Shown here piece after piece: positions 1 through 15,809 of a stretch of DNA of 15,809 nucleotides. The position numbers were made by a program, and so were the translations under genes. Numbering within the stretch: the first letter of the stretch is position 1; the number at the start of each line of letters is the position of its first letter. This DNA comes from a virus (taxonomy: Duplodnaviria > Heunggongvirae > Uroviricota > Caudoviricetes), in IMG/VR virus record IMGVR_UViG_2537561934_000016; one strand, written 5' to 3'. The notes below the pieces were generated by a model. That model made no database searches. It saw only the letters and a program-made list of their open reading frames with translations, and had not been told where the DNA came from.

Positions 1-474
1 ATGTACAGTCCGGTACAAATAGCCAATAAATTCATAACGTTGGGAAACCAACATCATAATCCTCTGACCCACATGCAACTGCAGAAGCTTACTTATATTG
101 CCCATGGTTACTATTTAGCATTAACAGGTAAGCCTTTGCTCAATGAATGTGTCTCCGCGTGGAAGTACGGTCCAGTTATTCCTGGAATGTACGATGCTTT
201 CAAAGACTATGGGAATAAACCTGTTACGAATGTAGCAGTAGCTCCTTTTGGTGGCATCGTTACTATGGATCCGCAAGCAGAGAGCATTATCGGGGCTGTT
301 TATAAGTTTTACGGCTCGAAAAATGGAATTGAGTTATCAACTCTAACTCATATGCCAGGTACGCCTTGGTCACAAGCTTATAATGGTATTGGCTCGTCGA
401 TCATCTCAAATGATGCGATCAAGGCTTATTATCATGATTTATTGAATAACCGACAGCAATGTCAGGGCCTCTGA
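1..474 (+). CDS. Panacea-domain (DUF4065; SocA/GepA-like) protein, putative antitoxin, 157 aa
   Basis: ATG at base 1, so the true start could lie upstream of the window. Translation has the DUF4065-like core LQKLTYIAHGYYLAL ... SAWKYGPVIPGMYDAFKDYG, recognised from memory of the family. A 22-nt gap separates it from the next same-strand ORF. Confidence 0.65.
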   Translation: MYSPVQIANKFITLGNQHHNPLTHMQLQKLTYIAHGYYLALTGKPLLNECVSAWKYGPVIPGMYDAFKDYGNKPVTNVAVAPFGGIVTMDPQAESIIGAVYKFYGSKNGIELSTLTHMPGTPWSQAYNGIGSSIISNDAIKAYYHDLLNNRQQCQGL

Positions 475-496
475 AAAAGTAATATTCAGGGATGAC

Positions 497-1045
497 ATGT
501 CTCATAATTCAGATATCTATAAACTGATCGGAGCGGCCGCAGGTGTTGAAAATGGTCGCTCTGAAGCATCCTTAAACTCTACTGACAGTCAAGAGCAGGC
601 TTTTGAATCCGCATTTGAGCCGTCTAATCATGAACGCGATGATGATTCTTCTTCAGAAAATAAGGCTATTCTGGAGGAAGAAGAGTTTGGTTCTAATACT
701 GGTGCATTGCATGAGTTTATGCAGCAGAACAGAATGGACAGTCTTCAAGCTCAGCTTGATATGCTCAAATCACAAGTACGGGATAAGATAGCTGACGCAA
801 CTGGTAAAGAAATAGACAATGAGCTCCGGACAAAAATGGCATCATTCACGGTTTGGTTTATGTCGTGTTGGTGCTTATTCGTTGTCGCAATGTTTACATC
901 GTTTCTTATTGCACATGAAGGAAAGGCTCCAGTTGAAGCGATCGTTGCATTACTAGGTACAAGTACAATTAGTATTGTTGGTTTGGTTGGTTTCGTTGTT
1001 AGTGGATTGTTCAAATCAAGAAAAGATAGTGATAAAGAAAAATAA
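497..1045 (+). CDS. Hypothetical membrane protein, 182 aa; candidate toxin partner of the Panacea protein
   Basis: ATG start with AGGGA 5 nt upstream. Acidic, Ser-rich N-terminus (DDDSSSENKAILEEEEF), a central charged helical segment, and two C-terminal hydrophobic helices (FTVWFMSCWCLFVVAMFTSFLIA and IVALLGTSTISIVGLVGFVVSGLF). No family recognised. Confidence 0.6.
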   Translation: MSHNSDIYKLIGAAAGVENGRSEASLNSTDSQEQAFESAFEPSNHERDDDSSSENKAILEEEEFGSNTGALHEFMQQNRMDSLQAQLDMLKSQVRDKIADATGKEIDNELRTKMASFTVWFMSCWCLFVVAMFTSFLIAHEGKAPVEAIVALLGTSTISIVGLVGFVVSGLFKSRKDSDKEK

Positions 1046-1084
1046 CCCGTACATATACGGGTTATCCATAGTTTTAGTTTAGTT
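1031..1084. terminator. Bidirectional intrinsic terminator between convergent genes
   Basis: Perfect 8-bp stem AACCCGTA/TACGGGTT (1044-1051 and 1056-1063) with a 4-nt loop, T-rich on the plus side (GTTTTAGTTTAGTT) and T-rich on the minus side (reverse complement of GATAAAGAAAAAT). Confidence 0.5.
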
Positions 1085-1348
1085 ATATTTTTTTTCCGTT
1101 CTGACTTTTTCCCACTCAGCTCGCCCTTCTTCCCGTCTTTTGTCAATATATTCCGCAAGATCCTGAATGTTGATGCAGCGTTTTGCTTTTTGTGATGTAC
1201 CGATGCGATATGTAGGTACAGGCAACTTACAAGCGTTTGCTTTTGCTTCTGCTGTGGCTGGACTCATACCAAAGTATTTTTGACTAACTGCTGAGAGTTC
1301 AATGTTTGGGGTATTGAATTCAGCCATCAGTAAAAACAAGGTATTCAT
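1079..1348 (-). CDS. PrtN-family (pyocin-activator-like) small DNA-binding regulator, 89 aa
   Basis: Translation MNTLFLLMAEF ... IQDLAEYIDKRREEG matches the remembered PrtN-family pattern (MNTLFLLMA ... DLAAYID). ATG confirmed as cat at 1346-1348, with GGAG 8 nt upstream on the minus strand. Confidence 0.75.
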   Translation of the reverse strand: MNTLFLLMAEFNTPNIELSAVSQKYFGMSPATAEAKANACKLPVPTYRIGTSQKAKRCINIQDLAEYIDKRREEGRAEWEKVRTEKKYN

Positions 1349-1384
1349 ATCATTTCTCCATCATAACCGGCTGCACCCGGTGAG

Positions 1385-2200
1385 TTACTTATTCATTTCA
1401 ATAATATTATTTTCTATCATTGATTTATTTAAAACCAAAGAAGGAGCAAGATGGTTGTCTATTTTAAACAATGCATAACTTTTAAACTGTTGGTGATATC
1501 CGTAACTAATAAGGATGCTAGAAAAATCTCTTAATTCATCTTCTTTTAAAAAATTAAAATGAAATGGGTTGTCACCATTTATGAACAATGAAACATCTAT
1601 TATGCAGTATTTCTCTCTGTTGTCATTTGCATAGAAAAAAATATAAGACATTCTGTTTGTTAAGACAATGCCATTAAATTTTCTTATGTCTGTAGCTATT
1701 TTGTTTTCCATGTTTGGTGCCACATATTTATTTTCAGAAATACATTTAATTTCATCTCCAGATGTCGTGATTATATAAAAATGAAACTTATCATAAATAT
1801 CTAACTTAACTACGCCATCATTATTATAAAGGCTGCTAAATTTTGGTGGTTCAACTTTTAAAGAATCATAGTTCTTTAAAAGAAGAGGGGAGTCAAATTT
1901 AATAACTTGTAGTATCCCTTTACCTTCAACCTCCATATTGATTGAAGATATAGCAATTGCATTATCTCTTTTATTATTCAGGATTATGGTTGATATATGC
2001 ATGTCATATATTCTACTTGCATTTGCTGAATACGACACTGTCACCTTTTTTGATATTTTTTGCACGCCAAAATATATAGTGAAGGCAGCGGCAAGAATAG
2101 ATAAGAATTTAATGTCAAATAAGGACCATAGCCACATTAGTTGCTCAATTGCTTCAGAGTTAATCATTTGCTTTACCATTATCGCTGTAATACAACACAT
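1385..2200 (-). CDS. Hypothetical protein with N-terminal transmembrane anchor, about 271 aa, AT-rich; start uncertain
   Basis: The 6-frame ORF 1385..2221 opens on TTG. In-frame ATGs lie at 2200, 2179 and 2167 and none has a strong Shine-Dalgarno. A hydrophobic helix (LMWLWSLFDIKFLSILAAAFTIYFGV) follows. No family recognised. Sits between the YfdQ-like and PrtN genes on the same strand. Confidence 0.5.
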   Translation of the reverse strand: MCCITAIMVKQMINSEAIEQLMWLWSLFDIKFLSILAAAFTIYFGVQKISKKVTVSYSANASRIYDMHISTIILNNKRDNAIAISSINMEVEGKGILQVIKFDSPLLLKNYDSLKVEPPKFSSLYNNDGVVKLDIYDKFHFYIITTSGDEIKCISENKYVAPNMENKIATDIRKFNGIVLTNRMSYIFFYANDNREKYCIIDVSLFINGDNPFHFNFLKEDELRDFSSILISYGYHQQFKSYALFKIDNHLAPSLVLNKSMIENNIIEMNK

Positions 2201-2321
2201 GTGTATATATACGCAATGCAATTATTTTGCAAGTGCTTCATTTACTATCAATAGCTTCGTCACGTTATTGTTTAATGGTTCTTTATAGGGGCGGCAATAG
2301 TTAAAATTATCGCTTCCGTAA

Positions 2322-2345
2322 ACGCCCCCGCAGGGGCATTTGCAG
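2322..2345 (-). terminator. Weak candidate intrinsic terminator after the YfdQ-like gene
   Basis: On the minus strand, GCCCC-TGCG-GGGGC hairpin followed by GTTTAC. Short stem and poor U-tract, so low confidence. Confidence 0.25.
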
Positions 2346-2353
2346 TAATGAAA

Positions 2354-3178
2354 TCAGGCGGTGAAAGTACCAATAAAGGTTTCTACTTTGCTGTCTTTGA
2401 ATTTCTCAACAAGCAGATCACGAAATTCGTTAGCCATTTCTTCCTGTACCGCTTCCAGCTGAATAATGCGCAGAACCAGTACAGGACGATCGCCAGTGAT
2501 AATGCTGAGGCGTAATTTAAACGGACGTTCTTTCAGACCTTCAAACGGAACGCATTTAAATTCAAATGCCACTGGCATAATGTCTTTGGTCTTCGCTTCG
2601 ACAGACTCCATCAGGGAGCGTTTGCCGCTGAAGTCATTATCTTCAAAATCAGCGGTCTGGTTCGCTTCAATTGTGATTTTACGGATCGCCGCAGCCGCTT
2701 TGGTTGCCTGAATGGCGTCACCATTAGCATCAAAGCCCACAAGGTAGTCGGCCCAGTCTTCAATCCATTCTGCCAGTGACTTCTGGGAGTTACGCTCGCC
2801 GTTAACAGACAACAGAGCAGAGAACGGTGCTGTCTTTTTCAGTTTGAGAGTGGCGGTGTTATCTGCGTGACCTGGTTCATCAATAGTACCCAGGTTAAGC
2901 ACACTGACGGCACGCATATTATCGGCATCGATAAAGCAGCGGGTGCCTTCATCTGCAAGAACTTTAGAATAACGGGTAAAGTCATCGATGCTGGCAGTGG
3001 AAAGCGCACCACGGAAACGGAAGCGATTTAAATTAAATTTTTCCAGATCATGAATGCGGAAATTCTCAGGCAATGCCACAGCATCGGCACCAATCTTACT
3101 GATAATTTCATTAACACCCTGAGCAGAAATAAGGGCATGGATTTGATTAATTGCGGTTGCGTCTAAGTTCTGAGACAT
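2354..3178 (-). CDS. yfdQ: YfdQ-like prophage protein (DUF2303 family), 274 aa
   Basis: ATG (cat 3176-3178) with GAGGA 7 nt upstream. The 274-aa length and position directly downstream of a 120-aa gene match the yfdP-yfdQ pair of E. coli cryptic prophages as I remember it. The symbol rests on recalled length and synteny, not alignment. Confidence 0.7.
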
Positions 3179-3243
3179 AATAAGTCCTCACTATATAAAA
3201 ATATTCAGTGATGAGATAAATAATCAGTTTATTAAGAACGATA

Positions 3244-3606
3244 TTAACGACCTGCTGCGCGGAGTTTTCCGTCAGGTTCACCGGCAAGAGTCAGTAATTG
3301 TCCCTGGTCCTCCTGCAGAATAGTCAGGCGACCACCGCGATTGACATACATCGGCGTTTCGGTGGTGTCTTCTTCGGAAATTTTCCCGCGGTTAGTCGGG
3401 CGAACATATGAGAGTTTGTGTTTGATTTTCACACGGTTCTCATCAAATGGTTCGATTTCCAGGTTGAGTGAGACCTTACCTTTGGTTTTCGTGTTCATCA
3501 CACCGGAAGCGACTTCACTGAGAACTGCGCCGATTTTGGTTTCAAATACGCCGCCGTCCAGCTCCCCGATAAATGCCTGCACATCAGTACTGCGTTCGCT
3601 AGCCAT
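3244..3606 (-). CDS. yfdP: YfdP-like prophage protein, 120 aa
   Basis: The 6-frame ORF runs to 3837, but its N-terminal 77 residues are Cys/Arg-rich and not protein-like. The ATG at 3604-3606 has a strong GAGGAG 7 nt upstream and gives MASERSTDVQAFIGELDGG..., 120 aa. Symbol assigned from remembered length and adjacency to the YfdQ-like gene. Confidence 0.6.
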   Translation of the reverse strand: MASERSTDVQAFIGELDGGVFETKIGAVLSEVASGVMNTKTKGKVSLNLEIEPFDENRVKIKHKLSYVRPTNRGKISEEDTTETPMYVNRGGRLTILQEDQGQLLTLAGEPDGKLRAAGR

Positions 3607-3654
3607 TTTGCTGCTCCTCATCATATCGACCCTGCAAGGTCGGTTGGTTTCTCC

Positions 3655-3743
3655 ACAAAACAGAGAAGAACACCTGCGGTGGCAGCCGCCCGGATGGATT
3701 GGGTTATGAGCCCGTCGTCCGGTGATGCTCTTCTCTGTTTTGT
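3655..3743. repeat. Long inverted repeat (about 17 of 18 bp) flanking a roughly 53-nt GC-rich spacer
   Basis: ACAAAACAGAGAAGAACA (3655-3672) against TGCTCTTCTCTGTTTTGT (3726-3743); 15 contiguous bp are perfectly complementary. Confidence 0.45.
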
Positions 3744-3789
3744 AAAAAGAGCGGTACCAGCCGGAAGCAAGTGTACAAACTGGTACCGC
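3744..3789 (-). terminator. Candidate intrinsic terminator (minus strand)
   Basis: Perfect 10-bp inverted repeat GCGGTACCAG (3751-3760) / CTGGTACCGC (3780-3789) with a 19-nt loop. On the minus strand the hairpin is followed by TCTTTTTAC. Confidence 0.3.
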
Positions 3790-4238
3790 CAAAGCAGTGG
3801 CTGTTGTGGTGGGGTTGTCACTCAGGCGTATGGTCAACCTGACAATCCGGTGTCCTCAACGGGGAAAGAGTAACCCCGCCATACTTACCGCCGCGCCATT
3901 TCGCGGATTACCACAACGCTGAGAGCACTTAGCCAGTTACGGCACCACACTTTGTCGCGGTTCCATAAATGCCCTCATCGTTGCACCCTGGTCTCTTCCC
4001 AGGCGTCAAACCGGATCGCCACGCTGGTTAGGCGTCTTATCAGCATCATCATTGACTTGCACATTCCGGCTACCTGGTTTGTTTGCCCGAGCAAGGAGTG
4101 GATTGTCCCCTTTAACGTCCCCAGACCGCTAACGACGCATGTGCCATACGCCGTGTTACAACCAAATTTAGTTTAATCTTGCCTGTGTTATGTATCCTAT
4201 AGATACATTATGTATCTTAAGGGTACATTGTCAAGTAT

Positions 4239-4260
4239 AAAAAAACCTGCCGAAGCAGGT
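4239..4260 (-). terminator. Intrinsic terminator downstream of the cI-like repressor gene
   Basis: Minus-strand sequence AACCTGC-TTCG-GCAGGTT followed by TTTTTTT (plus-strand A run 4239-4245, stem 4245-4260). Lies 13 nt past the repressor stop. Confidence 0.5.
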
Positions 4261-4272
4261 TATAAATATTGA

Positions 4273-4947
4273 TTAGGCCTTTATTTTGTATCTTCTTGGT
4301 TTTCCTGAGAAAATCACTGTACCAATTATAGAGCAATTACCGTTGATCTTAATGTAAGGTTCAGGCCAGTTTGGGTTTAATGCTTTGAGGTAACGCTGTG
4401 TTCCATCTTCTATCAACCGCTTGAAGGTGGTTTCGCCTGTATCGTGCATCAATGCAATAACGTCGTCACCGTGGCAGGCAGGGACTTCAGGATCAACAAA
4501 AATCATGTCTCCCGGGCGGTACTCATCAATCATTGAATCACCAATCACCCGCAAGATATAAGTCATTTCGCCACAGGGTACAGGGCAGGGATAAGTTTCT
4601 GCTGTGCTCAAATCAACCTCAGAATAGCCAACTTCTTTCCATGCTCCGGCCTGTACCCATGATATGACAGGGACTAACGTTATTTGTTTGTTAGTGATTG
4701 AAACGTCAGGTTTTTTTGTGATGTTCGTTGTCTGGTGTTCTTGATCAAGCCATCCGACAGGCAGGTCGAAACATTTTTCGATGTGCCGTGCCATGCTGTC
4801 ACCGATATTTTTAGTTGCACCATCTCCCATAAACCTGCTGGTCTGGGTTGGCTCGCGATCAATCATGGTGGCAAAGGAAGAATTCCCGCCAACACCATCT
4901 CTCAGTTTTCTGGCGTTAGACCGCCGGATGTCATGGACTGTTTTCAT
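4273..4947 (-). CDS. cI: Phage CI-type repressor, N-terminal DNA-binding domain plus C-terminal S24 (LexA-like) autopeptidase domain, 224 aa
   Basis: C-terminal domain carries the S24 catalytic motifs: Ser in ILRVIGDSMIDEY and Lys in TTFKRL. The N-terminal region ends in the DLPVGWLD pattern typical of phage repressor DNA-binding domains. Divergent from a cro-like gene. Confidence 0.85.
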   Translation of the reverse strand: MKTVHDIRRSNARKLRDGVGGNSSFATMIDREPTQTSRFMGDGATKNIGDSMARHIEKCFDLPVGWLDQEHQTTNITKKPDVSITNKQITLVPVISWVQAGAWKEVGYSEVDLSTAETYPCPVPCGEMTYILRVIGDSMIDEYRPGDMIFVDPEVPACHGDDVIALMHDTGETTFKRLIEDGTQRYLKALNPNWPEPYIKINGNCSIIGTVIFSGKPRRYKIKA

Positions 4948-4963
4948 AAAGAAATTAAAACCT

Positions 4964-4982
4964 TTGTACCGATAAGGTACAA
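4964..4982. promoter_or_regulatory. Candidate operator in the cI-cro intergenic region
   Basis: 19-bp palindrome TTGTACC-GATAA-GGTACAA with perfect 7-bp arms, 17 bp upstream of the cI start and about 55 bp upstream of cro. A further GGTACA half-site lies near 5026-5031. Confidence 0.4.
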
Positions 4983-5037
4983 GTATCTTGAAGGTTCATC
5001 TCAATCATGTAATATGTATACCGGAGGTACATATTGT

Positions 5038-5247
5038 ATGAAAGCGTATTGGGACTCTTTAACCAAAGAACAGCAGGGTGAGTTGGCCGGAAAAGTTGGC
5101 TCAACACCAGGCTACTTACGGCTGGTTTTCAATGGTTATAAAAAAGCCAGTTTTGTGCTGGCTAAAAAACTTGAGCAATGCACGTCAGGTGCAATTACGA
5201 AATCTGACTTAAGACCGGATATCCGGAAGACTGGGATGTCCTGCTGA
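5038..5247 (+). CDS. cro: Cro/YdaS-like HTH regulator, 69 aa
   Basis: ATG at 5038 with GGAGG 10 nt upstream. Translation MKAYWDSLTKEQQGELAGKVGSTPGYLRLVFNGYKK ... GAITKSDLRPDI resembles prophage Cro/YdaS proteins, which end in a DLRPDIF-type motif. The track's upstream extension to 4735 is antisense to cI and rejected. Confidence 0.7.
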   Translation: MKAYWDSLTKEQQGELAGKVGSTPGYLRLVFNGYKKASFVLAKKLEQCTSGAITKSDLRPDIRKTGMSC

Positions 5248-5933
5248 CGGATGTTTTTCATAAAAGCTGGCCGCTGGCCTCCGATCCTTCTCAACAAATG
5301 CGACTGATGGCAATGGCGGTGGACTCCGGCGGTGAAGACGGGGTCACTGATAATGCCTATAAATTCTGGCGTCGTTGCCGTCGTGATGGCCTTGGTAAAC
5401 GTATTTACCTGTTTAAGGGCGACAGCATCCGGCGCGCAAAACTGATCACCCGTACATTCCCTGATAACACCGGACGAACGGGCCGACGGGCGCAGGCCGC
5501 AGGTGATGTACCGCTCTGGCTTCTTCAGACGGATGCCCTGAAAGACCGGGTGAATAACGCGTTATGGCGTGACTCGCCAGGTCCCGGCTATGTGCATTTC
5601 CCTGACTGGCTGGGGAGCTGGTTTTACGACGAACTGACGTATGAAGAGCGGAGCAGTGACGGGAAATGGAGTAAGCCGGGTCGCGGTGCCAACGAAGCTT
5701 TTGACCTGATGGTGTATGCCGAGGCTCTGGTCATTCTGCATGGATACGAAAAGATCCGCTGGCCGGATGCACCGGAGTGGGCGAGCCGGGAAACCTGGCT
5801 GGAGTGTGTCCCGGACAGTACCGAACCGTCACCCACACCGGAACCGGTATCCACGCCTGTTAAAAAACAAAAACGGAAGAAAACAGTAACTGACGATGTT
5901 AACCCCTGGCTGACTTCCGGAGGATGGTTATGA
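5208..5933 (+). pseudogene. 3' fragment of lambda-type terminase large subunit (gpA-like C-terminal region), no start codon
   Basis: Reading frame opens straight after a TGA at 5205-5207 with no plausible start. Its stop overlaps the next start in an ATGA arrangement, as at the lambda A-W junction. Followed by gpW-like and portal genes. The ATPase N-terminal part and the small subunit are absent. Confidence 0.65.
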
Positions 5934-6142
5934 ATCAGAATGATATTGAAGCCATGATTCAGCGTTATACGGAAGCTGAAATGGCGGTGCTGGACGGAAA
6001 ATCCGTCACTTTTAATGGTCAGCAGATGACCATGGAAAACTTATCTGAGATCCGGCAGGGGCGGCAGGAGTGGGAGCGCCGCCTTGCGGCTCTGATTACA
6101 CGACGACGGGGGCATCCCGGGTACCGGCTGGCGAGGTTCTGA
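5930..6142 (+). CDS. gpW-like head-tail joining protein, 70 aa
   Basis: ATG at 5930 with GGAGG 7 nt upstream. C-terminus RRRGHPGYRLARF resembles the lambda gpW C-terminus (RRRGPAGFYV, recalled). Lies between terminase and portal as in lambda. Confidence 0.65.
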   Translation: MNQNDIEAMIQRYTEAEMAVLDGKSVTFNGQQMTMENLSEIRQGRQEWERRLAALITRRRGHPGYRLARF

Positions 6143-7494
6143 TGGCAATTCTTGATGATGTGATTGGCGTTTTTTCACCAGGATGGAAAGCGGCAAGGCT
6201 GCGTTCCCGAGCGGTGATCCAGGCTTATGAGGCCGTAAAAACGACGCGGACACACAAAGCCCGACGGGAGAACCGAACTGCCGACCAGTTAAGCCAGTAC
6301 GGGGCCGTGTCGTTACGTGAGCAGGCCCGTTACCTTGATAACAACCACGATCTGGTCATTGGTGTATTTGACAAGCTGGAAGAACGGGTGGTGGGGAAAA
6401 ACGGGATTATTGTCGAGCCACATCCGGTATTACGCAATGGGGCCATTGCCCGTGACCTGGCAGCGGAGATACGCACCCGATGGAGTGAATGGTCTGTCAG
6501 TCCGGAAGTCACCGGGCAGTTTACCCGCCCGATGCTGGAACGTCTGATGCTGCGTACCTGGCTGCGCGATGGTGAGGTGTTTGCCCAGATGGTTTCCGGG
6601 CGCATAAACAGCCTGACGCCTTCTGCCGGTGTTCATTTCTGGCTGGAGGCGCTCGAGCCGGACTTTATTCCCATGACCAGTGATGAGAGCAACAGGCTGA
6701 ATCAGGGCGTGTTTGTTGATGACTGGGGGCGTCCCGAAAAATATCTGGTGTATAAAAGCCGTCCTGTATCCGGACGGCAGATGGAAACCAAAGAAGTGGA
6801 TGCAGAGCGAATGCTGCATCTTAAATTTGTTCGCCGTCTGCACCAGATGCGCGGGACGTCTTTATTGTCCGGTGTACTGATCCGCCTCAGTGCCCTGAAA
6901 GAGTATGAAGATTCTGAGCTGACTGCAGCAAGGATCGCCGCTGCTCTGGGGATGTACATCCGGAAAGGCGACGGACAGAGCTATGAACCGGATGGTAATG
7001 GCAGCAAGGAGAATGAACGCGAGCTTACCATTCAGCCAGGCATTATTTACGACGATCTGAAACCCGGCGAAGAAATCGGAATGGTGAAGTCGGATCGCCC
7101 CAATCCTAATCTTGAAACTTTTCGTAATGGTCAGTTGCGTGCAGTGGCGGCTGGTAGTCGTCTGAGTTTTTCCAGTACAGCGCGCAACTATAACGGCACT
7201 TACAGCGCCCAGCGTCAGGAGCTGGTTGAGTCTACTGATGGCTACCTGATCCTGCAGGACTGGTTTATTGGTGCCGTCACCCGCCCGATGTATCGTGCAT
7301 GGCTGAAACAGGCTGTGGCATCCGGTGTTATCAGGTTACCCCGCGATCTTGACCGTTCTTCACTGTATACCGCGGTGTATTCCGGACCAGTGATGCCGTG
7401 GATTGACCCTGTTAAGGAGGCTGAGGCCTGGAAAATCCAGATTCGTGGTGGAGCGGCGACAGAATCAGACTGGGTATCCGGCAGGAAACACTGA
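6142..7494 (+). CDS. Phage portal protein (lambda gpB position), 450 aa, possibly C-terminally truncated
   Basis: ATG at 6142 overlaps the gpW stop (TGATG). Called by synteny (terminase, W, portal) and size; the sequence is not obviously close to lambda gpB from memory. The track start at 6070 is an upstream extension and rejected. Confidence 0.6.
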   Translation: MAILDDVIGVFSPGWKAARLRSRAVIQAYEAVKTTRTHKARRENRTADQLSQYGAVSLREQARYLDNNHDLVIGVFDKLEERVVGKNGIIVEPHPVLRNGAIARDLAAEIRTRWSEWSVSPEVTGQFTRPMLERLMLRTWLRDGEVFAQMVSGRINSLTPSAGVHFWLEALEPDFIPMTSDESNRLNQGVFVDDWGRPEKYLVYKSRPVSGRQMETKEVDAERMLHLKFVRRLHQMRGTSLLSGVLIRLSALKEYEDSELTAARIAAALGMYIRKGDGQSYEPDGNGSKENERELTIQPGIIYDDLKPGEEIGMVKSDRPNPNLETFRNGQLRAVAAGSRLSFSSTARNYNGTYSAQRQELVESTDGYLILQDWFIGAVTRPMYRAWLKQAVASGVIRLPRDLDRSSLYTAVYSGPVMPWIDPVKEAEAWKIQIRGGAATESDWVSGRKH

Positions 7495-7498
7495 ATGA

Positions 7499-10342
7499 AT
7501 GCACCCGTGCGGAGCAGTCGGCCAGCGTGGTGCTCTGGGAACCCATGCGACTGATGCTGCAGGCTCAGCACGTGCAGCCAGCACATCAGCCGGGCAGGCC
7601 GCGACGTCGGCTCAGTCAGCGTCTTCCAGCGCAGGAACGGCATCAACAAAGGCTACTGAAGCATCAAAAAGTGCTGCCGCTGCAGAGTCCTCAAAAAGCG
7701 CGGCGGCTACCAGTGCCGGTGCGGCGAAAACGTCAGAAACGAATGCTGCAGCGTCACAAAAATCTGCAGCCACTTCTGCATCCACCGCGACCACGAAAGC
7801 GTCAGAAGCTGCCACCTCAGCCCGGGATGCGGCGGCCTCAAAAGAGGCAGCGAAATCATCAGAAACGAGCGCAGCCTCGAGCGCCAGTAGTGCAGCCTCT
7901 TCGGCAACGGCGGCAGGAAATTCCGCGAAGGCCGCAAAAACGTCTGAGACGAATGCGGATAACAGCGCACAGGCGGCAGCGGCCTCACAAACTGCATCGG
8001 CAAACTCCGCGACAGCAGCCAAAAAATCAGAAACCAACGCGAAAAATAGCGAGGCAGCAGCAAAGAGCAGCGAAACTAATGCTAAATCCAGTGAAACAAA
8101 CGCGGCGAAATCTGCAGCGGACGCACTTAATTATCGCAACCAGGCACAATCCGTTGTTGGTAACAATATTGGTCTTGGTGAAGTTGCTATGACCTGCACT
8201 GATATCTCTGTTGAGCCATCAGGTTATATTGGATTTATCAGGATTTACATCTCAGCGAAAGGTTATCCATCAGTAGCGTCTAGTGCCGGGGATAATCTTA
8301 TTTCTGGTTATATAGTTAGATCAGAAGTGTCAACAAAAAGATATTCCGGTCTATTTGTTGGTTCAGATACAAAATCATTGTATTCGTACATTTACAGCCA
8401 AAGTTCTGGCCCGCAATGGATACGTCATACCCGCAGAGATGAATTAAGCCGCTTTGGTCAAAATGAATCAACAACTCGTATGTATGGTCCAACTGGTGAT
8501 CGTTTCTTTGAAATCCATACTAACGGGAGTTGGGGGGTTTATGATTCTTCTTCTGGACAATGGTCTCCGTTAGGTTTAGCCCAGGGTGGTACTGGTGGAA
8601 GAACTATCGAGCAAGCACGTGCGAACTTGCGGGTAATGTATGAGCAAAAAGCTGGCCTTGCTAATACTGACCTAAACACCCTTACCGGTGAATATTCTGG
8701 TTTCTATCAACAACCAACGAGCGCTTACGCAACAGAAGAATTAAATTACCCAATCGGTCTGGCGGGCGCTTTAATAGTGCTCCAAACGAGAGCCAACACT
8801 GCTTCTTCCTGCGTTCAGGTGTACCACCCTTATAATAATCCGGGAATTACTTATAGACGAATATATGAAGGAGGTAGCGGTACCTGGTCTGAATGGAAGA
8901 GAGATGTATCAACAGAAAGGGTTGAAGAGGGAAAAGAAACAACTTACGTATATTCTACGTATTCTTCAGGCGCACCACGCTTACAGGTTTCCAAATCTGG
9001 TTTGTGGGGTTGTCATAATGGCACTGGCTGGTTGCCATTAGCTGTTGGGCAAGGAGGTACAGGTGCGACAACAGTAGAAGATGCGCGAAACAACTTAAGT
9101 CTTGGCGAAAGTAGCGCAGTTAAATTTAAAAACCTTACTTTAACCGAAGCGCTCGACACGACATTAGGACTGCTTACAAAAACAGGACGAGACTGGAACG
9201 CTCAGCATACTGATAACGTCGACAAATTTAGACCAATTGCAGGCAGTACAAACGGCCCGGCAGGCTCTATGGTTCTTGGCGGCATTCATGTTCAATTTAG
9301 TAAAAATTATGCTGTGCAGTTCGGAGGCCGCAATTCCGGTTTTTGGGGAAGAACAATTGAAAATGGAACGACGCAGGAATGGAAGAAATTACTAACAGTA
9401 GACGATCTCAATTCATCTACCGCTCTTGCTGTCAGGTCATTAACCACATCTAACCCGATAAAATCTGGCGGAGGGCGGATTGATGTCCTTGGAAGCACGT
9501 CAGACTATAGCAAAATGGATTGCTTTGTACGTGGGTTTGATAGCACCGGTAATTCTCTCGCGTGGGCGTTGGGTTCATCAGTCGGCGTAAGTAAGATGCT
9601 GTCGCTAAAAAATTTCTTTAGCGGAGCTGAGATACTGCTAAATGGTAATGACGGCGCGGTTCAACTCAAAACAGGTGCTGTTAACGGTGCTAAAGCGCAG
9701 GCGCTCACTATCAACAAGGATGAGGTTAACTCAACTGTTGATTTAACTCTTACAAAACAAACAGGGACTGGCAATCGTTTTGTTTTACAGAACTTAGGTA
9801 ATACAGAACTACCATTTGCTGTCAAGGTGTGGGGTTCAGGTGATCGACAAAACGTTTTTGAGGTTGGAACGTCTGCCGCGTATCTGTTTTATGCTCAAAA
9901 AACATCGTCAGGTCAGCTGTTTGATGTAAACGGTGCTATTAACTGTACAACACTGAATCAGTTATCAGACCGCGAGCTGAAAGACAATATTCAGATTATC
10001 AGTGACGCAACCGAAGCTATCCGTAAAATGAACGGGTACACCTACACACTTAAGGAAAACGGACTGCCTTACGCTGGTGTTATTGCACAGGAAGCAATGG
10101 AGGCAATACCGGAAGCGGTAGGCTCATTCACTCATTACGGTAAAGAGTTGCAGGGACCAACGGTTGACGGCAATGAATTACGTGAAGAAACACGTTATCT
10201 GAATGTTGACTACGCCGCCGTGACGGGCTTACTTGTTCAGGTCGCCCGTGAAACAGATGATCGCGTTACCGCGCTGGAAGAAGAAAACGCAGAATTAAAA
10301 CAAAGATTATCTGCAATTGAGGCGGCGCTTGCCTCTAAATAA
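7499..10342 (+). CDS. stf: Side tail fibre (Stf-like) protein, N-terminally truncated, with C-terminal S74 intramolecular-chaperone domain, 947 aa
   Basis: Residues from about 15 onward (ATDAAGSARAASTSAGQAATSAQ ... AAATSAGAAKTSETNAAASQKSAATSAS) match an internal region of lambda Stf as I recall it. The C-terminal part begins with the S74 autoproteolysis signature SDRELKDNIQ (Ser codon at 9965-9967) and ends in a coiled coil. The frame opens 1 nt after a TGA. Confidence 0.8.
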   Translation: MHPCGAVGQRGALGTHATDAAGSARAASTSAGQAATSAQSASSSAGTASTKATEASKSAAAAESSKSAAATSAGAAKTSETNAAASQKSAATSASTATTKASEAATSARDAAASKEAAKSSETSAASSASSAASSATAAGNSAKAAKTSETNADNSAQAAAASQTASANSATAAKKSETNAKNSEAAAKSSETNAKSSETNAAKSAADALNYRNQAQSVVGNNIGLGEVAMTCTDISVEPSGYIGFIRIYISAKGYPSVASSAGDNLISGYIVRSEVSTKRYSGLFVGSDTKSLYSYIYSQSSGPQWIRHTRRDELSRFGQNESTTRMYGPTGDRFFEIHTNGSWGVYDSSSGQWSPLGLAQGGTGGRTIEQARANLRVMYEQKAGLANTDLNTLTGEYSGFYQQPTSAYATEELNYPIGLAGALIVLQTRANTASSCVQVYHPYNNPGITYRRIYEGGSGTWSEWKRDVSTERVEEGKETTYVYSTYSSGAPRLQVSKSGLWGCHNGTGWLPLAVGQGGTGATTVEDARNNLSLGESSAVKFKNLTLTEALDTTLGLLTKTGRDWNAQHTDNVDKFRPIAGSTNGPAGSMVLGGIHVQFSKNYAVQFGGRNSGFWGRTIENGTTQEWKKLLTVDDLNSSTALAVRSLTTSNPIKSGGGRIDVLGSTSDYSKMDCFVRGFDSTGNSLAWALGSSVGVSKMLSLKNFFSGAEILLNGNDGAVQLKTGAVNGAKAQALTINKDEVNSTVDLTLTKQTGTGNRFVLQNLGNTELPFAVKVWGSGDRQNVFEVGTSAAYLFYAQKTSSGQLFDVNGAINCTTLNQLSDRELKDNIQIISDATEAIRKMNGYTYTLKENGLPYAGVIAQEAMEAIPEAVGSFTHYGKELQGPTVDGNELREETRYLNVDYAAVTGLLVQVARETDDRVTALEEENAELKQRLSAIEAALASK
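7540..8110 (+). repeat. Ala/Ser/Thr-rich degenerate tandem repeats inside the tail-fibre gene
   Basis: Repeated units of the form AAKTSETNA / AAKSSETNAKSSETNAAKSA. The GC-rich low-complexity DNA gives spurious long ORFs in other frames. Confidence 0.5.
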
Positions 10343-10348
10343 TATTAA

Positions 10349-10370
10349 GGGGCTGTGCGCCCCGTTTTAT
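10349..10370 (+). terminator. Intrinsic terminator after the tail-fibre gene
   Basis: GGGGC-TGTGC-GCCCC hairpin followed by GTTTTATT, 7 nt after the stop codon. Confidence 0.6.
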
Positions 10371-10384
10371 TGGGTAGGATGAAA

Positions 10385-10672
10385 ATGGGTATAACACCTT
10401 TCCTTCATGCACTTTGTGCTGTGGCTGCGCAGATACTGGTGGGGCTTTTTACCGGAAACTGGGTTTACGGAGCGATAGCCAGTTGTACGTTCTTCATTGC
10501 GGGCGAACACACCCAAGCATAATATCGCTGGATTGAAATGTTCGGGCATGGCAAGCGGATTAACATGCCGTGGTGGGGCGGTTTTGATCCACGCGCATGG
10601 GATGTGGCAAGCCTGATGGATTTTGCTGTGCCGATGGTAGCGTGTCTTCTGATCTGGCTGTTGATCCGTTGA
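10385..10672 (+). pseudogene. Small hydrophobic protein gene interrupted by one in-frame TAA (45 aa, stop, 49 aa)
   Basis: ATG at 10385 with AGGA 5 nt upstream. Translation MGITPFLHALCAVAAQILVGLFTGNWVYGAIASCTFFIAGEHTQA, then TAA at 10520-10522, then in the same frame YRWIEMFGHGKRINMPWWGGFDPRAWDVASLMDFAVPMVACLLIWLLIR. Below the ORF-track size cutoff. Family not recognised. Confidence 0.3.
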
Positions 10673-10680
10673 ACATAAAA

Positions 10681-10729
10681 AGCCGCAGCAACTTGCCATG
10701 GCAGGATACTGCGGCTGGTTTGTGAGTTT
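10681..10729. terminator. Candidate bidirectional terminator between the small membrane ORF and the RT gene
   Basis: 8-bp stem AGCCGCAG (10681-10688) / CTGCGGCT (10709-10716) enclosing a perfect 10-bp palindrome TGCCATGGCA. T-rich on both flanks (GGTTTGTGAGTTT on plus; TTTTATGT on minus). Confidence 0.35.
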
Positions 10730-10850
10730 AAATAGTGTGTTTATTGCGATATATTTTAATGACTTAATGGATTACATATCTATGATATTCCTGAAATATC
10801 CTCTTCAAGCTCTTTTACTGATTTCGCAATTTTAAATTTAAACTTCCTCT

Positions 10851-12149
10851 CTATTTCACTATTGCTAAGTTTTTTTCCTTCTCTTTACCTATCCACATAG
10901 AAACAAGTTCTCGTTTCTGAGATATATGTAGATTGTCAAAGTTAGGTATGTATTTAAAAGTCTCCGCTCTACCTCTGCGGAGTTCATAGAAAGTTTTAAT
11001 CAAAGATTTTGGTTTTATTTCTGATGAAAGGCCGAATCGGCGGATAAGATTATTGATAGTATGATTAACAGAGCGAAGTTGAGCTGTTGAGGTTATTTGT
11101 GAGAAGTACGATACCCATCCCAATCGTTTACCTTCAAACACACATCCCGTAATTCTGAGATTTAGTTTCCACTGACAATATGCAACAGCTCGTTCTTTAT
11201 CACGCTTACTTTTAGCTTGTAGTAGAGCGTGCCTATATGCAGTAAAAATTTTTGCTAAGGATGACTCAAATCTAAGAATGCTCTCATGTTTTATCAATAA
11301 TTCTCGATTTTCTATGTGGTATCCCAAAAAGTTAAAACTTTCATCCAAACTGCCTACTTTGGATTTTGAGTTCTCTTCATTTAATGGATGTGGGTTTAAA
11401 TTTAATGATTGAAGCTTATCAATGATATGAGAAGCTATTTTTGTTGCTTGATATTTTGGTGTTAAAATAAGAATGTCATCAACGTATCGCATGTACCATA
11501 TGTCATGCATTTTATTGATTTCATCATCGAAATTAGATAGTGATATTTCAGCTAAAATGTTTGATATCGCTAATCCCTGAGGTACTCCTCTGGTATTATT
11601 AGGGATACCTTTGCTTCCTGTGGTTCCACTTACAGTAGGCACGATTAATGATGATGTTATTAACTGTCTAATTTCTTTTTTTCTAATTTTATTTTTTATT
11701 GCATTAATTATCAATTTATGTTCAATTGAAGGATAGAAACTTTTAAGATCTATTTTTGCATATTCAGCATATAGACTGTTGTTTAATGCTTCTTTCAATG
11801 AGTCAATTACTGTATGTGGTAGTTTTAATCTGGACTTAGGATATATTTCCGTAAGGCATTCACAGAGAGCTCTAAGAGTAATTCTGTCCCTAGCAGTTGG
11901 TATGGAAATCTGTCTGGGTGTAGAGTTAGCGCCTTTAGATATTAATTTTTCTTTATATGCTGTAAATTTGTAATTGCCAGAATTAACCTTTTCAAAAATG
12001 AAAGTGATCTCATTTTTTATTGTCAAATCAAGTTTTGATGGGCGAATCCGATCTATGCCAATCGCTCCTGATTCTTTGATTTTTTCAGAGTATACTTTTA
12101 GAAGATTTTTTTTCGAGAATGACTTTTTAAAAATTCTGCTTGCAGTCAT
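10851..12149 (-). CDS. Reverse transcriptase (defence-associated Abi/UG/retron-like RT), about 432 aa
   Basis: RT motifs are readable in the translation: IPTARDRITLRAL, GVPQGLAISNILAEISLSNFDDEI, catalytic YMRYVDDILIL (YVDD) and FNFLGYHI, followed by a roughly 130-aa C-terminal extension. The track start at 12155 is TTG; the first ATG is at 12149. The start overlaps the 3' end of the upstream membrane-protein gene by 23 nt. Strongly AT-rich. Confidence 0.85.
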   Translation of the reverse strand: MTASRIFKKSFSKKNLLKVYSEKIKESGAIGIDRIRPSKLDLTIKNEITFIFEKVNSGNYKFTAYKEKLISKGANSTPRQISIPTARDRITLRALCECLTEIYPKSRLKLPHTVIDSLKEALNNSLYAEYAKIDLKSFYPSIEHKLIINAIKNKIRKKEIRQLITSSLIVPTVSGTTGSKGIPNNTRGVPQGLAISNILAEISLSNFDDEINKMHDIWYMRYVDDILILTPKYQATKIASHIIDKLQSLNLNPHPLNEENSKSKVGSLDESFNFLGYHIENRELLIKHESILRFESSLAKIFTAYRHALLQAKSKRDKERAVAYCQWKLNLRITGCVFEGKRLGWVSYFSQITSTAQLRSVNHTINNLIRRFGLSSEIKPKSLIKTFYELRRGRAETFKYIPNFDNLHISQKRELVSMWIGKEKEKNLAIVK

Positions 12150-12678
12150 AGTCAATCCAAAGATATATTAATGGGAGTATATAAAGTGCGGCAGTAATAA
12201 ATATTCGAAGTAATATCCATAAAATAACAATTATTTTTTCTTTTTGTGTGGGGATCCTCGTCTTAAGTCCAACTTGAGTTACCCTTGAAATTTTATCATC
12301 TATGTCACGGTGATTCTCAACCTCATTGAGCAAATTAAAATATTTTTCTTTCTGTTCAAGAGATAACTGTTGACTGGTGGTAATGTCAAAATAGAGTCGC
12401 TGTAGTGCAATATAATTCCTTCTCATGGCTATTGCTCGACCACGAAAATCTAGGTTAGATACGATCAGAGAAATACCCAGTAGAGCCACTGAAAGTATCG
12501 CCGCAACGACATCTGTATTATCTCCTAGAACCTTTGGAAATCGCAACGTTACAATTGAAAGTACCGCACTCAATATAGCATACCAAACGAGGATAAATTG
12601 AGAGTGTTTTTCAAGCCATTCTAGTCGATGGTGCGCTTGGATACGTGCTTTATATGTAAACCAAATATTGTCATGCAT
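12127..12678 (-). CDS. Multi-pass membrane protein (SLATT-like topology by inference), 183 aa, co-operonic with the RT
   Basis: ATG (cat 12676-12678) with AAGGA 6 nt upstream. Hydrophobic helices ILVWYAILSAVLSIVTLRF, VVAAILSVALLGISLIVSN and IIVILWILLRIFITAALYILPLIYLWI. The 3' end overlaps the RT start. Confidence 0.7.
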   Translation of the reverse strand: MHDNIWFTYKARIQAHHRLEWLEKHSQFILVWYAILSAVLSIVTLRFPKVLGDNTDVVAAILSVALLGISLIVSNLDFRGRAIAMRRNYIALQRLYFDITTSQQLSLEQKEKYFNLLNEVENHRDIDDKISRVTQVGLKTRIPTQKEKIIVILWILLRIFITAALYILPLIYLWIDYDCKQNF

Positions 12679-12689
12679 AAAAGATCCTT

Positions 12690-12832
12690 TTTAAAAGCGG
12701 AAGGGGCAGGATATATTGGAACCGTTGAACATCCTGCCCGGCAGGATCAGTGAGCATAAGCTCAACAGTAAAATATTACTGTTCATTATCAGAGCCGCCC
12801 TTGCATGCGCAAGAGGAAAAACCTGCCCCATC
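12690..12832 (-). ncRNA. Structured 5' leader or candidate non-coding RNA upstream of the membrane-protein/RT operon
   Basis: Three copies of an 8-9 bp element in inverted orientation: GGGGCAGGAT (12703-12712), the palindrome ATCCTGCCCGGCAGGAT (12731-12747) and CCTGCCCC (12822-12829). Further local hairpins at CAGTAA-AATA-TTACTG (12765-12780) and around TTGCATGCGCAA (12801-12812). No ORF. Confidence 0.25.
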
Positions 12833-12840
12833 CCTTTGAA

Positions 12841-12869
12841 TTATTACAATTTAATGATCTTAAAGTCAA
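12841..12869 (-). promoter_or_regulatory. Candidate sigma70 promoter for the leader/membrane-protein/RT operon
   Basis: Minus strand reads TTGACT (-35; plus 12864-12869), a 17-nt spacer, then TAATAA (-10; plus 12841-12846) preceded by TG. Sequence match only. Confidence 0.3.
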
Positions 12870-12900
12870 TACAAGTGAATGGTGTCCAGAGATGATGAAC

Positions 12901-13149
12901 TTAATGAACAAACCACTCGTCAGCAGACTCCCAGGTATCTTTCAGAGTCTCCTGAACAAAAGTTTTAGCTGAATCTTTATCAGCGGTGCGCGTAACAGAA
13001 AGGCCATCGTTGCTGGTGGCTTTTACGATCACTTCTACATCGTCATAACGTTTACTGATGCGTCGGGTTAATTCTTCCTTTAACGCATCCACAGCACCGG
13101 TTGGCATTTTAGTCATTTTTTCTTTGGCTATGCAGATTTCAATACGCAT
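12901..13149 (-). CDS. DinI-family (DNA-damage-inducible protein I-like) protein, 82 aa
   Basis: Translation [31 protein letters not shown] ... [11 protein letters not shown] matches the remembered DinI pattern (MRIEVTIAK ... ETWESADDWFV). AGGGGA 6 nt upstream of the ATG. Two LexA boxes lie directly upstream. Confidence 0.8.
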
Positions 13150-13161
13150 AAAAGTCCCCTA

Positions 13162-13181
13162 CACTGTATTTGTATACAGTA
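13162..13181. promoter_or_regulatory. LexA (SOS) box 1
   Basis: CACTGTATTTGTATACAGTA fits the CTGT-N8-ACAG consensus (TACTGTATATATATACAGTA) with an AT-rich core, 13-32 nt upstream of the dinI-like start. Confidence 0.6.
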
Positions 13182-13189
13182 TTATTTTT

Positions 13190-13209
13190 AACTGTATGGA
13201 TAAACAGTG
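13190..13209. promoter_or_regulatory. LexA (SOS) box 2
   Basis: AACTGTATGGATAAACAGTG fits CTGT-N8-ACAG. It lies 28 bp from box 1 and abuts the integrase stop codon. Confidence 0.5.
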
Positions 13210-14307
13210 TCAAGAGGTCTTATTTCTGCTCCTTTGGAGTTCTTCAAAACGATTATGTAAAGATTTCGGATACAGTTCGGTATATACCTGCCATAGCACG
13301 TTTAATGAACGATGCCCTGTAACCTGAGCGACTTCCTCAATACTAAAACCAGCCTCAAATAAGCGACTTGCCCCTTCTCTACGCAAATCATGGTATCTCA
13401 GATCTTTAATACCTAATTTGCTTCTTACCCTCTGAAATCCTGCGGTAACAGAAGTGCTGTTATATGGAAAAATGAATTCTGATTTTTTGGGTTGTCGCTG
13501 GACGATATCCCAGGCTTCCCCAAGCAAGGCAACTTTCATATGGTTGCCTTCCTTTTTACGTGGATCTTTCCTGTCTCTTACTAGTATAGATTTTTGTTCC
13601 TGGTCGAGATCTTCCCATCGTAACCGGCATACTTCTCCGATTCGCATACAGGACCACACAGAAAATTTGAGGATATCAACGAACGGAATTTTTGAGCATT
13701 TATGAGTAGATCGTTGTTGAAGGCCTTCAATGAGCATGTTCAGTTCATCAGATGCTGGTCTACGATTACGACGGTTTGATTTACCAATCAAACCGAGTTT
13801 AAGTAGATATGGACGAGCGCTTTTCGCCGGGTTTGATGTGTAATTGATTCCGTATACAGGTTTTGCCGCATCCAGAACACTGCCAAGATAACTAACATCG
13901 TGGCTGACTGTTGCTGGGCCTGCACCAGCGTTGTTTCTTAGCCTGCAATGTTCAATTACGTCATTTTCTGTCAGTTCAGATAGTTTGATCGCGGAGATGT
14001 CACTATCCATAAGCAGTTCCAGCACATATCTTTTAGTACGGCCTGCTTTACCTCCGGCATTTGGGTCATTTAAATATTTGTGTAGTAAGTCACGGACTGT
14101 AAGTCCGTCAACAGCATTTGATGATGGAATGCCATATAGATCTAATTCCATCACTTTCTGTGCGCCCCATGTTTTGGCATGAGCATGTTTAGGGAATGTT
14201 TTGCTTTCCCTGTAAGTGATAACACCTTTTTCTTTGATAATCACATTACAGCGATAGCGTGGTGTGCCATCGGATTTTAGTCGTTTCTCTATGTTATAGT
14301 ACGCCAT
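13210..14307 (-). CDS. int: Tyrosine recombinase / phage integrase (dusA-associated type by context), 365 aa
   Basis: Integrase-sized protein whose C-terminal region HDLRREGASRLFEAGFSIEEVAQVTGHRSLNVLWQVYTELY carries the His/Arg/Tyr pattern of tyrosine recombinases. Encoded divergently from dusA, 88 bp from its start. Confidence 0.9.
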   Translation of the reverse strand: MAYYNIEKRLKSDGTPRYRCNVIIKEKGVITYRESKTFPKHAHAKTWGAQKVMELDLYGIPSSNAVDGLTVRDLLHKYLNDPNAGGKAGRTKRYVLELLMDSDISAIKLSELTENDVIEHCRLRNNAGAGPATVSHDVSYLGSVLDAAKPVYGINYTSNPAKSARPYLLKLGLIGKSNRRNRRPASDELNMLIEGLQQRSTHKCSKIPFVDILKFSVWSCMRIGEVCRLRWEDLDQEQKSILVRDRKDPRKKEGNHMKVALLGEAWDIVQRQPKKSEFIFPYNSTSVTAGFQRVRSKLGIKDLRYHDLRREGASRLFEAGFSIEEVAQVTGHRSLNVLWQVYTELYPKSLHNRFEELQRSRNKTS

Positions 14308-14326
14308 TACACGACCTCGTTATTTC

Positions 14327-14362
14327 GGGTTCCCATAAAGCGTGGGAACCTGTGCGGGAACC
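14327..14362. promoter_or_regulatory. GGGAACC repeat cluster in the int-dusA intergenic region (candidate integrase or regulator binding sites)
   Basis: GGGTTCCC (14327-14334, inverted) plus two direct copies of GGGAACC (14344-14350 and 14356-14362) spaced 12 bp apart. Confidence 0.3.
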
Positions 14363-14395
14363 TAACGCGAGAAAAATAGCCTGAAATGTTCAAAA

Positions 14396-15433
14396 ATGCA
14401 CGATAATCCTGAAACACAGAAAACTAATCAAACCAGCGTGATGCCTGAAAAAACTGGCGCTTACTGGAGTTCTCGGTTTAGCATTGCTCCTATGCTCGAC
14501 TGGACGGACAGACATTGCCGCTATTTCTTGCGTCTGCTTTCCCGCAATACGTTGCTGTATACCGAAATGGTGACCACAGGGGCGATTATTCACGGTAAAG
14601 GTGATTACCTGGCGTACAGTGAAGAAGAACATCCGGTAGCGTTGCAACTCGGCGGTAGCGATCCGGCGGCGCTGGCACAGTGTGCGAAGCTGGCAGAAGC
14701 GCGTGGATATGATGAGATCAACCTGAATGTCGGCTGCCCGTCTGACCGGGTGCAGAACGGCATGTTTGGTGCGTGTCTGATGGGTAATGCGCAGCTGGTT
14801 GCCGACTGCGTGAAAGCGATGCGCGATGTGGTGTCGATTCCAGTGACGGTGAAAACGCGTATTGGCATCGATGACCAGGACAGCTATGAATTTCTCTGCG
14901 ATTTCATCAACACCGTTTCCGGCAAAGGCGAGTGTGAGATGTTTATCATCCACGCACGTAAAGCCTGGCTTTCGGGGTTAAGCCCGAAAGAAAACCGTGA
15001 AATCCCGCCGCTCGATTATCCGCGTGTGTATCAACTGAAGCGTGACTTTCCGCATCTGACAATGTCGATTAACGGTGGTATCAAGTCGCTGGAAGAGGCC
15101 AAAGCACACCTGCAACATATGGATGGCGTGATGGTCGGGCGCGAGGCGTATCAGAATCCGGGTATTCTGGCGGCGGTAGACCGGGAGATCTTTGGTTCCT
15201 CGGATACCGATGCCGATCCAGTGGCGGTAGTGCGCGCCATGTATCCGTACATTGAGCGTGAACTCAGCCAGGGGACGTATCTCGGCCATATTACCCGGCA
15301 TATGTTGGGCTTGTTCCAGGGTATTCCTGGCGCGCGGCAGTGGCGGCGTTATTTAAGTGAAAATGCCCATAAAGCGGGTGCAGACATTAATGTGCTGGAA
15401 CACGCGCTCAAACTGGTGGCGGATAAGCGTTAA
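14396..15433 (+). CDS. dusA: tRNA-dihydrouridine(20/20a) synthase DusA, 345 aa
   Basis: Translation carries the Dus family core ([19 protein letters not shown] ... [13 protein letters not shown] ... catalytic region) and ends ... LKLVADKR, as in E. coli DusA. An alternative in-frame start is at 14441 (MPEKTG). The 5' end may be element-supplied. Confidence 0.9.
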
Positions 15434-15464
15434 CTTTTCACCAAAAAGTAGTCAAATTCACCAC

Positions 15465-15497
15465 GCCCTGCGCACCGTCGCGGGGCATTTTGCTGTT
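15465..15497 (+). terminator. Candidate intrinsic terminator after dusA
   Basis: CCCTGCG-CACCGT-CGCGGGG hairpin (one G-U pair) followed by CATTTTGCTGTT. Confidence 0.45.
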
Positions 15498-15515
15498 AAA
15501 TCAATAGATTATTTT

Positions 15516-15531
15516 TGGCATGATTCTTGTA
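15516..15531 (+). promoter_or_regulatory. sigma54-type promoter of pspG
   Basis: TGGCAT-GATTC-TTGTA has the same -24/-12 pattern as the pspA promoter as I recall it (TGGCAC-GCAAA-TTGTA). It sits about 35 nt upstream of the pspG start. Confidence 0.55.
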
Positions 15532-15566
15532 ATGCCAGCAAGAGATTTCATATTTGGGAGAGCATC

Positions 15567-15809
15567 ATGCTGGAACTACTTTTTGTGTTTGGCTTTTTTG
15601 TCATGCTGATGGTCACCGGCGTTTCGTTGCTGGGCATTATCGCCGCGCTGGTTGTGGCGACGGCCATTATGTTCCTCGGCGGTATGCTGGCATTGATGAT
15701 TAAGTTGCTGCCGTGGTTACTACTGGCGATTGCGGTGGTGTGGGTTATTAAGGCGATTAAAGCACCAAAAGTGCCGAAATATCAGCGTTATGACCGCTGG
15801 CGTTACTAA
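15567..15809 (+). CDS. pspG: Phage shock protein G, 80 aa, small inner-membrane protein
   Basis: ATG at 15567 with GGGAGAG upstream. Translation MLELLFVFGFFVMLMVTGVSLLGII ... KYQRYDRWRY. Position directly downstream of dusA matches the E. coli chromosome. The track extension to 15357 is rejected. Confidence 0.9.
   Translation: MLELLFVFGFFVMLMVTGVSLLGIIAALVVATAIMFLGGMLALMIKLLPWLLLAIAVVWVIKAIKAPKVPKYQRYDRWRY

Follow-up and report, generated by a model that had tools for sequence, protein, structure and literature searches.

A prophage-borne gene pair of Escherichia coli matches the PanAT(Esc. col.) toxin–antitoxin operon

We conclude with high confidence that the first two genes of the window (the whole stretch of DNA analysed here, 15,809 nt) are the type II toxin–antitoxin operon PanAT(Esc. 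col.), carried as a cassette at the attL end of a prophage, with the mechanism and the likely role that are proposed below. The initial annotation, made from the letters of the DNA, had suggested that a Panacea-domain gene, panA, and the small membrane protein gene behind it, panT, form a PanA-type toxin–antitoxin or abortive-infection pair. This finding is correct, but it is not new. The pair has already been published and experimentally characterised, and the first reading is a rediscovery of a validated toxin–antitoxin pair.

The pair was published by Kurata et al. (2022, PNAS 119:e2102212119, PMC8832971). Their Table 1 has, for E. coli STEC O31, PanA(Esc. col.)–PanT(Esc. col.) entered as 'Membrane', with the toxin WP_000019185.1 and the antitoxin WP_000287252.1. 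In their dataset the pair is assigned to toxin cluster T3 with status 'TA', and its genes are ordered A|T with a spacing of 22 (PMC8832971). In the window the PanA accession, the order of antitoxin before toxin and the 22-nt spacing are the same, and the toxin has the same charged N-terminus and C-terminal transmembrane (TM) helices. The features of PanT cluster T3 are present in detail: residues 1-66 contain 16 D/E versus 4 K/R (net -12), and two hydrophobic helices cover residues ~115-139 and ~149-172. Two traits of the PanAT class are also found here, a Panacea domain in the antitoxin and a closely spaced, same-strand arrangement of two genes. The toxin accession differs, being WP_000019186.1 here and WP_000019185.1 in the tested pair, and the two are probably neighbouring alleles. 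WP_000019185.1 was not met in 10 annotated E. coli loci of differing identity; the STEC O31 genome is a draft assembly and does not belong to the complete-genome set. In the GenBank record of Escherichia phage PhiR47_1 the orthologues are annotated as 'PanA antitoxin' and 'PanT toxin'.

In the published experiments PanAT(Esc. col.) passed the spot assays for both toxicity and neutralisation (PMC8832971). Metabolic labelling showed that PanT(Esc. col.) blocks transcription, translation and replication non-selectively (PMC8832971). It also causes depolarisation, followed with DiSC3(5), and the entry of SYTOX Green, from which the authors conclude that large pores are formed (PMC8832971). HokB served as the comparator in these experiments (PMC8832971). 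Complexes were recovered by pull-down for five other PanAT pairs, the E. coli pair not being among those (PMC8832971). Hence, the proposal that the 182-aa protein is a membrane-depolarising toxin agrees with published work on the neighbouring allele WP_000019185.1, not on WP_000019186.1 of the window (PMC8832971). We assume by analogy that the allele of the window is toxic as its tested neighbour is.

Features of the window, with positions counted from its first letter
Feature	Position	Strand	Product or extent	Remarks
panA	1..474	+	157 aa, standalone Panacea (DUF4065) antitoxin, RefSeq WP_000287252.1	pI 8.5
panA–panT spacer	475..496	+	22 nt	weak ribosome-binding site AGGGA at 488-492, 4 nt 5' of the panT ATG
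panT	497..1045	+	182 aa, predicted membrane toxin, RefSeq WP_000019186.1	acidic N-terminus, long helix, C-terminal 2TM hairpin
panT two-TM-helix region	839..1012	+	aa ~115-139 and ~149-172, short loop HEGKAPVEA	most conserved part of the family
hairpin ATAACCCGTACATATACGGGTTAT	1042..1065	both	10-12 bp, GC-containing	between the convergent panT and PrtN-family gene
PrtN-family gene	1079..1348	-		convergent with panT
CI-like LexA-family repressor	4273..4947	-		within the prophage
defence-associated reverse transcriptase	10851..12155	-	PADLOC RT_UG17, E 8e-151	
RT-associated SLATT protein	12127..12678	-	PADLOC E 1.5e-56	overlaps the RT gene
integrase	13210..14307	-		end opposite panAT
dusA, intact	14396..15433	+		end opposite panAT

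The assignment of the first open reading frame to the Panacea/DUF4065 domain, made at first from the sequence alone, is confirmed by a profile search. PF13274 (SocA_Panacea) of Pfam matches with E 5.9e-18 and 66.3 bits versus a gathering score of 25.7, and the match spans profile positions 1-112 of 113. The product, whose stop codon TGA is at 472-474, also matches phrog_1281 (E 6.6e-49). Among solved structures none is related in sequence to PanA at E ≤ 0.01.

The frame opens at the very first base of the window, and the initial annotation had asked for its 5' end to be viewed in a longer sequence. Megablast matches the first 1400 bases to many complete E. coli chromosomes with an identity of 100%, and in the identical loci WP_000287252.1 is the RefSeq accession for PanA and WP_000019186.1 that for PanT; the same 157-aa product is annotated in E. 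coli APEC O78 and in the isolate 07B21CPO001. An E. coli locus of 100% identity shows what precedes the ATG: a Shine-Dalgarno sequence, GGAGG, separated from it by 6 nt, and, 18 codons upstream, a stop in the same frame. The ATG at base 1 is thus identified as the true start of panA. The sole other start, an ATG 5 codons upstream, is located within the Shine-Dalgarno sequence itself. Many prophage contigs of IMG/VR begin at exactly this ATG; therefore, the start of the frame at base 1 results from the cut made at the prophage boundary.

The 182-aa protein with an acidic N-terminus and two C-terminal TM helices, read at first 22 nt behind panA, is borne out by the coordinates, composition and hydropathy. 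The size of PanT is ~20 kDa. Over both hydrophobic segments the Kyte-Doolittle means for 19 residues are ≥1.6 with a peak of 2.2, and the C-terminal tail, KSRKDSDKEK, is basic. A low-confidence AlphaFold2 model, calculated from an alignment of 26 sequences (mean pLDDT 60.6, pTM 0.28) and used for secondary structure only, predicts a partly disordered N-terminus, a helix of residues 68-139 that continues into TM1, a loop of residues 140-145 and a second helix of residues 146-179.

PanT is covered over its full length by phrog_13343 (E 2.9e-111), and no significant family was found for it in Pfam, NCBIfam or PADLOC. Against the defence models of PADLOC-DB v2 both PanA and PanT give matches at chance level only (E 0.02-0.03). 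There are 67 PanT homologues at E ≤ 1.4e-18, all of them from Enterobacterales or metagenomic contigs. The N-terminal half of the family is variable, and the C-terminal half with both TM helices is nearly invariant. In 26 homologues, down to 31% identity, the invariant columns are G..IDN.LR..A..T..FM..WC.FV and ALxGTS..I.GLVGF.VSGLFK. Of 5426 complete E. coli genomes, 79 contain the Panacea and toxin genes together, on the chromosome in every case. Since PanT has 67 homologues with E < 1e-18 and the pair recurs in these genomes, panA and panT are real genes and not chance frames. The antisense frame 751..1158 (-) and the other overlapping frames were rejected as by-products of the real genes.

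At codon 144 of panT (nt 926-928), in the loop between the helices, the window has Ala, and all other E. coli alleles examined have Pro. The same column varies among distant homologues, and hence we expect the A144 allele to be active. It might also have been tuned in its function. No other allele among the listed members of the cluster was seen on so many contigs (939). The PanT alleles found beside an identical PanA differ from that of the window by 1-15 of 182 residues (92-99.5% identity), the most divergent being that of locus L004. Other accessions of PanT in annotated E. coli loci are WP_000019187.1, WP_021563277.1, WP_000089360.1, WP_053878051.1 and WP_059274466.1. We note that the two partners vary unequally within E. 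coli, PanA being often 100% identical and PanT differing by up to 15 residues, or 8%. The differences between the alleles cluster in the acidic N-terminus and in TM1, where W120C, C124W, V130A, A131V and T134V are found.

The pairing is conserved in other genomes, as the initial annotation had proposed to check. From four look-ups of gene neighbourhoods and a scan of viral contigs we obtained 59 loci, 58 of them with a detectable PanT homologue; in the remaining one (L071) phmmer finds no match to PanT. One of the 58 was set aside, as its contig begins at PanT and contains no upstream DNA. In all the others (57/57) PanT is immediately preceded, on its own strand, by a PanA homologue. They comprise 37 distinct PanA–PanT pairs, in which the two proteins diverge together: identity is 44-100% for PanA and 34-100% for PanT, and the genes are separated by gaps of 12-47 nt. 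In nearly all E. coli alleles the gap is 21-22 nt.

The window, 1..15809, represents the degraded remains of a lambdoid prophage with dusA as its integration site. Of this gene a 105-nt fragment is located ~300 nt upstream of panA, and the intact copy lies with the integrase at the other end. The prophage retains truncated terminase and portal genes, a tail-fibre/S74 peptidase gene and DinI, and most of the structural genes are lost. Its intact phage relatives are PhiR47_1, 1720a-02 and phiSTEC1575-Stx2k. At the attL end no operon lies further out than panAT. It has a promoter and a terminator to itself, a layout typical of accessory cassettes. The dataset of Kurata et al. flags the locus of PanAT(Esc. 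col.) as 'NotPhage' (PMC8832971), whereas the copy in the window is inside the dusA prophage. This label is thus corrected, the PanAT pair being prophage cargo.

A σ70 consensus promoter, TTGACA-16-TATAAT, with 12/12 matching positions, is located 185 nt 5' of the panA ATG and outside the window (locus L001, L001:17816-17843), and leaves panA with a 5' leader of about 150 nt. The promoter is unchanged in 14 of the 14 E. coli loci with at least 200 nt of upstream DNA. Such a promoter suggests that panAT is expressed in the lysogen. At the other end of the operon the hairpin overlaps the panT stop codon and is 14 nt from the stop of the PrtN-family gene. It is called terminator-like on both strands, and its fold of -12.7 kcal/mol corresponds to z = -2.8 versus shuffled sequences. 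Judged from the sequence, this hairpin probably terminates the transcripts of panT and of the PrtN-family gene. Of the shared bidirectional terminator that was proposed at first, the hairpin and its terminator-like character on both strands are present; termination in both directions is plausible rather than proven, the T-tracts being modest.

Other genes of the same prophage also deserve mention. Adjoining the PrtN-family gene, the frame 1385..2221 (-) encodes a 260-278-aa protein of phrog_14996, which has no match in Pfam, PADLOC or NCBIfam. This slot is variable: other dusA prophages with the same panAT carry a 3'-5' exonuclease here, followed by a DUF551 or hypothetical gene. The reverse transcriptase (RT) and SLATT genes form a two-gene system of the DRT type in the same prophage remnant as panAT. 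A homopolymer at ~10870-10877 is T7 in the window and T8 in 07B21CPO001, therefore the C-terminus of the RT is altered, with ~432 aa here versus 456 aa in that isolate. In APEC O78 the RT is split into two frames.

The distant homologues of PanT (31-50% identity) are almost all located between gpA (PF05840) and the portal gene of P2-like prophages. This slot, adjacent to cos, is a hotspot that has been shown to hold anti-phage systems (PMC9122126). In the hotspot, the neighbours of distant panAT are a CBASS cyclase with Cap15, an OLD/GajA-like ATPase, PDC-S28 or an HNH protein, or there are none. In Providencia the panAT copy adjoins a type I restriction-modification system. Most relatives of the P2-like phages concerned do not have panAT, and the slot is accessory and non-essential. 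Thus, PanA–PanT(T3) occupies two kinds of slot: in dusA lambdoid prophages the cassette at the attL end, in P2-like prophages the gpA–portal hotspot. Neither the P2 hotspot paper (PMC9122126) nor its 2026 follow-up mentions Panacea or DUF4065, and no phage-challenge experiment on PanAT was found in the searchable literature, where PanAT was dealt with in two papers from the same laboratories. In the hotspot of two P2-like prophages further genes follow panAT without a match in Pfam or PADLOC: one (L052:4812-7184, +) has three of them, with 269, 223 and 287 aa, and the other (L055:4866-5549, +) a single 227-aa gene. These genes may be defence cargo that is not yet catalogued.

We suggest the following mechanism for the operon. 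PanA, a soluble, basic protein with a single Panacea domain, would be translated first from the common mRNA and would neutralise PanT. PanT would be a protein of the inner membrane, in which the two C-terminal helices, nearly invariant in the family, are arranged as a hairpin across the membrane. Basic residues flank the sides of the helices that would be cytoplasmic, and the loop between them is slightly acidic; thus, by the positive-inside rule, the acidic N-terminal domain and the basic C-terminal tail are both predicted to face the cytoplasm. When PanT is not neutralised, the literature on the neighbouring allele leads us to expect depolarisation and the opening of pores of a size to pass SYTOX Green, after which all macromolecular synthesis would stop. 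The whole would act as a self-contained accessory cassette, driven from its own σ70 promoter, closed by its own terminator and placed at the attL end of the dusA-integrating lambdoid prophage.

By analogy to a PanT:PanA pair of Bartonella, we infer that PanA neutralises PanT by direct binding to its cytoplasmic N-terminal region and to the helix that precedes the TM part. In B. choladocola the contacts predicted for a standalone-Panacea PanA are the unstructured N-terminal region of the 2TM toxin and its short pre-TM helix (PMC10440598), and mutants of this interface lose neutralisation (PMC10440598). The charges of the E. coli proteins are complementary, with a pI of 8.5 for PanA versus the net -12 of the PanT N-terminus. 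The pair PanT(D11/T12):PanA of Bartonella apis/choladocola resembles that of the window in its composition, a standalone Panacea antitoxin and a toxin with a charged N-terminus and C-terminal TM helices (Kurata et al. 2022, PMC8832971; Ernits et al. 2023, PMC10440598). It also resembles PanT(Esc. col.) in its effect, as the Bartonella toxin likewise causes depolarisation and pores permeable to SYTOX. Direct binding to the N-terminal region and the pre-TM helix was proposed for the Bartonella antitoxin itself, whereas for the E. coli pair it is drawn by analogy. The two toxins belong to separate sequence clusters; their homology is thought possible by the authors, but it is not established.

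The same outcome, namely the loss of membrane potential and a global metabolic shutdown, is known for membrane-depolarising Abi/TA effectors such as HokB, RexB and the Rosmer toxins, but these have no sequence relationship to PanT. Their regulators also differ from PanA: antisense RNA for Hok, RexA for RexB and RmrA for Rosmer, versus a Panacea protein for PanT.

Two other accounts of how the proteins work can be set against direct neutralisation of a pore-forming toxin. The antitoxin of the type VI system SocAB of Caulobacter shares the Panacea/DUF4065 fold family with PanA, and PanA might be read as a proteolytic adaptor like SocA, which delivers the toxin to ClpXP, instead of a stoichiometric inhibitor. 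The Pfam family name SocA_Panacea invites such a reading, as do the 'SocA domain-containing' label of PanA in some RefSeq records and a partial match to SocA_antitoxin of NCBIfam (NF047745). This match of 97 bits is, however, far under the equivalog cutoff of 190. The Caulobacter system combines SocA, an adaptor for ClpXP, with SocB, a toxin whose target is the β-clamp, whereas the toxin here is a membrane protein unrelated to SocB. Moreover, ClpXP and Lon are dispensable for neutralisation by PanA, and PanAT pairs are classed as type II (Kurata et al., PMC8832971). The adaptor reading is thus largely refuted, and we regard it as extremely improbable. It is also highly improbable that PanT is a holin-like lysis or exclusion protein and the Panacea protein an antiholin-like regulator that times lysis. 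PanT does look the part, being a small phage-encoded 2TM protein whose C-terminal tail is charged and which makes the inner membrane permeable, and both proteins are in PHROG families. However, panAT does not belong to a lysis cassette; it is found at the attL end, has a promoter and terminator of its own and is convergent with early-region genes, and its consensus σ70 promoter implies expression in the lysogen. P2-like phages also carry it in a non-essential accessory hotspot that is without it in most relatives, and PanT has no match to a holin family of Pfam.

As to the natural role, the genomic context points to abortive infection or the exclusion of competing phages as the most likely one, with PanT set free when PanA is lost or displaced. 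We favour defence because of the hotspot context of the distant homologues; the restriction-modification neighbour in Providencia and the DRT-type RT and SLATT genes in the window's own prophage also speak for it. A further-reaching version, in which PanA–PanT(T3) is a prophage-borne anti-phage system lacking in the defence catalogues and the Panacea protein senses a phage cue and thereby releases the pore-forming PanT, is one we hold tentatively, at somewhat less than an even chance. The pair may instead be an addiction or stabilisation module: with the loss of the element or of PanA, a longer-lived PanT would kill the cell, thus keeping the dusA and P2-like prophages in the population. This follows the classical logic of type II systems. 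The pair also persists in a heavily degraded prophage, as expected of an addictive module that outlasts its phage, and its chromosomal location in every E. coli genome that has it is in line with this role. On the other hand, its repeated placement in the gpA–portal slot of P2-like prophages, beside known defence systems, is typical of anti-phage cargo, and the dispensability of Lon and ClpXP for neutralisation lends no support to a labile antitoxin. Addiction thus appears a rather unlikely explanation, though a role in addiction and a role in defence are not mutually exclusive.

Returning to the defence reading, we note that members of the PanAT family are always found as pairs, and time and again in hotspots recognised for phage defence. 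[quoted passage not shown]

Follow-up and report, generated by a model that had tools for sequence, protein, structure and literature searches.

A mobile cargo gene for a predicted inner-membrane protein beside a PrtN-family gene of RdfN type in a dusA-integrated Escherichia coli prophage

In the leftward operon of a prophage of E. coli, a strongly AT-rich gene (here called gene X, and its product X) lies between yfdQ and a small gene of the PrtN family. Two questions arise from this arrangement. That is, what does gene X do at a position where related prophages carry yfdR, and what does a relative of a pyocin activator do at the end of the same operon? We considered these questions by a computational analysis of the surrounding DNA of 15,809 nucleotides, which is called the window below; all coordinates are positions in it. 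The features needed for the argument are as follows.

1040..1067, no strand assigned: bidirectional terminator-like hairpin from the terminator scan, with a stem of 12 bp on the minus strand and 10 bp on the plus strand
1079..1348, minus strand: predicted rdfN-type excisionase gene (recombination directionality factor, RDF), PrtN family, 89 residues, by PF11112 and PHROG 1300
1381..2304, minus strand: swapped-in cassette, consisting of gene X and 137 bp of AT-rich upstream DNA, by blastn breakpoints
1385..2167, minus strand: gene X, 260 residues, by the open reading frame, homologue alignment, the RefSeq coding sequence of 783 bp, and the PHROG 14996 match
1385..1387, minus strand: stop codon of gene X
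2168..2221, minus strand: in-frame 5' extension of the mechanical open reading frame (TTG 2221, ATG 2200, ATG 2179), by homologue alignment and the RefSeq start
2354..3178, minus strand: yfdQ (DUF2303), backbone gene upstream of gene X, by PF10065 at 2.4e-92 and RefSeq
3244..3606, minus strand: yfdP, backbone, first annotated gene of the leftward operon, by RefSeq and PHROG 204
4207..4234, minus strand: candidate pL-like promoter, TTGACA-16-CATAAT, 11/12, by consensus match only
4273..4947, minus strand: CI/LexA-like S24 prophage repressor gene, by PF00717 at 1.5e-26 and RefSeq
13210..14307, minus strand: tyrosine integrase gene adjoining dusA, by the open reading frame and RefSeq 'tyrosine-type recombinase/integrase' at the matching position
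14393..14499, plus strand: dusA 5' end, attR side, by blastn; dusA starts at 14396

The operon and the start of gene X

The 5' end of dusA is the integration site of the element that carries these genes. The tyrosine integrase gene adjoins dusA, and the dusA 5' segment is duplicated at the opposite end, where a 107-bp copy with 83% identity lies 0.3-0.4 kb to the left of window position 1, on the attL side and outside the window. This copy was seen by blastn of L001 11301-12100 against the window, and in RefSeq the annotation at L001 11592-11696 is that of a partial dusA pseudogene. The prophage is decayed, that is, its terminase, portal, and tail genes are mostly gone, and gene X is still intact. 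The same prophage carries a UG17 reverse transcriptase with a SLATT system and a Panacea toxin-antitoxin pair, and the presence of these other defense genes was counted in favor of a defensive reading of gene X.

The best sigma-70-like match in the region is the one at 4207..4234, just downstream of the terminator-like hairpin of the repressor gene. It is a candidate promoter for yfdP-yfdQ-X-rdfN; shuffled sequences would be expected to contain as many sites of this kind in total. The hairpin at 1040-1067 closes this leftward operon after rdfN and also closes the rightward Panacea pair. Gene X and rdfN are on the same strand with a gap of 36 bp, and the terminator scan found no terminator-like site between them. 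Because of this short gap, the absence of an intervening terminator-like site, and the hairpin after the PrtN-like gene, it seems plausible that the two genes are co-transcribed. The link between RdfN and X is positional, being that of one operon and a 36-bp gap. The promoter-like hexamers upstream of gene X, at 2251-2224 and 2207-2178, are no commoner than in shuffled sequence, and this chance level was counted against a defensive role.

The open reading frame 1385..2221 on the minus strand was confirmed, and the original prediction was right that TTG 2221 and the ATG codons at 2200, 2179, and 2167 share one frame. Its protein of 278 residues starting from TTG 2221, however, gave way to a shorter one. 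In 9 of the 11 homologue clusters the first residue is the Met of the aligned MINxxxIEQL motif or is at most one residue off, and the residues of the 5' extension have no counterpart in these clusters. The other two comprise one cluster that is shorter at the N-terminus and one with a 45-residue extension unrelated to that of gene X. The Klebsiella homologue possesses a strong GGAGG ahead of the aligned ATG, and RefSeq begins the gene at 2167 with a length of 783 bp. Judged from the alignment of the Met, the Klebsiella GGAGG, and the RefSeq length, the start of gene X is ATG 2167, giving 260 residues, and 2168..2221 is most likely an untranslated, non-coding leader.

All 11 homologue clusters are full length, with identities down to 40%, and the dN/dS value against the Citrobacter homologue was 0.05, with dS saturated. 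Gene X is a real, conserved, and selected gene; the suspicion that homologues might reveal it as a degraded one is contradicted by their full length.

The AT-richness that first drew attention to the gene was evident. The coding sequence of gene X has 28.7% GC compared with 45-50% in its neighbors, yfdQ among them, and in sliding windows the GC fraction is 0.26-0.32 over gene X and 0.43-0.50 over yfdQ. The genes of the X family likewise have 29-33% GC within loci of 44-52% GC (Citrobacter, Klebsiella, and IMG/VR loci). E. coli often silences AT-rich genes, and such silencing was counted against the defensive reading.

Exchange of cargo and the contexts of relatives

When the window was compared by blastn with related dusA prophages (L010, L011, L012, and L013), the homology broke cleanly at 1380|1381 and 2304|2305, the latter being 49 bp past the stop codon of yfdQ. 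In the slot of gene X, the related prophages carry the genes from yfdR to a 3'-5' exonuclease. That is, a yfdR-to-exonuclease block (about 3.56 kb in STEC1575) was exchanged for the 924-bp cassette. The original prediction had placed gene X at the yfdR position and suggested a replacement of cargo, and these breakpoints bear it out and give the replacement definite limits. YfdR, the 5'-deoxynucleotidase of K-12 CPS-53 and of most relatives, occupies the same slot directly downstream of yfdQ, but the two proteins are unrelated, and X has no match to YfdR. Among 5426 complete E. coli genomes, gene X was found in 99 and the PrtN-like backbone gene in 741. The upstream region of the cassette shares part of its sequence with the Citrobacter cassette. 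These results show gene X to be cargo that is self-contained and moves horizontally, by which a block of the early-left operon was replaced in some dusA-integrated E. coli prophages.

The relatives of X stand alone in the cargo slots of mobile elements, and their contexts are typical of defense cargo. In a P2-like prophage, the relative is located between the portal gpQ/ogr and gpA, and Rousset et al. (PMC9122126) defined the gpA-gpQ interval as a hotspot of defense genes. One relative directly follows an Eco57I-type methylase and a XamI-type restriction enzyme, with Phd/ParE nearby, and another is directly 3' of a type I restriction-modification operon. A conjugative element and a small 11-kb mazEF plasmid also carry relatives. 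In an Acinetobacter temperate phage the relative adjoins the integrase, in Citrobacter it belongs to integrase-proximal island cargo, and both in a Pseudomonas prophage and in IMG/VR locus L034 it is a lone gene on the opposite strand. No conserved partner gene was seen, since the neighbors are mutually unrelated in the P2-like, conjugative, Citrobacter, Klebsiella, and Acinetobacter loci.

Since the family rides on phages and plasmids and beside restriction systems, it is reasonable, by association in about 15 genomic contexts, to regard gene X as a candidate anti-phage gene. In three backbones, gene X or its relatives lie 24-36 bp upstream of excisionase genes of three unrelated families, on the same strand. 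Such a slot before xis in an induction-expressed early operon, which points to expression in lytic growth and not in the lysogen, was counted against the defensive reading.

We also compared gene X with phage morons (PMC3594210) and with the cargo of the P2 hotspot (PMC9122126). Like these, it has a deviant composition, is a single gene amid backbone genes, and is shuffled among unrelated phages, and one relative lies inside the gpA-gpQ hotspot itself. In contrast to morons, gene X was not added between two genes that are neighbors in related phages; it replaces about 3.6 kb here. Morons have their own promoter and terminator; the X cassette brings 137 bp of upstream DNA with promoter-like matches at chance level, and no terminator follows gene X.

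The protein X and its possible role

X matched PHROG 14996, an unnamed family without an assigned function, over residues 1-260 of 260 (E = 2.9e-176), and all 24 of the diverse relatives matched the same family. The family comprises at least 220 clusters at 50% identity (220 HMM matches at E <= 0.001), and a word-indexed protein search gave 11-13 homologue clusters. A search with the close-homologue alignment found one locus only among 185,579 species-representative genomes. The AF2 model of X (pLDDT 83) contains a helix at residues 4-39, and a hydrophobic segment is present across the family, in agreement with the N-terminal transmembrane helix noticed at the outset. The predicted build of the protein is as follows.

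Short N-terminal tail: predicted to be outside (periplasmic)
Residues about 13-35: predicted membrane helix
Residues about 42-141: Ig-like beta-sandwich, predicted to be cytoplasmic
Residues about 156-260: small alpha/beta domain, predicted to be cytoplasmic

In 137 family members, the mean number of K/R residues flanking the helix was 2.5 on the C-terminal side versus 0.65 on the N-terminal side, and the C-terminal flank was the more positive in 85%. X is predicted, from this charge bias only, to be a single-pass inner-membrane protein with its N-terminus outside and both globular domains in the cytoplasm. The helix is only moderately hydrophobic (mean Kyte-Doolittle value 1.7). The most conserved residues are in the Ig-like domain and not in the helix, save K37 at the interface. 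Among the residues conserved in the family, N65, D68, K98, S111, and C142 could form an unrecognized active site instead of a binding surface; no catalytic domain was detected in X. One moderately hydrophobic helix and no catalytic domain leave several activities possible, which was counted against the defensive reading.

The Pfam and NCBIfam scans of X gave nothing usable, the single Pfam line being Ig_TMEM131L_3 at E = 0.013, below the cutoff, and the Pfam scan of the 24 diverse relatives showed no common family. A profile search of PDB sequences with X yielded nothing below E = 0.88, the alpha/beta domain had no significant PDB fold match, and Foldseek against BFVD yielded nothing at E <= 0.001. 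It had been considered that structure prediction might place X in a known housekeeping family, but structure prediction did not do so. By tblastn, X had no match among 50,697 phage records at E <= 1e-5, and a distant relative matched one hypothetical protein only, in an Acinetobacter phage. PADLOC-DB v2.0.0 gave no family for X, and the 24 relatives had no match except one at the chance level of E = 0.0099; that no PADLOC model matches was counted against the defensive reading. For WP_000610754 we found no mention in the literature, and it is absent from the DefensePredictor supplements examined; an earlier description may still exist.

Taken comprehensively, the explanation that we prefer, and hold tentatively, is that X is cargo which would protect the carrier cell at the inner membrane, with RdfN as its neighbor. 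On balance we lean toward X being defense or exclusion cargo of some kind. It would protect the element-carrying cell against other phages, and possibly against other incoming DNA elements, with the cytoplasmic face of the inner membrane as its site of action. As the preferred step, X would bind the DNA-entry machinery so that genome entry is blocked, that is, superinfection exclusion without a nuclease; we offer this step as a possible but doubtful one.

A precedent for the predicted build is SNIPE (PD-lambda-1), a nuclease bound to the membrane that cuts the DNA of phages as it is injected (PMC13190303). Like X, SNIPE is found in E. coli accessory DNA and is encoded by a single gene. A short periplasmic N-terminus, one helix, and cytoplasmic domains at the inner membrane were shown for SNIPE and are predicted for X. 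On the other hand, its DUF4041 DNA-binding domain is absent from X and the 24 relatives by Pfam, and X is without a C-terminal GIY-YIG nuclease domain. T4 Imm and HK97 gp15 are classical inner-membrane superinfection-exclusion proteins. P22 SieA is likewise an inner-membrane protein of superinfection exclusion (PMC10883804). X resembles these three as a small, phage-borne, non-enzymatic accessory protein of the inner membrane that is proposed to stop genome entry. In contrast, it has no sequence relationship to them (tblastn, 50,697 phage records, E <= 1e-5), and its predicted architecture differs, with one helix and two folded domains that together have about 220 residues in the cytoplasm. 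The same search showed no similarity of X to the described exclusion proteins (SieA, Imm, Sp, gp15, Cor, and others).

X might instead cause abortive infection. That is, the cytoplasmic domains would sense a phage product, the protein would oligomerize through its helix, and the inner membrane would be depolarized or permeabilized, so that the infected cell is killed or arrested. The mobile-element and restriction-adjacent contexts fit this explanation as well as they fit protection at genome entry, and so do a single gene without a partner and a membrane helix joined to a non-enzymatic cytoplasmic part; many defense effectors are membrane proteins, one being the SLATT protein that accompanies the reverse transcriptase of the same prophage. 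We nevertheless consider it unlikely, since X has a single, moderately hydrophobic helix and neither a pore-forming domain nor any known effector domain, the PADLOC effector and Abi models gave no match, and conservation peaks in the Ig-like domain and not, apart from K37, in the helix.

X may also be a delayed-early accessory protein of the phage lytic program, serving in host takeover, in counter-defense, or in blocking re-infection of the induced cell, with the lysogen unprotected. In lambda, the non-essential early 'ea' genes occupy the corresponding position just before the excisionase. The slot of gene X matches theirs, and the recurrence of this slot before three unrelated excisionase families, the absence of a terminator-like site before rdfN, and the putative status of a promoter belonging to gene X itself speak for such a role. 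It seems rather improbable to us, however, because relatives exist without any lytic program (after restriction-modification operons on a plasmid-like contig and a chromosome, on the conjugative element, and on the 11-kb plasmid), other relatives are lone genes opposite in strand to phage late operons, and gene X remains whole in a prophage whose terminase, portal, and tail genes are for the most part missing. It is quite improbable that X is cargo of lysogenic conversion that benefits the host outside phage conflict, for instance as a factor of the envelope, of stress, or of colonization.

Returning to X as a protective protein of the inner membrane, a bolder form of this proposal, which we think unlikely, is that PHROG 14996 is a new single-gene immunity family against phages or incoming DNA. 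In such a family, a non-enzymatic, membrane-tethered Ig-like module and a previously unseen alpha/beta domain would intercept the genome-entry apparatus from inside the inner membrane, and the placement before unrelated excisionase genes would be a deliberate co-expression with excision, closing the cell to competitors at induction. If X is a defense or exclusion protein, it adds a family without a recognizable catalytic domain and with a C-terminal domain for which solved structures gave no significant match, and it would extend the idea from SNIPE that immunity is spatially organized at the site of phage genome entry. A single gene of about 260 residues is quick to test, and the occurrence of gene X in clinically important E. 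coli lineages means that it could affect the host range in phage therapy.

The PrtN-family neighbor

The gene at 1079-1348 matched PF11112 at 2.8e-23, with 82.3 bits against a gathering cutoff of 24.2, and PHROG 1300, 'excisionase', at 7.5e-40. It belongs to the prophage backbone and occurs with or without gene X. It ends the operon near att, which is the position of the RDF gene torI in K-12 CPS-53; TorI and the PrtN-like protein have no sequence similarity, and the analogy is positional only. In dusA-specific elements, rdfN (PF11112) was found experimentally to encode the RDF and to be required for excision (PMC8409611). The gene at 1079-1348 is most probably an RdfN-type excisionase gene, which is an already-known kind, and not an orphan pyocin activator. 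Since it lies in a dusA element, has excisionase matches, and stands at the operon end, its target is likely to be the prophage's own att sites. The integrase encoded at 13210..14307 is its presumed partner.

The true pyocin activator PrtN acts on pyocin genes via upstream P-box repeats, and PrtR represses PrtN. The original prediction took the gene for a pyocin-type activator without an obvious target, and a true PF11112 match agrees with this, as does a passage of one report in which PrtN is an activator of pyocin genes (PMC4482086). It is nevertheless very improbable that the protein is a transcriptional activator like PrtN of P. aeruginosa that regulates X or another target: dusA integration, the PHROG 1300 label, the att-proximal operon end as for torI, and the requirement of PF11112 genes of dusA elements for excision (PMC8409611) speak against it, the gene is present irrespective of gene X, and gene X is upstream of it and not downstream of a promoter open to PrtN-like activation. 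In 741 genomes it is a conserved part of the backbone and closes the operon on the att side, which fits the role of an RDF better than that of a pyocin activator.

RdfN of the dusA-specific integrative elements (PMC8409611) and the protein described here share PF11112, a small size, integration of the element in dusA, and a gene position far from int and near the opposite att end. The former has 76 residues and the latter 89. The former belongs to an IncC-mobilized island with an AcaCD-responsive promoter, whereas the gene of the latter, a predicted excisionase, lies in a lambdoid prophage as the last gene of an early operon under repressor control. As for annotation, 'pyocin activator PrtN family protein' on dusA prophages should become excisionase or RDF, and the start of gene X should be given as ATG 2167.

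A single-gene cassette at the yfdR position

When window positions 1-5300 were compared with four related loci by blastn, the homology ended at 1380|1381 and restarted at 2304|2305. Between these breakpoints, STEC1575 and K-15KW01 carry yfdR, several small genes, an ead/Ea22-like gene and a 3'-5' exonuclease gene (about 3.56 kb in STEC1575), O157:H7 carries a decayed version of this block, and the K-12 prophage CPS-53 carries yfdR-yfdS-yfdT. In the window, the interval is a 924-bp cassette composed of gene X and 137 bp of AT-rich upstream DNA. These clean breakpoints bear out the original prediction that cargo was replaced where relatives carry yfdR. Two further strains have X in the identical slot, though their Panacea modules and PrtN-like alleles differ. 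Of 5426 complete E. coli genomes, 99 contained X, in each case as one chromosomal copy, and 741 contained the PrtN-like backbone gene. X is shown to be conserved and mobile: it forms a one-gene cargo cassette, belongs to an undescribed family and here replaces a backbone block.

The window represents a lambdoid E. coli prophage that has decayed and sits in dusA. Several complete chromosomes match positions 1-5300 at 100% identity, and the features below come from the RefSeq annotation for one of these chromosomes together with our family matches.

Features of the prophage, left to right
1-474, + strand (left end): Panacea/SocA-like antitoxin gene (PF13274 at 5.9e-18)
497-1045, + strand: gene for a 182-aa membrane protein with a hydrophobic C-terminal region, starting 22 bp after the antitoxin gene; its only family is PHROG 13343
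Minus strand: PrtN-family gene (1079..1348), 260-aa hypothetical (X, 1385..2167), yfdQ, yfdP, LexA/CI-like repressor gene
Rightward of the repressor: cro-like gene; terminase, portal and tail gene fragments; reverse transcriptase and SLATT pair; dinI; integrase; dusA
10851-12155, - strand: UG17-class defence-associated reverse transcriptase gene (PADLOC RT_UG17 at 7.9e-151)
12127-12678, - strand: SLATT membrane effector gene, overlapping the reverse transcriptase gene (RTasSLATT at 1.5e-56)

The dusA 5' end is duplicated: a 107-bp copy is found 0.3-0.4 kb beyond the left edge of the window and is 83% identical to 14393-14499. Such duplication is a hallmark of dusA-specific integration (Farrugia et al., PMC4482086). 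In the RefSeq annotation, the structural region (about 5220-10342, + strand) is heavily deleted. A terminase fragment directly follows the cro-like gene, the portal gene is truncated, only 72 bp of a tail-L gene is left, and the tail-fibre gene, with an S74 peptidase/pyocin-knob domain, is N-terminally truncated. The prophage cannot be viable, while its cargo genes stay intact.

The gene pair at the att-proximal end resembles a PanA-type antitoxin joined to a membrane toxin; in relatives the Panacea allele is another one and its partner is a different protein of 128 aa. Judging from the family matches, RT_UG17 and SLATT are a known DRT-type defence pair within the prophage remnant.

Chromosome NZ_CM151387.1 matches the window in all other respects but has ISKox3 (ISL3-like) inserted between dinI and the integrase gene (25177-26492 of locus L001); the window lacks this element at 13175/13176. 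The mechanical ORF that holds yfdP (3244-3837, - strand) reaches a TTG at 3837 (197 aa); the RefSeq call and the PHROG match support the 120-aa form starting at 3606. No gene is annotated in 3607-4200, the stretch that separates yfdP from a candidate pL-like promoter.

Gene X and its protein family

The AT-rich ORF at 1385-2221 was confirmed: GC content was 0.26-0.32 in 300-bp windows, compared with 0.43-0.50 over yfdQ, and 28.7% for the X coding sequence. In all the loci examined, from E. coli, Citrobacter, Klebsiella and IMG/VR, the gene was richer in AT than the DNA around it.

The start had been considered uncertain. The candidate starts named are all in frame, but homologues and RefSeq now place the start at the ATG at 2167. 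A word-indexed protein search gave 11 homologue clusters (250-313 aa, 40-99% identity), and in nine the N-terminus was the residue aligned to this ATG or at most one residue off; of the other two, one was shorter and one had a 45-residue extension. GGAGG lies just 5' of the aligned ATG in the Klebsiella homologue, and RefSeq calls of X are consistently 783 bp. These three observations make X a 260-aa protein, with 2168-2221 most likely serving as leader.

X is not a degraded gene. It is intact and under purifying selection, with a dN/dS of 0.05 against a 64%-identical Citrobacter gene (dS saturated). The dN/dS between 92%-identical E. coli alleles (window 1385-2167 against loci L023 and L025) was 0.42-0.48, well above 0.05, which could reflect relaxed or diversifying selection within E. 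coli, or just a small number of substitutions.

The suggested N-terminal membrane helix was also recovered. In the AlphaFold2 model (pLDDT 83; 12-sequence alignment), a long helix at the N-terminus (4-39) is followed by a beta-sandwich (about 42-141), then a disordered linker and finally an alpha/beta domain (156-260); 137 family members have the hydrophobic segment. In these, the 15 residues after the segment contain on average 2.5 K/R, compared with 0.65 before it, and the C-flank is the more positive in 85%. By the positive-inside rule, this bias would put a short N-terminus outside and the body of the protein in the cytoplasm. X is predicted to cross the inner membrane once and to hold an Ig-like and a novel alpha/beta domain in the cytoplasm; none of its domains is recognisable as an enzyme.

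X matched no family in Pfam, NCBIfam or PADLOC scans and falls in PHROG 14996, of unknown function. We searched 1.84 billion protein representatives exhaustively with an HMM; 220 proteins passed E <= 0.001 and 140 passed E <= 1e-10, most of them 235-275 aa with the layout of X. Remote homology, proposed as a check, widened the family without naming it: all of 24 diverse members matched PHROG 14996 and shared no Pfam or PADLOC family, and a profile search found no solved relative. The best-conserved residues across 130 members were K37, N65, D68, P94, K98, S111, C142, Y179 and N205. The family has no name, and we found no trace of it in the literature.

The PrtN-like neighbour

The PrtN-like gene had been regarded as a pyocin-type activator without an obvious target. 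It matches PF11112, well over threshold, and PHROG 1300, labelled excisionase. A prtN homologue occurs in 60 of 94 dusA islands, its role left unassigned (Farrugia et al., PMC4482086). This homologue was later named rdfN, deletion of which abolishes excision of a dusA-specific element, and complementation restores it (Durand et al., PMC8409611). In CPS-53, the homologous yfdP-yfdQ operon closes with torI, its known recombination directionality factor, att-proximal and far from intS. The PrtN-like gene shares this operon-end position; the parallel is positional, and comparison of TorI with the PrtN-like protein showed no sequence similarity. Because of the PHROG label, the rdfN literature and the torI-like position, the orphan-activator reading is unsupported, and the gene is best read as the predicted excisionase of the prophage. 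The rdfN role of PF11112 genes is already known and is not new here.

Genomic contexts and the proposed role of X

Contexts of X relatives
Citrobacter islands (one satellite-like, with AlpA, Ash and D5-type primase): X, excisionase, integrase, in that order
IMG/VR prophage: X, then Exc (PF07825), then lambda-type integrase
Klebsiella prophages: between MT-A70 methylase and nin-like region
Pseudomonas P22-like prophage: alone on the opposite strand, between lysis and head genes
P2-like prophage: between portal/ogr and gpA, the gpA-gpQ hotspot, which holds anti-phage systems (Rousset et al., PMC9122126)
Conjugative element: between T4SS genes and relaxase
Plasmid-like contig: 17 bp after an Eco57I-type methylase and XamI-type endonuclease pair, with Phd/ParE and IS66 close by
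Chromosome: directly after hsdM-hsdS-hsdR-ygjP
Acinetobacter temperate phage: adjoining integrase and umuDC cargo
11-kb Acinetobacter plasmid: near mazEF
Buttiauxella genome: adjoining an HNH protein gene

One Klebsiella prophage with an X homologue (L002) also carries, among its head genes, an 86-aa gene (14352-14612) matching the Acb2/Tad1 hairpin family (PF24729), an anti-defence sponge family.

No conserved neighbour gene was found across the compared loci; therefore X works alone or with host factors. We infer that X has a part in conflicts involving other phages or incoming DNA, because it lies in surroundings typical of defence cargo (hotspots, restriction-modification, toxin-antitoxin, integrase-proximal slots, plasmids) and because this prophage also holds the UG17 reverse transcriptase-SLATT defence pair and the Panacea toxin-antitoxin pair. 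Prophages commonly carry single uncharacterised genes as cargo in defence-like neighbourhoods.

Entry exclusion is common on conjugative DNA. We prefer a mechanism in which X would stop genome entry at the cytoplasmic face of the inner membrane, because its predicted architecture resembles SNIPE minus the nuclease (PMC13190303), conservation is strongest in the membrane-proximal Ig-like domain, and relatives occur on conjugative DNA. The main rival to this entry block is abortive infection through the membrane helix of X.

It is also possible that X is expressed on induction and not in the lysogen. No promoter of its own was established for X: consensus promoter matches were no commoner in the region than in shuffled sequence. 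In favour of expression on induction, X homologues recur 24-36 bp upstream of excisionase genes on the same strand (window 1348-1385; loci L006, 8783-8818, and L030, 6780-6805), and the three excisionase families are mutually unrelated (PF11112/PHROG 1300, PHROG 2917 and PF07825/PHROG 629). This pattern may reflect a permissive recombination spot before xis, or functional coupling to excision.

Follow-up and report, generated by a model that had tools for sequence, protein, structure and literature searches.

An early-left promoter and an untranslated leader with four conserved folded RNA modules in a defective lambdoid prophage

The window, meaning the whole stretch of 15,809 nucleotides that was analyzed here (15.8 kb), carries a defective lambdoid prophage. 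Its non-coding interval between yfdP and a cI-like repressor gene is a repressor-controlled early-left promoter followed by an untranslated leader of about 590 nt, which contains four conserved folded RNA modules (A, B, C, and D). Two of these modules, B and C, correspond to the dicF locus of other prophages, and module A is a larger structured RNA that recurs in several groups of temperate phages.

Layout of the interval and its control region

To the left of the interval lie yfdP (minus strand, ATG at 3606, 120 aa) and a YfdQ/DUF2303 gene, also on the minus strand. To the right lies the gene for a LexA-family Peptidase_S24 (cI-like) repressor (4273-4947, minus strand), and beyond it a YdaS-type cro-like gene that is divergent from the repressor gene. 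The original prediction had placed non-coding DNA at 3610-4272. Its non-coding character was upheld, and the left boundary was corrected to 3607, since the yfdP start at 3606 sets that edge. The copy of the locus in E. coli AR434 is 100% identical, and PGAP gives no feature there between yfdP and the repressor gene.

All of 3607-4272 was read leftwards, and the elements are described as minus-strand RNA. In this direction, from right to left, the order is the repressor terminator, the promoter with two operators, modules A, B, C, and D, and yfdP.

4237-4261, minus strand: intrinsic terminator of the repressor gene, AACCUGCUUCGGCAGGUUUUUUUAU (terminator scan; terminator annotated at the homologous position in phage Ayreon)
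4207-4234, minus strand: PL-type early-left promoter (sigma-70 motif match; promoter annotated in phage Ayreon)
4191-4207 and 4211-4227, no strand assigned: two operator palindromes TGTAY-N7-RTACA (exact motif matches)
3914-4166, minus strand: module A, structured RNA of about 250 nt (30-sequence alignment, covariation, covariance model)
3800-3919, minus strand: module B, cloverleaf-shaped four-way junction (homology and covariation)
3744-3799, minus strand: module C, DicF-like cassette CACUGCUUUGGCGGUACCAG-(19-nt loop)-CUGGUACCGCUCUUUUU (perfect stem; DicF alignment)
3655-3743, minus strand: module D, Y-shaped hairpin (covariation in alignment A6)
3647-3654, minus strand: conserved GGAGAAAC
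3627-3642, minus strand: small covarying hairpin CGACCUUGCAGGGUCG (five of six pairs changed on both sides)
3614-3618, minus strand: Shine-Dalgarno AGGAG ahead of the yfdP ATG at 3606

The GC content is 0.53-0.56 across 3500-4100 and 0.35-0.48 in the flanks, in agreement with the GC-rich stretch noted earlier. BLAST comparisons with phages and E. coli genomes placed mosaic breakpoints at about 4173, 3917, 3811, and 3791. Minus-strand RNA folding of 3609-3925, the left half of the leader, gave z = -6.0, and none of 100 shuffles folded equally well. The inverted repeats that had been reported from the letters were all present, at the same positions or within a few bases of them. Furthermore, the proposal of a structured RNA was borne out: three separate modules carry compensatory base changes among homologues, and the alignment with related prophages showed that the stems are kept through such changes. 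The dicF-locus homology and the modular, mosaic nature of the leader had been missed at that first reading.

The early-left promoter consists of a -35 element TTGACA (4229-4234), a 16-nt spacer, and a -10 element CATAAT (4207-4212), with 11 of 12 consensus matches. From these motifs, the transcription start is predicted near 4200. Phage Ayreon is 99.3% identical and has an annotated promoter and terminator at the corresponding places.

The two palindrome copies, TGTATCCTATAGATACA at 4191-4207 and TGTATCTTAAGGGTACA at 4211-4227, overlap the -10 element and the spacer of this promoter. When the window was searched for TGTAY-N7-RTACA at no more than one mismatch, four matches were obtained, all of them exact, with 1.5 expected; at the same setting, at least four matches occurred in 7 of 200 shuffles. 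The two further copies (4965-4981 and 5015-5031) are located between the repressor and cro-like genes, and there are no others in the window. The 17-bp palindrome is read as a repressor operator, and the LexA-family repressor would bind the two copies over the promoter. We read 4191-4234 as a classical OL/PL arrangement, which represents DNA-level control and not RNA structure. The small GTATC palindrome of the original prediction does exist, but as an operator pair over the early-left promoter and not as part of an RNA element.

Structure and distribution of module A

Module A has a core of about 180 nt (3977-4157), then a predicted 3' hairpin domain (3914-3983), and includes two peripheral domains of variable length. 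Hairpin H1 is located at 4133-4153, H5 with a UNACCA loop at 4021-4035, and H6 with a GGAAGAG loop at 3987-4003. The strands between the helices are invariant and comprise UGGCACAUG, AGCGGUC, the 21-mer CAGGUAGCCGGAAUGUGCAAG (4056-4076), the ACCA loop, GGCGAU-N-CGGU-N-UGAC, and the GGAAGAG loop.

Members were sampled from 120 viral contigs with the 21-mer, and divergent members were added from further viral contigs and from the genomes of Kosakonia, Citrobacter, Kluyvera, Phytobacter, Pseudescherichia, and Erwinia. The resulting alignment A4 holds 30 non-redundant cores. The four helices of the core (26 pairs) were 96.3% paired, compared to 25-41% when the partners were slid. Eleven pairs were changed on both sides (72 cells), a level reached by none of 500 shuffles. 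The covariance model R1 scored 170.8 bits on module A in the window. Rfam gave no match for module A, either at the gathering threshold across the window or at E <= 10 on 3500-4400.

Module A is 78% identical to the P1 DNA between trnI and ban, and 82% identical to the DNA directly upstream of tRNA-Arg in an epsilon15-like phage. In P1 it directly follows tRNA-Ile2, and ban lies just downstream of its core, without an intervening terminator. The 21-mer does not vary among lambdoid, P1-like, and epsilon15-like phages and the prophages of several other enterobacterial genera, among which the overall identity of module A is only 58-80%. The core was found in 1833 of 5426 complete E. coli genomes (34%) and is annotated in none of them. 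These cores occur on chromosomes and at 554 plasmid places, including plasmids of about 90-100 kb that match like P1. In more distant clades, module A heads ORF-free leaders of 600-950 nt. No prior description was found in the accessible literature on put/HK639, on dicF-like/ban/yfdP regions, on structured-RNA discovery, or on EHEC prophage small RNAs, and module A may represent a new RNA class.

Two candidate interactions of module A gained no support. The long-range GCACAU/AUGUGC pairing proposed by RNAalifold involves invariant columns, and the sole variant (L148) breaks the pairing, which leaves it neither backed nor refuted; H1 covaries instead. The second candidate was a kissing interaction of GGCGUAUGG in module A with the loop CCAUACGCC in module B, whose columns show no covariation and which mismatches at two of nine positions in P1. 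In addition, Qin has B but lacks A.

Modules B, C, and D and the recurring array

Module B is closed by a stem of GCGUUGUGGU and ACCACAAC(A)GC. Its identity is 89% with the Qin segment directly upstream of dicF (L001, 2485-2607) and 75% with the P1 leader immediately past the ban promoter, a stretch that P1's annotators named 'dicF-like region'. Its 27 pairs were 97.4% paired, compared to 36-59% when slid, and six of them were changed on both sides. ARAGORN and the Rfam tRNA/tmRNA models detected none of these RNAs in the window, and the four-way junction of module B lacks D- or T-loop signatures. Two forms of DicF are known in K-12, one of 53 nt and a stable one of 190 nt, and the 5' end of the longer one is generated by RNase III (PMC10448788). 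Measured upstream from the 3' end of DicF in Qin, 190 nt reaches to within a few nucleotides of where the B homologue starts. By this length arithmetic, the B element would be the body of the 190-nt DicF form.

Module C contains a perfect 10-bp stem (3751-3760 / 3780-3789) followed by UCUUUUU on the minus strand, as expected if this stem is the minus-strand intrinsic terminator that had been suspected. Since this terminator is located inside a leader, an attenuation-type role is plausible. Its loop of 19 nt has a length that usually weakens intrinsic termination.

Module C is probably a small-RNA 3' module. It occupies the position of canonical DicF, directly downstream of the pre-dicF element B in a repressor-controlled prophage operon, and its terminator UUUGGCGGUACCAG...CUGGUACCGCUCUUUUU corresponds to the UUUGGCGG...CCGCC and U-run of DicF. 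It aligns with DicF at UUUGGCGGUAYCAGUUU and the U-run and differs elsewhere, in the 3' half of the hairpin, the loop, and the single-stranded 5' part. In one homologue (L054), the stem carries a compensatory A-U to G-C change, with a different loop. The Rfam DicF model (RF00039, gathering threshold 48 bits) scores 76.7 bits on Qin and gave no match in the window, nor at E <= 10 on 3500-4400, where the only Rfam matches were sub-threshold chance matches centered on the repressor terminator. Modules B, C, and D and the insert B' described below were all without an Rfam match.

The CUCCG motif, which in DicF pairs with the ftsZ ribosome-binding site, is absent from module C. RNAduplex pairing of module C with ftsZ from -80 to +40 did not surpass that of shuffles (fraction 0.39), in a crude test that did not separate DicF itself either (0.20). 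By analogy with DicF, module C may act as a regulator. The DicF-like part of the leader is a variant of the already known dicF locus, and the variant itself is new. A boxA reading of CGCUCUUUUUA at the C/D junction was rejected because the sequence varies to GCCC, GACC, or GCAA in homologues.

Module D is built of an outer stem of 19 bp, an apex conserved as CACCGGRCGACGGGCUCAUAACCCAAUCCAYCCGG, and a second, variable hairpin. The arms of its inverted repeat (3655-3679 / 3719-3743) are 25 nt long and 84% complementary, with a perfect 15-bp core at 3655-3669 / 3729-3743. A perfect 15-bp repeat had been predicted at 3655-3743 and is present, with a spacer of 59 nt in place of the 53 nt first given. 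In alignment A6 (nine sequences), module D and the small hairpin together form 35 pairs that were 94% paired, compared to 41-46% when slid, and nine pairs were changed on both sides among only nine sequences. The leader from A to D and the small-hairpin element precede different first genes in different phages.

Downstream of B, phages carry either canonical DicF or one of at least eight other hairpin/terminator cassettes, and module C of the window is one of these. All of them end in a GGCGG...CCGCC-U5 terminator, and their single-stranded parts differ. In about 24 lambdoid loci, the slot of B is occupied by an unrelated 137-nt insert, B', with the same outer stem. In epsilon15-like phages, a real tRNA-Arg occupies it, followed by a DicF-like terminator. 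Because this middle slot is interchangeable in lambdoid and epsilon15-like phages, the recurrent array is module A, then a tRNA, B, or B', and then a DicF-family hairpin. In contig L238, the known phage RNAs IsrK and C4 lie about 290 nt downstream of B and extend the same non-coding stretch; contig L013 also has both, at a distance of about 2 kb from the leader.

It appears that DicF belongs to a wider cassette family, which has the common scaffold of B plus a terminator hairpin and differs in the single-stranded parts. The diversity of these cassettes suggests that prophages diversify host-targeting small RNAs. In about one third of complete E. coli genomes, annotation pipelines leave the interval blank or give it spurious ORFs. 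The same holds for P1-type plasmids and for Stx2c- and cdt-converting phages.

Proposed mechanism and alternative readings

The reading that we favor, as somewhat better than evenly supported, is a repressor-gated, multi-domain non-coding RNA leader whose transcripts mostly end at module C and are processed, and from which read-through expresses yfdP onward. A LexA-family repressor on the two operators would control a strong sigma-70 promoter. Upon derepression, polymerase would start near 4200 and proceed leftwards through the four folded modules to yfdP. Most transcripts would stop at the intrinsic terminator of module C, at about 455 nt, and host RNases would cut them into stable non-coding RNAs. 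One of the cuts would be made by RNase III at the base of the 3' hairpin of module A, as mapped for the homologous Qin transcript. The expected products are module A (about 250 nt) and a B-C RNA (about 175 nt) that would be the counterpart of the 190-nt DicF, and because its single-stranded region is different, its targets probably differ from those of DicF. Polymerases that read through module C would pass module D and the small hairpin, which may tune the stability or translation of the first cistron, and would express yfdP, yfdQ, and the genes beyond. The leader would thereby serve both as a source of phage non-coding RNAs and as an attenuator of the early-left genes.

Among known systems, the nearest are the dicF locus (Qin, ydfABC-dicF-dicB; RF00039) and the P1 ban-operon region, which are likewise repressor-controlled prophage operons. 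In both, the homologue of B (89% and 75% identical, respectively) is directly upstream of a UUUGGCGG...CCGCC-U5 hairpin/terminator, and at the dicF locus, too, the terminator lets some transcription into the downstream genes. In K-12, DicF binds Hfq and is processed by RNase E as well as RNase III from a polycistronic precursor (PMC10448788, PMC5069750). The locus in the window differs from Qin in that it comes first after the promoter, with module A upstream instead of ydfABC, and module D and yfdP downstream instead of dicB.

A broader joint reading combines these observations. Module A would be an undescribed large structured phage RNA that moves as a mobile cassette among lambdoid, P1-like, and epsilon15-like phages and is either freed by tRNA/RNase III processing or acts on its own polymerase. 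Joined to the exchangeable middle slot (tRNA-Arg, B, or B') and to a DicF-family small RNA that is hypervariable, it would form a portable three-part non-coding RNA array of temperate enterobacterial phages. We propose this tentatively, with the balance tipping slightly against it. Strong constraint acts on module A, which stands at the very beginning of early transcription; it could work as a protein sponge, as an anti-defence RNA, or as a new kind of RNA antiterminator. As an antiterminator, it would explain early-left gene expression in these N-less lambdoid phages; as a trans-acting RNA, it would be a new RNA effector in the phage-host interaction.

The best-surviving alternative takes module A, by itself or in combination with B, for a processive antiterminator RNA like put of HK022 and HK639, a type that suppresses termination in cis and depends on the beta' zinc-binding domain. 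The emerging module A would fold and bind the elongating polymerase, which would then read through module C and later terminators with no need for an N protein. We consider this possible but doubtful. Lying right behind the promoter with terminators still to come, module A has a placement that suits a cis-antiterminator equally well, and about 34 nt separate it from the predicted start, as is the case for putL (PMC9378689). The promoter is followed by yfdP as the first gene and not by an N homologue, and terminators follow module A: besides module C in the window, Ayreon has one behind yfdQ, and an epsilon15-like phage has two behind tRNA-Arg. A 21-mer that never varies and loops that are conserved would fit a protein-contact surface. 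The uninterrupted path from the module A core to ban in P1 counts against our favored model. Furthermore, put of HK022 and the HK639 putL-like RNA are folded non-coding RNAs right after a lambdoid PL, with terminators downstream and no N there, and HK639 has its annotated RNA of about 126 nt at the same place.

However, no sequence or structure homology between module A and put was detected. Model R1 found no match in the whole HK639 genome, including the putL-like RNA, and none in the 20-30 kb segment of HK022, the latter being a weak negative since the place of put in HK022 was not located. HK022 and HK639 were absent among the blastn matches listed. Two words common to module A and put, CAUGCGUCG and GGAAGAG, were judged coincidental. 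The elements also differ in size: put is about 70 nt with two stem-loops, whereas module A is about 180-250 nt, larger by a factor of 2.5 to 3.5, and has at least four helices and variable domains. In addition, module A is found mid-operon, deep in the P1 ban operon after a tRNA, and it abuts the 5' end of a tRNA in epsilon15-like phages. Because it adjoins tRNAs, it would be cut away from the nascent RNA by RNase P and RNase E. Lastly, Qin has B and DicF but no module A.

The remaining readings are unlikely. One of them holds that the modules are functionless debris of a phage tRNA cluster, spread by recombination. B and B' do sit exactly where the epsilon15-like tRNA-Arg sits, with the same first acceptor-stem bases, module A directly follows tRNA-Ile2 in P1, and one variant (L095) has a T-arm-like GGUCCGUUCGAUUCGGACA. 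However, ARAGORN and the Rfam tRNA models matched nothing in the window, and the compensatory changes in every module, together with a 21-mer that is invariant at 58-80% overall identity, indicate purifying selection. The retention of helices with both strands changing is not expected of debris, and this reading is very improbable.

A riboswitch reading of module A, in which a metabolite or ion would be sensed to control termination at module C or translation of the gene downstream, is just as improbable. Its invariant junction strands, its covarying peripheral stems of variable length, and its place in a 5' leader ahead of a terminator are compatible with a riboswitch. However, about 120-140 nt of B/B', or a whole tRNA, lies between module A and the terminator, and module A stands before the tRNA in one clade and after it in another. 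Neither a consistent expression platform nor a common function of the downstream genes was seen, and Rfam gave no riboswitch match.

The last reading, a decayed protein-coding gene, was raised by the original prediction and can hardly be credited. Short ORFs do exist in the interval, phage annotators have called them here, and two match PHROG families of unknown function (phrog_33599 and phrog_3651), the only protein-family matches obtained. These ORFs lie on both strands, overlap one another, and gave no match in a Pfam search, and we read both PHROG families as built from ORFs miscalled in the same conserved DNA. Of the 162 positions in the phrog_3651 profile, only the last 75 are matched, and the match lies antisense to the leader; judged from the profile length and the plus-strand ORFs, a full-length member would run back over yfdP here. 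Most indels among homologues are of a length not divisible by three, diverged homologues show indels of 1, 2, 5, or 13 nt and a shift in the phase of the longest open frame, and the substitutions are compensatory in RNA helices. No longer intact gene was present among the listed matches from about 135 phage records and about 270 loci. Therefore, the earlier statement that the interval has no convincing ORF stands, and the decayed gene does not.

Several other known systems resemble the leader in part. The lambda N leader is a long structured PL leader with nutL and an RNase III-sensitive hairpin upstream of N, and here, too, a long imperfect hairpin (module D) lies just ahead of the ribosome-binding site. 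In contrast to lambda, no N-like gene follows the promoter, and the boxA-like CGCUCUUUUUA is not conserved. GOLLD and ROOL are phage and prophage RNAs, often tRNA-adjacent, with complex conserved folds and unknown function. Their Rfam models (RF01998 / RF03087) gave no match at the gathering threshold in the window or at E <= 10 on 3500-4400, and module A is far smaller than these RNAs and occurs only in Enterobacteriaceae phages. The EHEC prophage anti-sRNAs AgvB and AsxR belong to prophage small-RNA families in which the 3' hairpin module is conserved and the 5' ends vary (PMC4104026). The Rfam models for AgvB, AsxR, C4, and IsrK had no match in the window. The EHEC anti-sRNAs are located downstream of PR', whereas the leader described here is downstream of PL.

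Middle slot between module A and the terminal hairpin

The position held in the window by module B, the homologue of the segment upstream of dicF in Qin, was occupied by other sequences in related loci. In L013, L008 and L069, a 137-nt insert unrelated to B, termed module B', was located approximately +150 to +300 past the invariant 21-mer of module A, the structured leader RNA. The outer stem GCGUUGUGGU...CACCACAACAGCC enclosed B' and was the same stem as that around B. B' was found in about 24 lambdoid contigs, and no match to it was obtained in Rfam. In L045, B' was interrupted by an inserted gene.

In E. coli O157 typing phage 9 (L004 2001-2400), module A was followed by a tRNA-Arg(UCU) and then by a DicF-like hairpin/terminator, GGCGGUGAUGG...CUAUCACCGCCCUUUUU. 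This tRNA filled exactly the slot held by B in the window. In addition, the 3' domain of A in L095 (235-494) was swapped for a sequence with a tRNA T-arm-like GGUCCGUUCGAUUCGGACA, which hints that leaders of this type trade pieces with tRNA genes.

Nine consecutive nucleotides in the conserved loop of B, CCAUACGCC (window 3825-3833), were perfectly complementary to the 5' arm of the first hairpin of A, GGCGUAUGG (window 4144-4152). The P1 versions of these two segments had mismatches at two of the nine positions.

Known small RNAs near the leaders

IsrK and C4 antisense RNA modules were detected as adjacent pairs on contigs with leader modules.

IsrK/C4 pairs (Rfam matches above threshold)
L238 1171-1359
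L013 2965-3153
L127 10572-10769

The pair in L238 lay about 290 nt downstream of B; therefore, non-coding RNA cassettes form a longer array in the L238 leader. The pairs in L013 and L127 were at least 2 kb from module A. Between dicF and dicB of K-12 Qin (L001 2217-2426), an STnc100 match fell below threshold (34 bits vs. a cutoff of 47), and HK639 contained an STnc100 copy above threshold downstream of a Q-like gene (L125 44780-44985). The HK639 annotation also includes an 'M3-like RNA' after a cII-like gene (L125 37910-37969).

Internal deletion, implied second deletion and left end of the window prophage

Protein-coding features of the window prophage
1-474, SocA/Panacea-domain antitoxin-like gene
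497-1045, 182-aa ORF of unknown function
1079-1348, minus strand, PrtN-family gene
5038-5238, YdaS-type cro-like gene
5298-5930, C-terminal half of lambda-type terminase gpA (Pfam GpA_nuclease match, profile positions 141-294 only)
6070-7494, lambda-family portal gene
directly after the portal gene, within 6070-10342, 947-aa protein, Peptidase_S74 (endosialidase chaperone) domain at its C-terminus

The window prophage carries an internal deletion between the cro-like gene and terminase gpA (5038-5930). The gpA remnant begins almost directly after the cro-like gene, and the prophage has no replication, nin, Q, lysis or small-terminase genes, all of which are present in the intact relative in E. 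coli AR434. The portal gene directly adjoins the Peptidase_S74 protein, which implies a second deletion, in which the head and tail genes were lost.

In AR434, the left prophage end adjoins a truncated tRNA-dihydrouridine synthase gene, annotated as an incomplete pseudogene, downstream of zur. At 4211676-4211856, the same genome (NZ_CP029122.1) has the module A core once more, with 100% identity, about 365 kb from the window-matching copy and presumably in another prophage.

Follow-up and report, generated by a model that had tools for sequence, protein, structure and literature searches.

Among the lambdoid prophages of Escherichia coli, grounded or cryptic ones such as e14, Rac, DLP12 and Qin have been reviewed (PMC6379469): internal deletions took their replication, lysis and morphogenesis genes, and the integrase, the repressor/Cro switch and the accessory genes were kept. 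A second group of relatives is defined by its integration site. Farrugia et al. (2015, PMC4482086) described the family of dusA-specific integrases together with the prophages and genomic islands that carry them; in such elements, a tyrosine integrase gene lies immediately upstream of dusA and a duplicate of the dusA 5' end marks the far end. For the packaging genes, phage lambda is the reference. The large terminase of the nearest unscarred relative of the present locus resembles lambda gpA, being a 700-aa protein with a PF05876 ATPase domain and a PF20454 nuclease domain; as in lambda, its gene has the small-subunit gene upstream and, downstream, a gpW-like gene and a lambda-family portal gene.

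The window (the whole stretch of DNA analysed, 15,809 nt) is a region of the E. coli chromosome with a lambdoid prophage remnant in the 5' end of dusA. Along its whole length, the sole difference from NZ_CM151382.1 is one T that is missing from the window near position 10870. Similar to the described dusA elements, the remnant has its integrase gene next to dusA, and the annotation of the matching chromosomes places a dusA 5' fragment some 300 bp before the window, its end lying 305 nt ahead of the window start:

13210-14307, minus strand: integrase gene, adjoining dusA
14396-15433: dusA, next to the integrase gene

An integrase gene and an attachment-site duplication therefore surround phage genes in a bacterial chromosome, and genes for particle production have been lost relative to the near-complete prophage of strain 214-4. 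This loss of the middle with retention of the ends matches both the grounded prophages (PMC6379469) and the dusA-integrating elements (PMC4482086). The immunity genes bear the e14 names ymfK, ymfT and ymfL in RefSeq; unlike e14, which lies in icd, the element lies in dusA. It also differs from the cryptic lambdoid prophages in its cargo, a UG17-class reverse transcriptase with a SLATT partner and a Panacea-domain gene, and in carrying a rare allele in which cro runs directly into the large terminase gene (2 of 5426 complete genomes). This cro-terminase deletion is not described in PMC4482086, and it is not specific to dusA, as the identical junction is found in a prophage at the thrW/proA site.

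With a probability of about 0.88, the cro-terminase junction marks the internal loss of 7,631 bp from a lambdoid prophage that sat in the 5' end of dusA and was already defective. The scar is a case of ordinary, textbook microhomology-associated prophage decay and has no function of its own. It is not new as a kind of feature, and the terminase remnant is already a pseudogene in RefSeq. Of little consequence by itself, it shows to the base how lambdoid prophages are pared down: the lytic and morphogenetic middle is deleted repeatedly and independently, while the integrase with the defence cargo and the immunity region persist at the ends.

The cro-terminase junction

Three features overlap at the junction:

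5038..5247, plus strand: chimeric Cro, YdaS/YmfT-type HTH protein (translation; RefSeq WP_001371722.1)
5220..5223: deletion junction with the 4-bp microhomology TATC, which is present at both parental breakpoints and kept in one copy
5220..5933, plus strand: 3' remnant of the large terminase gene, codons 464-700 of 700 (Pfam, tblastn, PGAP pseudogene)

The breakpoints were mapped against E. coli strain 035152 (NZ_CP101705.1, L003), in which this prophage also occupies the dusA site but encodes the native 66-aa Cro (YmfT) and a complete 700-aa terminase and has no cro-terminase scar. In the shared ~15.1 kb, 035152 and the window show zero substitutions and one 1-nt indel (window ~10870). Window 1-5223 equals L003rc 8271-13493 at 100% identity, and window 5220-15099 equals L003rc 21121-31001 at 99.99%, the indel being the single difference. 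The two blocks are collinear and overlap by TATC, and between them 035152 has 7,631 extra bp. At the breakpoint, the left parent reads CCGGATATC followed by TATCCGAAAGATTAA, and the right parent CCGGCCAGC followed by TATCCGGAAGACTGG. TATC stands at both breakpoints in 035152 and also in the prophage of 214-4 (L015). The junction is seamless: the two flanks, with their 4-nt overlap, account for all of it, and it contains no filler and no IS DNA. When junctions were simulated at random in this interval, 1.7% had 4 bp or more of microhomology (P = 0.017). A preliminary description had proposed a deletion scar here and suggested looking for microhomology; the alignment to unscarred relatives bears out the scar, and TATC supplies the microhomology.

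The terminase frame is not that of cro. It is closed by a TGA at 5205-5207, is open from 5208 and stops at 5931-5933; the codons at 5208-5219 are cro DNA read in the terminase frame, and true terminase homology begins at 5220. From there the remnant matches the 700-aa terminase of 035152 at 100% identity over residues 464-700 (tblastn, 237 aa), the C-terminal 34% (237/700 codons). Pfam GpA_nuclease (PF20454) matches it with E=3e-46 over profile positions 119-294 of 294; only the C-terminal part of the gpA nuclease domain is kept, and the first 118 profile positions are gone. The PF05876 ATPase domain, which covers residues 41-304 of the full-length relative and stands beside PF20454 there, was not found in the translation of 5208-5930. 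A tblastn search of terminase residues 1-463 against the whole window gave a best E of 0.97, with no N-terminal terminase elsewhere, and no homologue of the DUF1441 small terminase was found anywhere in the window. Unlike lambda gpA, the window thus lacks the ATPase domain, the proximal nuclease region and a start codon for the remnant, in whose frame ATG first occurs at 5298, giving a 211-aa ORF. Intact terminase genes, present by the thousands in E. coli genomes, match the window from exactly 5220, and PGAP annotates a pseudogene from the same base ([quoted passage not shown]). The frame without a start codon that had been seen to open at 5208 is accordingly real, its assignment to terminase (5208..5933) stands, and alignment reveals no complete terminase gene within the window. 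The earlier wording, in which cro runs into the middle of the gene and its 3' half survives, is right as to the 3' part; only the last third is kept. The remnant decays as a pseudogene, since it bears a nonsense mutation in the related prophage L014 (G>T at window-equivalent 5631) and nearby downstream DNA has been lost in other lineages.

On the other side of the junction, the Cro ORF runs from the ATG at 5038 to a TGA at 5245-5247, the end given in the preliminary description, and encodes 69 aa. Residues 1-62 are native and identical to WP_000649477.1, the native 66-aa form (YmfT). The native last four residues, YPKD, have been exchanged for RKTGMSC, the product of out-of-frame terminase DNA (a frameshifted tail of 7-8 residues). 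Pfam YdaS_toxin matches the chimeric protein with E=8e-5 at 22.8 bits, under the curated cut-off of 30, and PGAP labels the ORF as an HTH protein. The exact 69-aa Cro occurs on 72 contigs, versus at least 1000 for the native form. Neither the chimeric Cro nor the terminase remnant had a match in PADLOC. For annotation, the mapping is of value in that both are deletion products and not genes in their own right.

The DNA that is missing can be read from the two comparators. From the 035152-type interval the window has lost the last four cro codons, ymfL, a DUF4222 gene and ash; genes for a 272-aa HTH early protein, PerC, an N6-adenine methyltransferase (Dam-like) and a small LexA-family regulator; a RusA'/lysozyme' fusion, which is an older scar, a spanin-like lysis gene and a small ORF; and a 680-bp gap, the DUF1441 small-terminase gene and terminase codons 1-463, including the whole ATPase domain. 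The cos site is presumed to have been lost within the 680-bp gap, judging from its expected place upstream of the small terminase gene, as in lambda. The second comparator, the near-complete prophage of strain 214-4, lies at the prfC site; in it, 12,699 bp separate these two breakpoint sequences. Its interval comprises the early region, Q, holin, lysozyme, spanin, the small terminase and the terminase N-terminus; what it holds beyond the interval of 035152 is KilA-N, DUF968, Q, a second methylase, holin and lysozyme. The RefSeq accessions of the repressor, Cro and gpW-like proteins of 214-4 are stated as the same as in the window. Relative to 214-4, the window lacks this entire set from the early region beyond cro to the terminase N-terminus, and also the portal C-terminus, the capsid and the tail shaft and tip. 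Both intervals agree with the earlier claim that the genes between cro and the 3' part of the terminase gene, the small terminase among them, are missing.

In the proposed mechanism, the 7,631 bp from cro codon 63 to large terminase codon 463 would have been removed by RecA-independent short-homology (illegitimate) recombination or by replication slippage; the seamless join and the single retained copy of the 4-bp repeat point to these processes. An imperfect direct repeat at the breakpoints (CCGGATATCTATCCGAAAGA versus CCGGCCAGCTATCCGGAAGA, 16/20 nt) may have helped bring the ends together; it lies one TATC unit out of register with the breakpoint that was used. The outcome is a terminase pseudogene remnant directly behind PR-cro, with the repressor, the operators, a near-complete Cro and the cargo at both ends of the element as survivors. 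Two features fit this reading less well: the homology at the junction is a mere 4 bp long, and the best local match (a perfect TATCCG within the 16/20 repeat) lies in the other register.

Short-homology deletions are known in E. coli. Albertini et al. reportedly found in 1982 that short, partly imperfect direct repeats are deletion hot spots in lacI, and Glickman and Ripley are said to have addressed in 1984 the role of palindromes in such deletions. The scar is like the lacI deletions in being seamless, in keeping one repeat copy and in having its breakpoints within a longer imperfect repeat, and it is like other E. coli short-homology deletions in having a small quasi-palindrome at one end. 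It differs from the lacI deletions in that the perfect homology is 4 bp and not in the best register, and in that the interval spans 7.6 kb.

Distribution and origin of the junction

The exact junction is rare. It occurs in 2 of 5426 complete genomes, and the cI-cro-ymfL module is present in 1308 of these. Besides the two complete chromosomes, at least ten further independent assemblies carry the junction. A search of metagenome contigs for the exact 38-nt junction gave 0 matches, which says nothing on prevalence. The identical junction (window 5200-5245, exact) is found in at least three haplotype backgrounds and at two integration sites. The first background is the window type at dusA. The second is the L005 type (L005, L007, L011), a dusA prophage diverged by ~1% in which capsid, J, Lom and tail-fibre genes are present. 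The third is L014, a prophage at the thrW/proA site, also ~1% diverged. In the L014 assembly (GCA_000358755.2, contig APWZ01000027.1, 10001-10688), the junction lies beside proA, with a different integrase and left arm. Given one junction in several backgrounds and an unscarred sister that matches the window without a substitution, two histories are left: the scar had more than one origin, or homologous recombination passed it between prophages. The scar could serve as a lineage marker, and its presence in several backgrounds offers a possible small case study of recombination among resident prophages.

A single origin elsewhere is possible, if rather unlikely, as the source of the scar in the window: homologous recombination, crossing over within the conserved cI-cro region on one side and the terminase gene on the other, would have carried it to the window lineage and to the other backgrounds. 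Since the exact junction is found in two ~1% diverged backgrounds, the window lineage may have received it by recombination with a scarred allele, and the three backgrounds at two sites and the plentiful partners (the module in 1308/5426 complete genomes) are consistent with this. The left-flank SNPs of L014 (5079C, 5021T, 4950C) are standing variants in intact alleles, which again favours import; however, the nearest of them is ~141 bp from the junction, and the left crossover of L014 would need to fall no more than 140 bp from it. Identity between the L005 type and the window is confined to a core, 4391-5509, with divergence outside it, but intact alleles with an L005-type left flank have the identical core (99.9%, 1475 nt). 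The SNP-free core was therefore rejected as a recombination tract and is not evidence of conversion. The absence of substitutions from 035152 in ~15 kb equally fits a very recent deletion in situ, which is the reading preferred here.

It is improbable that the locus reflects a recurrent, sequence-directed deletion hot spot or a "grounding" allele spread by recombination among resident lambdoid prophages. If such an allele existed, it would spread by removing host-killing functions while keeping immunity and the defence cargo. The first of these two ideas in its specific form, that the same deletion arose independently several times at a hot spot made of the 16/20 repeat, the tandem TATC and a quasi-palindrome at the cro end, is still harder to credit. 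The occurrence of one junction in three backgrounds, the unscarred sister without substitutions and the imperfect repeat at the breakpoints all speak for it. Against it, the actual junction is out of register with the best repeat, the left-breakpoint hairpin is weak, and only 2 of ~1308 module-bearing complete genomes carry the scar. A multi-register hot spot is unsupported, because the junction in the alternative register (perfect TATCCG, 16/20) was not found in the 5426 complete genomes; that search matched only the two known scarred genomes, each with a 4-nt gap. Hairpin stalling at the left breakpoint was also considered and is not meaningful (-3.5 kcal/mol, z=-1.8; 11/200 shuffles fold as well). 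The 12-bp palindrome made by the junction, CCGGATATCCGG, folds no better than shuffles.

An adaptive role of the remnant is very improbable. It would be a kept, expressed 211-aa gene starting at ATG 5298, transcribed from PR upon SOS induction and interfering with packaging by related superinfecting phages. The remnant does lie directly downstream of PR-cro, a scan of the plus strand from 5247 to 5933 found weak terminator-like sites only, and gene callers call the 211-aa ORF in several assemblies. Yet the product would have neither the first 118 positions of the nuclease profile nor any of the ATPase domain, and no Shine-Dalgarno-like sequence is visible before 5298. The premature stop in L014, the further deletions just downstream in L009 and L005, the empty PADLOC search and the PGAP pseudogene call likewise argue against it. 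An assembly artefact, in which repeat collapse joined two prophage regions, has a negligible chance: lambdoid modules are indeed repeated within E. coli genomes (median 2, up to 13 places per genome), but the same junction stands in the two complete chromosomes and the other independent assemblies.

Retained ends and other deletions

The immunity region left of the junction looks intact:

4211-4227: third operator-like site, TGTAY-N7-GTACA, downstream of the repressor gene (pattern search)
4273..4947, minus strand: intact cI-like repressor gene, YmfK type, LexA/S24 peptidase family (Peptidase_S24, WP_000859462.1)
4965..5031: divergent promoter/operator region with operator-like TGTAY-N7-GTACA at 4965-4981 and 5015-5031

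The repressor has 224 aa (Pfam Peptidase_S24, E=1.5e-26) and bears the same accession in the unscarred 035152 and in 214-4. The divergent control region between it and cro spans 90 nt. The pattern search found three distinct operator-like sites versus 0.04 expected, and 0 of 200 shuffles reached this count; it returned four matches for the three sites, as the palindromic 4965-4981 matches on both strands. From their sequence, these sites are probably operators. A strong sigma-70-like promoter (TTGACA-16-CATAAT, 11/12) on the minus strand at 4207-4234 overlaps the site at 4211-4227. Together they look like a PL/OL equivalent driving the leftward genes yfdP-yfdQ.

The cargo is retained as well. 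PADLOC identified the UG17-class reverse transcriptase and its SLATT partner (E=1e-158 and 1e-56), and the Panacea-domain gene is present. The preliminary description had stated that the element keeps its immunity switch and its cargo; the S24 repressor, the HTH region of Cro and the three operator-like sites agree with the former, and these genes with the latter. At the 3' end of the reverse transcriptase gene (within 10851-12155, minus strand), the T missing near 10870 shifts the frame, and the window has a 434-aa ORF where relatives have 456 aa. The same T is missing relative to L001, L006 and L013 (L013 also differs by a SNP at 13208). Either the defence gene has a genuine frameshift or the missing T is a sequencing error.

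NZ_CM151387.1 (L001), one of the two scar-bearing complete genomes, has an ISKox3 copy (ISL3 family, 18045-19265) between dinI and the integrase gene that the window lacks. IS-mediated deletion at the cro-terminase junction was rejected, as no IS or foreign DNA lies there and this ISKox3 is elsewhere.

To the right of the terminase remnant, two further genes follow:

5930..6142, plus strand: intact gpW-like DUF6148 gene, normally next after the terminase gene (WP_001072975.1)
6142..7476, plus strand: portal gene, truncated at its 3' end (Phage_portal_2, E=4.6e-82; PGAP "missing C-terminus")

The gpW-like protein has the same accession in 035152 and 214-4. The portal gene is cut at 7476 (CTGGGTA) by a second scar (window 7470-7541 and 7499-10342), beyond which come 72 nt from the 5' end of a tail-L gene and, next, a tail-fibre/S74-peptidase ORF. 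Strain 035152, which has no cro-terminase scar, shares the portal scar; the L005-type relatives, which carry the cro-terminase scar, lack it. Besides the same portal cut, 035152 has lost the head and tail-shaft genes and contains the RusA'/lysozyme' fusion (L003 13184-13558). Because this nearest unscarred relative was already unable to make particles, the cro-terminase scar is a late step of decay and not the cause of the packaging defect. The earlier statement that the element cannot package DNA holds in that the packaging functions are gone, but their loss at this junction did not create the defect.

Other members of the dusA prophage family show that middle deletions are independent of each other and that both ends persist. 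Strain 410, L005 and L009 have yet other middle deletions, and the dusA prophages of NT1F34 and 035152, each with its own deletions, keep int, DinI, SLATT-RT and the end from Panacea to cI/cro. In NT1F34 (L016, NZ_CP075487.1, 22793-24473), an early HTH gene runs straight into a tail-fibre fragment. In relatives, a left endpoint at the end of the gpW-like gene (window 6121-6123, CCCGGGTA before CCGG) serves two deletions, which run from 6123 to 7012 in the L005 type and to 10392 in L009. Both have only ~2 bp of perfect microhomology, beside a longer imperfect one (GGGTA), and this endpoint is a candidate local hot spot for deletions.

Follow-up and report, generated by a model that had tools for sequence, protein, structure and literature searches.

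Positions 7440 to 7545 of the window, by which the whole analyzed stretch of 15,809 nucleotides is meant, appear from their sequence to be a composite deletion scar in a defective lambda-like prophage of Escherichia coli, which confirms in part a preliminary description of this region as one deletion scar between a portal gene and a side tail fiber gene. The scar is a product of ordinary prophage decay in which the head and tail genes, about 15.7 kb, are gone in two steps. The scar itself is of little importance, being one more case of prophage whittling, and the affected genes are already flagged as partial by the PGAP annotation pipeline of NCBI. The unusual point is that one breakpoint falls on an exact nucleotide of tail gene L at which many unrelated prophages are broken as well.

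Comparison with an intact sister prophage

The scar is carried by a Chi-rich lambda-like prophage that is integrated at dusA and has protease and capsid fused in one head gene. It belongs to the cryptic lambdoid prophages, with an integrase beside dusA and a dusA 5' duplicate at the opposite end. A comparison by blastn with the intact sister prophage that occupies this dusA site in E. coli NCTC11129 (L008) yielded the collinear blocks 1 to 5223, 5220 to 7476, 7472 to 7541, and 9181 to 11686, and this alignment of both flanks bore out the deletion scar and the defective state of the lambdoid prophage. A natural adjacency of portal and fiber genes, which would speak against a scar, was checked and is ruled out: both are full length in the intact relative and 15 kb apart, with 16 genes between them. 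Missing from the window are about 8.7 kb plus about 6.9 kb, together these 16 genes, and the capsid, tail-shaft, and tail-tip genes are indeed absent between the two open reading frames (ORFs), as had been described.

Two junctions flank a remnant of gene L

The ORF coordinates of the preliminary description were right, with the stop of the portal-family ORF at 7494 and the ATG of the next ORF at 7499. The assumption of a single deletion had to be given up, as two junctions were found, portal-L at 7476/7477 and L-stf at 7541/7542, and the fiber gene does not follow the portal gene at once, since a remnant of gene L intervenes. The features of this region are as follows.

6142 to 7494, plus strand: C-terminally truncated portal gene (PF05136 match; the blastn match to L008 ends at window position 7476, which is L008 20577)
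7475 to 7476, no strand: junction D2 (portal-L), TA common to both parents in a three-way alignment of the parents and the window
7475 to 7541, plus strand: remnant of minor tail gene L, nucleotides 9 to 75 (blastn of 7472 to 7541 to L008 29305 to 29374, E = 1.7e-29)
7540 to 7541, no strand: junction D3 (L-stf), AA common to both parents, as aligned with L008 (L parent) and EC052, L007 (Stf parent)
7499 to 10342, plus strand: N-truncated side tail fiber ORF of 947 aa (translation; PF08400 absent, PF13884 present)

The portal gene, previously taken as intact, loses its homology at 7476. The ORF keeps 445 native codons (6142 to 7476) of the native 502, and its last 5 codons, SGRKH, and the TGA stop codon at 7492 to 7494 are foreign. 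The PF05136 domain is complete (positions 3 to 354 of 354, E = 4.6e-82 in Pfam). The gene is not a full-length lambda-family portal gene (gpB) and is not followed by head genes; PGAP labels it "incomplete; missing C-terminus." Junction D2 connects portal nucleotide 1335 to nucleotide 9 of gene L with a microhomology of 2 nt and represents a deletion of about 8.73 kb relative to NCTC11129 (L008 20578 to 29307).

The 67-nt L remnant is identical to L of strain EC596 in 67/67 positions and to that of NCTC11129 in 69/70, and its in-frame codons at 7476 to 7541, in a third reading frame, encode IRQETLNECTRAEQSASVVLWE. With 22 codons, no start codon, and no K gene, it is far from a complete gpL gene, which has about 232 codons and lies between M and K, and it carries the PGAP label "phage minor tail protein L, incomplete." Junction D3 connects nucleotide 75 of L to codon 143 of stf, again with 2 nt of microhomology, at the expense of about 6.9 kb comprising the remainder of L, K, I, J, lom, and stf codons 1 to 142.

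Residues 1 to 14 of the 947-aa ORF are encoded by L-remnant DNA read out of frame, and residues 15 to 947 correspond to Stf from residue 143 to the end. The fiber gene does not possess its own ATG, as had been proposed: ATG 7499 arises from the L codons AAT GAA TGC read out of frame. Directly 5' of it, an in-frame TGA occupies 7496 to 7498, and the stop of the portal ORF is located 4 nt upstream. The portal stop, ATG 7499, and the opening 14 codons of the ORF all consist of L-remnant DNA read out of frame, the stop and the ATG being accidents of two wrong frames. A single deletion joining an intact portal gene straight to the interior of stf, with the fiber keeping its own start codon, would agree with the ORF coordinates and with the distance of only 4 nt between the ORFs, but the portal homology stops 18 nt before the stop codon, 57 codons are gone, 67 nt of L separate portal and stf, and the ATG sits in this remnant in the wrong frame. 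Such a simple fusion is extremely improbable.

A similar loss of head and tail genes is present in the Qin cryptic prophage of E. coli AR_0369, where a packaging gene was joined inside stf by a short microhomology to yield a terL'-'stf fusion, and the fiber C terminus and downstream genes were also retained. Qin contains one in-frame junction, leading to a 1360-aa fusion at about Stf residue 66, whereas in the window an L remnant separates two junctions, the break lies at Stf residue 143, and no in-frame fusion results.

Deletion states in the carrier genomes

Of 5426 complete E. coli genomes, 17 carry the fiber ORF with 100% identity, and intact alleles with about 97% identity to it are present in about 100 genomes. 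Junction D3 is common to all 17 carriers, and the left joint is portal-L in 6, ymfL-L in 10, and terL-L in 1 of them. A third junction is located further upstream in the window.

5220 to 5223, no strand: junction D1 (ymfT-terL), TATC common to both parents, 12.4 kb deleted

D1 exists in only 2 of the 5426 genomes and brings the remnant late genes to about 2.3 kb downstream of the immunity-region promoter. Five left-hand states result among 17 otherwise identical carriers: portal-L alone, portal-L plus D1, essD-portal plus portal-L, terL-L, and ymfL-L. With the breakpoints of each state resolved to the nucleotide, this set can be used as a dated series. Because no intermediate with only D2 or only D3 was found in the 5426 genomes, the order and even the separateness of these two deletions can only be inferred. 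Scans of IMG/VR for further events at the portal end returned the known lineage only.

The scar probably goes back to two separate illegitimate deletions, D2 and D3, generated by RecBCD-dependent end joining, with a portal end set by Chi and a recurrent break in L. Alternatively, D2 and D3 may have been formed together in one complex event, by replicative template switching or by a short-patch double illegitimate recombination that placed a 67-nt copy of L between two microhomologies. The very short island, the 2 nt of microhomology per junction, the collinear pieces on the same strand, and the lack of single-deletion intermediates would suit this explanation, and a mechanism with ectopic single-strand patches has been described. 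It is nevertheless unlikely: breaks between nucleotides 8 and 9 of L occur without D3 in many other prophages with an otherwise intact L, so that D2 needs no link to D3, and D3 is constant in the 17 carriers while the left joint takes three forms.

Chi and end joining

RecBCD degrades DNA until it reaches the nearest Chi site (PMC6393298, PMC3375238). The intact prophage contains 15 Chi sites on the top strand versus 5 in the other orientation. The last top-strand Chi, at 20581 to 20588, begins 3 nt past the portal breakpoint at 20577, and none is present in the following 20 kb; the probability that a random breakpoint falls within 6 nt of any Chi is P = 0.002. An independent portal-lom deletion in strain 23GD35035 ends at the same portal nucleotide. 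This strain is assigned to a different lineage because its portal gene is 98% identical, and each of the two lineages has retained genes that are missing from the other. An adjacent Chi is a property of the portal breakpoint only; the left ends in ymfT, ymfL, terL, and L have none.

End joining in E. coli is RecBCD dependent and RecA independent and uses 1 to 3 nt of microhomology (bioRxiv 10.1101/605246); the A-EJ model of Chayot, in the form cited there, allows 1 to 9 nt. The junctions D1, D2, and D3, with TATC, TA, and AA, respectively, all agree with A-EJ, having a microhomology in this range, no inserted DNA, and no IS element, and the microhomologies of the junctions cover a range of 2 to 7 nt. 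Both D2 and D3 would have arisen from DNA breaks through end joining that requires RecBCD but not RecA. On the portal side, D2 may end where leftward degradation by RecBCD met the last correctly oriented Chi, and the L end of D2 may lie on a recurrent, nucleotide-precise breakpoint directly 5' of TATCCGG, for which a site-specific nick or break with an unresected right end is the best guess. The large deletions in the end-joining study resemble those of the window in size class and microhomology, but the breaks were made there by Cas9, whereas one end is nucleotide-precise across lineages in the prophages.

The sister prophage, with its 15-to-5 Chi distribution and its fused ClpP-like protease/major capsid gene, resembles the Chi-rich lambdoid phages without a recombination module (phage LLS class, Gifsy-2-like; PMC12315714). 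That work concerns lytic growth, in contrast to the fixation of prophage deletion endpoints by Chi suggested here. Speaking against the proposed mechanism, as does the restriction of an adjacent Chi to the portal breakpoint, the D2 junction removes the Chi site itself, so trimming of a 3' flap would be needed.

A recurrent endpoint in gene L

Nucleotide 9 of L is the right-hand deletion endpoint for at least 8 distinct left partners: ymfL, terL, portal, lambda gpA, capsid E (two positions), Z, and T. No non-native joints were found at the L offsets −2, −1, +1, and +27 or at a further GATATC within L. Five of the examples of L junctions came from a search for the exact pattern, so that the specificity has to be judged from these control offsets only. 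All four bases occur at nucleotide 8 of L, whereas nucleotides 6, 7, and 9 are invariant. The L joint was reused within one clone, and functional terL alleles have a sharp mosaic boundary at the same heptamer, TATCCGG.

These data led to the tentative idea that the decay of lambda-like prophages may follow partly deterministic rules. Site-specific nicking or breakage directly 5' of TATCCGG, present in codon 3 of L and as a second copy in terL, might provide a fixed, unresected right end that is repeatedly joined to variable upstream ends; in prophages with Chi sites, the last correctly oriented Chi would set the other end. This would explain the eight or more independent joints to L, the reuse within the same clone, the variability of L nucleotide 8, the terL mosaic boundary, and the portal breakpoint that was used twice. 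We know of no nuclease or nickase that cuts 5' of TATCCGG. If confirmed, prophage deletions would be channeled by specific DNA sites and by RecBCD/Chi instead of being random, which bears on the modeling of prophage decay rates and of "domestication" signals and would point to a sequence-specific nicking or breaking activity on lambdoid tail genes.

The shared endpoints may also have resulted from identity by descent and ordinary microhomology choice, without any hot spot. D1 and terL-L are explained by a 10/11 imperfect and a 7-nt perfect microhomology, respectively; about 5 sites of 9/11 similarity are expected by chance per strand in a 40-kb phage according to our own binomial estimate; and ymfL-L could derive from D2 via the shared GGGTA. 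The partners gpA, E, E', Z, and T, however, belong to different phage types and cannot share one event, the prophage with the portal-lom joint of 23GD35035 and the window lineage each keep genes absent from the other, and the control offsets were empty, which makes this explanation quite unlikely.

Several candidates for the origin of the deletions and of the L endpoint were discarded. The motif TATCCG[AG][AC]AG[AG], derived post hoc, is found in the window-type prophage only at the three used sites, and it was set aside as a cause since ordinary microhomology choice explains D1 and terL-L. Recombination by the dusA integrase at a secondary site does not fit, as the att crossover region ends with ...ATGCTCGA, unlike TATCCGG or GGGTA. 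An EcoRV-like cut at GATATC was rejected: 18 such sites exist in the prophage, the single tested control site, inside L, had no non-native joints, and all L joints retain the T 5' of ATCC, which a blunt GAT^ATC cut does not supply. IS-mediated adjacent deletion requires an IS element, which was not present at any junction, and Chi is no source of the L endpoint, as the final 20 kb of the intact prophage are free of it in both orientations. Invertase sites (gix/hix), IncP/VirD2-type nic, the gyrase consensus, RusA/RuvC, and Vsr did not fit in a comparison by eye; on the bottom strand of L, a nic-like TATCCTG^C misses the position by 5 nt. Two unrelated metagenome-assembled genomes (L027 and L028) contain exact 21-nt matches, which is roughly what chance would give (0.2 expected).

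The same L nucleotide is joined to capsid E' in a multi-scar remnant at the DLP12 site (argU) of EC596, in which a second scar likewise connects a K fragment to an N-truncated tail fiber. This remnant differs from the window in its otherwise complete L, in the fiber type, and in the positions of the second breakpoint and of integration.

The truncated fiber ORF and its possible expression

The fiber is N-truncated as had been described. Its homology to Stf begins about 15 codons in and corresponds to an internal region of the 1201-aa intact Stf reference, and the virion-attachment domain PF08400, which covers aa 1 to 134 of the intact NCTC11129 Stf (E = 3e-72), is lost. Also as described, the C-terminal domain is kept; a search against NCBIfam with the ORF gave no match. 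The features of importance for the protein and its expression are the following.

9965 to 10120, plus strand: Peptidase_S74 intramolecular chaperone domain, residues 823 to 874 (Pfam PF13884, E = 4.7e-13), containing LSDRELKDNI
7495 to 7554, plus strand: 19-codon ORF MNAPVRSSRPAWCSGNPCD from ATG 7495, overlapping the start of the fiber ORF
4964 to 5015, plus strand: operator-like palindrome TTGTACCGATAAGGTACAA with a weak promoter candidate TTGAAG-16-TAATAT upstream of ymfT, read by eye

A free truncated fiber may possibly be made from the 947-aa ORF, as suggested by the open frame and by a Shine-Dalgarno-like CAGGAA (−5.7 kcal/mol versus −6.0 for the native stf start). Against this, the element is located 12 nt from ATG 7499, and ATG 7495 of the 19-codon ORF is better spaced from it (8 nt). 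A promoter scan around the fiber start with a threshold of 9/12 predicted no promoter-like site nearby. The ymfT candidate matches 8/12 positions, which is below this threshold, and would be, as we infer, the one plausible origin of transcripts of the remnant operon in the window variant, where the fiber could be transcribed only by read-through from this repressor-controlled promoter. PGAP treats the fiber gene as a pseudogene or as a shorter protein of 717 aa. Most likely, it is an unexpressed or weakly expressed remnant.

The truncated fiber might instead have been domesticated, for instance as a free receptor-binding protein that blocks phage adsorption, and the scar kept by selection. The 947 codons are intact, the S74 chaperone domain is complete, the ORF is identical in all 17 carriers despite repeated deletions to its left, the Shine-Dalgarno-like element is as strong as the native one, and a precedent exists in the chimeric tail fiber protein StfE2 of e14, which blocks T2 adsorption (PMC12529663). 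On the other hand, purifying selection cannot be judged from copies that are all identical, no promoter is predicted, the accidental ATG competes with the better-placed one at 7495, and PGAP calls a pseudogene or a shorter ORF, so domestication is very unlikely. StfE2 is likewise a tail-fiber-derived protein of a cryptic prophage without a virion, but it arose through inversion by PinQ, and its phenotype has been demonstrated, whereas the window contains no invertase and its fiber is known from the sequence alone.

The truncated fiber has no tail-attachment domain, and the element itself has no tail. A terminator-like hairpin follows the ORF.

10349 to 10363, no strand: terminator-like GC hairpin, 7 nt past the fiber stop codon

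Two deletion joints flank a gene L remnant

The 15.8-kb window carries a defective lambda-like prophage integrated at the 5' end of dusA of E. coli, and an intact version is present at the identical site in strain NCTC11129 (locus L008, 40.6 kb). In its left part, L008 contains a dusA fragment, a Panacea-domain gene, prtN, yfdQ/P, ymfK, ymfT, ymfL, replication and Q genes, and lysis genes, followed in the middle by terS, terL, a small gpW-like gene, portal, and a fused protease/capsid gene, and in the right part by the tail genes Z-U-V-G-T-H-M-L-K-I-J, lom, stf, a reverse transcriptase gene, and a SLATT gene. Collinear blocks were obtained by blastn of the window against L008.

Features of the window, with the collinear positions in L008
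1-5223: collinear with L008 721-5943
5220-5223: joint D1, ymfT/terL; TATC common to both parents, 12.4 kb lost
5220-7476: collinear with L008 18321-20577, 99.3% identity
6142: portal ATG; native portal DNA to 7476
Joint D2, portal/L: TA common to both parents, about 8,730 bp lost
7472-7541: collinear with L008 29305-29374, gene L nt 6-75
7475-7541: gene L remnant, L nt 9-75; its own frame encodes IRQETLNECTRAEQSASVVLWE, gpL residues 4-25
7541/7542: joint D3, L/stf; AA common to both parents, about 6.9 kb lost
9181-11686: collinear with L008 38071-40577
13210-14307, minus strand: integrase
14396-15433, plus strand: dusA

The preliminary description had the portal gene directly followed, across one scar, by an N-truncated side tail fibre gene (stf) with its own ATG. 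It recognized the kind of event, a prophage decay scar, and its ORF coordinates were correct on re-reading (portal stop at 7494, fibre ATG at 7499), but the anatomy is different, with two junctions and a remnant of the minor tail gene L between them. The portal gene is not intact: its native sequence ends at 7476 (codon 445 of 502), and its frame continues into foreign DNA, reading SGRKH and then TGA (7492-7494). Nor does stf follow directly, since gene L nt 9-75 intervene, and the ATG at 7499 is located inside the L remnant, in the third frame. The first 14 residues of the 947-aa fibre ORF are therefore nonsense; residue 15 is Stf residue 143, which agrees with the described start of homology about 15 codons into an N-truncated fibre, and the junction peptide is MHPCGAVGQRGALGTHATDAAGSAR. 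From 7537 onward, the window stf matches the stf allele of EC052, beginning at codon 143. Portal, L, and fibre ORF thus use three distinct reading frames. Together, D2 and D3 removed 16 genes.

The scar is ordinary prophage decay and already annotated: in public genomes, PGAP calls the L remnant “phage minor tail protein L” and marks it incomplete. A well-resolved series of nested deletions and two recurrent endpoints add somewhat to its interest. The D1 joint makes a perfect 12-nt palindrome, CCGGATATCCGG (window 5215-5226), which recreates the 10-mer GGATATCCGG present at the native start of gene L.

Distribution of the joints and their formation

Among 5426 complete E. coli genomes, 17 had D3 with the 100% identical fibre ORF. 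To the left of D3, 6 of the 17 had portal/L, 10 had ymfL/L, and 1 had terL/L. Two of the six portal/L carriers (2/5426 genomes) also possessed D1 as in the window, and another, AR434, had an additional essD/portal scar; CM151387 and CM151382 are D1-type strains. IMG/VR contained three contigs with D2, two of them also with D1. About 100 genomes had this fibre in intact form, at about 97% identity. In the relatives without D1, rusA and a lysozyme gene, both truncated, are joined at a further scar, with removal of Q and the holins (strain 035152, L001 3644-4018); AR434 is without this scar and has a different Q/lysis module.

We infer that D2 and D3 were separate events because D3 is constant among its carriers while the joint to its left exists in three forms, and because other prophages have the joint between L nt 8 and 9 by itself. 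One complex template-switch event could have produced both at once, and neither joint on its own, D2 without D3 or D3 without D2, was found in the 5426 genomes searched; considering the three left joints, this origin is improbable. All junctions examined displayed microhomology of 2 to 7 nt, no inserted DNA, and no IS element. As far as sequence features can indicate a pathway, this matches the RecA-independent, RecBCD-dependent end joining of E. coli, which uses microhomology of 1 to 3 nt, or 1 to 9 nt in the A-EJ model cited there (10.1101/605246; PMC3375238).

A recurrent breakpoint at the start of gene L

The native L start reads ATG CAG GAT ATC CGG CAG G, and foreign DNA is located directly 5' of TATCCGG in the window, the ymfL/L strains, and the terL/L strain. 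IMG/VR and metagenomes were scanned for any base other than A followed by TATCCGGCAGGAAACACTGAATGA, with left partners named by Pfam. This yielded natural codon-3 variants plus five further unrelated left partners.

Further left partners joined to gene L
Terminase gpA of the lambda type, joined near residue 83
Capsid protein E, joined at position 274 of the 329-position model
E homologue, joined at position 181 of the model
Tail protein Z, at residue 29, in-frame fusion
Tail protein T

The E/L joint was also present in five complete-genome records, one of them the EC596 remnant at argU. When non-native bases were sought as a control 1 and 2 positions upstream, 1 position downstream, and 27 nt downstream of the L site, and at another GATATC inside L, none were found. 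In these comparisons, the L end is a recurrent, nucleotide-exact deletion endpoint. Not every event uses it, as the Z'/'M deletion in strain E1433 ends elsewhere. Directly 5' of the breakpoint is the hypervariable L nt 8 (L008 29307), which is A, G, T, or C in natural alleles, so that codon 3 is GAT, GGT, GTT, or GCT (loci L006, L021-L024); no variants at L nt 6, nt 7, or wobble nt 9 were found in the IMG/VR scans.

TATCCGG occurs a second time, in terL, and this copy forms the right-hand end of the window's D1 as well as the left-hand end of the terL/L joint. Functional terL alleles also change sharply there, in a mosaic fashion (L008 18321 versus L031): terL of RM11911 (L031) and NCTC11129 agree at 97/120 positions (81%) left of TATCCGG and at 270/270 (100%) to the right. 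The ymfT, terL, and L sites are alike at 8 to 10 of 11 positions. Since, by our own binomial estimate, chance would be expected to produce sites this similar in a genome of 40 kb, some of the endpoint sharing is explained by ordinary microhomology choice; the use of the L site with many partners is not explained that way. Our best guess is that the DNA is nicked or broken strand-specifically 5' of TATCCGG, which would fix a 5' end there for joining to upstream 3' ends that have been resected. The dusA integrase was rejected as the cause of the break on its core sequence, and general cutting at GATATC was tested and rejected. An exact match to the 21-mer TATCCGGCAGGAAACACTGAA in two unrelated metagenome-assembled genomes (L027 2232-2253; L028 1586-1607), with no flanking similarity, is probably due to chance, with 0.2 expected.

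The portal breakpoint and Chi

Of the Chi sites (GCTGGTGG) in L008, 15 are on the top strand and 5 on the bottom strand; all are located between 6.2 and 20.6 kb (6242-20588), from the early region up to and including the portal gene. Such a strand bias typifies the recently described Chi-rich lambdoid phage class with fused protease-capsid genes (PMC12315714). The last top-strand Chi, at 20581-20588, begins 3 nt past the portal breakpoint at 20577, and the 20 kb beyond it, with the head, tail, and fibre genes, contain no Chi. A single Chi, at 13012, is retained in the window. RecBCD preserves DNA left of Chi (PMC6393298; PMC3375238), and if it entered at a break anywhere among the head or tail genes and moved left, the portal Chi would be the first that it met. 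A different prophage in strain 23GD35035, with a 98% identical portal gene, carries a portal/lom deletion that ends at the identical portal nucleotide (between GGGTAC and CG). A random breakpoint would fall within 6 nt of a Chi with a probability of 0.002, and a second one would fall within 1 nt of the first with a probability of 7e-5. This is suggestive of a role of Chi in setting the portal breakpoint but not proof, because the other left ends do not adjoin Chi and the Chi itself is deleted at the portal joint.

The portal segment kept in 23GD35035 (L004 5222-6578) is flanked on both sides by parental GGGTAC (L008 19220 and 20573), with both junctions at GTAC and the right one creating GGTACC. 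In the Qin-type terL lineage (L014/L010/L015), independent terL/stf (AR_0369) and terL/J (EC0026B) deletions have left ends about 19 nt apart, with no Chi near either.

Remaining proteins and possible expression

The truncated portal protein keeps the entire Pfam portal domain and lost 57 C-terminal residues. The fibre lost PF08400 (N-terminal domain, aa 1-134 of intact Stf) and keeps Peptidase_S74 (residues 823-874), and a terminator-like hairpin is located 3' of its stop codon. The L remnant contains a CAGGAA element whose pairing with the anti-Shine-Dalgarno sequence is calculated at −5.7 kcal/mol, versus −6.0 for the native stf start. This element is 8 nt from an ATG at 7495, the start of a 19-codon ORF, and 12 nt from the ATG at 7499. 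The D1 variant has lost Q together with the late promoter region, which leaves read-through from the promoter of ymfT, beside the ymfK repressor gene, as the sole plausible transcription of the remnant. This promoter was read by eye and is below the promoter-scan threshold, and no sigma-70-like promoter was predicted near the junction; fibre expression in the window is therefore possible but unsupported. A perfect inverted repeat, TTGTACC-GATAA-GGTACAA (4964-4982), between ymfK (LexA-like repressor) and ymfT is likely an immunity-region operator.

The closest parallels are two classical sets of cryptic-prophage scars, Qin in AR_0369 with terL fused in frame to stf at residue ~66, and the EC596 remnant with the pair E'/L and K'/'stf. 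That a fibre protein can function without a virion has a precedent in e14, whose StfE2 blocks T2 adsorption (PMC12529663).

At the prophage ends, the dusA 5' end is replaced by a prophage copy just 83% identical to the displaced bacterial one (window 14393-14499 versus L008 309-415), with the att crossover region ending in ...ATGCTCGA. The attL end (1-1045) contains the Panacea-domain gene and a 182-aa neighbour in a layout reminiscent of a toxin-antitoxin pair; PADLOC gave no match for either. On the minus strand at 10851-12678, a class UG17 reverse transcriptase gene (E=7.9e-151) and a SLATT-domain gene (“RTasSLATT,” E=1.5e-56) overlap. They are a candidate anti-phage system of the DRT type, with the fibre remnant on one side and the dinI-like and integrase genes on the other, and are retained in every deletion variant.

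Follow-up and report, generated by a model that had tools for sequence, protein, structure and literature searches.

Introduction

The UG17 reverse transcriptase (RT) family corresponds to DRT10, an E. coli anti-phage system whose product is telomerase-like repeat DNA and which has been described in three papers (PMC12632851; 10.64898/2026.04.29.721553; 10.64898/2026.06.29.735271; preprints of October 2025, April 2026 and June 2026), all of which give the gene order as ncRNA, SLATT, RT. Protein-linked tandem-repeat cDNA, and defence that depends on the RT, the SLATT protein and the ncRNA together, have been reported for the Eco1, Eco2 and Eco3 DRT10 systems, for six further homologues and for the E3659 system. 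The Eco3 RT is reported to be 456 aa long with S456 at its end, a mis-annotated start adding two residues. In Eco3DRT10 the S456A substitution abolishes both cDNA synthesis and defence, and a 5-aa deletion within the C-terminal helix abolishes defence.

Here we compare with these systems a two-gene locus in the window, by which we mean the whole 15,809-nt stretch of DNA that was analysed. An initial annotation had proposed an RT-based anti-phage system with a membrane effector and a structured leader upstream, in a gene order that it could place in no described family. We consider the best overall explanation to be an Eco3-type DRT10 carried as cargo on a degraded prophage and recently inactivated by the loss of one nucleotide, so that it would neither prime cDNA nor defend its host (probability roughly 0.7).

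Results

The locus is a known type of defence system

Among the PADLOC profiles, RT_UG17 gave by far the best match to the RT (E 7.9e-151, 500.7 bits), and the match was near full length, with RT residues 3-428 aligning to profile positions 1-402 of 429; the runners-up were Drt3a (1.3e-37), Drt2 (1e-24) and Drt9 (7e-20). The Pfam domain RVT_1 spans residues 74-281, and the YVDD active site, described earlier as intact, occupies residues 222-225 and is invariant in 30 aligned sequences. The profile searches proposed in the initial annotation also identified the partner protein, which matched RTasSLATT in PADLOC and SLATT_5 in Pfam (E 1.3e-28, 100.1 bits against a cut-off of 29.5). This protein is 100% identical to WP_000543834.1 (strain AR434), and its Kyte-Doolittle hydrophobic segments, at approximately residues 28-48, 56-76 and 149-172, agree with the three transmembrane helices predicted for it. 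As in DRT10, the SLATT gene is co-oriented with the RT gene, adjoins it and is tightly coupled to it, the SLATT stop and the RT ATG overlapping by the 23 nt that had been noted (12127-12149).

Table S1 of PMC12632851 contains the same RT and SLATT sequences, or sequences 1 residue apart (UG17_locus_457 and UG17_locus_495). The locus is almost certainly a DRT10 of the Eco3 type (UG17, with the SLATT-then-RT arrangement), and the system is already known rather than an unplaced family. The initial annotation was right to propose RT-based phage defence involving a membrane effector and a structured leader, these parts being the SLATT effector and the functional upstream ncRNA of DRT10. The statement that the gene order fits no described family has to be abandoned in view of the two profile matches and the published DRT10 order; UG17 has already been characterised as DRT10 with exactly this gene order, and membership of a well-characterised family of the same architecture is the outcome that the initial annotation had itself set against its proposal. 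The positions of all features are collected in Table 1.

Table 1. Features of the DRT10 locus and its surroundings, in window coordinates.
Feature	Position	Strand	Basis or remarks
Tail fibre with S74 chaperone domain	7499-10342	+	Pfam
Probable intrinsic operon terminator	10681..10716	-	AGCCGCAG...CTGCGGCT hairpin, then TTTTT; local fold -21.3 kcal/mol
Orphaned coding remnant in the -1 frame	10780..10869	-	LSNSEIERKFKFKIAKSVKELEEDISGIS followed by a stop; equals the C-terminal helix and priming Ser456 of the intact RT
UG17/DRT10 RT, truncated ORF, 432 aa	10851..12149	-	ATG 12149, stop 10851; ends ...GKEKEKNLAIVK
Frameshift site	10870..10876	-	A7 on the coding strand (T7 on the plus strand) versus A8 in intact alleles
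SLATT_5 effector, 183 aa, intact	12127..12678	-	PADLOC RTasSLATT E 1.5e-56; Pfam SLATT_5
DRT10 ncRNA, 137 nt	12697..12833	-	Homology with Eco3DRT10 numbering
A' realignment segment CAAU (nt 116-119)	12715..12718	-	Shares 3 nt (CAA) with A (CAAC)
Predicted template A-B, 5'-CAACGGUUC-3' (nt 107-115)	12719..12727	-	Column-for-column alignment with CAAUGAUUC
Sigma-70 ncRNA promoter	12840..12869	-	TTGACT, 18-nt spacer, TG-AATAAT (extended -10)
DinI-like gene	12901-13149	-	Pfam DinI; RefSeq annotation of identical loci
Tyrosine integrase	13210-14307	-	Pfam Phage_integrase; RefSeq annotation of identical loci
dusA	14396-15433		Adjoins the integrase gene

Genomic context

The module is cargo on a degraded, dusA-integrated E. 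coli prophage. Its placement between tail fibre and int was described correctly, the tail fibre lying on one side and DinI, int and dusA on the other, and so was its AT-richness, with a GC content of 0.31-0.34 over 10700-12300 against 0.44-0.50 in the flanks. A megablast search of the INPHARED phage collection with the cassette returned no match; the cassette is known only from prophages. Deletion of the associated recombinase left defence unaffected in published DRT10 work, and by analogy the DinI-like gene and the integrase are presumably not needed for DRT10 function. At the other end of the operon, a consensus terminator scan did not pick up a terminator because its loop limit was 8 nt; folding located the hairpin at 10681..10716 instead, which is probably the operon terminator.

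The upstream RNA and its template

The structured leader reported upstream of the SLATT gene corresponds to the DRT10 ncRNA, with a folding energy of -57 to -59 kcal/mol and a z-score of -4.85 relative to shuffled sequences. Its layout comprises the SL1 basal stem, SL2, loop A (with G44), SL3, SL4, SL5 and loop B, the template loop. Setting nt 1 at 12833 puts the published landmarks G44, C107 and G111 all in the correct place. The promoter, located 7 nt upstream of this inferred 5' end, has 10 of 12 consensus matches as well as the TG element, and is invariant in six E. coli alleles. A scan of genome contigs yielded 20 loci, 13 of them with an alignable Eco3-like ncRNA, while seven alpha-proteobacterial loci (31-34% identity) were left out of the ncRNA alignment. 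RNAalifold on 16 sequences recovered the same five helices: helix cells were paired in 95.7% of cases versus 49-56% in slid controls, compensatory changes were found in 16 of 35 pairs, and none of 500 shuffles reached the observed values. Rfam searches at permissive E-values over 10300-14500 gave only chance miRNA matches, there being no curated Rfam family for the DRT10 ncRNA.

Three nt after SL5, the template loop shows the A-B-A' pattern of DRT10, reading CAAC-GGUUC-CAAU at nt 107-119. A (U)CAA(N) A/A' repeat with a period of 9-11 nt and the same loop start was present in 14 of the 16 homologous ncRNAs. At the template the CE10 and ETEC1748 alleles carry CAAUGAUUC, of which the cDNA repeat published for Eco3DRT10, GAATCATTG, is the reverse complement, and a homology of 3 nt between A and A' was sufficient in the published truncation series. 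[quoted passage not shown]

The window allele itself creates that alternative GUUC...GUUC register, which has an 8-nt period (CGTTGAAC). A template read as GUUC-AACG-GUUC with this period was demoted to an alternative on the basis of the alignment with Eco3-type alleles and the halting of the RT at C107.

A probable single-nucleotide loss truncates the RT

The 432-aa length assigned to the RT by the initial annotation holds for the ORF as encoded, but the native length is 456 aa, a 1-nt homopolymer deletion having been overlooked. (Starting at TTG 12155 instead of ATG 12149 would give 434 aa, adding 'MT'.) In near-identical loci the intact RT has 456 aa, and homologues with identities as low as 59% range from 454 to 457 aa; all 28 full-length homologues keep the C-terminal tail with its terminal Ser. 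At the frameshift site, where the window has A7, nearly all relatives carry A8; with one A lost from this run, the RT stops at residue 432 (...NLAIVK) rather than 456, and intact residues 427-456 are missing. The encoded RT does not end in the conserved C-terminal helix with a priming Ser/Tyr that characterises DRT10. Translation of the orphaned remnant is identical to the tail of the 456-aa proteins, and an AF2 model, which with Foldseek confirms the RT fold and the C-terminal helix, places this helix at residues 430-452. Neither the Foldseek PDB library (entries to April 2026) nor a PDB sequence search contained a solved DRT10 chain. Judged by its sequence, the locus is DRT10 by descent and yet incomplete, because the C-terminal helix and Ser456 are encoded only in the -1 frame.

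The A7/A8 length is the sole difference between the window and AR434 over 2251 nt. The best whole-window match spans 15,810 nt, and every single-piece whole-window match is 1 nt longer than the window. When a 91-nt probe was compared with 98 complete genomes, two were identical to the window's A7 sequence and 96 differed, 27 of the latter being listed at 98.9%, which corresponds to a single-gap difference. NCBI and Logan assemblies contained the exact 432-aa protein on 19 independent contigs. Eight of the ten listed occurrences matched the window at 100% identity along their alignments, which run from 1.9 to 9.0 kb, and two backgrounds with the 432-aa product differed from the window by 4 and 10 SNPs. 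The same truncation occurred on two other RT backbones (9 and 4 contigs), making three backbones in all; at least 1000 contigs were recovered for each of the two intact alleles that were looked up.

The A7 allele leaves an in-frame A_AAA_AAC heptamer at this site, owing to which some full-length RT could return through -1 ribosomal or RNA-polymerase slippage.

Discussion

Expected function of the locus

The following steps have been established for Eco3DRT10, which is 99% identical, and by homology would apply to an intact copy of this locus. The separately promoted 137-nt ncRNA would bind the RT, and the first nucleotide would be joined to the hydroxyl of the RT's own C-terminal serine, S456, positioned by the conserved C-terminal helix. 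The 9-nt loop B template would be copied up to the boundary set by SL5 (C107), after which the nascent DNA would unpair and re-anneal on the downstream A', and repetition of this cycle would yield kilobase-long tandem-repeat ssDNA. Host ExoI (SbcB) together with SSB-like proteins of the phage would determine the ssDNA level, and the ssDNA may control the SLATT membrane effector; the changes in cDNA level that two groups report upon infection go in opposite directions. In the window copy, with an encoded RT that ends at residue 432 without the helix and S456, neither cDNA priming nor defence is predicted. By analogy with the mutants of the 99%-identical homologue, a real frameshift would very likely abolish defence. 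Published work describes a non-linear relation between cDNA yield and defence, which counts against a firm call of inactivity. Inactivation of this copy would be recent, given that the ncRNA, the SLATT gene and the orphaned tail codons have all remained perfect.

Alternative explanations

The probability that the locus represents a retron, the maturase of a group II intron or a DRT of another type (DRT3, DRT9 or DRT2) instead of DRT10 is close to nil. Foldseek does show the RT fold to be similar to that of DRT9 and of group II intron-like RTs (E 5e-14 to 2e-12), homologues are entered in some database records as 'retron-type RT', and there are the weaker PADLOC matches to Drt3a, Drt2 and Drt9; against this, the UG17 match lies more than 110 orders of magnitude ahead of every other profile, and the likeness to GsI-IIC and G2L4, obtained with Foldseek on the AF2 model, is at fold level only (17-20% identity). 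No group II intron and no retron msr family was found by Rfam at E <= 1 over 10300-14500, Pfam gives RVT_1 only for the RT, and DRT3 would need a second RT, which is absent here. The template loop has neither the poly-U of DRT9 nor the ACA-flanked 120-nt template of DRT2, and carries the DRT10 pattern. It is also unlikely, if less markedly so, that A7 is a sequencing or assembly error in an ordinary, intact and functional DRT10. Such a reading would account for a difference of a single homopolymer base, the type of assembly error met most often, across 15.8 kb that are otherwise 100% identical, for the 96 complete genomes in which the A7 sequence is missing, and for the abundance of the intact counterpart. 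We nevertheless consider the frameshift probably real, because the same truncated protein occurs on 19 independent contigs, in separate NCBI and Logan assemblies and in backgrounds several SNPs away, and because the truncation recurs on three RT backbones. An 8-base run is, moreover, short for a systematic error in Illumina-type assemblies.

Granted a real frameshift, the A-run might be a phase-variable contingency switch or a slippage site, with A7 as a reversible OFF or low state in which some full-length RT is made; a system that turns toxic when ExoI runs short would thereby have its cost tuned. The frameshift arose on three distinct RT backbones, the -1 frame 3' of the run is undecayed, and a slippery heptamer is present in frame. 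A selective reason for switching off is also available, DRT10 being lethal in a delta-sbcB host unless RT, SLATT or ncRNA is inactivated, as published. However, folding of the region 3' of the A-run in search of a stimulatory structure revealed none (-5.2 kcal/mol over 77 nt), and the A8 run is not kept outside E. coli, where the sequence of homologues is KAKML, KERKL or the like. Compared with the intact alleles, the truncated ones are rare, and such rarity fits sporadic loss as well as switching. We regard this possibility as improbable. The same low probability applies to the idea that the A8 run before the priming helix is a recurrent, possibly reversible on/off site in E. coli lineages, at which a 1-nt slip removes only the self-priming tail. 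If true, low-level slippage could hold cDNA below threshold, providing a natural tuning of the autoimmune cost of an ExoI-dependent, telomerase-like defence RT.

Under our preferred explanation of a recently inactivated Eco3-type DRT10, the finding moves from an unplaced RT-membrane pair to known DRT10/UG17, and its value is modest and mainly for specialists. It provides a natural loss-of-function allele, on three RT backbones, that removes exactly the C-terminal priming module identified by the 2025-2026 mutagenesis. The existence of 99%-identical systems with different templates supports free drift of the cDNA repeat sequence, allowed while A-A' homology and the spacing from SL5 are kept. 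The locus also illustrates an annotation pitfall, as automated defence annotation would label it an intact DRT10 because both genes match their profiles though the priming tail is missing.

Comparison with known systems

The closest known system is Eco3DRT10 (RT OKX54664; Tang et al. 2025, PMC12632851; Ramirez et al. 2026, 10.64898/2026.06.29.735271). It shares with the window the ncRNA-SLATT-RT order with overlapping genes, an RT of 456 aa (once that of the window is repaired) with YVDD and terminal S456, and a 137-nt ncRNA with the same promoter, stem-loops, loop A (G44) and loop B. The identity figures for Eco3DRT10 were obtained via the E. coli CE10 allele, which has the exact Eco3 template, CAAUGAUUC-CAAU, and whose RT and SLATT are identical to the intact window type at 450 of 456 and 179 of 183 residues. 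Two substitutions separate the templates: with U110C and A112G, the window has CAACGGUUC in place of the CAAUGAUUC of Eco3DRT10, which changes the predicted repeat from GAATCATTG to GAACCGTTG and shortens the A/A' homology from 4 nt to 3 nt. The window's RT is also frameshifted and lacks residues 427-456.

UG17-A of Escherichia sp. E3659 (Sanchez-Nieto et al. 2026, 10.64898/2026.04.29.721553) and Eco1DRT10 belong to the same family and have the same gene order, with a structured, independently transcribed ncRNA preceding SLATT, and both make tandem-repeat cDNA. Defence needs all three parts, and the systems are SbcB-dependent. They fall into a different clade from the system in the window: the E3659 RT is approximately 445 aa (1338 nt, from published coordinates), its ncRNA has 143 nt, six stem-loops and a 7-nt repeat, and the Eco1 priming residue is Tyr444. 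The published DRT10 covariance models are not transferable between ncRNA types.

More distantly, DRT9 (UG28) is likewise a class 2 UG RT that copies an ncRNA template and uses a C-terminal residue for protein priming, with a similar ncRNA architecture, and its structures rank near the top of those matching the AF2 model (9nlx, 9vku). It differs in its poly-U template, poly-dA product, hexameric assembly and lack of an obligatory SLATT partner, and its PADLOC profile is a far weaker match here. The parallel drawn in PMC12632851 with telomerase (TERT and TR) concerns repeat-addition processivity on a short internal RNA template that comes with an alignment segment and a structured 5' template boundary. 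Telomerase differs in that it primes on chromosome ends and not on its own serine, is far larger, at 1132 aa as opposed to 456 aa, and has no role in defence.

The operon is a DRT10 system

The reverse transcriptase (RT) matched the PADLOC family RT_UG17 over nearly its full length (E 7.9e-151, versus 1.3e-37 for the second-best family, Drt3a), and the upstream protein matched both the PADLOC RT-associated SLATT profile (E 1.5e-56) and Pfam SLATT_5. The window RT and SLATT proteins, or one-residue variants of them, are UG17_locus_457 and UG17_locus_495 in Table S1 of PMC12632851. The initial annotation had proposed an RT-based anti-phage system that it could not place in a described family, and had called for a profile search. 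The defence interpretation was right, as RT_UG17 is the DRT10 defence family of published work, but the search returned a known family, since UG17 has already been characterised as DRT10 (PMC12632851; 10.64898/2026.04.29.721553; 10.64898/2026.06.29.735271). The window system is DRT10/UG17 of the Eco3DRT10 type (a tested E. coli system) and already known; all that is new is a frameshift through which the priming tail is lost.

Other parts of the annotation agreed with our analysis. Both open reading frames lie where it had placed them, the RT carries YVDD (residues 222-225), and the 23-nt overlap with an upstream protein having three hydrophobic segments was confirmed from the reading frames and hydropathy. 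An alternative TTG start at 12155 would give an RT of 434 aa. The AT-rich block between tail fibre and integrase was likewise recovered, with GC of 0.31-0.34 across 10700-12300 versus 0.44-0.50 in the flanks, and by Pfam the flanking genes encode a tail fibre bearing an S74 chaperone domain, DinI, a tyrosine integrase and DusA.

Features of the DRT10 operon in the window
Feature	Position	Strand	Details
ncRNA promoter	12869-12840	minus	TTGACT, 18-nt spacer, TG-AATAAT
DRT10 ncRNA	12697-12833	minus	nt 1 at 12833, 7 nt downstream of promoter
Predicted template	12727-12719	minus	CAACGGUUC, by homology
Predicted A'	12718-12715	minus	CAAU, by homology
SLATT ORF	12127-12678	minus	183 aa
RT ORF	ATG 12149 to stop 10851	minus	432 aa as encoded

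Three E. coli UG17 operons provide phage defence, which requires the RT active site, the SLATT gene and a ~137-nt ncRNA just upstream of SLATT (Tang et al., bioRxiv, Oct 2025; PMC12632851). In complex with its ncRNA, the RT synthesises tandem-repeat ssDNA of kilobase length. This DNA is primed covalently from a C-terminal serine (S456 in Eco3DRT10) and grows by telomerase-like repeat addition, programmed by an A-B-A' pattern in the loop after stem-loop 5 (PMC12632851). Sanchez-Nieto et al. (Apr 2026; 10.64898/2026.04.29.721553) described subtypes, toxicity suppressed by SbcB (ExoI) and a phage SSB-like trigger. Cryo-EM structures showed two RTs per ncRNA, with the RT halting at C107 (Ramirez et al., Jun 2026; 10.64898/2026.06.29.735271).

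The upstream ncRNA

The structured leader that had been noticed upstream is the DRT10 ncRNA, as judged from its promoter, fold, covariation and landmarks. Its fold (-59 kcal/mol, z = -4.85) has a basal stem that encloses four stem-loops together with two single-stranded loops. We compared 16 ncRNAs: the window, two other E. coli alleles and 13 loci with RTs of 58-70% identity from Photorhabdus, Buttiauxella, Pseudomonas and Stutzerimonas. When these were aligned independently with MAFFT, RNAalifold gave the same five helices. On the consensus structure 95.7% of cells were paired, versus 49-56% when partners were slid by 1-3 columns, compensatory double changes occurred in 16 of the 35 pairs, and none of 500 shuffles matched the observed pairing values. 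Numbering from nt 1 at 12833 puts the published landmarks G44 (loop A), C107 (template 5′ boundary) and G111 (loop B) on the correct bases, which therefore fixes the ncRNA position listed in the table.

The SLATT start codon lies 18 nt from the ncRNA 3′ end (…CCGC, then UUUU; window 12679-12696), and a promoter scan of this gap found no separate promoter. The SLATT-RT mRNA may therefore derive from the ncRNA transcript, either through read-through or by processing. In the DRT10 literature ncRNA expression is described as 'independent'. In strain MS20649 (NZ_CP082087.1; locus L002, 3793-5021, equivalent to window ~12900), an IS2 element separates the DinI gene from the ncRNA promoter, with ncRNA, SLATT and RT intact; RefSeq places an IS2 under the match in two further genomes.

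A probable frameshift removes the priming tail

Over 2251 nt the window differs from E. coli AR434 solely by one missing homopolymer base, a plus-strand T7 at 10870-10876 versus T8 (coding strand A7 versus A8). The closest match over the whole window has 100% identity and spans 15,810 nt, versus 15,809 in the window. The frame shifts after residue 426 and the encoded protein ends ...EKNLAIVK, whereas the RefSeq RT in AR434 and other genomes is 1371 nt, 456 aa. In the -1 frame the window still encodes the complete native tail, KLSNSEIERKFKFKIAKSVKELEEDISGIS, which ends at a stop at 10780-10782. At identities as low as 59%, homologues have 454-457 aa, and an ...ELExDIxxxS tail with a terminal serine was found in all 28 full-length sequences aligned. 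An AlphaFold2 model of the intact RT (pLDDT 85.7) forms this tail as a helix (residues 430-452). The model is closest in fold to solved structures of G2L4, group II intron RTs and DRT9, and neither Foldseek with the model (PDB entries to April 2026) nor a PDB sequence search returned a DRT10 chain.

Defence by Eco3DRT10 is abolished by S456A. It is also abolished when as few as five residues are deleted from the conserved C-terminal helix, even if a terminal serine remains (10.64898/2026.06.29.735271). Because of this, the window RT as encoded is predicted to be unable to self-prime and the locus to lack defence; most likely, the frameshift makes this copy inactive.

We consider it probable (roughly 0.8) that the frameshift is a real, rare and recurrent loss-of-function allele rather than an artefact. 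A 91-nt probe found the A7 sequence identical in only two of 98 complete genomes, one being ETEC1748, which carries a different prophage at prfC and the Eco3 template. The exact 432-aa protein has several NCBI accessions in a public protein collection and occurs on 19 contigs in NCBI and Logan assemblies, versus at least 1000 for the intact window-type protein; eight of the ten places shown are 100% identical to the window over aligned stretches of 1.9-9.0 kb, and the other two differ by 4 and 10 SNPs. The same truncation is found on two further RT backbones, P0122 (9 contigs) and P0138 (ETEC1748 type, 4 contigs), each a single residue from its closest intact relative. As the three backbones, including that of the window (P0121), lie 5-8 residues apart, this suggests that the frameshift arose independently at a homopolymer hotspot. 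Selection for DRT10 loss is plausible, given that active DRT10 is lethal without ExoI. Alternatively, the A-run might serve as a phase variation or slippage site, and an A_AAA_AAC heptamer is in frame there; however, the A-run lacks downstream structure and is not conserved outside E. coli, and truncated alleles are rare, making such a role improbable.

Genomic context

Of 5426 complete E. coli genomes, 188 carried the DinI-ncRNA-SLATT-RT cassette, which had no match in a phage genome collection. In the loci examined it sits at a prophage end, either dusA-integrated (window, AR434) or beside prfC (CE10, MS6192, ETEC1748). The prophage looks degraded: within 5298-10342, a 211-aa large-terminase-subunit fragment, a head-tail adaptor and a portal gene lead directly into the tail-fibre gene, with the intervening capsid and tail genes absent. 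Still present is a CI/LexA-like repressor that has an S24 peptidase domain (4273-4947, minus). In other genomes the match to the window is split into two pieces, together spanning ~23 kb. Between tail fibre and RT (10355-10640, plus), a small hydrophobic reading frame is interrupted after 55 aa; RefSeq marks an 'internal stop' at the identical AR434 locus, and the CE10 protein is intact at 95 aa (WP_001395372.1). The tail fibre, 947 aa long, begins with ~230 residues of low-complexity, Ala/Ser/Thr/Lys-rich sequence (7499-8200; …AAKSSETNAKSSETNAAKSA…), and some gene calls use a later start (717 aa).

Template variation relative to Eco3DRT10

Loop B, the template loop after stem-loop 5, reads GUU-CAACGGUUC-CAAU-AUAU in the window, and the predicted cDNA repeat would be GAACCGTTG. 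Its A-A' homology comprises 3 nt, followed at the fourth position by a dG·rU apposition; 3 nt sufficed in published truncations. In 14 of the 16 ncRNAs a (U)CAA(N) A/A' repeat, with a period of 9-11 nt, begins at the same position in the loop. A perfect 4-nt repeat with an 8-nt period, GUUC...GUUC, also arises in the window-type allele and could be a cryptic realignment register; we rank it second because its use needs read-through past the C107 boundary.

The CAACGGUUC template is common to the window, MS6192, 01G17 and HCM-28C-2, and CAAUGAUUC occurs in CE10 and ETEC1748 (window 12715-12727 versus loci L005 and L003); templates differ among DRT10 systems that are 99% identical. In the CE10 and ETEC1748 alleles the same columns read CAAUGAUUC-CAAU, and the exact reverse complement of the published Eco3DRT10 repeat, GAATCATTG, is CAAUGAUUC, with its A' segment next. 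As CE10 is also nearly identical to the intact window type in RT (450/456) and SLATT (179/183), the window represents a naturally occurring Eco3DRT10-type variant whose template carries two substitutions (U110C, A112G).

Follow-up and report, generated by a model that had tools for sequence, protein, structure and literature searches.

The gap upstream of a prophage SLATT-reverse transcriptase operon very probably encodes a DRT10 (UG17) template RNA

Identity of the RNA and layout of the locus

The structured gap between a DinI-like gene and a membrane protein-reverse transcriptase (RT) operon in the viral record IMGVR_UViG_2537561934_000016 very probably encodes the noncoding RNA (ncRNA) of a DRT10 (UG17) anti-phage system, which is composed of an ncRNA, a SLATT membrane effector and an RT. 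The window is the whole stretch of 15,809 nt that was analyzed, and the gap spans 12679-12900 within it. The ncRNA (137 nt, 12697..12833, minus strand) is identical to the Eco3DRT10 ncRNA at 134 of 137 nt, and the three differing positions are 25, 110 and 112. A UG17 RT together with a SLATT_5 protein makes up the DRT10 phage-defence system (Tang 2025, PMC12632851; Sanchez-Nieto 2026, bioRxiv 10.64898/2026.04.29.721553; Ramirez 2026, bioRxiv 10.64898/2026.06.29.735271). In Eco3DRT10, a 137-nt ncRNA lies upstream of SLATT and carries an A-B-A' template downstream of stem-loop 5 (SL5), and DNA synthesis is primed from Ser456 (Tang 2025, PMC12632851). Like the locus studied here, Eco3DRT10 is an E. 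coli prophage locus with an ncRNA, a SLATT_5 gene and a UG17 RT (PMC12632851; 10.64898/2026.06.29.735271). The window copy is a near-identical allele of the RNA of an already described system, paired with a frameshifted RT.

We set the ncRNA boundaries by homology to the RIP-seq-defined Eco3DRT10 species, such that Eco3 position n equals 12834 minus the window coordinate. With this conversion the published Eco3 numbering (G86, G104, U105-U106, C107, C116, A120-U123) fits the window RNA exactly. The link to Eco3 was made through its RT accession, OKX54664.1. E. coli K_EC180 encodes an identical RT, and the K_EC180 locus, whose ncRNA is the one that shares 134 of 137 nt with the window RNA, bears the published Eco3 template, CAAUGAUUC-CAAU. 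An earlier note, made by reading the sequence, had proposed that the gap could specify an RT template or DRT-type ncRNA, and that proposal was correct: the RNA is a DRT10/UG17 template RNA. Its identity accounts fully for the structured gap, and such RNAs can be spotted by reading sequence alone.

The operon and the ncRNA are on the minus strand. As the earlier note described, a DinI-like gene (13149-12901) is followed by SLATT and then by the RT gene, all on that strand. The SLATT_5 gene (12127..12678) encodes a two-transmembrane effector of 183 aa (PADLOC RTasSLATT, E=1.5e-56; Pfam SLATT_5, E=1.3e-28; NCBIfam SLATT_5, E=8.5e-40), and its reading frame overlaps that of the UG17/DRT10 RT gene (10780..12149, ATG at 12149) by 23 nt. 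The gap comes immediately after the stop codon of the dinI-like gene, at the prophage edge. The gap shows no sign of genes, in keeping with the earlier reading, although it is not strictly free of open reading frames: mechanical ORFs occur on the plus strand at 12716-12895 (59 aa) and 12805-12972 (55 aa).

The RT assignment bears directly on another option in the earlier note, a retron msr/msd RNA. In retrons the RT primes from the 2'-OH of a conserved G and makes a branched multicopy single-stranded DNA, and here, too, a structured RNA that could act as RT template adjoins a bacterial RT in a prophage. There is even a weak match of the RT to the NCBIfam model retron_St85 (E=5.6e-16). However, this match falls far short of the model's cut-off (58.7 vs 235 bits), whereas the PADLOC RT_UG17 profile matches with 500.7 bits (E=7.9e-151) over profile positions 1-402 of 429, and the next best PADLOC profile, Drt3a, reaches 128 bits. 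The RNA has a closed five-stem fold with a 9-nt internal template rather than an msr/msd flanked by a1/a2 repeats, and in DRT10 the primer is a protein residue, a C-terminal Ser, and not RNA (Tang 2025, PMC12632851). Retrons also differ from DRT10 in RT clade, in their 2'-5' branch priming and in yielding a single msDNA rather than a tandem repeat. A search of the whole window against Rfam at gathering thresholds found no match to a retron or to any other family, and relaxing the thresholds over 12600-12950 brought up nothing beyond chance matches (SNORD43 and MEG8). We therefore consider a retron RNA exceedingly improbable. In a sequence search of a local copy of the PDB, the intact RT had no DRT10 entry among its matches; the best were group II intron RTs, retron-type RTs (5hhj, 5hhl) and Drt3a.

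The candidate sigma70 promoter that the earlier note placed just upstream of the structured region was recovered at 12840..12869 (minus strand). It has a -35 element TTGACT (12869-12864), an 18-nt spacer ending in TG and a -10 element AATAAT (12845-12840), and it scores 10/12 in a consensus scan. The ncRNA would start at the G at 12833, 7 nt downstream of the -10 element. All homologues, E. coli to Pseudomonas, have a -10-like element whose end lies 6-10 nt upstream of SL1. No terminator separates the ncRNA from SLATT, and transcripts may run on into the operon; the ncRNA may then double as the leader portion of the operon mRNA, with a possible role in cis.

Fold, covariation and alternative pairings

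The RNA is predicted to form five stem-loops, in which the closing stem SL1 encloses SL2 to SL5, with two single-stranded loops, A and B, in between. The 5' strand of SL1, GGAUGGGGCAGG (12822..12833), pairs with the 3' strand, CCUGCCCCUUCC (12699..12710), and compensatory changes across homologues occur at 10 of its 12 pairs. SL2 (CUCUUGC-GCAU-GCAAGGG, 12798..12815) is paired in 98.5-98.9% of alignment cells, with 3-4 double-change pairs; its position 25 is C in the window and U in Eco3. Loop A, CGGCUCUGAUAAUG (12784..12797), is almost invariant among 19 homologues. SL3 (AACAGUAA-UAUU-UUACUGUU, 12764..12783) is AU-rich (25% GC), matching the description of Eco3, and is 98-100% paired with compensatory changes. 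SL4 (GAGC-UUAU-GCUC, 12752..12763) is 92-100% paired, with 2-3 double-change pairs. SL5 (G-AUCCUGC-CGG-GCAGGAU-G, 12730..12748), the 5' template-boundary hairpin, is paired in 100% of cells in homologues; its 19-nt span and flanking Gs are as in Eco3, and the flanking G.G pair corresponds to Eco3 G86.G104.

On its sense (minus) strand, the gap has a folding energy of -66.6 kcal/mol, compared with -50.6 +/- 4.2 for shuffled sequences (z = -3.8; 0 of 200 shuffles as good). The plus strand was rejected as the functional strand: its fold is weaker (z = -3.1 vs -3.8) and it is antisense to the operon. Two comparative results argue for the five-stem fold. First, a structure-blind MAFFT alignment of 19 sequences has 96.3% of cells paired and double changes at 19 of 38 pairs; sliding the partners on this alignment, as a control, left 45-57% of cells paired. 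Second, a covariance model built from the homologues has a single match in the window (12695-12836, minus strand, 139 bits, E=3e-36) and finds one copy upstream of SLATT in each of 29 sources, 8 of them loci outside the seed, with 100-145 bits. The model alignment of these 29 loci, which range from E. coli to Pseudomonas, shows pairing in 97.3% of its cells and double changes at 21 of 34 pairs. The related loci were gathered partly by an alignment-based profile scan of viral contigs, which widened their diversity. The folding and covariance analysis that the earlier note had suggested thus finds a conserved five-stem structure, and the window adds comparative support for this fold across genera.

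The same data weigh on whether the repeats are incidental, i.e., leftover prophage-end sequence or the terminator of the dinI-like gene, with no RNA function. The position next to the dinI-like gene and the prophage edge would suit such an origin, but the sense strand has no terminator-like site, and the fold is kept with compensatory changes beside SLATT-RT in genera that lack dinI. We give this explanation almost no credence.

The elements that first drew attention to the gap are real. The earlier note had pointed to three complementary GGGGCAGG/CCTGCCCC elements, GGGGCAGGAT (12703-12712), the palindrome ATCCTGCCCGGCAGGAT (12731-12747) and CCTGCCCC (12822-12829), and to two further hairpins; all are present where it placed them. 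GGGGCAGG occurs twice in the window, both times inside the gap (expected 0.38; 2 matches were reached by 9 of 200 shuffles). On the sense strand, CCTGCCCC belongs to the 5' strand of SL1 and GGGGCAGGAT to its 3' strand, and the palindrome is SL5. A repeat search found the corresponding inverted repeat 12699-12710/12822-12833 (12 nt, 92% complementary), the palindrome arms 12731-12738/12740-12747 and the hairpin 12764-12771/12776-12783.

The earlier note had also suggested that these three elements pair in alternative ways. One version of this idea is a cis-acting attenuator or riboswitch-like leader, in which the elements form mutually exclusive helices that switch transcription or translation of SLATT-RT. 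Several features make the idea reasonable. The repeat search shows 12704-12712 to be perfectly complementary to 12731-12739 over 9 nt, and when the entire 222-nt gap is folded, the minimum-energy structure contains the alternative pairings. In addition, the structure ends approximately 18 nt before the SLATT start codon, and no separate promoter or terminator was found between them. However, the alternative helices do not covary: they are paired in 73.5% of cells, compared with 71.7% in shuffles, they contain gaps in most homologues, and their count of double-change pairs was reached by 260 of 500 shuffles. The three-way match, which comes from an extended SL5, is limited to the enteric clade; in Photorhabdus, Buttiauxella, Pseudomonas and Stutzerimonas, SL5 is short, AUCC(C)/(G)GGAU. 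Within the 137-nt RNA, thermodynamics gives the alternative pairs a probability of ~0.02, compared with ~0.97 for SL1 and SL5, which are conserved together. Cryo-EM of Eco3DRT10, with an RT:RNA ratio of 2:1, likewise has SL1 and SL5 formed together, along with the G86.G104 pair, and an Eco3 mutant with SL5 inverted retains defence (Ramirez 2026, bioRxiv 10.64898/2026.06.29.735271). Mutually exclusive helices are thus not conserved across homologues, and we regard an attenuator as very unlikely.

Template, predicted repeat and relation to other systems

Within the DRT10 RNA, loop B has the A-B-A' layout of a reiterated template, UU-CAACGGUUC-CAAU-AUAU. Reading along the RNA, the order is SL5, G, UU, CAAC-GGUUC-CAAU, AUAU, SL1. 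The A-B template CAACGGUUC (12719..12727) corresponds to Eco3 positions 107-115, the same place and length as the Eco3 template, and is followed by the A' realignment segment CAAU (12715..12718; Eco3 116-119). The flanking linkers, UU (12729-12728) on the 5' side and AUAU (12714-12711) on the 3' side, equal in length those of Eco3, where they are U105-U106 and A120-U123 (Ramirez 2026, bioRxiv 10.64898/2026.06.29.735271). Five stem-loops, the G.G at the base of SL5, linkers of 2 nt and 4 nt, a 9-nt template and a CAAU A' segment are common to the two RNAs.

In contrast, the templates differ at positions 110 and 112 (CAACGGUUC in the window vs CAAUGAUUC in Eco3). The cDNA repeat predicted for the window allele is 5'-GAACCGTTG-3', the plus-strand sequence at 12719..12727, compared with GAATCATTG for Eco3. 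The window is thus a natural allele whose template departs from the studied one at two positions and for which a different repeat is predicted. The homology between A and A' is 3 nt in the window (CAAC vs CAAU) and 4 nt in Eco3, and 3 nt has been reported to be enough for DRT10 (Tang et al. 2025, PMC12632851). A CAA...CAA pattern is found in 28 of 29 homologues, though B varies; the exception, the most divergent locus, has UAAA...CAAA. Loop B can also be read in another register, GUUC-AACG-GUUC, with an 8-nt period and the corresponding repeat CGTTGAAC. The published geometry, in which the boundary is measured from SL5 with a 2-nt linker, favours the 9-nt register.

We postulate that the RNA would act as follows. 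Transcription from its own sigma70 promoter, starting at approximately 12833, would produce an ncRNA that is bound by two RT monomers. The monomer at loop B would prime DNA synthesis with the hydroxyl of Ser456 at its own C terminus and copy the 9-nt template until it reaches the boundary that SL5 sets. Re-annealing of the new DNA end to the downstream A' (CAA) would then let the cycle repeat, much as in telomerase, to give a kilobase-long single-stranded tandem repeat, the synthesis of which would be required for SLATT-dependent defence. These steps were shown for Eco3DRT10, and for the window locus we infer them from the 134/137 nt identity; expression, RNA ends, RT binding and cDNA at this locus would likewise follow the Eco3 allele. 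In Eco3DRT10, tandem-repeat cDNA depends on the RT, and phage defence needs all three parts (Tang 2025, PMC12632851). Loop A of Eco3 occupies the active site of the second RT monomer and gives only short abortive cDNA, and RT residues R371, K385 and Y388 have been reported (Ramirez 2026, bioRxiv 10.64898/2026.06.29.735271).

Related systems share parts of this design. UG17-A of Escherichia sp. E3659 is the same kind of system with the same gene order, and its ncRNA (~143 nt) is likewise structured, has its own promoter and lies upstream of SLATT; its basal stem SL1 is essential, and copies of a short direct repeat border the template in its loop (Sanchez-Nieto et al. 2026, bioRxiv 10.64898/2026.04.29.721553). 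Compared by description, it is a different allele, with a 7-nt repeat, AGTAATA, made from ACUUAUUACU, and with six stem-loops in its predicted fold. DRT9 (UG28), compared from papers alone, also has a Class 2 UG RT, a structured ncRNA with an internal-loop template and protein priming, and the DRT9 and DRT10 ncRNA folds have been called similar (Tang et al. 2025, PMC12632851). However, DRT9 uses a poly-U template to make a poly-dA homopolymer and is primed from tyrosine, whereas DRT10 has a mixed 9-nt template and A-B-A' realignment. An evolutionary relationship to telomerase has been proposed for DRT10, which was described recently. In telomerase RNA, too, the template is short and internal, its 5' boundary is set by a structured element, and an alignment segment on the 3' side resets the product for the next repeat; the likeness is functional, and we do not claim homology of RNA sequence or structure. 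DRT10 differs in using a protein Ser as primer where telomerase uses a chromosome end, in its ratio of two RTs to one RNA and in serving phage defence. The DRT10 RNA is missing from Rfam 15, and none of the 188 complete E. coli genomes with a copy annotates it; a family model would help in annotating such loci.

Frameshift in the reverse transcriptase gene

The window RT differs from Eco3 RT in lacking Ser456. Intact alleles have a run of eight A's (A8) where the window has A7 (10870..10876, minus strand), as seen by comparison of loci. The 1-nt deletion breaks the ancestral 456-codon frame; the present ORF ends at 10851 and encodes 432 aa, the last being ...KEKEKNLAIVK. The final 24 residues, comprising the C-terminal helix and the priming Ser456, are thereby removed, and the Ser456 tail found in all homologues, ...KKLSNSEIERKFKFKIAKSVKELEEDISGIS, can be read only in the -1 frame.

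Before the frameshift, five residues differ between the window RT and Eco3 RT. R371, K385, Y388 and S456 (Eco3 numbering) are invariant in a nine-protein alignment, which contains the intact AR434 allele and 8 homologues but not the frameshifted window RT; the AR434/chi7122 RT allele is CCK49377.1, and E. coli AR434 (NZ_CP029122) has the same ncRNA sequence as the window. R371, K385 and Y388, which anchor SL5/SL1, lie upstream of the frameshift, where the window translation matches the AR434 allele.

Without Ser456, the window copy is probably inactive. Judging from the sequence, the RNA is probably still made, and repeat synthesis and defence have probably been lost unless slippage restores the frame. 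The frameshift bears on the activity of the window copy and not on the identity of the ncRNA. Programmed frameshifting at GA_A_AAA_AAC was considered and rejected: the A-run is broken or shorter in related RTs, and A8 is in frame in 23 of the 26 loci scored, with A7 in the other 3. A simple mutation, or else an error in sequencing, is the likelier cause of the A7 run. An exact match to the 80-mer containing A7 was found in only 2 of 188 complete E. coli genomes.

It has some appeal to imagine that the SL1/SL5 alternative pairing is a gate that leaves only promoter-proximal transcripts competent as templates and that, together with A8/A7 slippage, tunes a toxic system. We consider this a long shot. 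Our data lend no support to selection on either feature. Both are clade-specific, and the simplest readings are coincidence for the SL1/SL5 match and loss of function for the A8/A7 change. In the enteric clade the same GGCAGG/CCUGCC is found in SL1 and SL5. Longer transcripts, e.g., from SOS-driven read-through of the dinI-like gene, are predicted by folding to adopt the alternative pairing instead of the active five-stem structure. Homopolymer frameshifts of this type, which cost the RT its priming serine, have arisen in three or more allelic backgrounds.

The DRT10 RNA upstream of SLATT

The gap between the DinI-like gene (13149-12901, minus strand; Pfam E=1.1e-19) and the SLATT gene is the already described ncRNA of the DRT10 phage-defence system, in a close allele of its best-studied example, and its structure is real and functional. 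The new details are limited to a natural template variant and a frameshifted reverse transcriptase (RT) partner. In the literature, DRT10 consists of three parts: a UG17 RT, SLATT and an ncRNA whose gene lies upstream of SLATT. SLATT_5 in the window (12678-12127, minus strand) is a 183-aa, two-transmembrane, RT-associated protein (PADLOC E=1.5e-56, Pfam E=1.3e-28, NCBIfam E=8.5e-40), and downstream of it is a 434-aa RT ORF (PADLOC RT_UG17 E=7.9e-151) within the RT gene at 12149-10780 (minus strand). As called mechanically, this ORF has a TTG start, two codons before the ATG at 12149 (region 12147-12155, minus strand). The authors of the reference system, Eco3DRT10, corrected an identical two-residue start misannotation, and S458 of the NCBI record is their S456.

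The earlier note had described three mutually complementary elements in this gap, and that observation is confirmed: GGGGCAGGAT is at 12703-12712, the palindrome ATCCTGCCCGGCAGGAT at 12731-12747 and CCTGCCCC at 12822-12829. A repeat search found a long-range inverted pair (12699-12710 with 12822-12833; 12 nt, 92% complementary) and a second that is perfect over 9 nt (12704-12712 with 12731-12739), and also listed the palindrome and an additional hairpin at 12764-12783. Both occurrences of the octamer GGGGCAGG in the 15.8 kb (0.38 expected) are inside the gap, and the gap's sense strand folds 3.8 SD better than shuffled sequence. The sigma70-like promoter suspected just upstream is present at 12869-12840 (minus strand), with TTGACT, an 18-nt spacer, and AATAAT with TG upstream of it. 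In every homologue, a -10-like element ends 6-10 nt upstream of SL1, which supports transcription starting where SL1 has its foot.

The Eco3DRT10 RNA is 137 nt, as mapped by RIP-seq, and has a large closing stem and smaller stem-loops, all of which are needed for defence (Tang et al. 2025, PMC12632851). Its template is 9 nt (CAAUGAUUC) of a 20-nt loop, and the product is kilobase-long tandem repeats of GAATCATTG, primed by the RT's own C-terminal Ser456; repeat addition requires the A-B-A' pattern CAAU-GAUUC-CAAU directly after SL5 (Tang et al. 2025, PMC12632851). Cryo-EM shows a single pseudo-symmetric RNA that carries two RT monomers; the repeats come from loop B and a short abortive product from loop A (Ramirez et al. 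2026). SL5 (G86-G104) has a basal G.G Hoogsteen pair held by R371, SL1 is held by K385 and Y388, and the template window is set by a 2-nt 5' linker (U105-U106) and a 4-nt 3' linker (A120-U123) (Ramirez et al. 2026). Independent work on another UG17-A system found a discrete ~143-nt ncRNA made from its own promoter and dependent on the basal stem SL1 (Sanchez-Nieto et al. 2026).

Reading the window RNA on the minus strand from 12833, so that Eco3 position n is 12834 minus the window coordinate, we found the same parts in order. The SL1 5' strand (GGAUGGGGCAGG) is followed by the spacer UUUUU(C), SL2 (CUCUUGC-GCAU-GCAAGGG), loop A (12784-12797, CGGCUCUGAUAAUG), SL3 (AACAGUAA-UAUU-UUACUGUU, 25% GC, as in the Eco3 description), SL4 (GAGC-UUAU-GCUC), the spacer ACU, and SL5 with its flanking Gs (G-AUCCUGC-CGG-GCAGGAU-G). 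Then come the 5' linker UU, the A-B template (12719-12727, CAACGGUUC), the A' segment CAAU, the 3' linker AUAU and the SL1 3' strand (CCUGCCCCUUCC). The published Eco3 landmarks (G86, G104, U105-U106, C107, G111, C116 and A120-U123) all fall on the correct base.

The Eco3 RT is OKX54664.1, according to the Eco3DRT10 authors, with its sequence in their Table S1. E. coli K_EC180 (L012) has an identical RT and also carries the published template CAAUGAUUC-CAAU. The window ncRNA differs from that of L012 at 3 of 137 positions (C25U, C110U and G112A, window to L012), and C25U turns a C-G pair of SL2 into U-G. Thus, the option of a DRT-type ncRNA and RT template was correct, and the retron option is unsupported, as the RT is UG17. 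The window RT matches the AR434/chi7122 allele, which is five residues from Eco3 (S21T, T49A, K105N, N124S and K300R). R371, K385, Y388 and S456 are invariant in an alignment of the intact AR434 allele and eight homologues, from which the window's frameshifted RT was left out; R371, K385 and Y388 are upstream of the frameshift, where the window translation equals the AR434 allele.

Conservation of the fold and alternative pairings

In scans of genomes and viral contigs, UG17 loci were recovered in E. coli, other enterics, Photorhabdus, Buttiauxella, Pseudomonas and Stutzerimonas; RT identity ranged from 59% to 100%, and the same RNA was upstream of SLATT at all of them. When 19 distinct sequences were aligned with MAFFT, blind to structure, 96.3% of cells in the five-stem fold were paired, with both sides changed at 19 of 38 pairs. 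Sliding the partners by 1-3 columns left 45-57% of cells paired, and none of 500 shuffles matched the observed values on four of five measures. RNAalifold independently finds SL1, SL2 and SL3. Searched with a covariance model built from this alignment, the window gave a single hit (12695-12836, minus strand; 139 bits). A further 28 loci each gave one hit upstream of SLATT (100-145 bits), and eight of these loci were outside the seed. In the covariance-model alignment, which is fitted to the model and thus biased towards the structure, the fold pairs 97.3% of cells, with compensatory changes at 21 of 34 pairs; in SL1 alone, 10 of 12 pairs covary.

RNAalifold also pairs GGCUC of loop A with the 5' arm of SL4, with only one-sided changes as support. 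Loop A hardly varies across loci ranging from E. coli to Pseudomonas and is much better conserved than loop B's productive template, in contrast to the abortive-only product of loop A in Eco3.

The three elements of the earlier note are the two strands of SL1 and SL5. They are cross-complementary because SL5 of the enteric clade has CCUGC/GCAGG, the same as inner SL1; outside this clade, the SL5 hairpin is short, AUCC(C)/(G)GGAU. The alternative pairings had suggested an attenuator-like leader, and an alternative fold is indeed favoured, but only when the entire 222-nt gap is folded. That fold would correspond to read-through transcripts, in which SL1 and SL5 are predicted to misfold. Counted across homologues, where most are gapped, the alternative pairings have 73.5% of cells paired, against 71.7% in shuffles. 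In the partition function of the 137-nt RNA, SL1 and SL5 have pair probabilities of ~0.97 and the alternatives ~0.02. The minimum-energy fold is the same five stems plus five loop A-loop B pairs, and the five-stem structure by itself comes within 1.6 kcal/mol of it. In published work, inversion of SL5 leaves Eco3 defence intact, and SL1 and SL5 are both formed in the cryo-EM structure. Because the homologue counts, the partition function and the published SL5 data all go against the alternative helices, an attenuator-type switch is unsupported. The RNA ends ~18 nt from the SLATT start codon with no terminator between them, and from this we infer that the five-stem ncRNA probably doubles as the 5' end of the operon transcript.

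Template alleles and the predicted repeat

A-B-A' (CAA, 6-8 nt, CAA) is kept in 28 of 29 copies, with variable B and periods of 9 to 11 nt; the exception is the most divergent locus, L049 (UAAA...CAAA). In the window, A and A' share three bases (CAAC vs CAAU). Published work found three bases of homology sufficient and the fourth base of A changeable, and the repeat sequence follows the template. By analogy with what has been shown for Eco3, the window RNA would scaffold two RT monomers, and the loop-B monomer would start from Ser456 opposite C116, copy positions 115 to 107 and stop at the SL5 anchor. The product would then re-align on A' (CAA) and the cycle repeat, and SLATT-dependent defence would need this synthesis. 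The template CAACGGUUC is thus predicted to give the repeat GAACCGTTG, the plus-strand sequence of 12719-12727. The same loop B also contains a competing register with an 8-nt period (GUUC-AACG-GUUC), although the fixed 2-nt spacing from SL5 favours the 9-nt reading.

Near-identical enteric DRT10 RNAs carry three template alleles: CAACGGUUC (the window, AR434 and others), CAAUGAUUC (Eco3 type) and CAACGAUUC (L035-L038); L012, L025 and L035-L038 are the loci named for this comparison. All three retain CAA...CAAU, and they predict differing cDNA repeats from otherwise almost identical systems.

The RT frameshift and the locus

The window RT ends ...MWIGKEKEKNLAIVK*, 432 aa from the corrected ATG, whereas all homologue RTs run on to ...KKLSNSEIERKFKFKIAKSVKELEEDISGIS* (454-459 aa), with an invariant serine last. 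The frameshift arises because a run of seven adenines (A7; 10870-10876, minus strand) replaces the eight (A8) of intact alleles, a 1-nt deletion. It costs the last 24 residues, the C-terminal helix and the priming Ser456, and the missing tail is still readable in the -1 frame, as far as 10780. Over the 2-kb DRT10 segment compared (10851-12900), AR434 is 100% identical to the window apart from this run, and it has A8 and a 456-aa RT. A7 may be a homopolymer sequencing error in the window's source. The A7 form is rare but recurrent: it is in 2 of 188 cassette-bearing complete E. coli genomes and 3 of 26 loci scored, and in at least three allelic backgrounds (the window; Eco3-type L031 and L051; and the 432-aa protein P0004, from 9 contigs).

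In the zero frame, the run's context GA_A_AAA_AAC is similar to a -1 slippery heptamer, which would suggest programmed frameshifting. However, the A8 run is restricted to the E. coli clade, and we therefore consider it a hotspot of mutation, not a programmed site. In Eco3, cDNA synthesis and defence are both lost with S456A and with C-terminal truncations, so the window DRT10 copy is probably inactive. An inactive copy would fit the UG17 toxicity reported in some backgrounds; UG17-A toxicity is kept in check by SbcB (Sanchez-Nieto et al. 2026).

The DRT10 cassette is in 188 of 5,426 complete E. coli genomes, chromosomal in all, and the gap has no annotation in any of the 188. The loci compared for context were the window, L011-L014 and L051-L061. 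In the window and AR434, the dinI-like/ncRNA/SLATT/RT block adjoins a dusA-specific tyrosine integrase (14307-13210, minus strand) at the end of a prophage integrated at dusA (14396-15433). Elsewhere in E. coli, the block is next to prfC or yecD/aspS without that integrase, and phage tail-fibre genes are beside it in every context. The block behaves as a prophage-end cargo module. In some of the prfC- or yecD/aspS-adjacent strains, the dinI-like gene itself is frameshifted.

A near-consensus LexA (SOS) box, TACTGTATACAAATACAGT, is at 13163-13181 (minus strand), between a TTGACA -35 and the dinI-like start codon. There is no terminator-like site between dinI and the ncRNA promoter, and SOS-induced read-through into the DRT10 locus is thus possible. 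Downstream of the RT, at ~10385-10672 (plus strand), is a short remnant of a phage ORF, which the AR434 annotation lists as a pseudogene for a hypothetical protein, interrupted by an internal stop. Beyond it, a 947-aa tail-fibre gene (7499-10342, plus strand) has a long, Ala/Ser-rich, low-complexity N-terminal region and is annotated in AR434 as pyocin-knob/S74 peptidase.

Follow-up and report, generated by a model that had tools for sequence, protein, structure and literature searches.

Organization of the locus

The stretch of DNA analysed here (the window, 15,809 bp) consists of E. coli chromosome and a degraded lambdoid prophage adjoining the dusA gene. Besides the tyrosine integrase gene (int), which is divergent from dusA, the prophage contains genes for a tail fibre, a portal protein and a CI-type repressor, as well as a terminase fragment. 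On the minus strand, int is followed by two tandem boxes, a dinI-like gene, a gap of 222 nt, a SLATT gene and a reverse transcriptase (RT) gene (Table 1).

Table 1. Features of the window, with positions counted from its first nucleotide.
Feature	Position	Strand	Description
dusA	14396-15433	+	divergent from integrase
Tyrosine integrase (int)	13210-14307	-	3' end inside the -35 of the dinI promoter
Sigma-70 promoter of the dinI-like gene	13184-13213	-	10/12 matches; best sigma-70 promoter upstream of the dinI-like gene
Distal LexA box (box 2)	13190-13209 (20-mer); core 13192-13207 = CTGTATGGATAAACAG	-	20.1 bits
Proximal LexA box (box 1)	13162-13181 (20-mer); core 13164-13179 = CTGTATTTGTATACAG	-	22.2 bits
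dinI-like gene (82 aa)	12901-13149	-	Pfam DinI PF06183, E = 1e-19
Promoter of DRT10	12840-12869	-	TTGACT, 18-nt spacer, TGt-AATAAT (extended -10)
DRT10 ncRNA	12693-12834 (boundaries approximate)	-	basal stem closing four stem-loops
SLATT_5 two-transmembrane effector	12127-12678	-	Pfam SLATT_5, 1.3e-28; PADLOC RTasSLATT, 1.5e-56
DRT10 (UG17) reverse transcriptase	10780-12149	-	PADLOC RT_UG17, 7.9e-151
Hairpin and U-run after RT	10674-10718	-	-21.3 kcal/mol, then UUUUU
CI-type repressor with S24 autocleavage domain	4273-4947	-	Pfam Peptidase_S24, 1.5e-26; lambda CI C-terminal domain aligned, 2e-9

The product of the dinI-like gene scored 70.9 bits with the Pfam family PF06183, the cut-off of which is 24.2 bits. 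Residues 1-79 of E. coli DinI (PDB 1GHH) aligned to residues 1-81 of the window protein (E = 3.7e-13), and in this alignment the C-terminal acidic helix (ETWESADDWF) was kept as TWESADEWF. The score with the NCBIfam DinI equivalog NF007893 was 73 bits, which is below the cut-off of 111 bits, indicating that the window protein is a prophage paralogue of DinI and not the chromosomal orthologue. RefSeq annotates it as a 'DinI-like family protein'. PADLOC gave no match for it, and it is thus not among the defence components listed there.

An S24-type CI repressor had been named in an earlier, sequence-only reading of this DNA, and the S24 domain was borne out both by Pfam and by alignment to the C-terminal domain of lambda CI. 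At the positions of the cleavage site and the Ser/Lys pair of lambda CI, the motifs VQAG, GDSM and FKRL could be recognized by eye. It is reasonable to regard this repressor as a second, putative SOS-responsive control point, though the prophage is a remnant.

A predicted tandem LexA operator at the dinI promoter

The pattern CTGT-N8-ACAG (CTGTNNNNNNNNACAG) has exactly two matches in the 15,809 bp of the window, and these are box 1 and box 2. Read on the minus strand, their cores are CTGTATACAAATACAG (box 1, 13179-13164) and CTGTTTATCCATACAG (box 2, 13207-13192). The sequence-only reading had put two such boxes 13-60 nt upstream of the dinI-like start, and they are indeed present there, with the 20-mers 12-13 nt (box 1) and 40-41 nt (box 2) away from the ATG (13149). 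By chance, 0.16 matches per window would be expected from shuffled sequences, and two matches were reached in 3 out of 200 shuffles. Compared with the 20-mer consensus TACTGTATATATATACAGTA, the two boxes have 3 and 5 mismatches, respectively, and their arms are free of mismatches.

Potential LexA sites were scored with a position weight matrix made from 27 known E. coli LexA sites and not with the published matrix, so that all the scores are approximate. On this approximate scale, both boxes (22.2 and 20.1 bits) exceeded the median of the 27 training sites, which was 19.0 bits. With the same matrix, the runner-up site in the window scored 9.9 bits and the top site over 200 shuffles 18.7 bits. 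No further LexA-like site above 9.9 bits was found in the window, including the CI gene and the region within and upstream of the DRT10 module. The approximate heterology index, likewise calculated from known sites and not from the published matrix, was 4.3 and 6.0 for the two boxes.

The -35 hexamer of the dinI promoter is a perfect TTGACA (13213-13208) and overlaps the stop codon of the integrase gene. The -10 hexamer can be read either as AAAAAT (13189-13184; 18-nt spacer) or as TAAAAA (13190-13185), and as it is weak (4/6), the start site is a predicted one. A promoter is annotated at the same site, with a 17-nt spacer, in the record of phage mEp460 (JQ182728). Box 2 fills the spacer between -35 and -10, while box 1 begins 4 nt past the -10 and covers the predicted +1. 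The Shine-Dalgarno sequence GGGGA (13159-13155) and then the ATG follow 3' of box 1. In such a classic SOS operator layout, LexA bound to either box would shut out RNA polymerase.

The dinI cassette is conserved among E. coli prophages

The promoter, the operators and dinI appear to make up one small mobile cassette that is located at the end of many lambdoid E. coli prophages. Of 5,426 complete E. coli genomes, about 1,900 contain the cassette at a coverage of at least 80%, and so do 79 phage records. Twelve copies were examined, whose flanks (the integrase of the window, prfC, yecD, tRNA-Pro, ssrA and an IS element) are unrelated. The homology among these copies starts at the -35, and the cassette sits at different prophage ends. 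CTG-N10-CAG was retained in both boxes of all 12 copies, down to a copy of only 74% identity, and the centre-to-centre distance of the boxes was 28 bp in 11 copies and 29 bp in the 74%-identical one. Integrase arm sites were ruled out as the nature of the boxes, as the same boxes occur in cassettes without an adjoining integrase.

The slot between the tail-fibre gene and dinI serves for cargo in general, with cdtABC in one phage, espK and espN at another locus, and a DUF262 gene at a third. In the cargo-free phages mEp460 and cdtI, a hairpin with a T-run was seen by eye after dinI, while a simple terminator scan did not call it.

It is extremely improbable, in our opinion, that the two palindromes arose by chance or bind a regulator encoded by the phage, and are not LexA sites. 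Palindromes can arise in AT-rich promoter regions, and a few shuffles did give two pattern matches somewhere in the window. However, both boxes scored above the median of genuine sites and above the shuffle maximum, the promoter on which they lie belongs to a gene of a classic SOS family, and their CTG and CAG arms were kept in every copy while the neighbouring bases varied. Moreover, the cassette was found across prophages with differing immunity regions and integrases, which argues against a phage-specific regulator. With box 2 in the spacer, box 1 over the predicted +1, and both kept in every copy examined, the tandem boxes hold up as the genuine-looking LexA operators for which they had been taken. 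The preservation of the boxes at 28-29 bp between unrelated flanks, with the homology ending at the -35, as well as the precedent of the Salmonella Gifsy prophages, make it very likely that the dinI-like gene of the window is controlled by LexA. A literature search found no published experiments on this E. coli dinI cassette, and nothing specific on tandem LexA boxes at E. coli prophage dinI.

The module downstream of dinI is a DRT10 system

The 'leader plus RT operon' that the sequence-only reading had described downstream of dinI is a DRT10 (UG17) defence system, composed of an ncRNA (the 'leader'), a SLATT protein and an RT. UG17, now named DRT10, was described as a tripartite system of an ncRNA with a length of ~140 nt, which precedes SLATT, SLATT itself and RT, in which the ncRNA is expressed independently and the RT makes protein-primed, tandem-repeat cDNA (PMC12632851; bioRxiv 10.64898/2026.04.29.721553). 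For RT to associate with the ncRNA, the structure of the latter has to be exact, and this applies to the basal stem too (bioRxiv 10.64898/2026.04.29.721553).

In the window, the SLATT and RT genes overlap by 23 nt (12127-12149). The ncRNA agrees with the published DRT10 descriptions, and its A-B-A' template loop is CAACGGUUC-CAAU (12727-12715). Its fold had a z-score of -3.8 as compared with shuffles, and in the consensus structure over 9 loci, 9 pairs were accompanied by compensatory changes. It could be aligned with the DNA that precedes SLATT in Klebsiella, Enterobacter, Xenorhabdus, Photorhabdus and Buttiauxella. An Rfam scan of the whole window returned no family, which means that the DRT10 ncRNA is absent from Rfam. 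DRT10 was carried by none of the sequenced phages among 50,697 records.

The module has a promoter of its own, which begins 31 nt past the dinI stop codon. This promoter is intact in all E. coli copies, and the same promoter is kept in the DRT10 loci of Klebsiella and Enterobacter, where the upstream DNA is unrelated.

The RT of the window is 98% identical to a 456-aa RT that ends in Ser456. It has a run of seven A residues (10870-10876) where five related loci have eight. This 1-nt frameshift ends the reading frame at 10851 and deprives the protein of its last 27 residues, among them the C-terminal priming residue. This residue, Ser456, is invariant in an alignment of 19 RT sequences; it is the priming residue of Eco3DRT10, and the S456A substitution abolishes defence. 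The A7 run is the sole difference from strain AR434 over 3,701 nt, and near-identical genomes carry A8, so that the frameshift is private to the window. Two explanations come into question for it, an inactivating mutation private to this DNA or a sequencing error in the homopolymer.

At a sister locus (L003), the template is CAAUGAUUC-CAAU, the reverse complement of the published Eco3DRT10 repeat GAATCATTG. As this is the exact Eco3 template, the system that was studied experimentally would be located natively behind a putatively LexA-controlled dinI.

Relationship of DRT10 to the dinI promoter

The sequence-only reading had also proposed, as a possibility, that the SOS control of dinI extends to the RT operon. 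The arrangement of the genes is in favour of this. The two units lie on the same strand, the 31-nt stretch between the dinI stop codon and the ncRNA promoter contains no stable hairpin (-5.1 kcal/mol), and a hairpin scan revealed no terminator there, with the reservation that Rho-dependent termination in the 222-nt untranslated gap is not predictable. Going downstream from the dinI promoter on the minus strand, nothing terminator-like is met before the hairpin and U-run that follow RT. Moreover, DRT10 is located directly behind a boxed dinI in 182 of the 188 E. coli genomes that carry this DRT10 (97%), and this linkage recurs at dusA, prfC and yecD, which makes at least three chromosomal sites. 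In both loci examined of a class with 90-95% identity, dinI is a pseudogene with multiple lesions, and both boxes and the -35 are still there.

On the other side, the module has its own conserved promoter, and in other genera neither dinI nor a LexA box accompanies it: of 53 DRT10 loci from other taxa (44 species-representative loci and 9 from Klebsiella and Enterobacter), none has dinI upstream, and none has a LexA box within about 1.1 kb upstream of RT. Strong LexA boxes do occur in two of the loci (L009 and L021), at a distance of 2.6 kb upstream or downstream of RT. An association with dinI or LexA as a general property of DRT10 is thus ruled out. What stands of the proposal is a plausible read-through, which, given the loci of other taxa, is probably incidental and a by-product of the landing place of the module. 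Having its own promoter, DRT10 would be at most a passenger of the SOS control of dinI. Additionally, the basal stem of the ncRNA with the following GCUUUU could halt a part of any read-through transcript. LexA, SOS and dinI are unmentioned in the DRT10 papers (PMC12632851; bioRxiv 10.64898/2026.04.29.721553), and nothing specific that would link SLATT or DRT10 with SOS was found in a literature search.

The dinI promoter might have a larger role, namely that of an important second, SOS-inducible promoter of DRT10, from which DNA damage, or the activation of RecA at the time of infection, would raise the level of SLATT and RT, together with an ncRNA precursor, and this boost would have been selected. 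The short gap on the same strand, without a terminator before the end of RT, would fit such a role, as would the nearly constant linkage at several chromosomal sites and the boxes and -35 that have outlasted a decayed dinI. However, the module's own promoter has remained intact throughout E. coli, the species-representative loci and those of Klebsiella and Enterobacter have neither dinI nor a LexA box upstream, and the promoter-operator region, when compared by eye between lineages, has diverged to much the same degree as the coding part of dinI, with no extra constraint seen. The linkage can also be explained by one ancestral insertion that was spread via recombination among prophage ends. 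Defence from cloned DRT10 loci was reported without invoking SOS (PMC12632851; bioRxiv 10.64898/2026.04.29.721553). We therefore find a selected second promoter unlikely. It is rather improbable that Eco3-type DRT10 in E. coli is wired to SOS, with RecA activation leading to LexA cleavage and with the tandem-operator promoter then driving DinI and, by read-through, ncRNA-SLATT-RT. The trigger of RecA would in that case be DNA damage, infection or, conceivably, the kilobase-long single-stranded cDNA of DRT10 itself, and in lineages with a decayed dinI, the only role left to the promoter would be that of an SOS-inducible leader of the defence module.

Transcription from the dinI promoter under SOS conditions might even interfere with the module. 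It would then occlude the ncRNA promoter and yield a 5'-extended ncRNA that folds poorly or binds RT poorly, leaving less functional ncRNA relative to SLATT and RT. The proximity of the ncRNA promoter to the dinI stop codon, with no terminator in between, and the strict dependence of RT binding on the ncRNA structure would be compatible with this. On the other hand, the idea is wholly inferential, precursors are commonly processed at their 5' ends, and the sequence looks the same for interference as for additive read-through. We deem such interference very improbable.

Discussion

The reading that we prefer, and to which we assign a probability of roughly 85%, is that a tandem LexA operator lies over the sigma-70 promoter of a prophage dinI paralogue, and that DRT10 is a separate cargo module with its own promoter. 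In an undamaged cell, RNA polymerase would be kept out by LexA dimers that occupy the -35/-10 spacer (box 2) and the start site (box 1). Upon DNA damage, activated RecA (RecA*) would stimulate the self-cleavage of LexA, the dinI promoter would open, and the DinI-like protein produced would modulate RecA filaments, as chromosomal DinI does. The ncRNA-SLATT-RT module appears to be a cargo that was inserted just past the dinI stop codon, where it replaced the terminator of the cargo-free phages, and it would bring its own, presumably constitutive, promoter. As there is no terminator between the two units, SOS transcripts probably run on into DRT10, but they would only supplement what the module expresses by itself and would not be a built-in feature of it.

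LexA-repressed dinI is established biology, already known from other prophages, and the operator itself is ordinary. What is new is the context: in E. coli, Eco3-type DRT10 is almost always located directly behind an SOS promoter without a terminator, which is absent from the DRT10 papers. If the read-through is real, DNA damage, such as fluoroquinolones would cause in ST410 or ST131 clinical strains, would increase the expression of a telomerase-like defence RT and its membrane effector. In that case, clones with "native upstream flanks" could behave differently depending on whether the LexA operators are included. The coupling of DRT10 to SOS, plausible from the gene arrangement and unreported, would nevertheless be a regulatory detail and no new principle.

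The dinI-like gene of the window resembles chromosomal E. coli dinI, with which its product shares 46% identity over the full length and the C-terminal acidic helix, and which also has a LexA box near its start codon. Chromosomal dinI has a single LexA box, whereas the window gene has two. Promoters with multiple operators are known among SOS genes: lexA has two boxes, recN has three, and colicin genes have two overlapping ones. In general, the presence of more than one LexA box per promoter is associated with tight repression and late induction. The dinI promoter of the window is like these promoters in having several LexA boxes, which are spaced by 28 bp from centre to centre.

Among prophages, the dinI homologues of Salmonella Gifsy-1, -2 and -3 are the first genes of LexA-controlled operons (PMC3121763; PMC8072944). 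Gifsy DinI protein accumulates after treatment with mitomycin C, and the region with the LexA box is required for this induction (PMC3121763). Gifsy dinI has one SOS box 19 bp away from the ATG, and its transcripts increased 4.6- to 23-fold with nalidixic acid (PMC8072944). The window thus has in common with the Gifsy dinI-antirepressor-irsA operons a prophage dinI homologue with predicted LexA control; Gifsy dinI is SOS-induced, and the genes downstream are co-transcribed with it (Lemire et al. 2011, PMC3121763; Mérida-Floriano et al. 2021, PMC8072944). Unlike in the window, where two boxes lie at the prophage end, the single Gifsy box is inside the prophage, after a terminator. The downstream genes differ as well. 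In Gifsy they are those of a small antirepressor and irsA, whereas in the window neither an antirepressor gene nor an irsA homologue directly follows dinI, and the next ORFs, SLATT and RT, belong to a defence module with its own promoter.

The same cassette is present in phages mEp460 (JQ182728) and cdtI and in Stx-converting phages, with 97% identical DNA that includes both boxes, and in mEp460 the same integrase also lies upstream. In the mEp460 record the promoter is annotated and the LexA boxes are not. In contrast to the window, dinI of these phages is followed by the hairpin with the T-run and then by a tail-fibre gene or cdtABC, and not by DRT10. The DRT10 module itself is like Eco3DRT10 (Tang et al. 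2025, PMC12632851; bioRxiv 10.64898/2026.04.29.721553) in that the ncRNA, SLATT and RT follow each other in the published order, with SLATT and RT overlapping, and differs from it in the template, which in the window is CAACGGUUC, and in the frameshifted C-terminus of its RT.

The prophage end as a cargo slot

We compared window positions 10343-12900 with the corresponding DNA of four other loci (L001, L002, L005 and L007) and found that what lies between the tail-fibre genes and dinI differed between them. In the window the slot contains DRT10; phage cdtI has cdtABC there, an O-antigen STEC strain carries espK/espN, and a further strain has a DUF262 gene, whereas the slot of phage mEp460 is empty. 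Judged by this sequence comparison, the prophage-end slot is a cargo hotspot. The DRT10 promoter was conserved between the E. coli and the Klebsiella/Enterobacter loci, while the DNA immediately upstream of it was unrelated; this places the left edge of the mobile DRT10 module at about position 12875.

Features of the window and of two related loci
Feature	Position	Strand	Remarks
SocA/Panacea-domain antitoxin-like gene	1-474
Small acidic membrane protein	497-1045
278-aa ORF	1385-2221
DUF2303 gene	2354-3178
Terminase, C-terminal fragment	5298-5933
Portal gene	6070-7494
Tail-fibre gene	7499-10342		long Ala/Ser/Thr-rich repeat region, ~7530-8100
RT gene	10780-12149	minus	A-run at 10870-10876
ncRNA template loop	12715-12727	minus	CAACGGUUC-CAAU
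DRT10 promoter	12840-12869		TTGACT, 17-18 nt, TGn + AT-rich -10
dinI pseudogene, L061	3797-4016		E. coli CP115324
dinI pseudogene, L062	3797-4016		E. coli AP045812

Decay of dinI with retention of its control region

The class of genomes whose DRT10 is 90-95% identical to that of the window comprises 73 genomes, two loci of which (L061 and L062) were examined. In both, dinI was a pseudogene, with an additional G, an in-frame TAG and a stop removed by an 8-bp deletion. Despite this decay, both LexA boxes, the -35 element, the ncRNA promoter and DRT10 itself were intact.

The prophage and its carriers

The prophage is a remnant: between window positions 5298 and 10342 the terminase fragment and the portal gene adjoin the tail-fibre gene directly, and the intervening head and tail genes are all absent. 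The genes at the start of the window could add to the prophage's set of accessory or defence genes; the 278-aa ORF among them had no match in Pfam or PADLOC.

In 188 complete E. coli genomes DRT10 lies at a prophage end, whereas none of the 50,697 sequenced phage records in INPHARED encoded a DRT10-type RT (tblastn, E<=1e-20). The carriers of DRT10 may be mostly defective prophages.

The RT gene and the ncRNA template

The A-run in the RT gene consisted of seven residues in the window, versus eight in the sister DRT10 locus L003 and in L061-L064, and was the sole difference from strain AR434 across 3,701 nt. The resulting frameshift truncates the RT, which thereby loses its C-terminal Ser456; this residue is invariant and serves for priming in Eco3DRT10. 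The shorter run reflects either an inactivating slip private to this copy or a sequencing error in the homopolymer.

The template loop of the window predicts GAACCGTTG as the expected cDNA repeat. That of L003, CAAUGAUUC-CAAU, is an exact template for the published Eco3DRT10 cDNA repeat, GAATCATTG, and therefore the experimentally studied system natively lies behind the LexA-boxed dinI.

Follow-up and report, generated by a model that had tools for sequence, protein, structure and literature searches.

Integrases that direct mobile elements into dusA have been defined as a family, the dusA-associated integrases, with semi-conserved repeats at their att sites and an island origin for the 5' end of the occupied dusA gene (Farrugia et al. 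2015, PMC4482086). The Stx2 phage phi1720a-02 integrates 100 bp into dusA and places a phage-borne dusA 5' ORF in frame with the host gene; its core is the 7-bp sequence TCGAGCA, and attP reads were obtained after induction in mice (PMC6328086). For a dusA-specific element, excision was shown to require RdfN, a PrtN-family recombination directionality factor whose gene lies on the other side of attP from int (Rivard et al. 2021, PMC8409611), and a dusA element in E. coli K-12 was shown to give dusA a new promoter and a new N-terminus (PMC8409611). A related case of an integrase gene lying against its own attachment site is KplE1 (CPS-53), where the promoter of the IntS gene overlaps an att arm and the integrase is negatively autoregulated (Panis et al. 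2010, PMC2951348). Arm-type sites of dusA elements are not described in PMC4482086, PMC6328086 or PMC8409611 (the term 'arm-type' is absent from the first and the word 'arm' from the last), and a literature search for 'dusA' with 'arm-type' returned the two terms together in no title or abstract, only in full text. Here we describe a dusA junction in which a short repeated word occupies five positions on both arms of the reconstructed attP.

The right-hand junction of a decayed prophage in dusA

The DNA analysed, referred to hereafter as the window, is a stretch of 15,809 nucleotides from IMG/VR virus record IMGVR_UViG_2537561934_000016. Near its right end, a tyrosine integrase gene of the dusA-associated family (int, 365 aa; 13210-14307, minus strand) and a dusA ORF (14396-15433, plus strand) that the ORF list and the sequence show to be intact over 345 codons lie divergently on either side of an 88-bp spacer (14308-14395). 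This is the arrangement expected of a dusA-associated integrase, and the ORFs confirmed what an earlier sequence-only reading of the window had reported, including the 88 bp between the two starts. The integrase matched the Pfam family Phage_integrase over residues 187-346 (E = 8e-21). It was identical to the phi1720a-02 integrase at 361 of 364 residues, and the integrases of mEp460 and Lys8385Vzw matched it at 98-99.5% identity; on these figures, it is essentially the integrase of phage phi1720a-02. Relatives with 50-82% Int identity adjoin dusA in about 35 other species, and this int-dusA junction was found in 742 of 5426 complete E. coli genomes.

The sequence-only reading had also proposed that the start of this dusA is supplied by the element, citing apparent differences between its first roughly 30 residues and those of K-12. 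The N-terminus that it quoted was exact, and the difference is real: DusA departs from the K-12 protein at residues 3, 5, 7, 10, 15, 21, 22, 23, 26 and 30, ten of the first 30, and is identical to it from residue 31 to 345. At the DNA level there were 18 mismatches to K-12 in the 96 nt before the core and 10 in the 942 nt after it, all of the latter silent. Alignment with an island-free dusA, which had been suggested as the way to find the attR core, was carried out as a three-way comparison, with the window as attR, K-12 as attB, and strain AR434 together with the window-identical NZ_CM151387.1 as attL. The sole stretch common to all three is ATGCTCGA, located at 14492-14499 in the window, at 4159-4166 in locus L003, at 1188-1195 in locus L062 and in K-12 attB. 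It contains, on the opposite strand, the published 7-bp core of phi1720a-02, TCGAGCA. These alignments place the crossover within ATGCTCGA (14492-14499); the 7-bp overlap is probably TGCTCGA (14493-14499), and in attP it stands between two pentamers that are inverted copies of each other, TCCTA-TGCTCGA-TAGGA.

Free phages carry the same piece of dusA. From its start through the end of the core (104 nt), the dusA 5' end of the window had a single mismatch to phage mEp460, and in both mEp460 and Lys8385Vzw int, the 88-bp repeat-bearing spacer, the dusA 5' piece, the core and the other arm are contiguous, which constitutes attP. In the phi1720a-02 record the int-to-core stretch was 98% identical to that of the window. 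The step in divergence from K-12, the att alignments and the free-phage attP together indicate that dusA codons 1-32 and everything upstream of them are phage DNA. The gene is thus divided into an element-borne 5' end (phi-dusA', codons 1-32; 14396-14491, plus strand) and a host-derived remainder (14500-15433, plus strand) that is about 99% identical to K-12 in DNA and, from residue 31, identical in protein. Because the element carries its own codons 1-32 with their upstream region, recombination within ATGCTCGA rebuilds an intact hybrid dusA, with the reading frame restored, and the original 5' end of the gene is left at attL as a 104-nt stub. The stub at attL matched K-12 over 104 nt with no mismatch. 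The sequence-only reading had suggested a search for the matching repeat at the other end of the island; the core is indeed present there, but about 305 bp to the left of window base 1 and not inside the window. A dusA 5' end like that of prophage-free strains, with the island boundary elsewhere, had been set against its own proposal by the same reading and was not what we found, since divergence steps at the core.

Measured from core to core, the element is about 14.8 kb, a length given by the 104-nt dusA stub annotated just left of the window in NZ_CM151387.1. Positions 1-7200 of the window matched NZ_CM151387.1 and NZ_CM151382.1 exactly, and a window position equals the position in the NZ_CM151387.1 locus (L062) minus 1500. 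Strain AR434, which gave the first 100% match to the junction, was rejected as the source of the window, as 5224-6995 differs and the right 8.8 kb has one 1-nt gap. The element encodes a Panacea-domain protein, a PrtN-family protein, YfdP, YfdQ and a CI-like repressor of the LexA family. It also carries a tail-fibre gene, pieces of terminase, portal and tail genes, a reverse transcriptase with a SLATT partner, a dinI-like gene and int. The virion gene set of this 14.8-kb remnant is incomplete, and by its gene content the element is a decayed lambdoid prophage. The cargo adjoining int was classified by PADLOC, on the AR434 copy, as a UG17-class defence reverse transcriptase with its SLATT partner; the copy in the window has a 1-nt deletion in a T run.

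The PrtN-family gene (1079-1348, minus strand) is homologous to rdfN; its match to PF11112 (E = 2.8e-23) was measured on the AR434 copy, which is identical to that of the window. It lies about 1.4 kb inside attL, across attP from int, as rdfN does in dusA elements, and by this homology its product would be an excision factor. The int and rdfN genes, attL and attR all look intact. Taken together, the alignments identify 14308-14520 as attR, where the right end of the decayed 14.8-kb lambdoid prophage joins dusA about 100 bp past the start of the gene. Insertion of a prophage into the start of dusA with provision of a substitute start is already known biology. The junction is not a new finding, because such events have been published for this integrase family and, with experimental proof, for phi1720a-02, whose integrase is 99% identical (PMC4482086, PMC6328086, PMC8409611), and what it adds is a correct annotation of this locus.

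GGGAACC repeats occupy five positions on both arms of attP

The sequence-only reading had drawn attention to three GGGAACC copies between int and dusA as possible arm-type or regulator sites. All three are in the spacer, although they are not all direct: two are direct and one is inverted. The inverted copy, GGTTCCC (P-a; 14328-14334, minus strand), lies 164 bp before the core. The direct copies lie 148 bp (P-b; 14344-14350, plus strand) and 136 bp (P-c; 14356-14362, plus strand) before it and form a pair spaced by 12 bp. Each is a candidate arm-type site. The whole 15.8-kb window contained four matches to GGGAACC against 1.2 expected, three of them within 35 bp; at that rate only about 0.007 matches are expected per 88 bp, so chance clustering of the word is negligible.

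The far arm, on the attL side, carries GGGAGCC at +51 and GGGAACC at +62, counted from the start of the core. When the 455-bp attP was rebuilt, GGGRRCC occurred at -164 (inverted), -148, -136, +51 and +62 and nowhere else, and so on both sides of the core. Similarity of the far arm among three E. coli elements stops directly after the second site. A search of the rebuilt attP for the IHF consensus WATCAANNNNTTR found neither a strict nor a relaxed match, a consensus scan being a weak test; A/T tracts are present at -120, -100, -72, -44, +20 and +26. With this five-site, both-arm layout and the behaviour of the word in relatives described below, we put at about 0.8 the probability that the GGGAACC repeats are the arm-type integrase sites of a five-site attP, with a word that co-varies with the Int N-terminus. 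The suggestion of arm-type sites in the sequence-only reading is thereby supported.

The word changes between lineages on both arms

The comparison drew on 52 loci of other species that encode related integrases, and 48 of these gave sequences usable for the layout of the repeats. A direct pair of words was found 34-50 bp upstream of int in most of the 48 (12-60 bp in a few distant ones), spaced by 12 bp or, in a few, by 11. An inverted copy nearer int was present at 8/9 or better in 15 of the 48, and at 7/9 in four more sequences including the window. In three Vibrio loci, whose integrases are 50-52% identical, a 12-bp-spaced pair close to int was not found.

The word itself differs between lineages. 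It is GGGAACC in Escherichia, Kosakonia and Phytobacter, GGGGTGC in Izhakiella, Mixta, Serratia and many Xenorhabdus, and GGTGTAC in some Xenorhabdus and in Plesiomonas. GGTGTCC was found in Rosenbergiella gaditana, Proteus and Erwinia dacicola, GGATACC in Shewanella, GGGTGAC in Idiomarina, and GGGAGAC in the Salinivibrio phage SMHB1. In a Salmonella diarizonae locus, a clear fossil junction was seen, with a 30-codon relic of int and decayed repeats.

Four classes with an intact attP had the same word on both arms: the E. coli phages (GGGAACC), YeP1 (GGGGTGC), EKP1 (GGTGTAC) and SMHB1 (GGGAGAC). The far-arm pair stands at +49 to +51 and +61 to +62 from the core in all four, although the intervening sequence is not conserved. 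In YeP1 and EKP1 the pair stands at +50 and +61; in SMHB1 it reads GGGGTACTC and GGGAGACTG at +49 and +61. In the Klebsiella phage Kp4885-1, GGGGTGCT stands twice beside int, and the opposite end of the record carries GGGGTTCT and GGGGTCCT. Sites bound by a protein that co-evolves with them would be expected to show this pattern, in which the positions are kept and the word changes on both arms.

The word tracks the N-terminus of the integrase

Among 37 integrases, identity over Int residues 1-58 predicted whether two elements share a word with an AUC of 0.956, as compared with 0.675 for residue 70 to the end. When alignment columns were ranked by how much they tell about the word, 11 of the top 25 fell within residues 1-58, where 4 were expected. 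Codons 1-58 (14134-14307, minus strand) encode a predicted N-terminal arm-binding domain, a prediction that draws on this covariation and on the fold modelled by AlphaFold. In the model, strands at residues 2-10, 16-26 and 29-38 are followed by a helix at 41-58; beyond residue 58 the chain continues through a linker into a helical core-binding domain and then the catalytic domain. The mean pLDDT was 85.8 for the whole integrase and 93.5 for the N-terminal domain modelled alone. Full-length lambda Int chains aligned with the model over 357-370 columns, and lambda Int 75-356, which has no arm domain, over about 290. No arm-binding Pfam family matched within Int 1-156, where only a sub-threshold Int_N match was seen at residues 72-147. 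A sequence search of the PDB returned XerA/XerC-like catalytic domains only, and a fold search with the N-terminal domain alone gave no specific match.

Two pairs of close relatives separate the ends of the integrase. In Rosenbergiella (loci L013 and L014) the C-terminal parts are 96% identical and the N-terminal parts 62%, and the words are GGTGTCC and GGGGTGC, respectively. Counted from the int ATG, the divergent tract extends over roughly -90 to +250, spans the int-side repeats and roughly the first 85 int codons, and has flanks that are both 83-100% identical. In Xenorhabdus (L018 and L021), with 95% identity in the C-terminal part as against 78% in the N-terminal part, the words are GGGGTGC and GGTGTAC. 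Since no more than 20-55 bp separate the int-side repeats from the N-terminal codons, the covariation could in part stem from their being exchanged together in recombination tracts, by physical linkage, and not from co-adaptation.

Linkage also bears on whether another protein of the element, the PrtN-family RdfN or a transcription regulator, binds the repeats in place of the integrase. The rdfN genes lie just across attP from int and so are linked to the sites too, and short direct repeats in att arms are a common type of binding site for excision factors. An alignment of the RdfN homologues had no power to discriminate between Int and RdfN as the reader of the word. Sites for excision factors are usually confined to one arm, however, whereas here the word is on both arms at conserved distances. 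In addition, the tract exchanged in Rosenbergiella, comprising int codons 1 to about 85 and the int-side repeats, fits, on the int side of these two loci, a unit made of the Int N-terminal domain and its sites. We consider it unlikely that a protein other than the integrase reads the repeats.

The main role of the inverted pair P-a/P-b might instead be in expression and not in recombination, either as a hairpin in the leader RNA of the hybrid dusA or of int, or as a palindromic operator there. The sites do lie between the two start codons, positions 14322-14356 fold into an 11-bp stem (-17.7 kcal/mol, z = -4.1), and in the Escherichia sp. locus L006 both halves have changed together, to GGTCCCC and GGGGACC. 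A hairpin leaves the third, direct copy and the far-arm pair unexplained, however, and in the relatives it is the direct pair that is found in most, the inverted copy reaching 8/9 in only 15 of 48. Folding of the complete 88-nt spacer was unremarkable on both strands (z = -1.4 and +0.09), and a search of the whole window with Rfam at its gathering thresholds matched no family. As the main function of the pair, a hairpin or operator seems to us distinctly improbable. Finally, while the start of dusA does vary among E. coli lineages (the B2-type strains described below are an example), the reading of the N-terminal differences as strain polymorphism, of the repeats as chance and of the island boundary as lying elsewhere is refuted by the att alignments, in which divergence changes from 18/96 to 10/942 exactly at the core, by the free-phage attP with the same 5' piece, by an attL with a K-12-type stub in the same genomes, and by a clustering of GGGAACC far above chance expectation.

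A candidate dusA promoter within int

The spacer and the start of int may also serve expression of the hybrid gene. On the strand antisense to int codons 3-6 lies TGTTATAGT (14292-14300, plus strand), an extended -10-like box and candidate promoter of the hybrid dusA. The antisense of these codons reads TGnTATA(G/A)T, and in relatives the synonymous sites within the box are nearly fixed (the rare ATA for Ile6 in 25/32, TAT for Tyr4 in 24/30, C at the third base of codon 5 in 27/30); neighbouring synonymous sites vary freely. The corresponding 13-nt box TATGnTATAGTA is also found upstream of dusA in island-free strains of the K-12 and B2 types. We take the box as a candidate dusA promoter that the element reproduces. 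A generic scan of 14150-14560 for sigma-70 promoters and terminators found nothing, and the TGTTATAGT box was not among its calls.

In B2-type strains zur abuts dusA, and the 331-aa DusA starts at the equivalent of Met16, with yet another 5' end. The possibility that the region upstream of K-12 dusA is the fossil of an older junction was considered and rejected as unsupported. With the box TATGnTATAGTA included, the score of the best alignment was reached by 2/300 shuffles for K-12 and 3/300 for the B2 type; without the box, it was reached by 86/300 and 166/300, respectively. An identity-based metric was uninformative for this test.

A model for the integrase and its sites

We propose that Int acts as a two-handed recombinase of the lambda type. 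Its core-binding and catalytic domains would act at TCCTA-TGCTCGA-TAGGA, and its first ~58 residues would bind GGGAACC(T) at the five arm sites, namely -164 (inverted), -148, -136, +51 and +62. By bridging arm and core, as lambda Int does, the integrase would assemble the recombination complex. After integration the far-arm pair, GGGAGCC at +51 and GGGAACC at +62, would be at attL, outside the window, and the RdfN homologue (1079-1348) would direct excision. Because the three int-side sites stand between the int ATG and the dusA ATG, Int bound there would probably lower expression of its own gene and might also affect the hybrid dusA. The regulatory consequences are drawn from the precedent of KplE1 IntS, the int and dusA promoters not having been located by the generic scan.

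A broader proposal is more tentative. Int residues 1 to about 60 and the five arm sites might together form an exchangeable cassette, with a word known in at least seven versions and a dusA core that stays fixed, and the antisense -10 box in int codons 3-6 might allow Int at the int-side sites to couple the state of recombination to expression of int and dusA. We regard this combination as possible, at odds somewhat below even. If true, different dusA elements would share a chromosomal site without answering each other's integrase.

What the present analysis adds to the known junction is modest: a map of the arm sites, with five conserved positions and a lineage-specific word that changes with the first ~58 residues of Int. 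If confirmed, this map would provide a natural series of domain and DNA-word pairs for studying arm-binding recognition. It would also fix the att boundaries exactly for the annotation of the many dusA islands, and help to predict cross-talk where several dusA elements reside in one host.

Comparison with known systems

The closest described elements are the phages phi1720a-02 and mEp460, whose integrases are 99% and 98% identical to that of the window, respectively. The locus shares with them insertion about 100 bp into dusA, a 7-8-bp core, an element-borne dusA 5' end and an int divergent from dusA, and it differs in that the element is a 14.8-kb remnant with incomplete virion genes. IMEVchUSA3 and the Vibrio dusA elements have a PrtN-family RdfN (PMC8409611), the homologue of which is here the product of 1079-1348; IMEVchUSA3, in contrast, is a plasmid-mobilised island under AcaCD control with a distantly related integrase (PMC8409611).

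The mechanistic parallel is with phage lambda. Lambda Int is a heterobivalent integrase, and attP of lambda carries the arm-type sites P1, P2 and P'1-3. In both systems the two arms carry repeats of a short word unlike the core-type sites, adjacent sites are about one helical turn apart, and the distance of the sites from the core is some tens of bp in one arm and about 140-160 bp in the other. In both, an N-terminal domain precedes the core-binding and catalytic domains, and full-length lambda Int aligns over the whole of our model. There are differences as well. The N-terminal domain here shows no detectable sequence relation to that of lambda Int, and a match to the IHF consensus was not seen. 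The int gene runs away from attP and starts beside the arm sites, its excision factor belongs to the PrtN type instead of the Xis type, and the element inserts into the 5' end of a protein-coding gene, which it repairs. In this orientation of int the locus resembles KplE1, where the 5' end of the integrase gene likewise abuts an att arm, so that the arm-type sites fall in the promoter or leader region. The target of KplE1 is a tRNA gene, however, whereas the spacer described here must also drive the dusA gene that integration rebuilds.

Conservation of DNA around the dusA start

In B2-type E. coli, represented by the zur-dusA region of strain PU-1 (L060, 2285-3951), zur directly adjoins dusA, the DUF2713 gene between them being absent, and the dusA 5' end upstream of the core crossover sequence is unrelated to that of the K-12 type. 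DusA of these strains has 331 aa, and its first residue corresponds to Met16 of the K-12 protein. Because of this start position, the 15-residue N-terminal extension annotated for DusA in both K-12 and the window may be untranslated, or may not be universal.

The DNA around the annotated dusA start codon is conserved among relatives. The stretch AAAATGCACGAAAAT (window 14388-14407, and at the same place in the related loci L007-L057) is kept at the DNA level, as is an AAAATA box located some 20 bp upstream. Conservation of both extends to Xenorhabdus loci in which dusA is not beside int; in the two Serratia loci that have no dusA beside int, the box is degraded (ATGCATTAAAAT). Since the conservation persists at the Xenorhabdus loci, where there is no adjacent dusA, comparison of these sequences suggests a role for the stretch and the AAAATA box at the level of DNA, for example as an int promoter, in bending or as another binding site.

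A promoter-like box within the start of int

An extended -10-like box, TGTTATAGT, lies on the (+) strand at 14292-14300, pointing at dusA and antisense to int codons 3-6. The codon choices that make up this box vary little: its Ile codon is the rare ATA in 25 of 32 relatives, the Tyr4 codon of int is TAT in 24 of 30, and codon 5 ends in C in 27 of 30. The synonymous sites that make the box are thus nearly fixed among relatives, whereas those beside it are variable. The identical box, 13 nt in extent, occurs 5' of dusA in island-free E. coli of both the K-12 and the B2 type (at about 2910 in L002 and at 2909-2921 in L060).

Exchange and decay at the int-dusA junction

Mosaic integrases were found in Rosenbergiella (L013 compared with L014) and in Xenorhabdus (L021 compared with L018 and L011). 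The exchanged tract is short, lies within -105 to +250 relative to the start codon of int, and comprises the int-side repeats together with the first 25-85 int codons, while the rest of the integrase genes are 88-96% identical. In both genera the repeat word was switched together with the tract. A change in the repeats was also seen in Escherichia sp. MOD1-EC7003 (L006), in which the integrase is 99% identical. In its spacer 5' of int, GGGGACC (GGTCCCC in the complementary strand) is the sequence of the inverted as well as the first direct site, and the third int-side site is still GGGAACC. Both halves of the palindrome are thus altered jointly in this locus.

In Salmonella enterica subsp. diarizonae CCUG 30040T (L056, 1400-1590), a related integrase is reduced to its first 30 codons, with decayed repeats and an intact dusA downstream. 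This locus is a fossil junction, and the dusA start derived from the element has apparently become permanent there. In the attP of the phage Lys8385Vzw record (L005), the core is tandemly duplicated (ATGCTCGAATGCTCGA); the duplication may be an artefact of the joining of prophage ends, or it may be real.

Cargo and divergent decay of the prophage

A defence-type reverse transcriptase and its SLATT partner occupy 10851-12678 (-), adjoining dinI (12901-13149) and int. In the copy carried by E. coli AR434, PADLOC assigned the reverse transcriptase to class UG17 (E 1.2e-158) and the overlapping SLATT membrane protein to RTasSLATT (E 1.5e-56); its models gave no retron identity for this copy of the enzyme, and an Rfam search across the window returned no match to an RNA family. 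Compared with AR434, the window's copy is one nucleotide short in a run of T (about 10870-10877), and its last ~30 residues are altered as a result; this deletion may reflect a sequencing error or real decay.

The opposite end of the element from int is a second cargo spot (1-1045). It holds two (+)-strand genes, both directly inside the attL arm. The gene at 1-474 has a Panacea/SocA-like antitoxin domain (PF13274; E 5.9e-18 for AR434's identical copy), and the one at 497-1045 encodes a protein of 182 aa without a Pfam family. Between these ends, early and late genes that take up about 10.9 kb in AR434 are missing from the window prophage, and their place is taken by a 1.8-kb segment (within 5224-7500) that includes fragments of terminase and portal genes. 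The same dusA prophage has therefore decayed differently in closely related strains.
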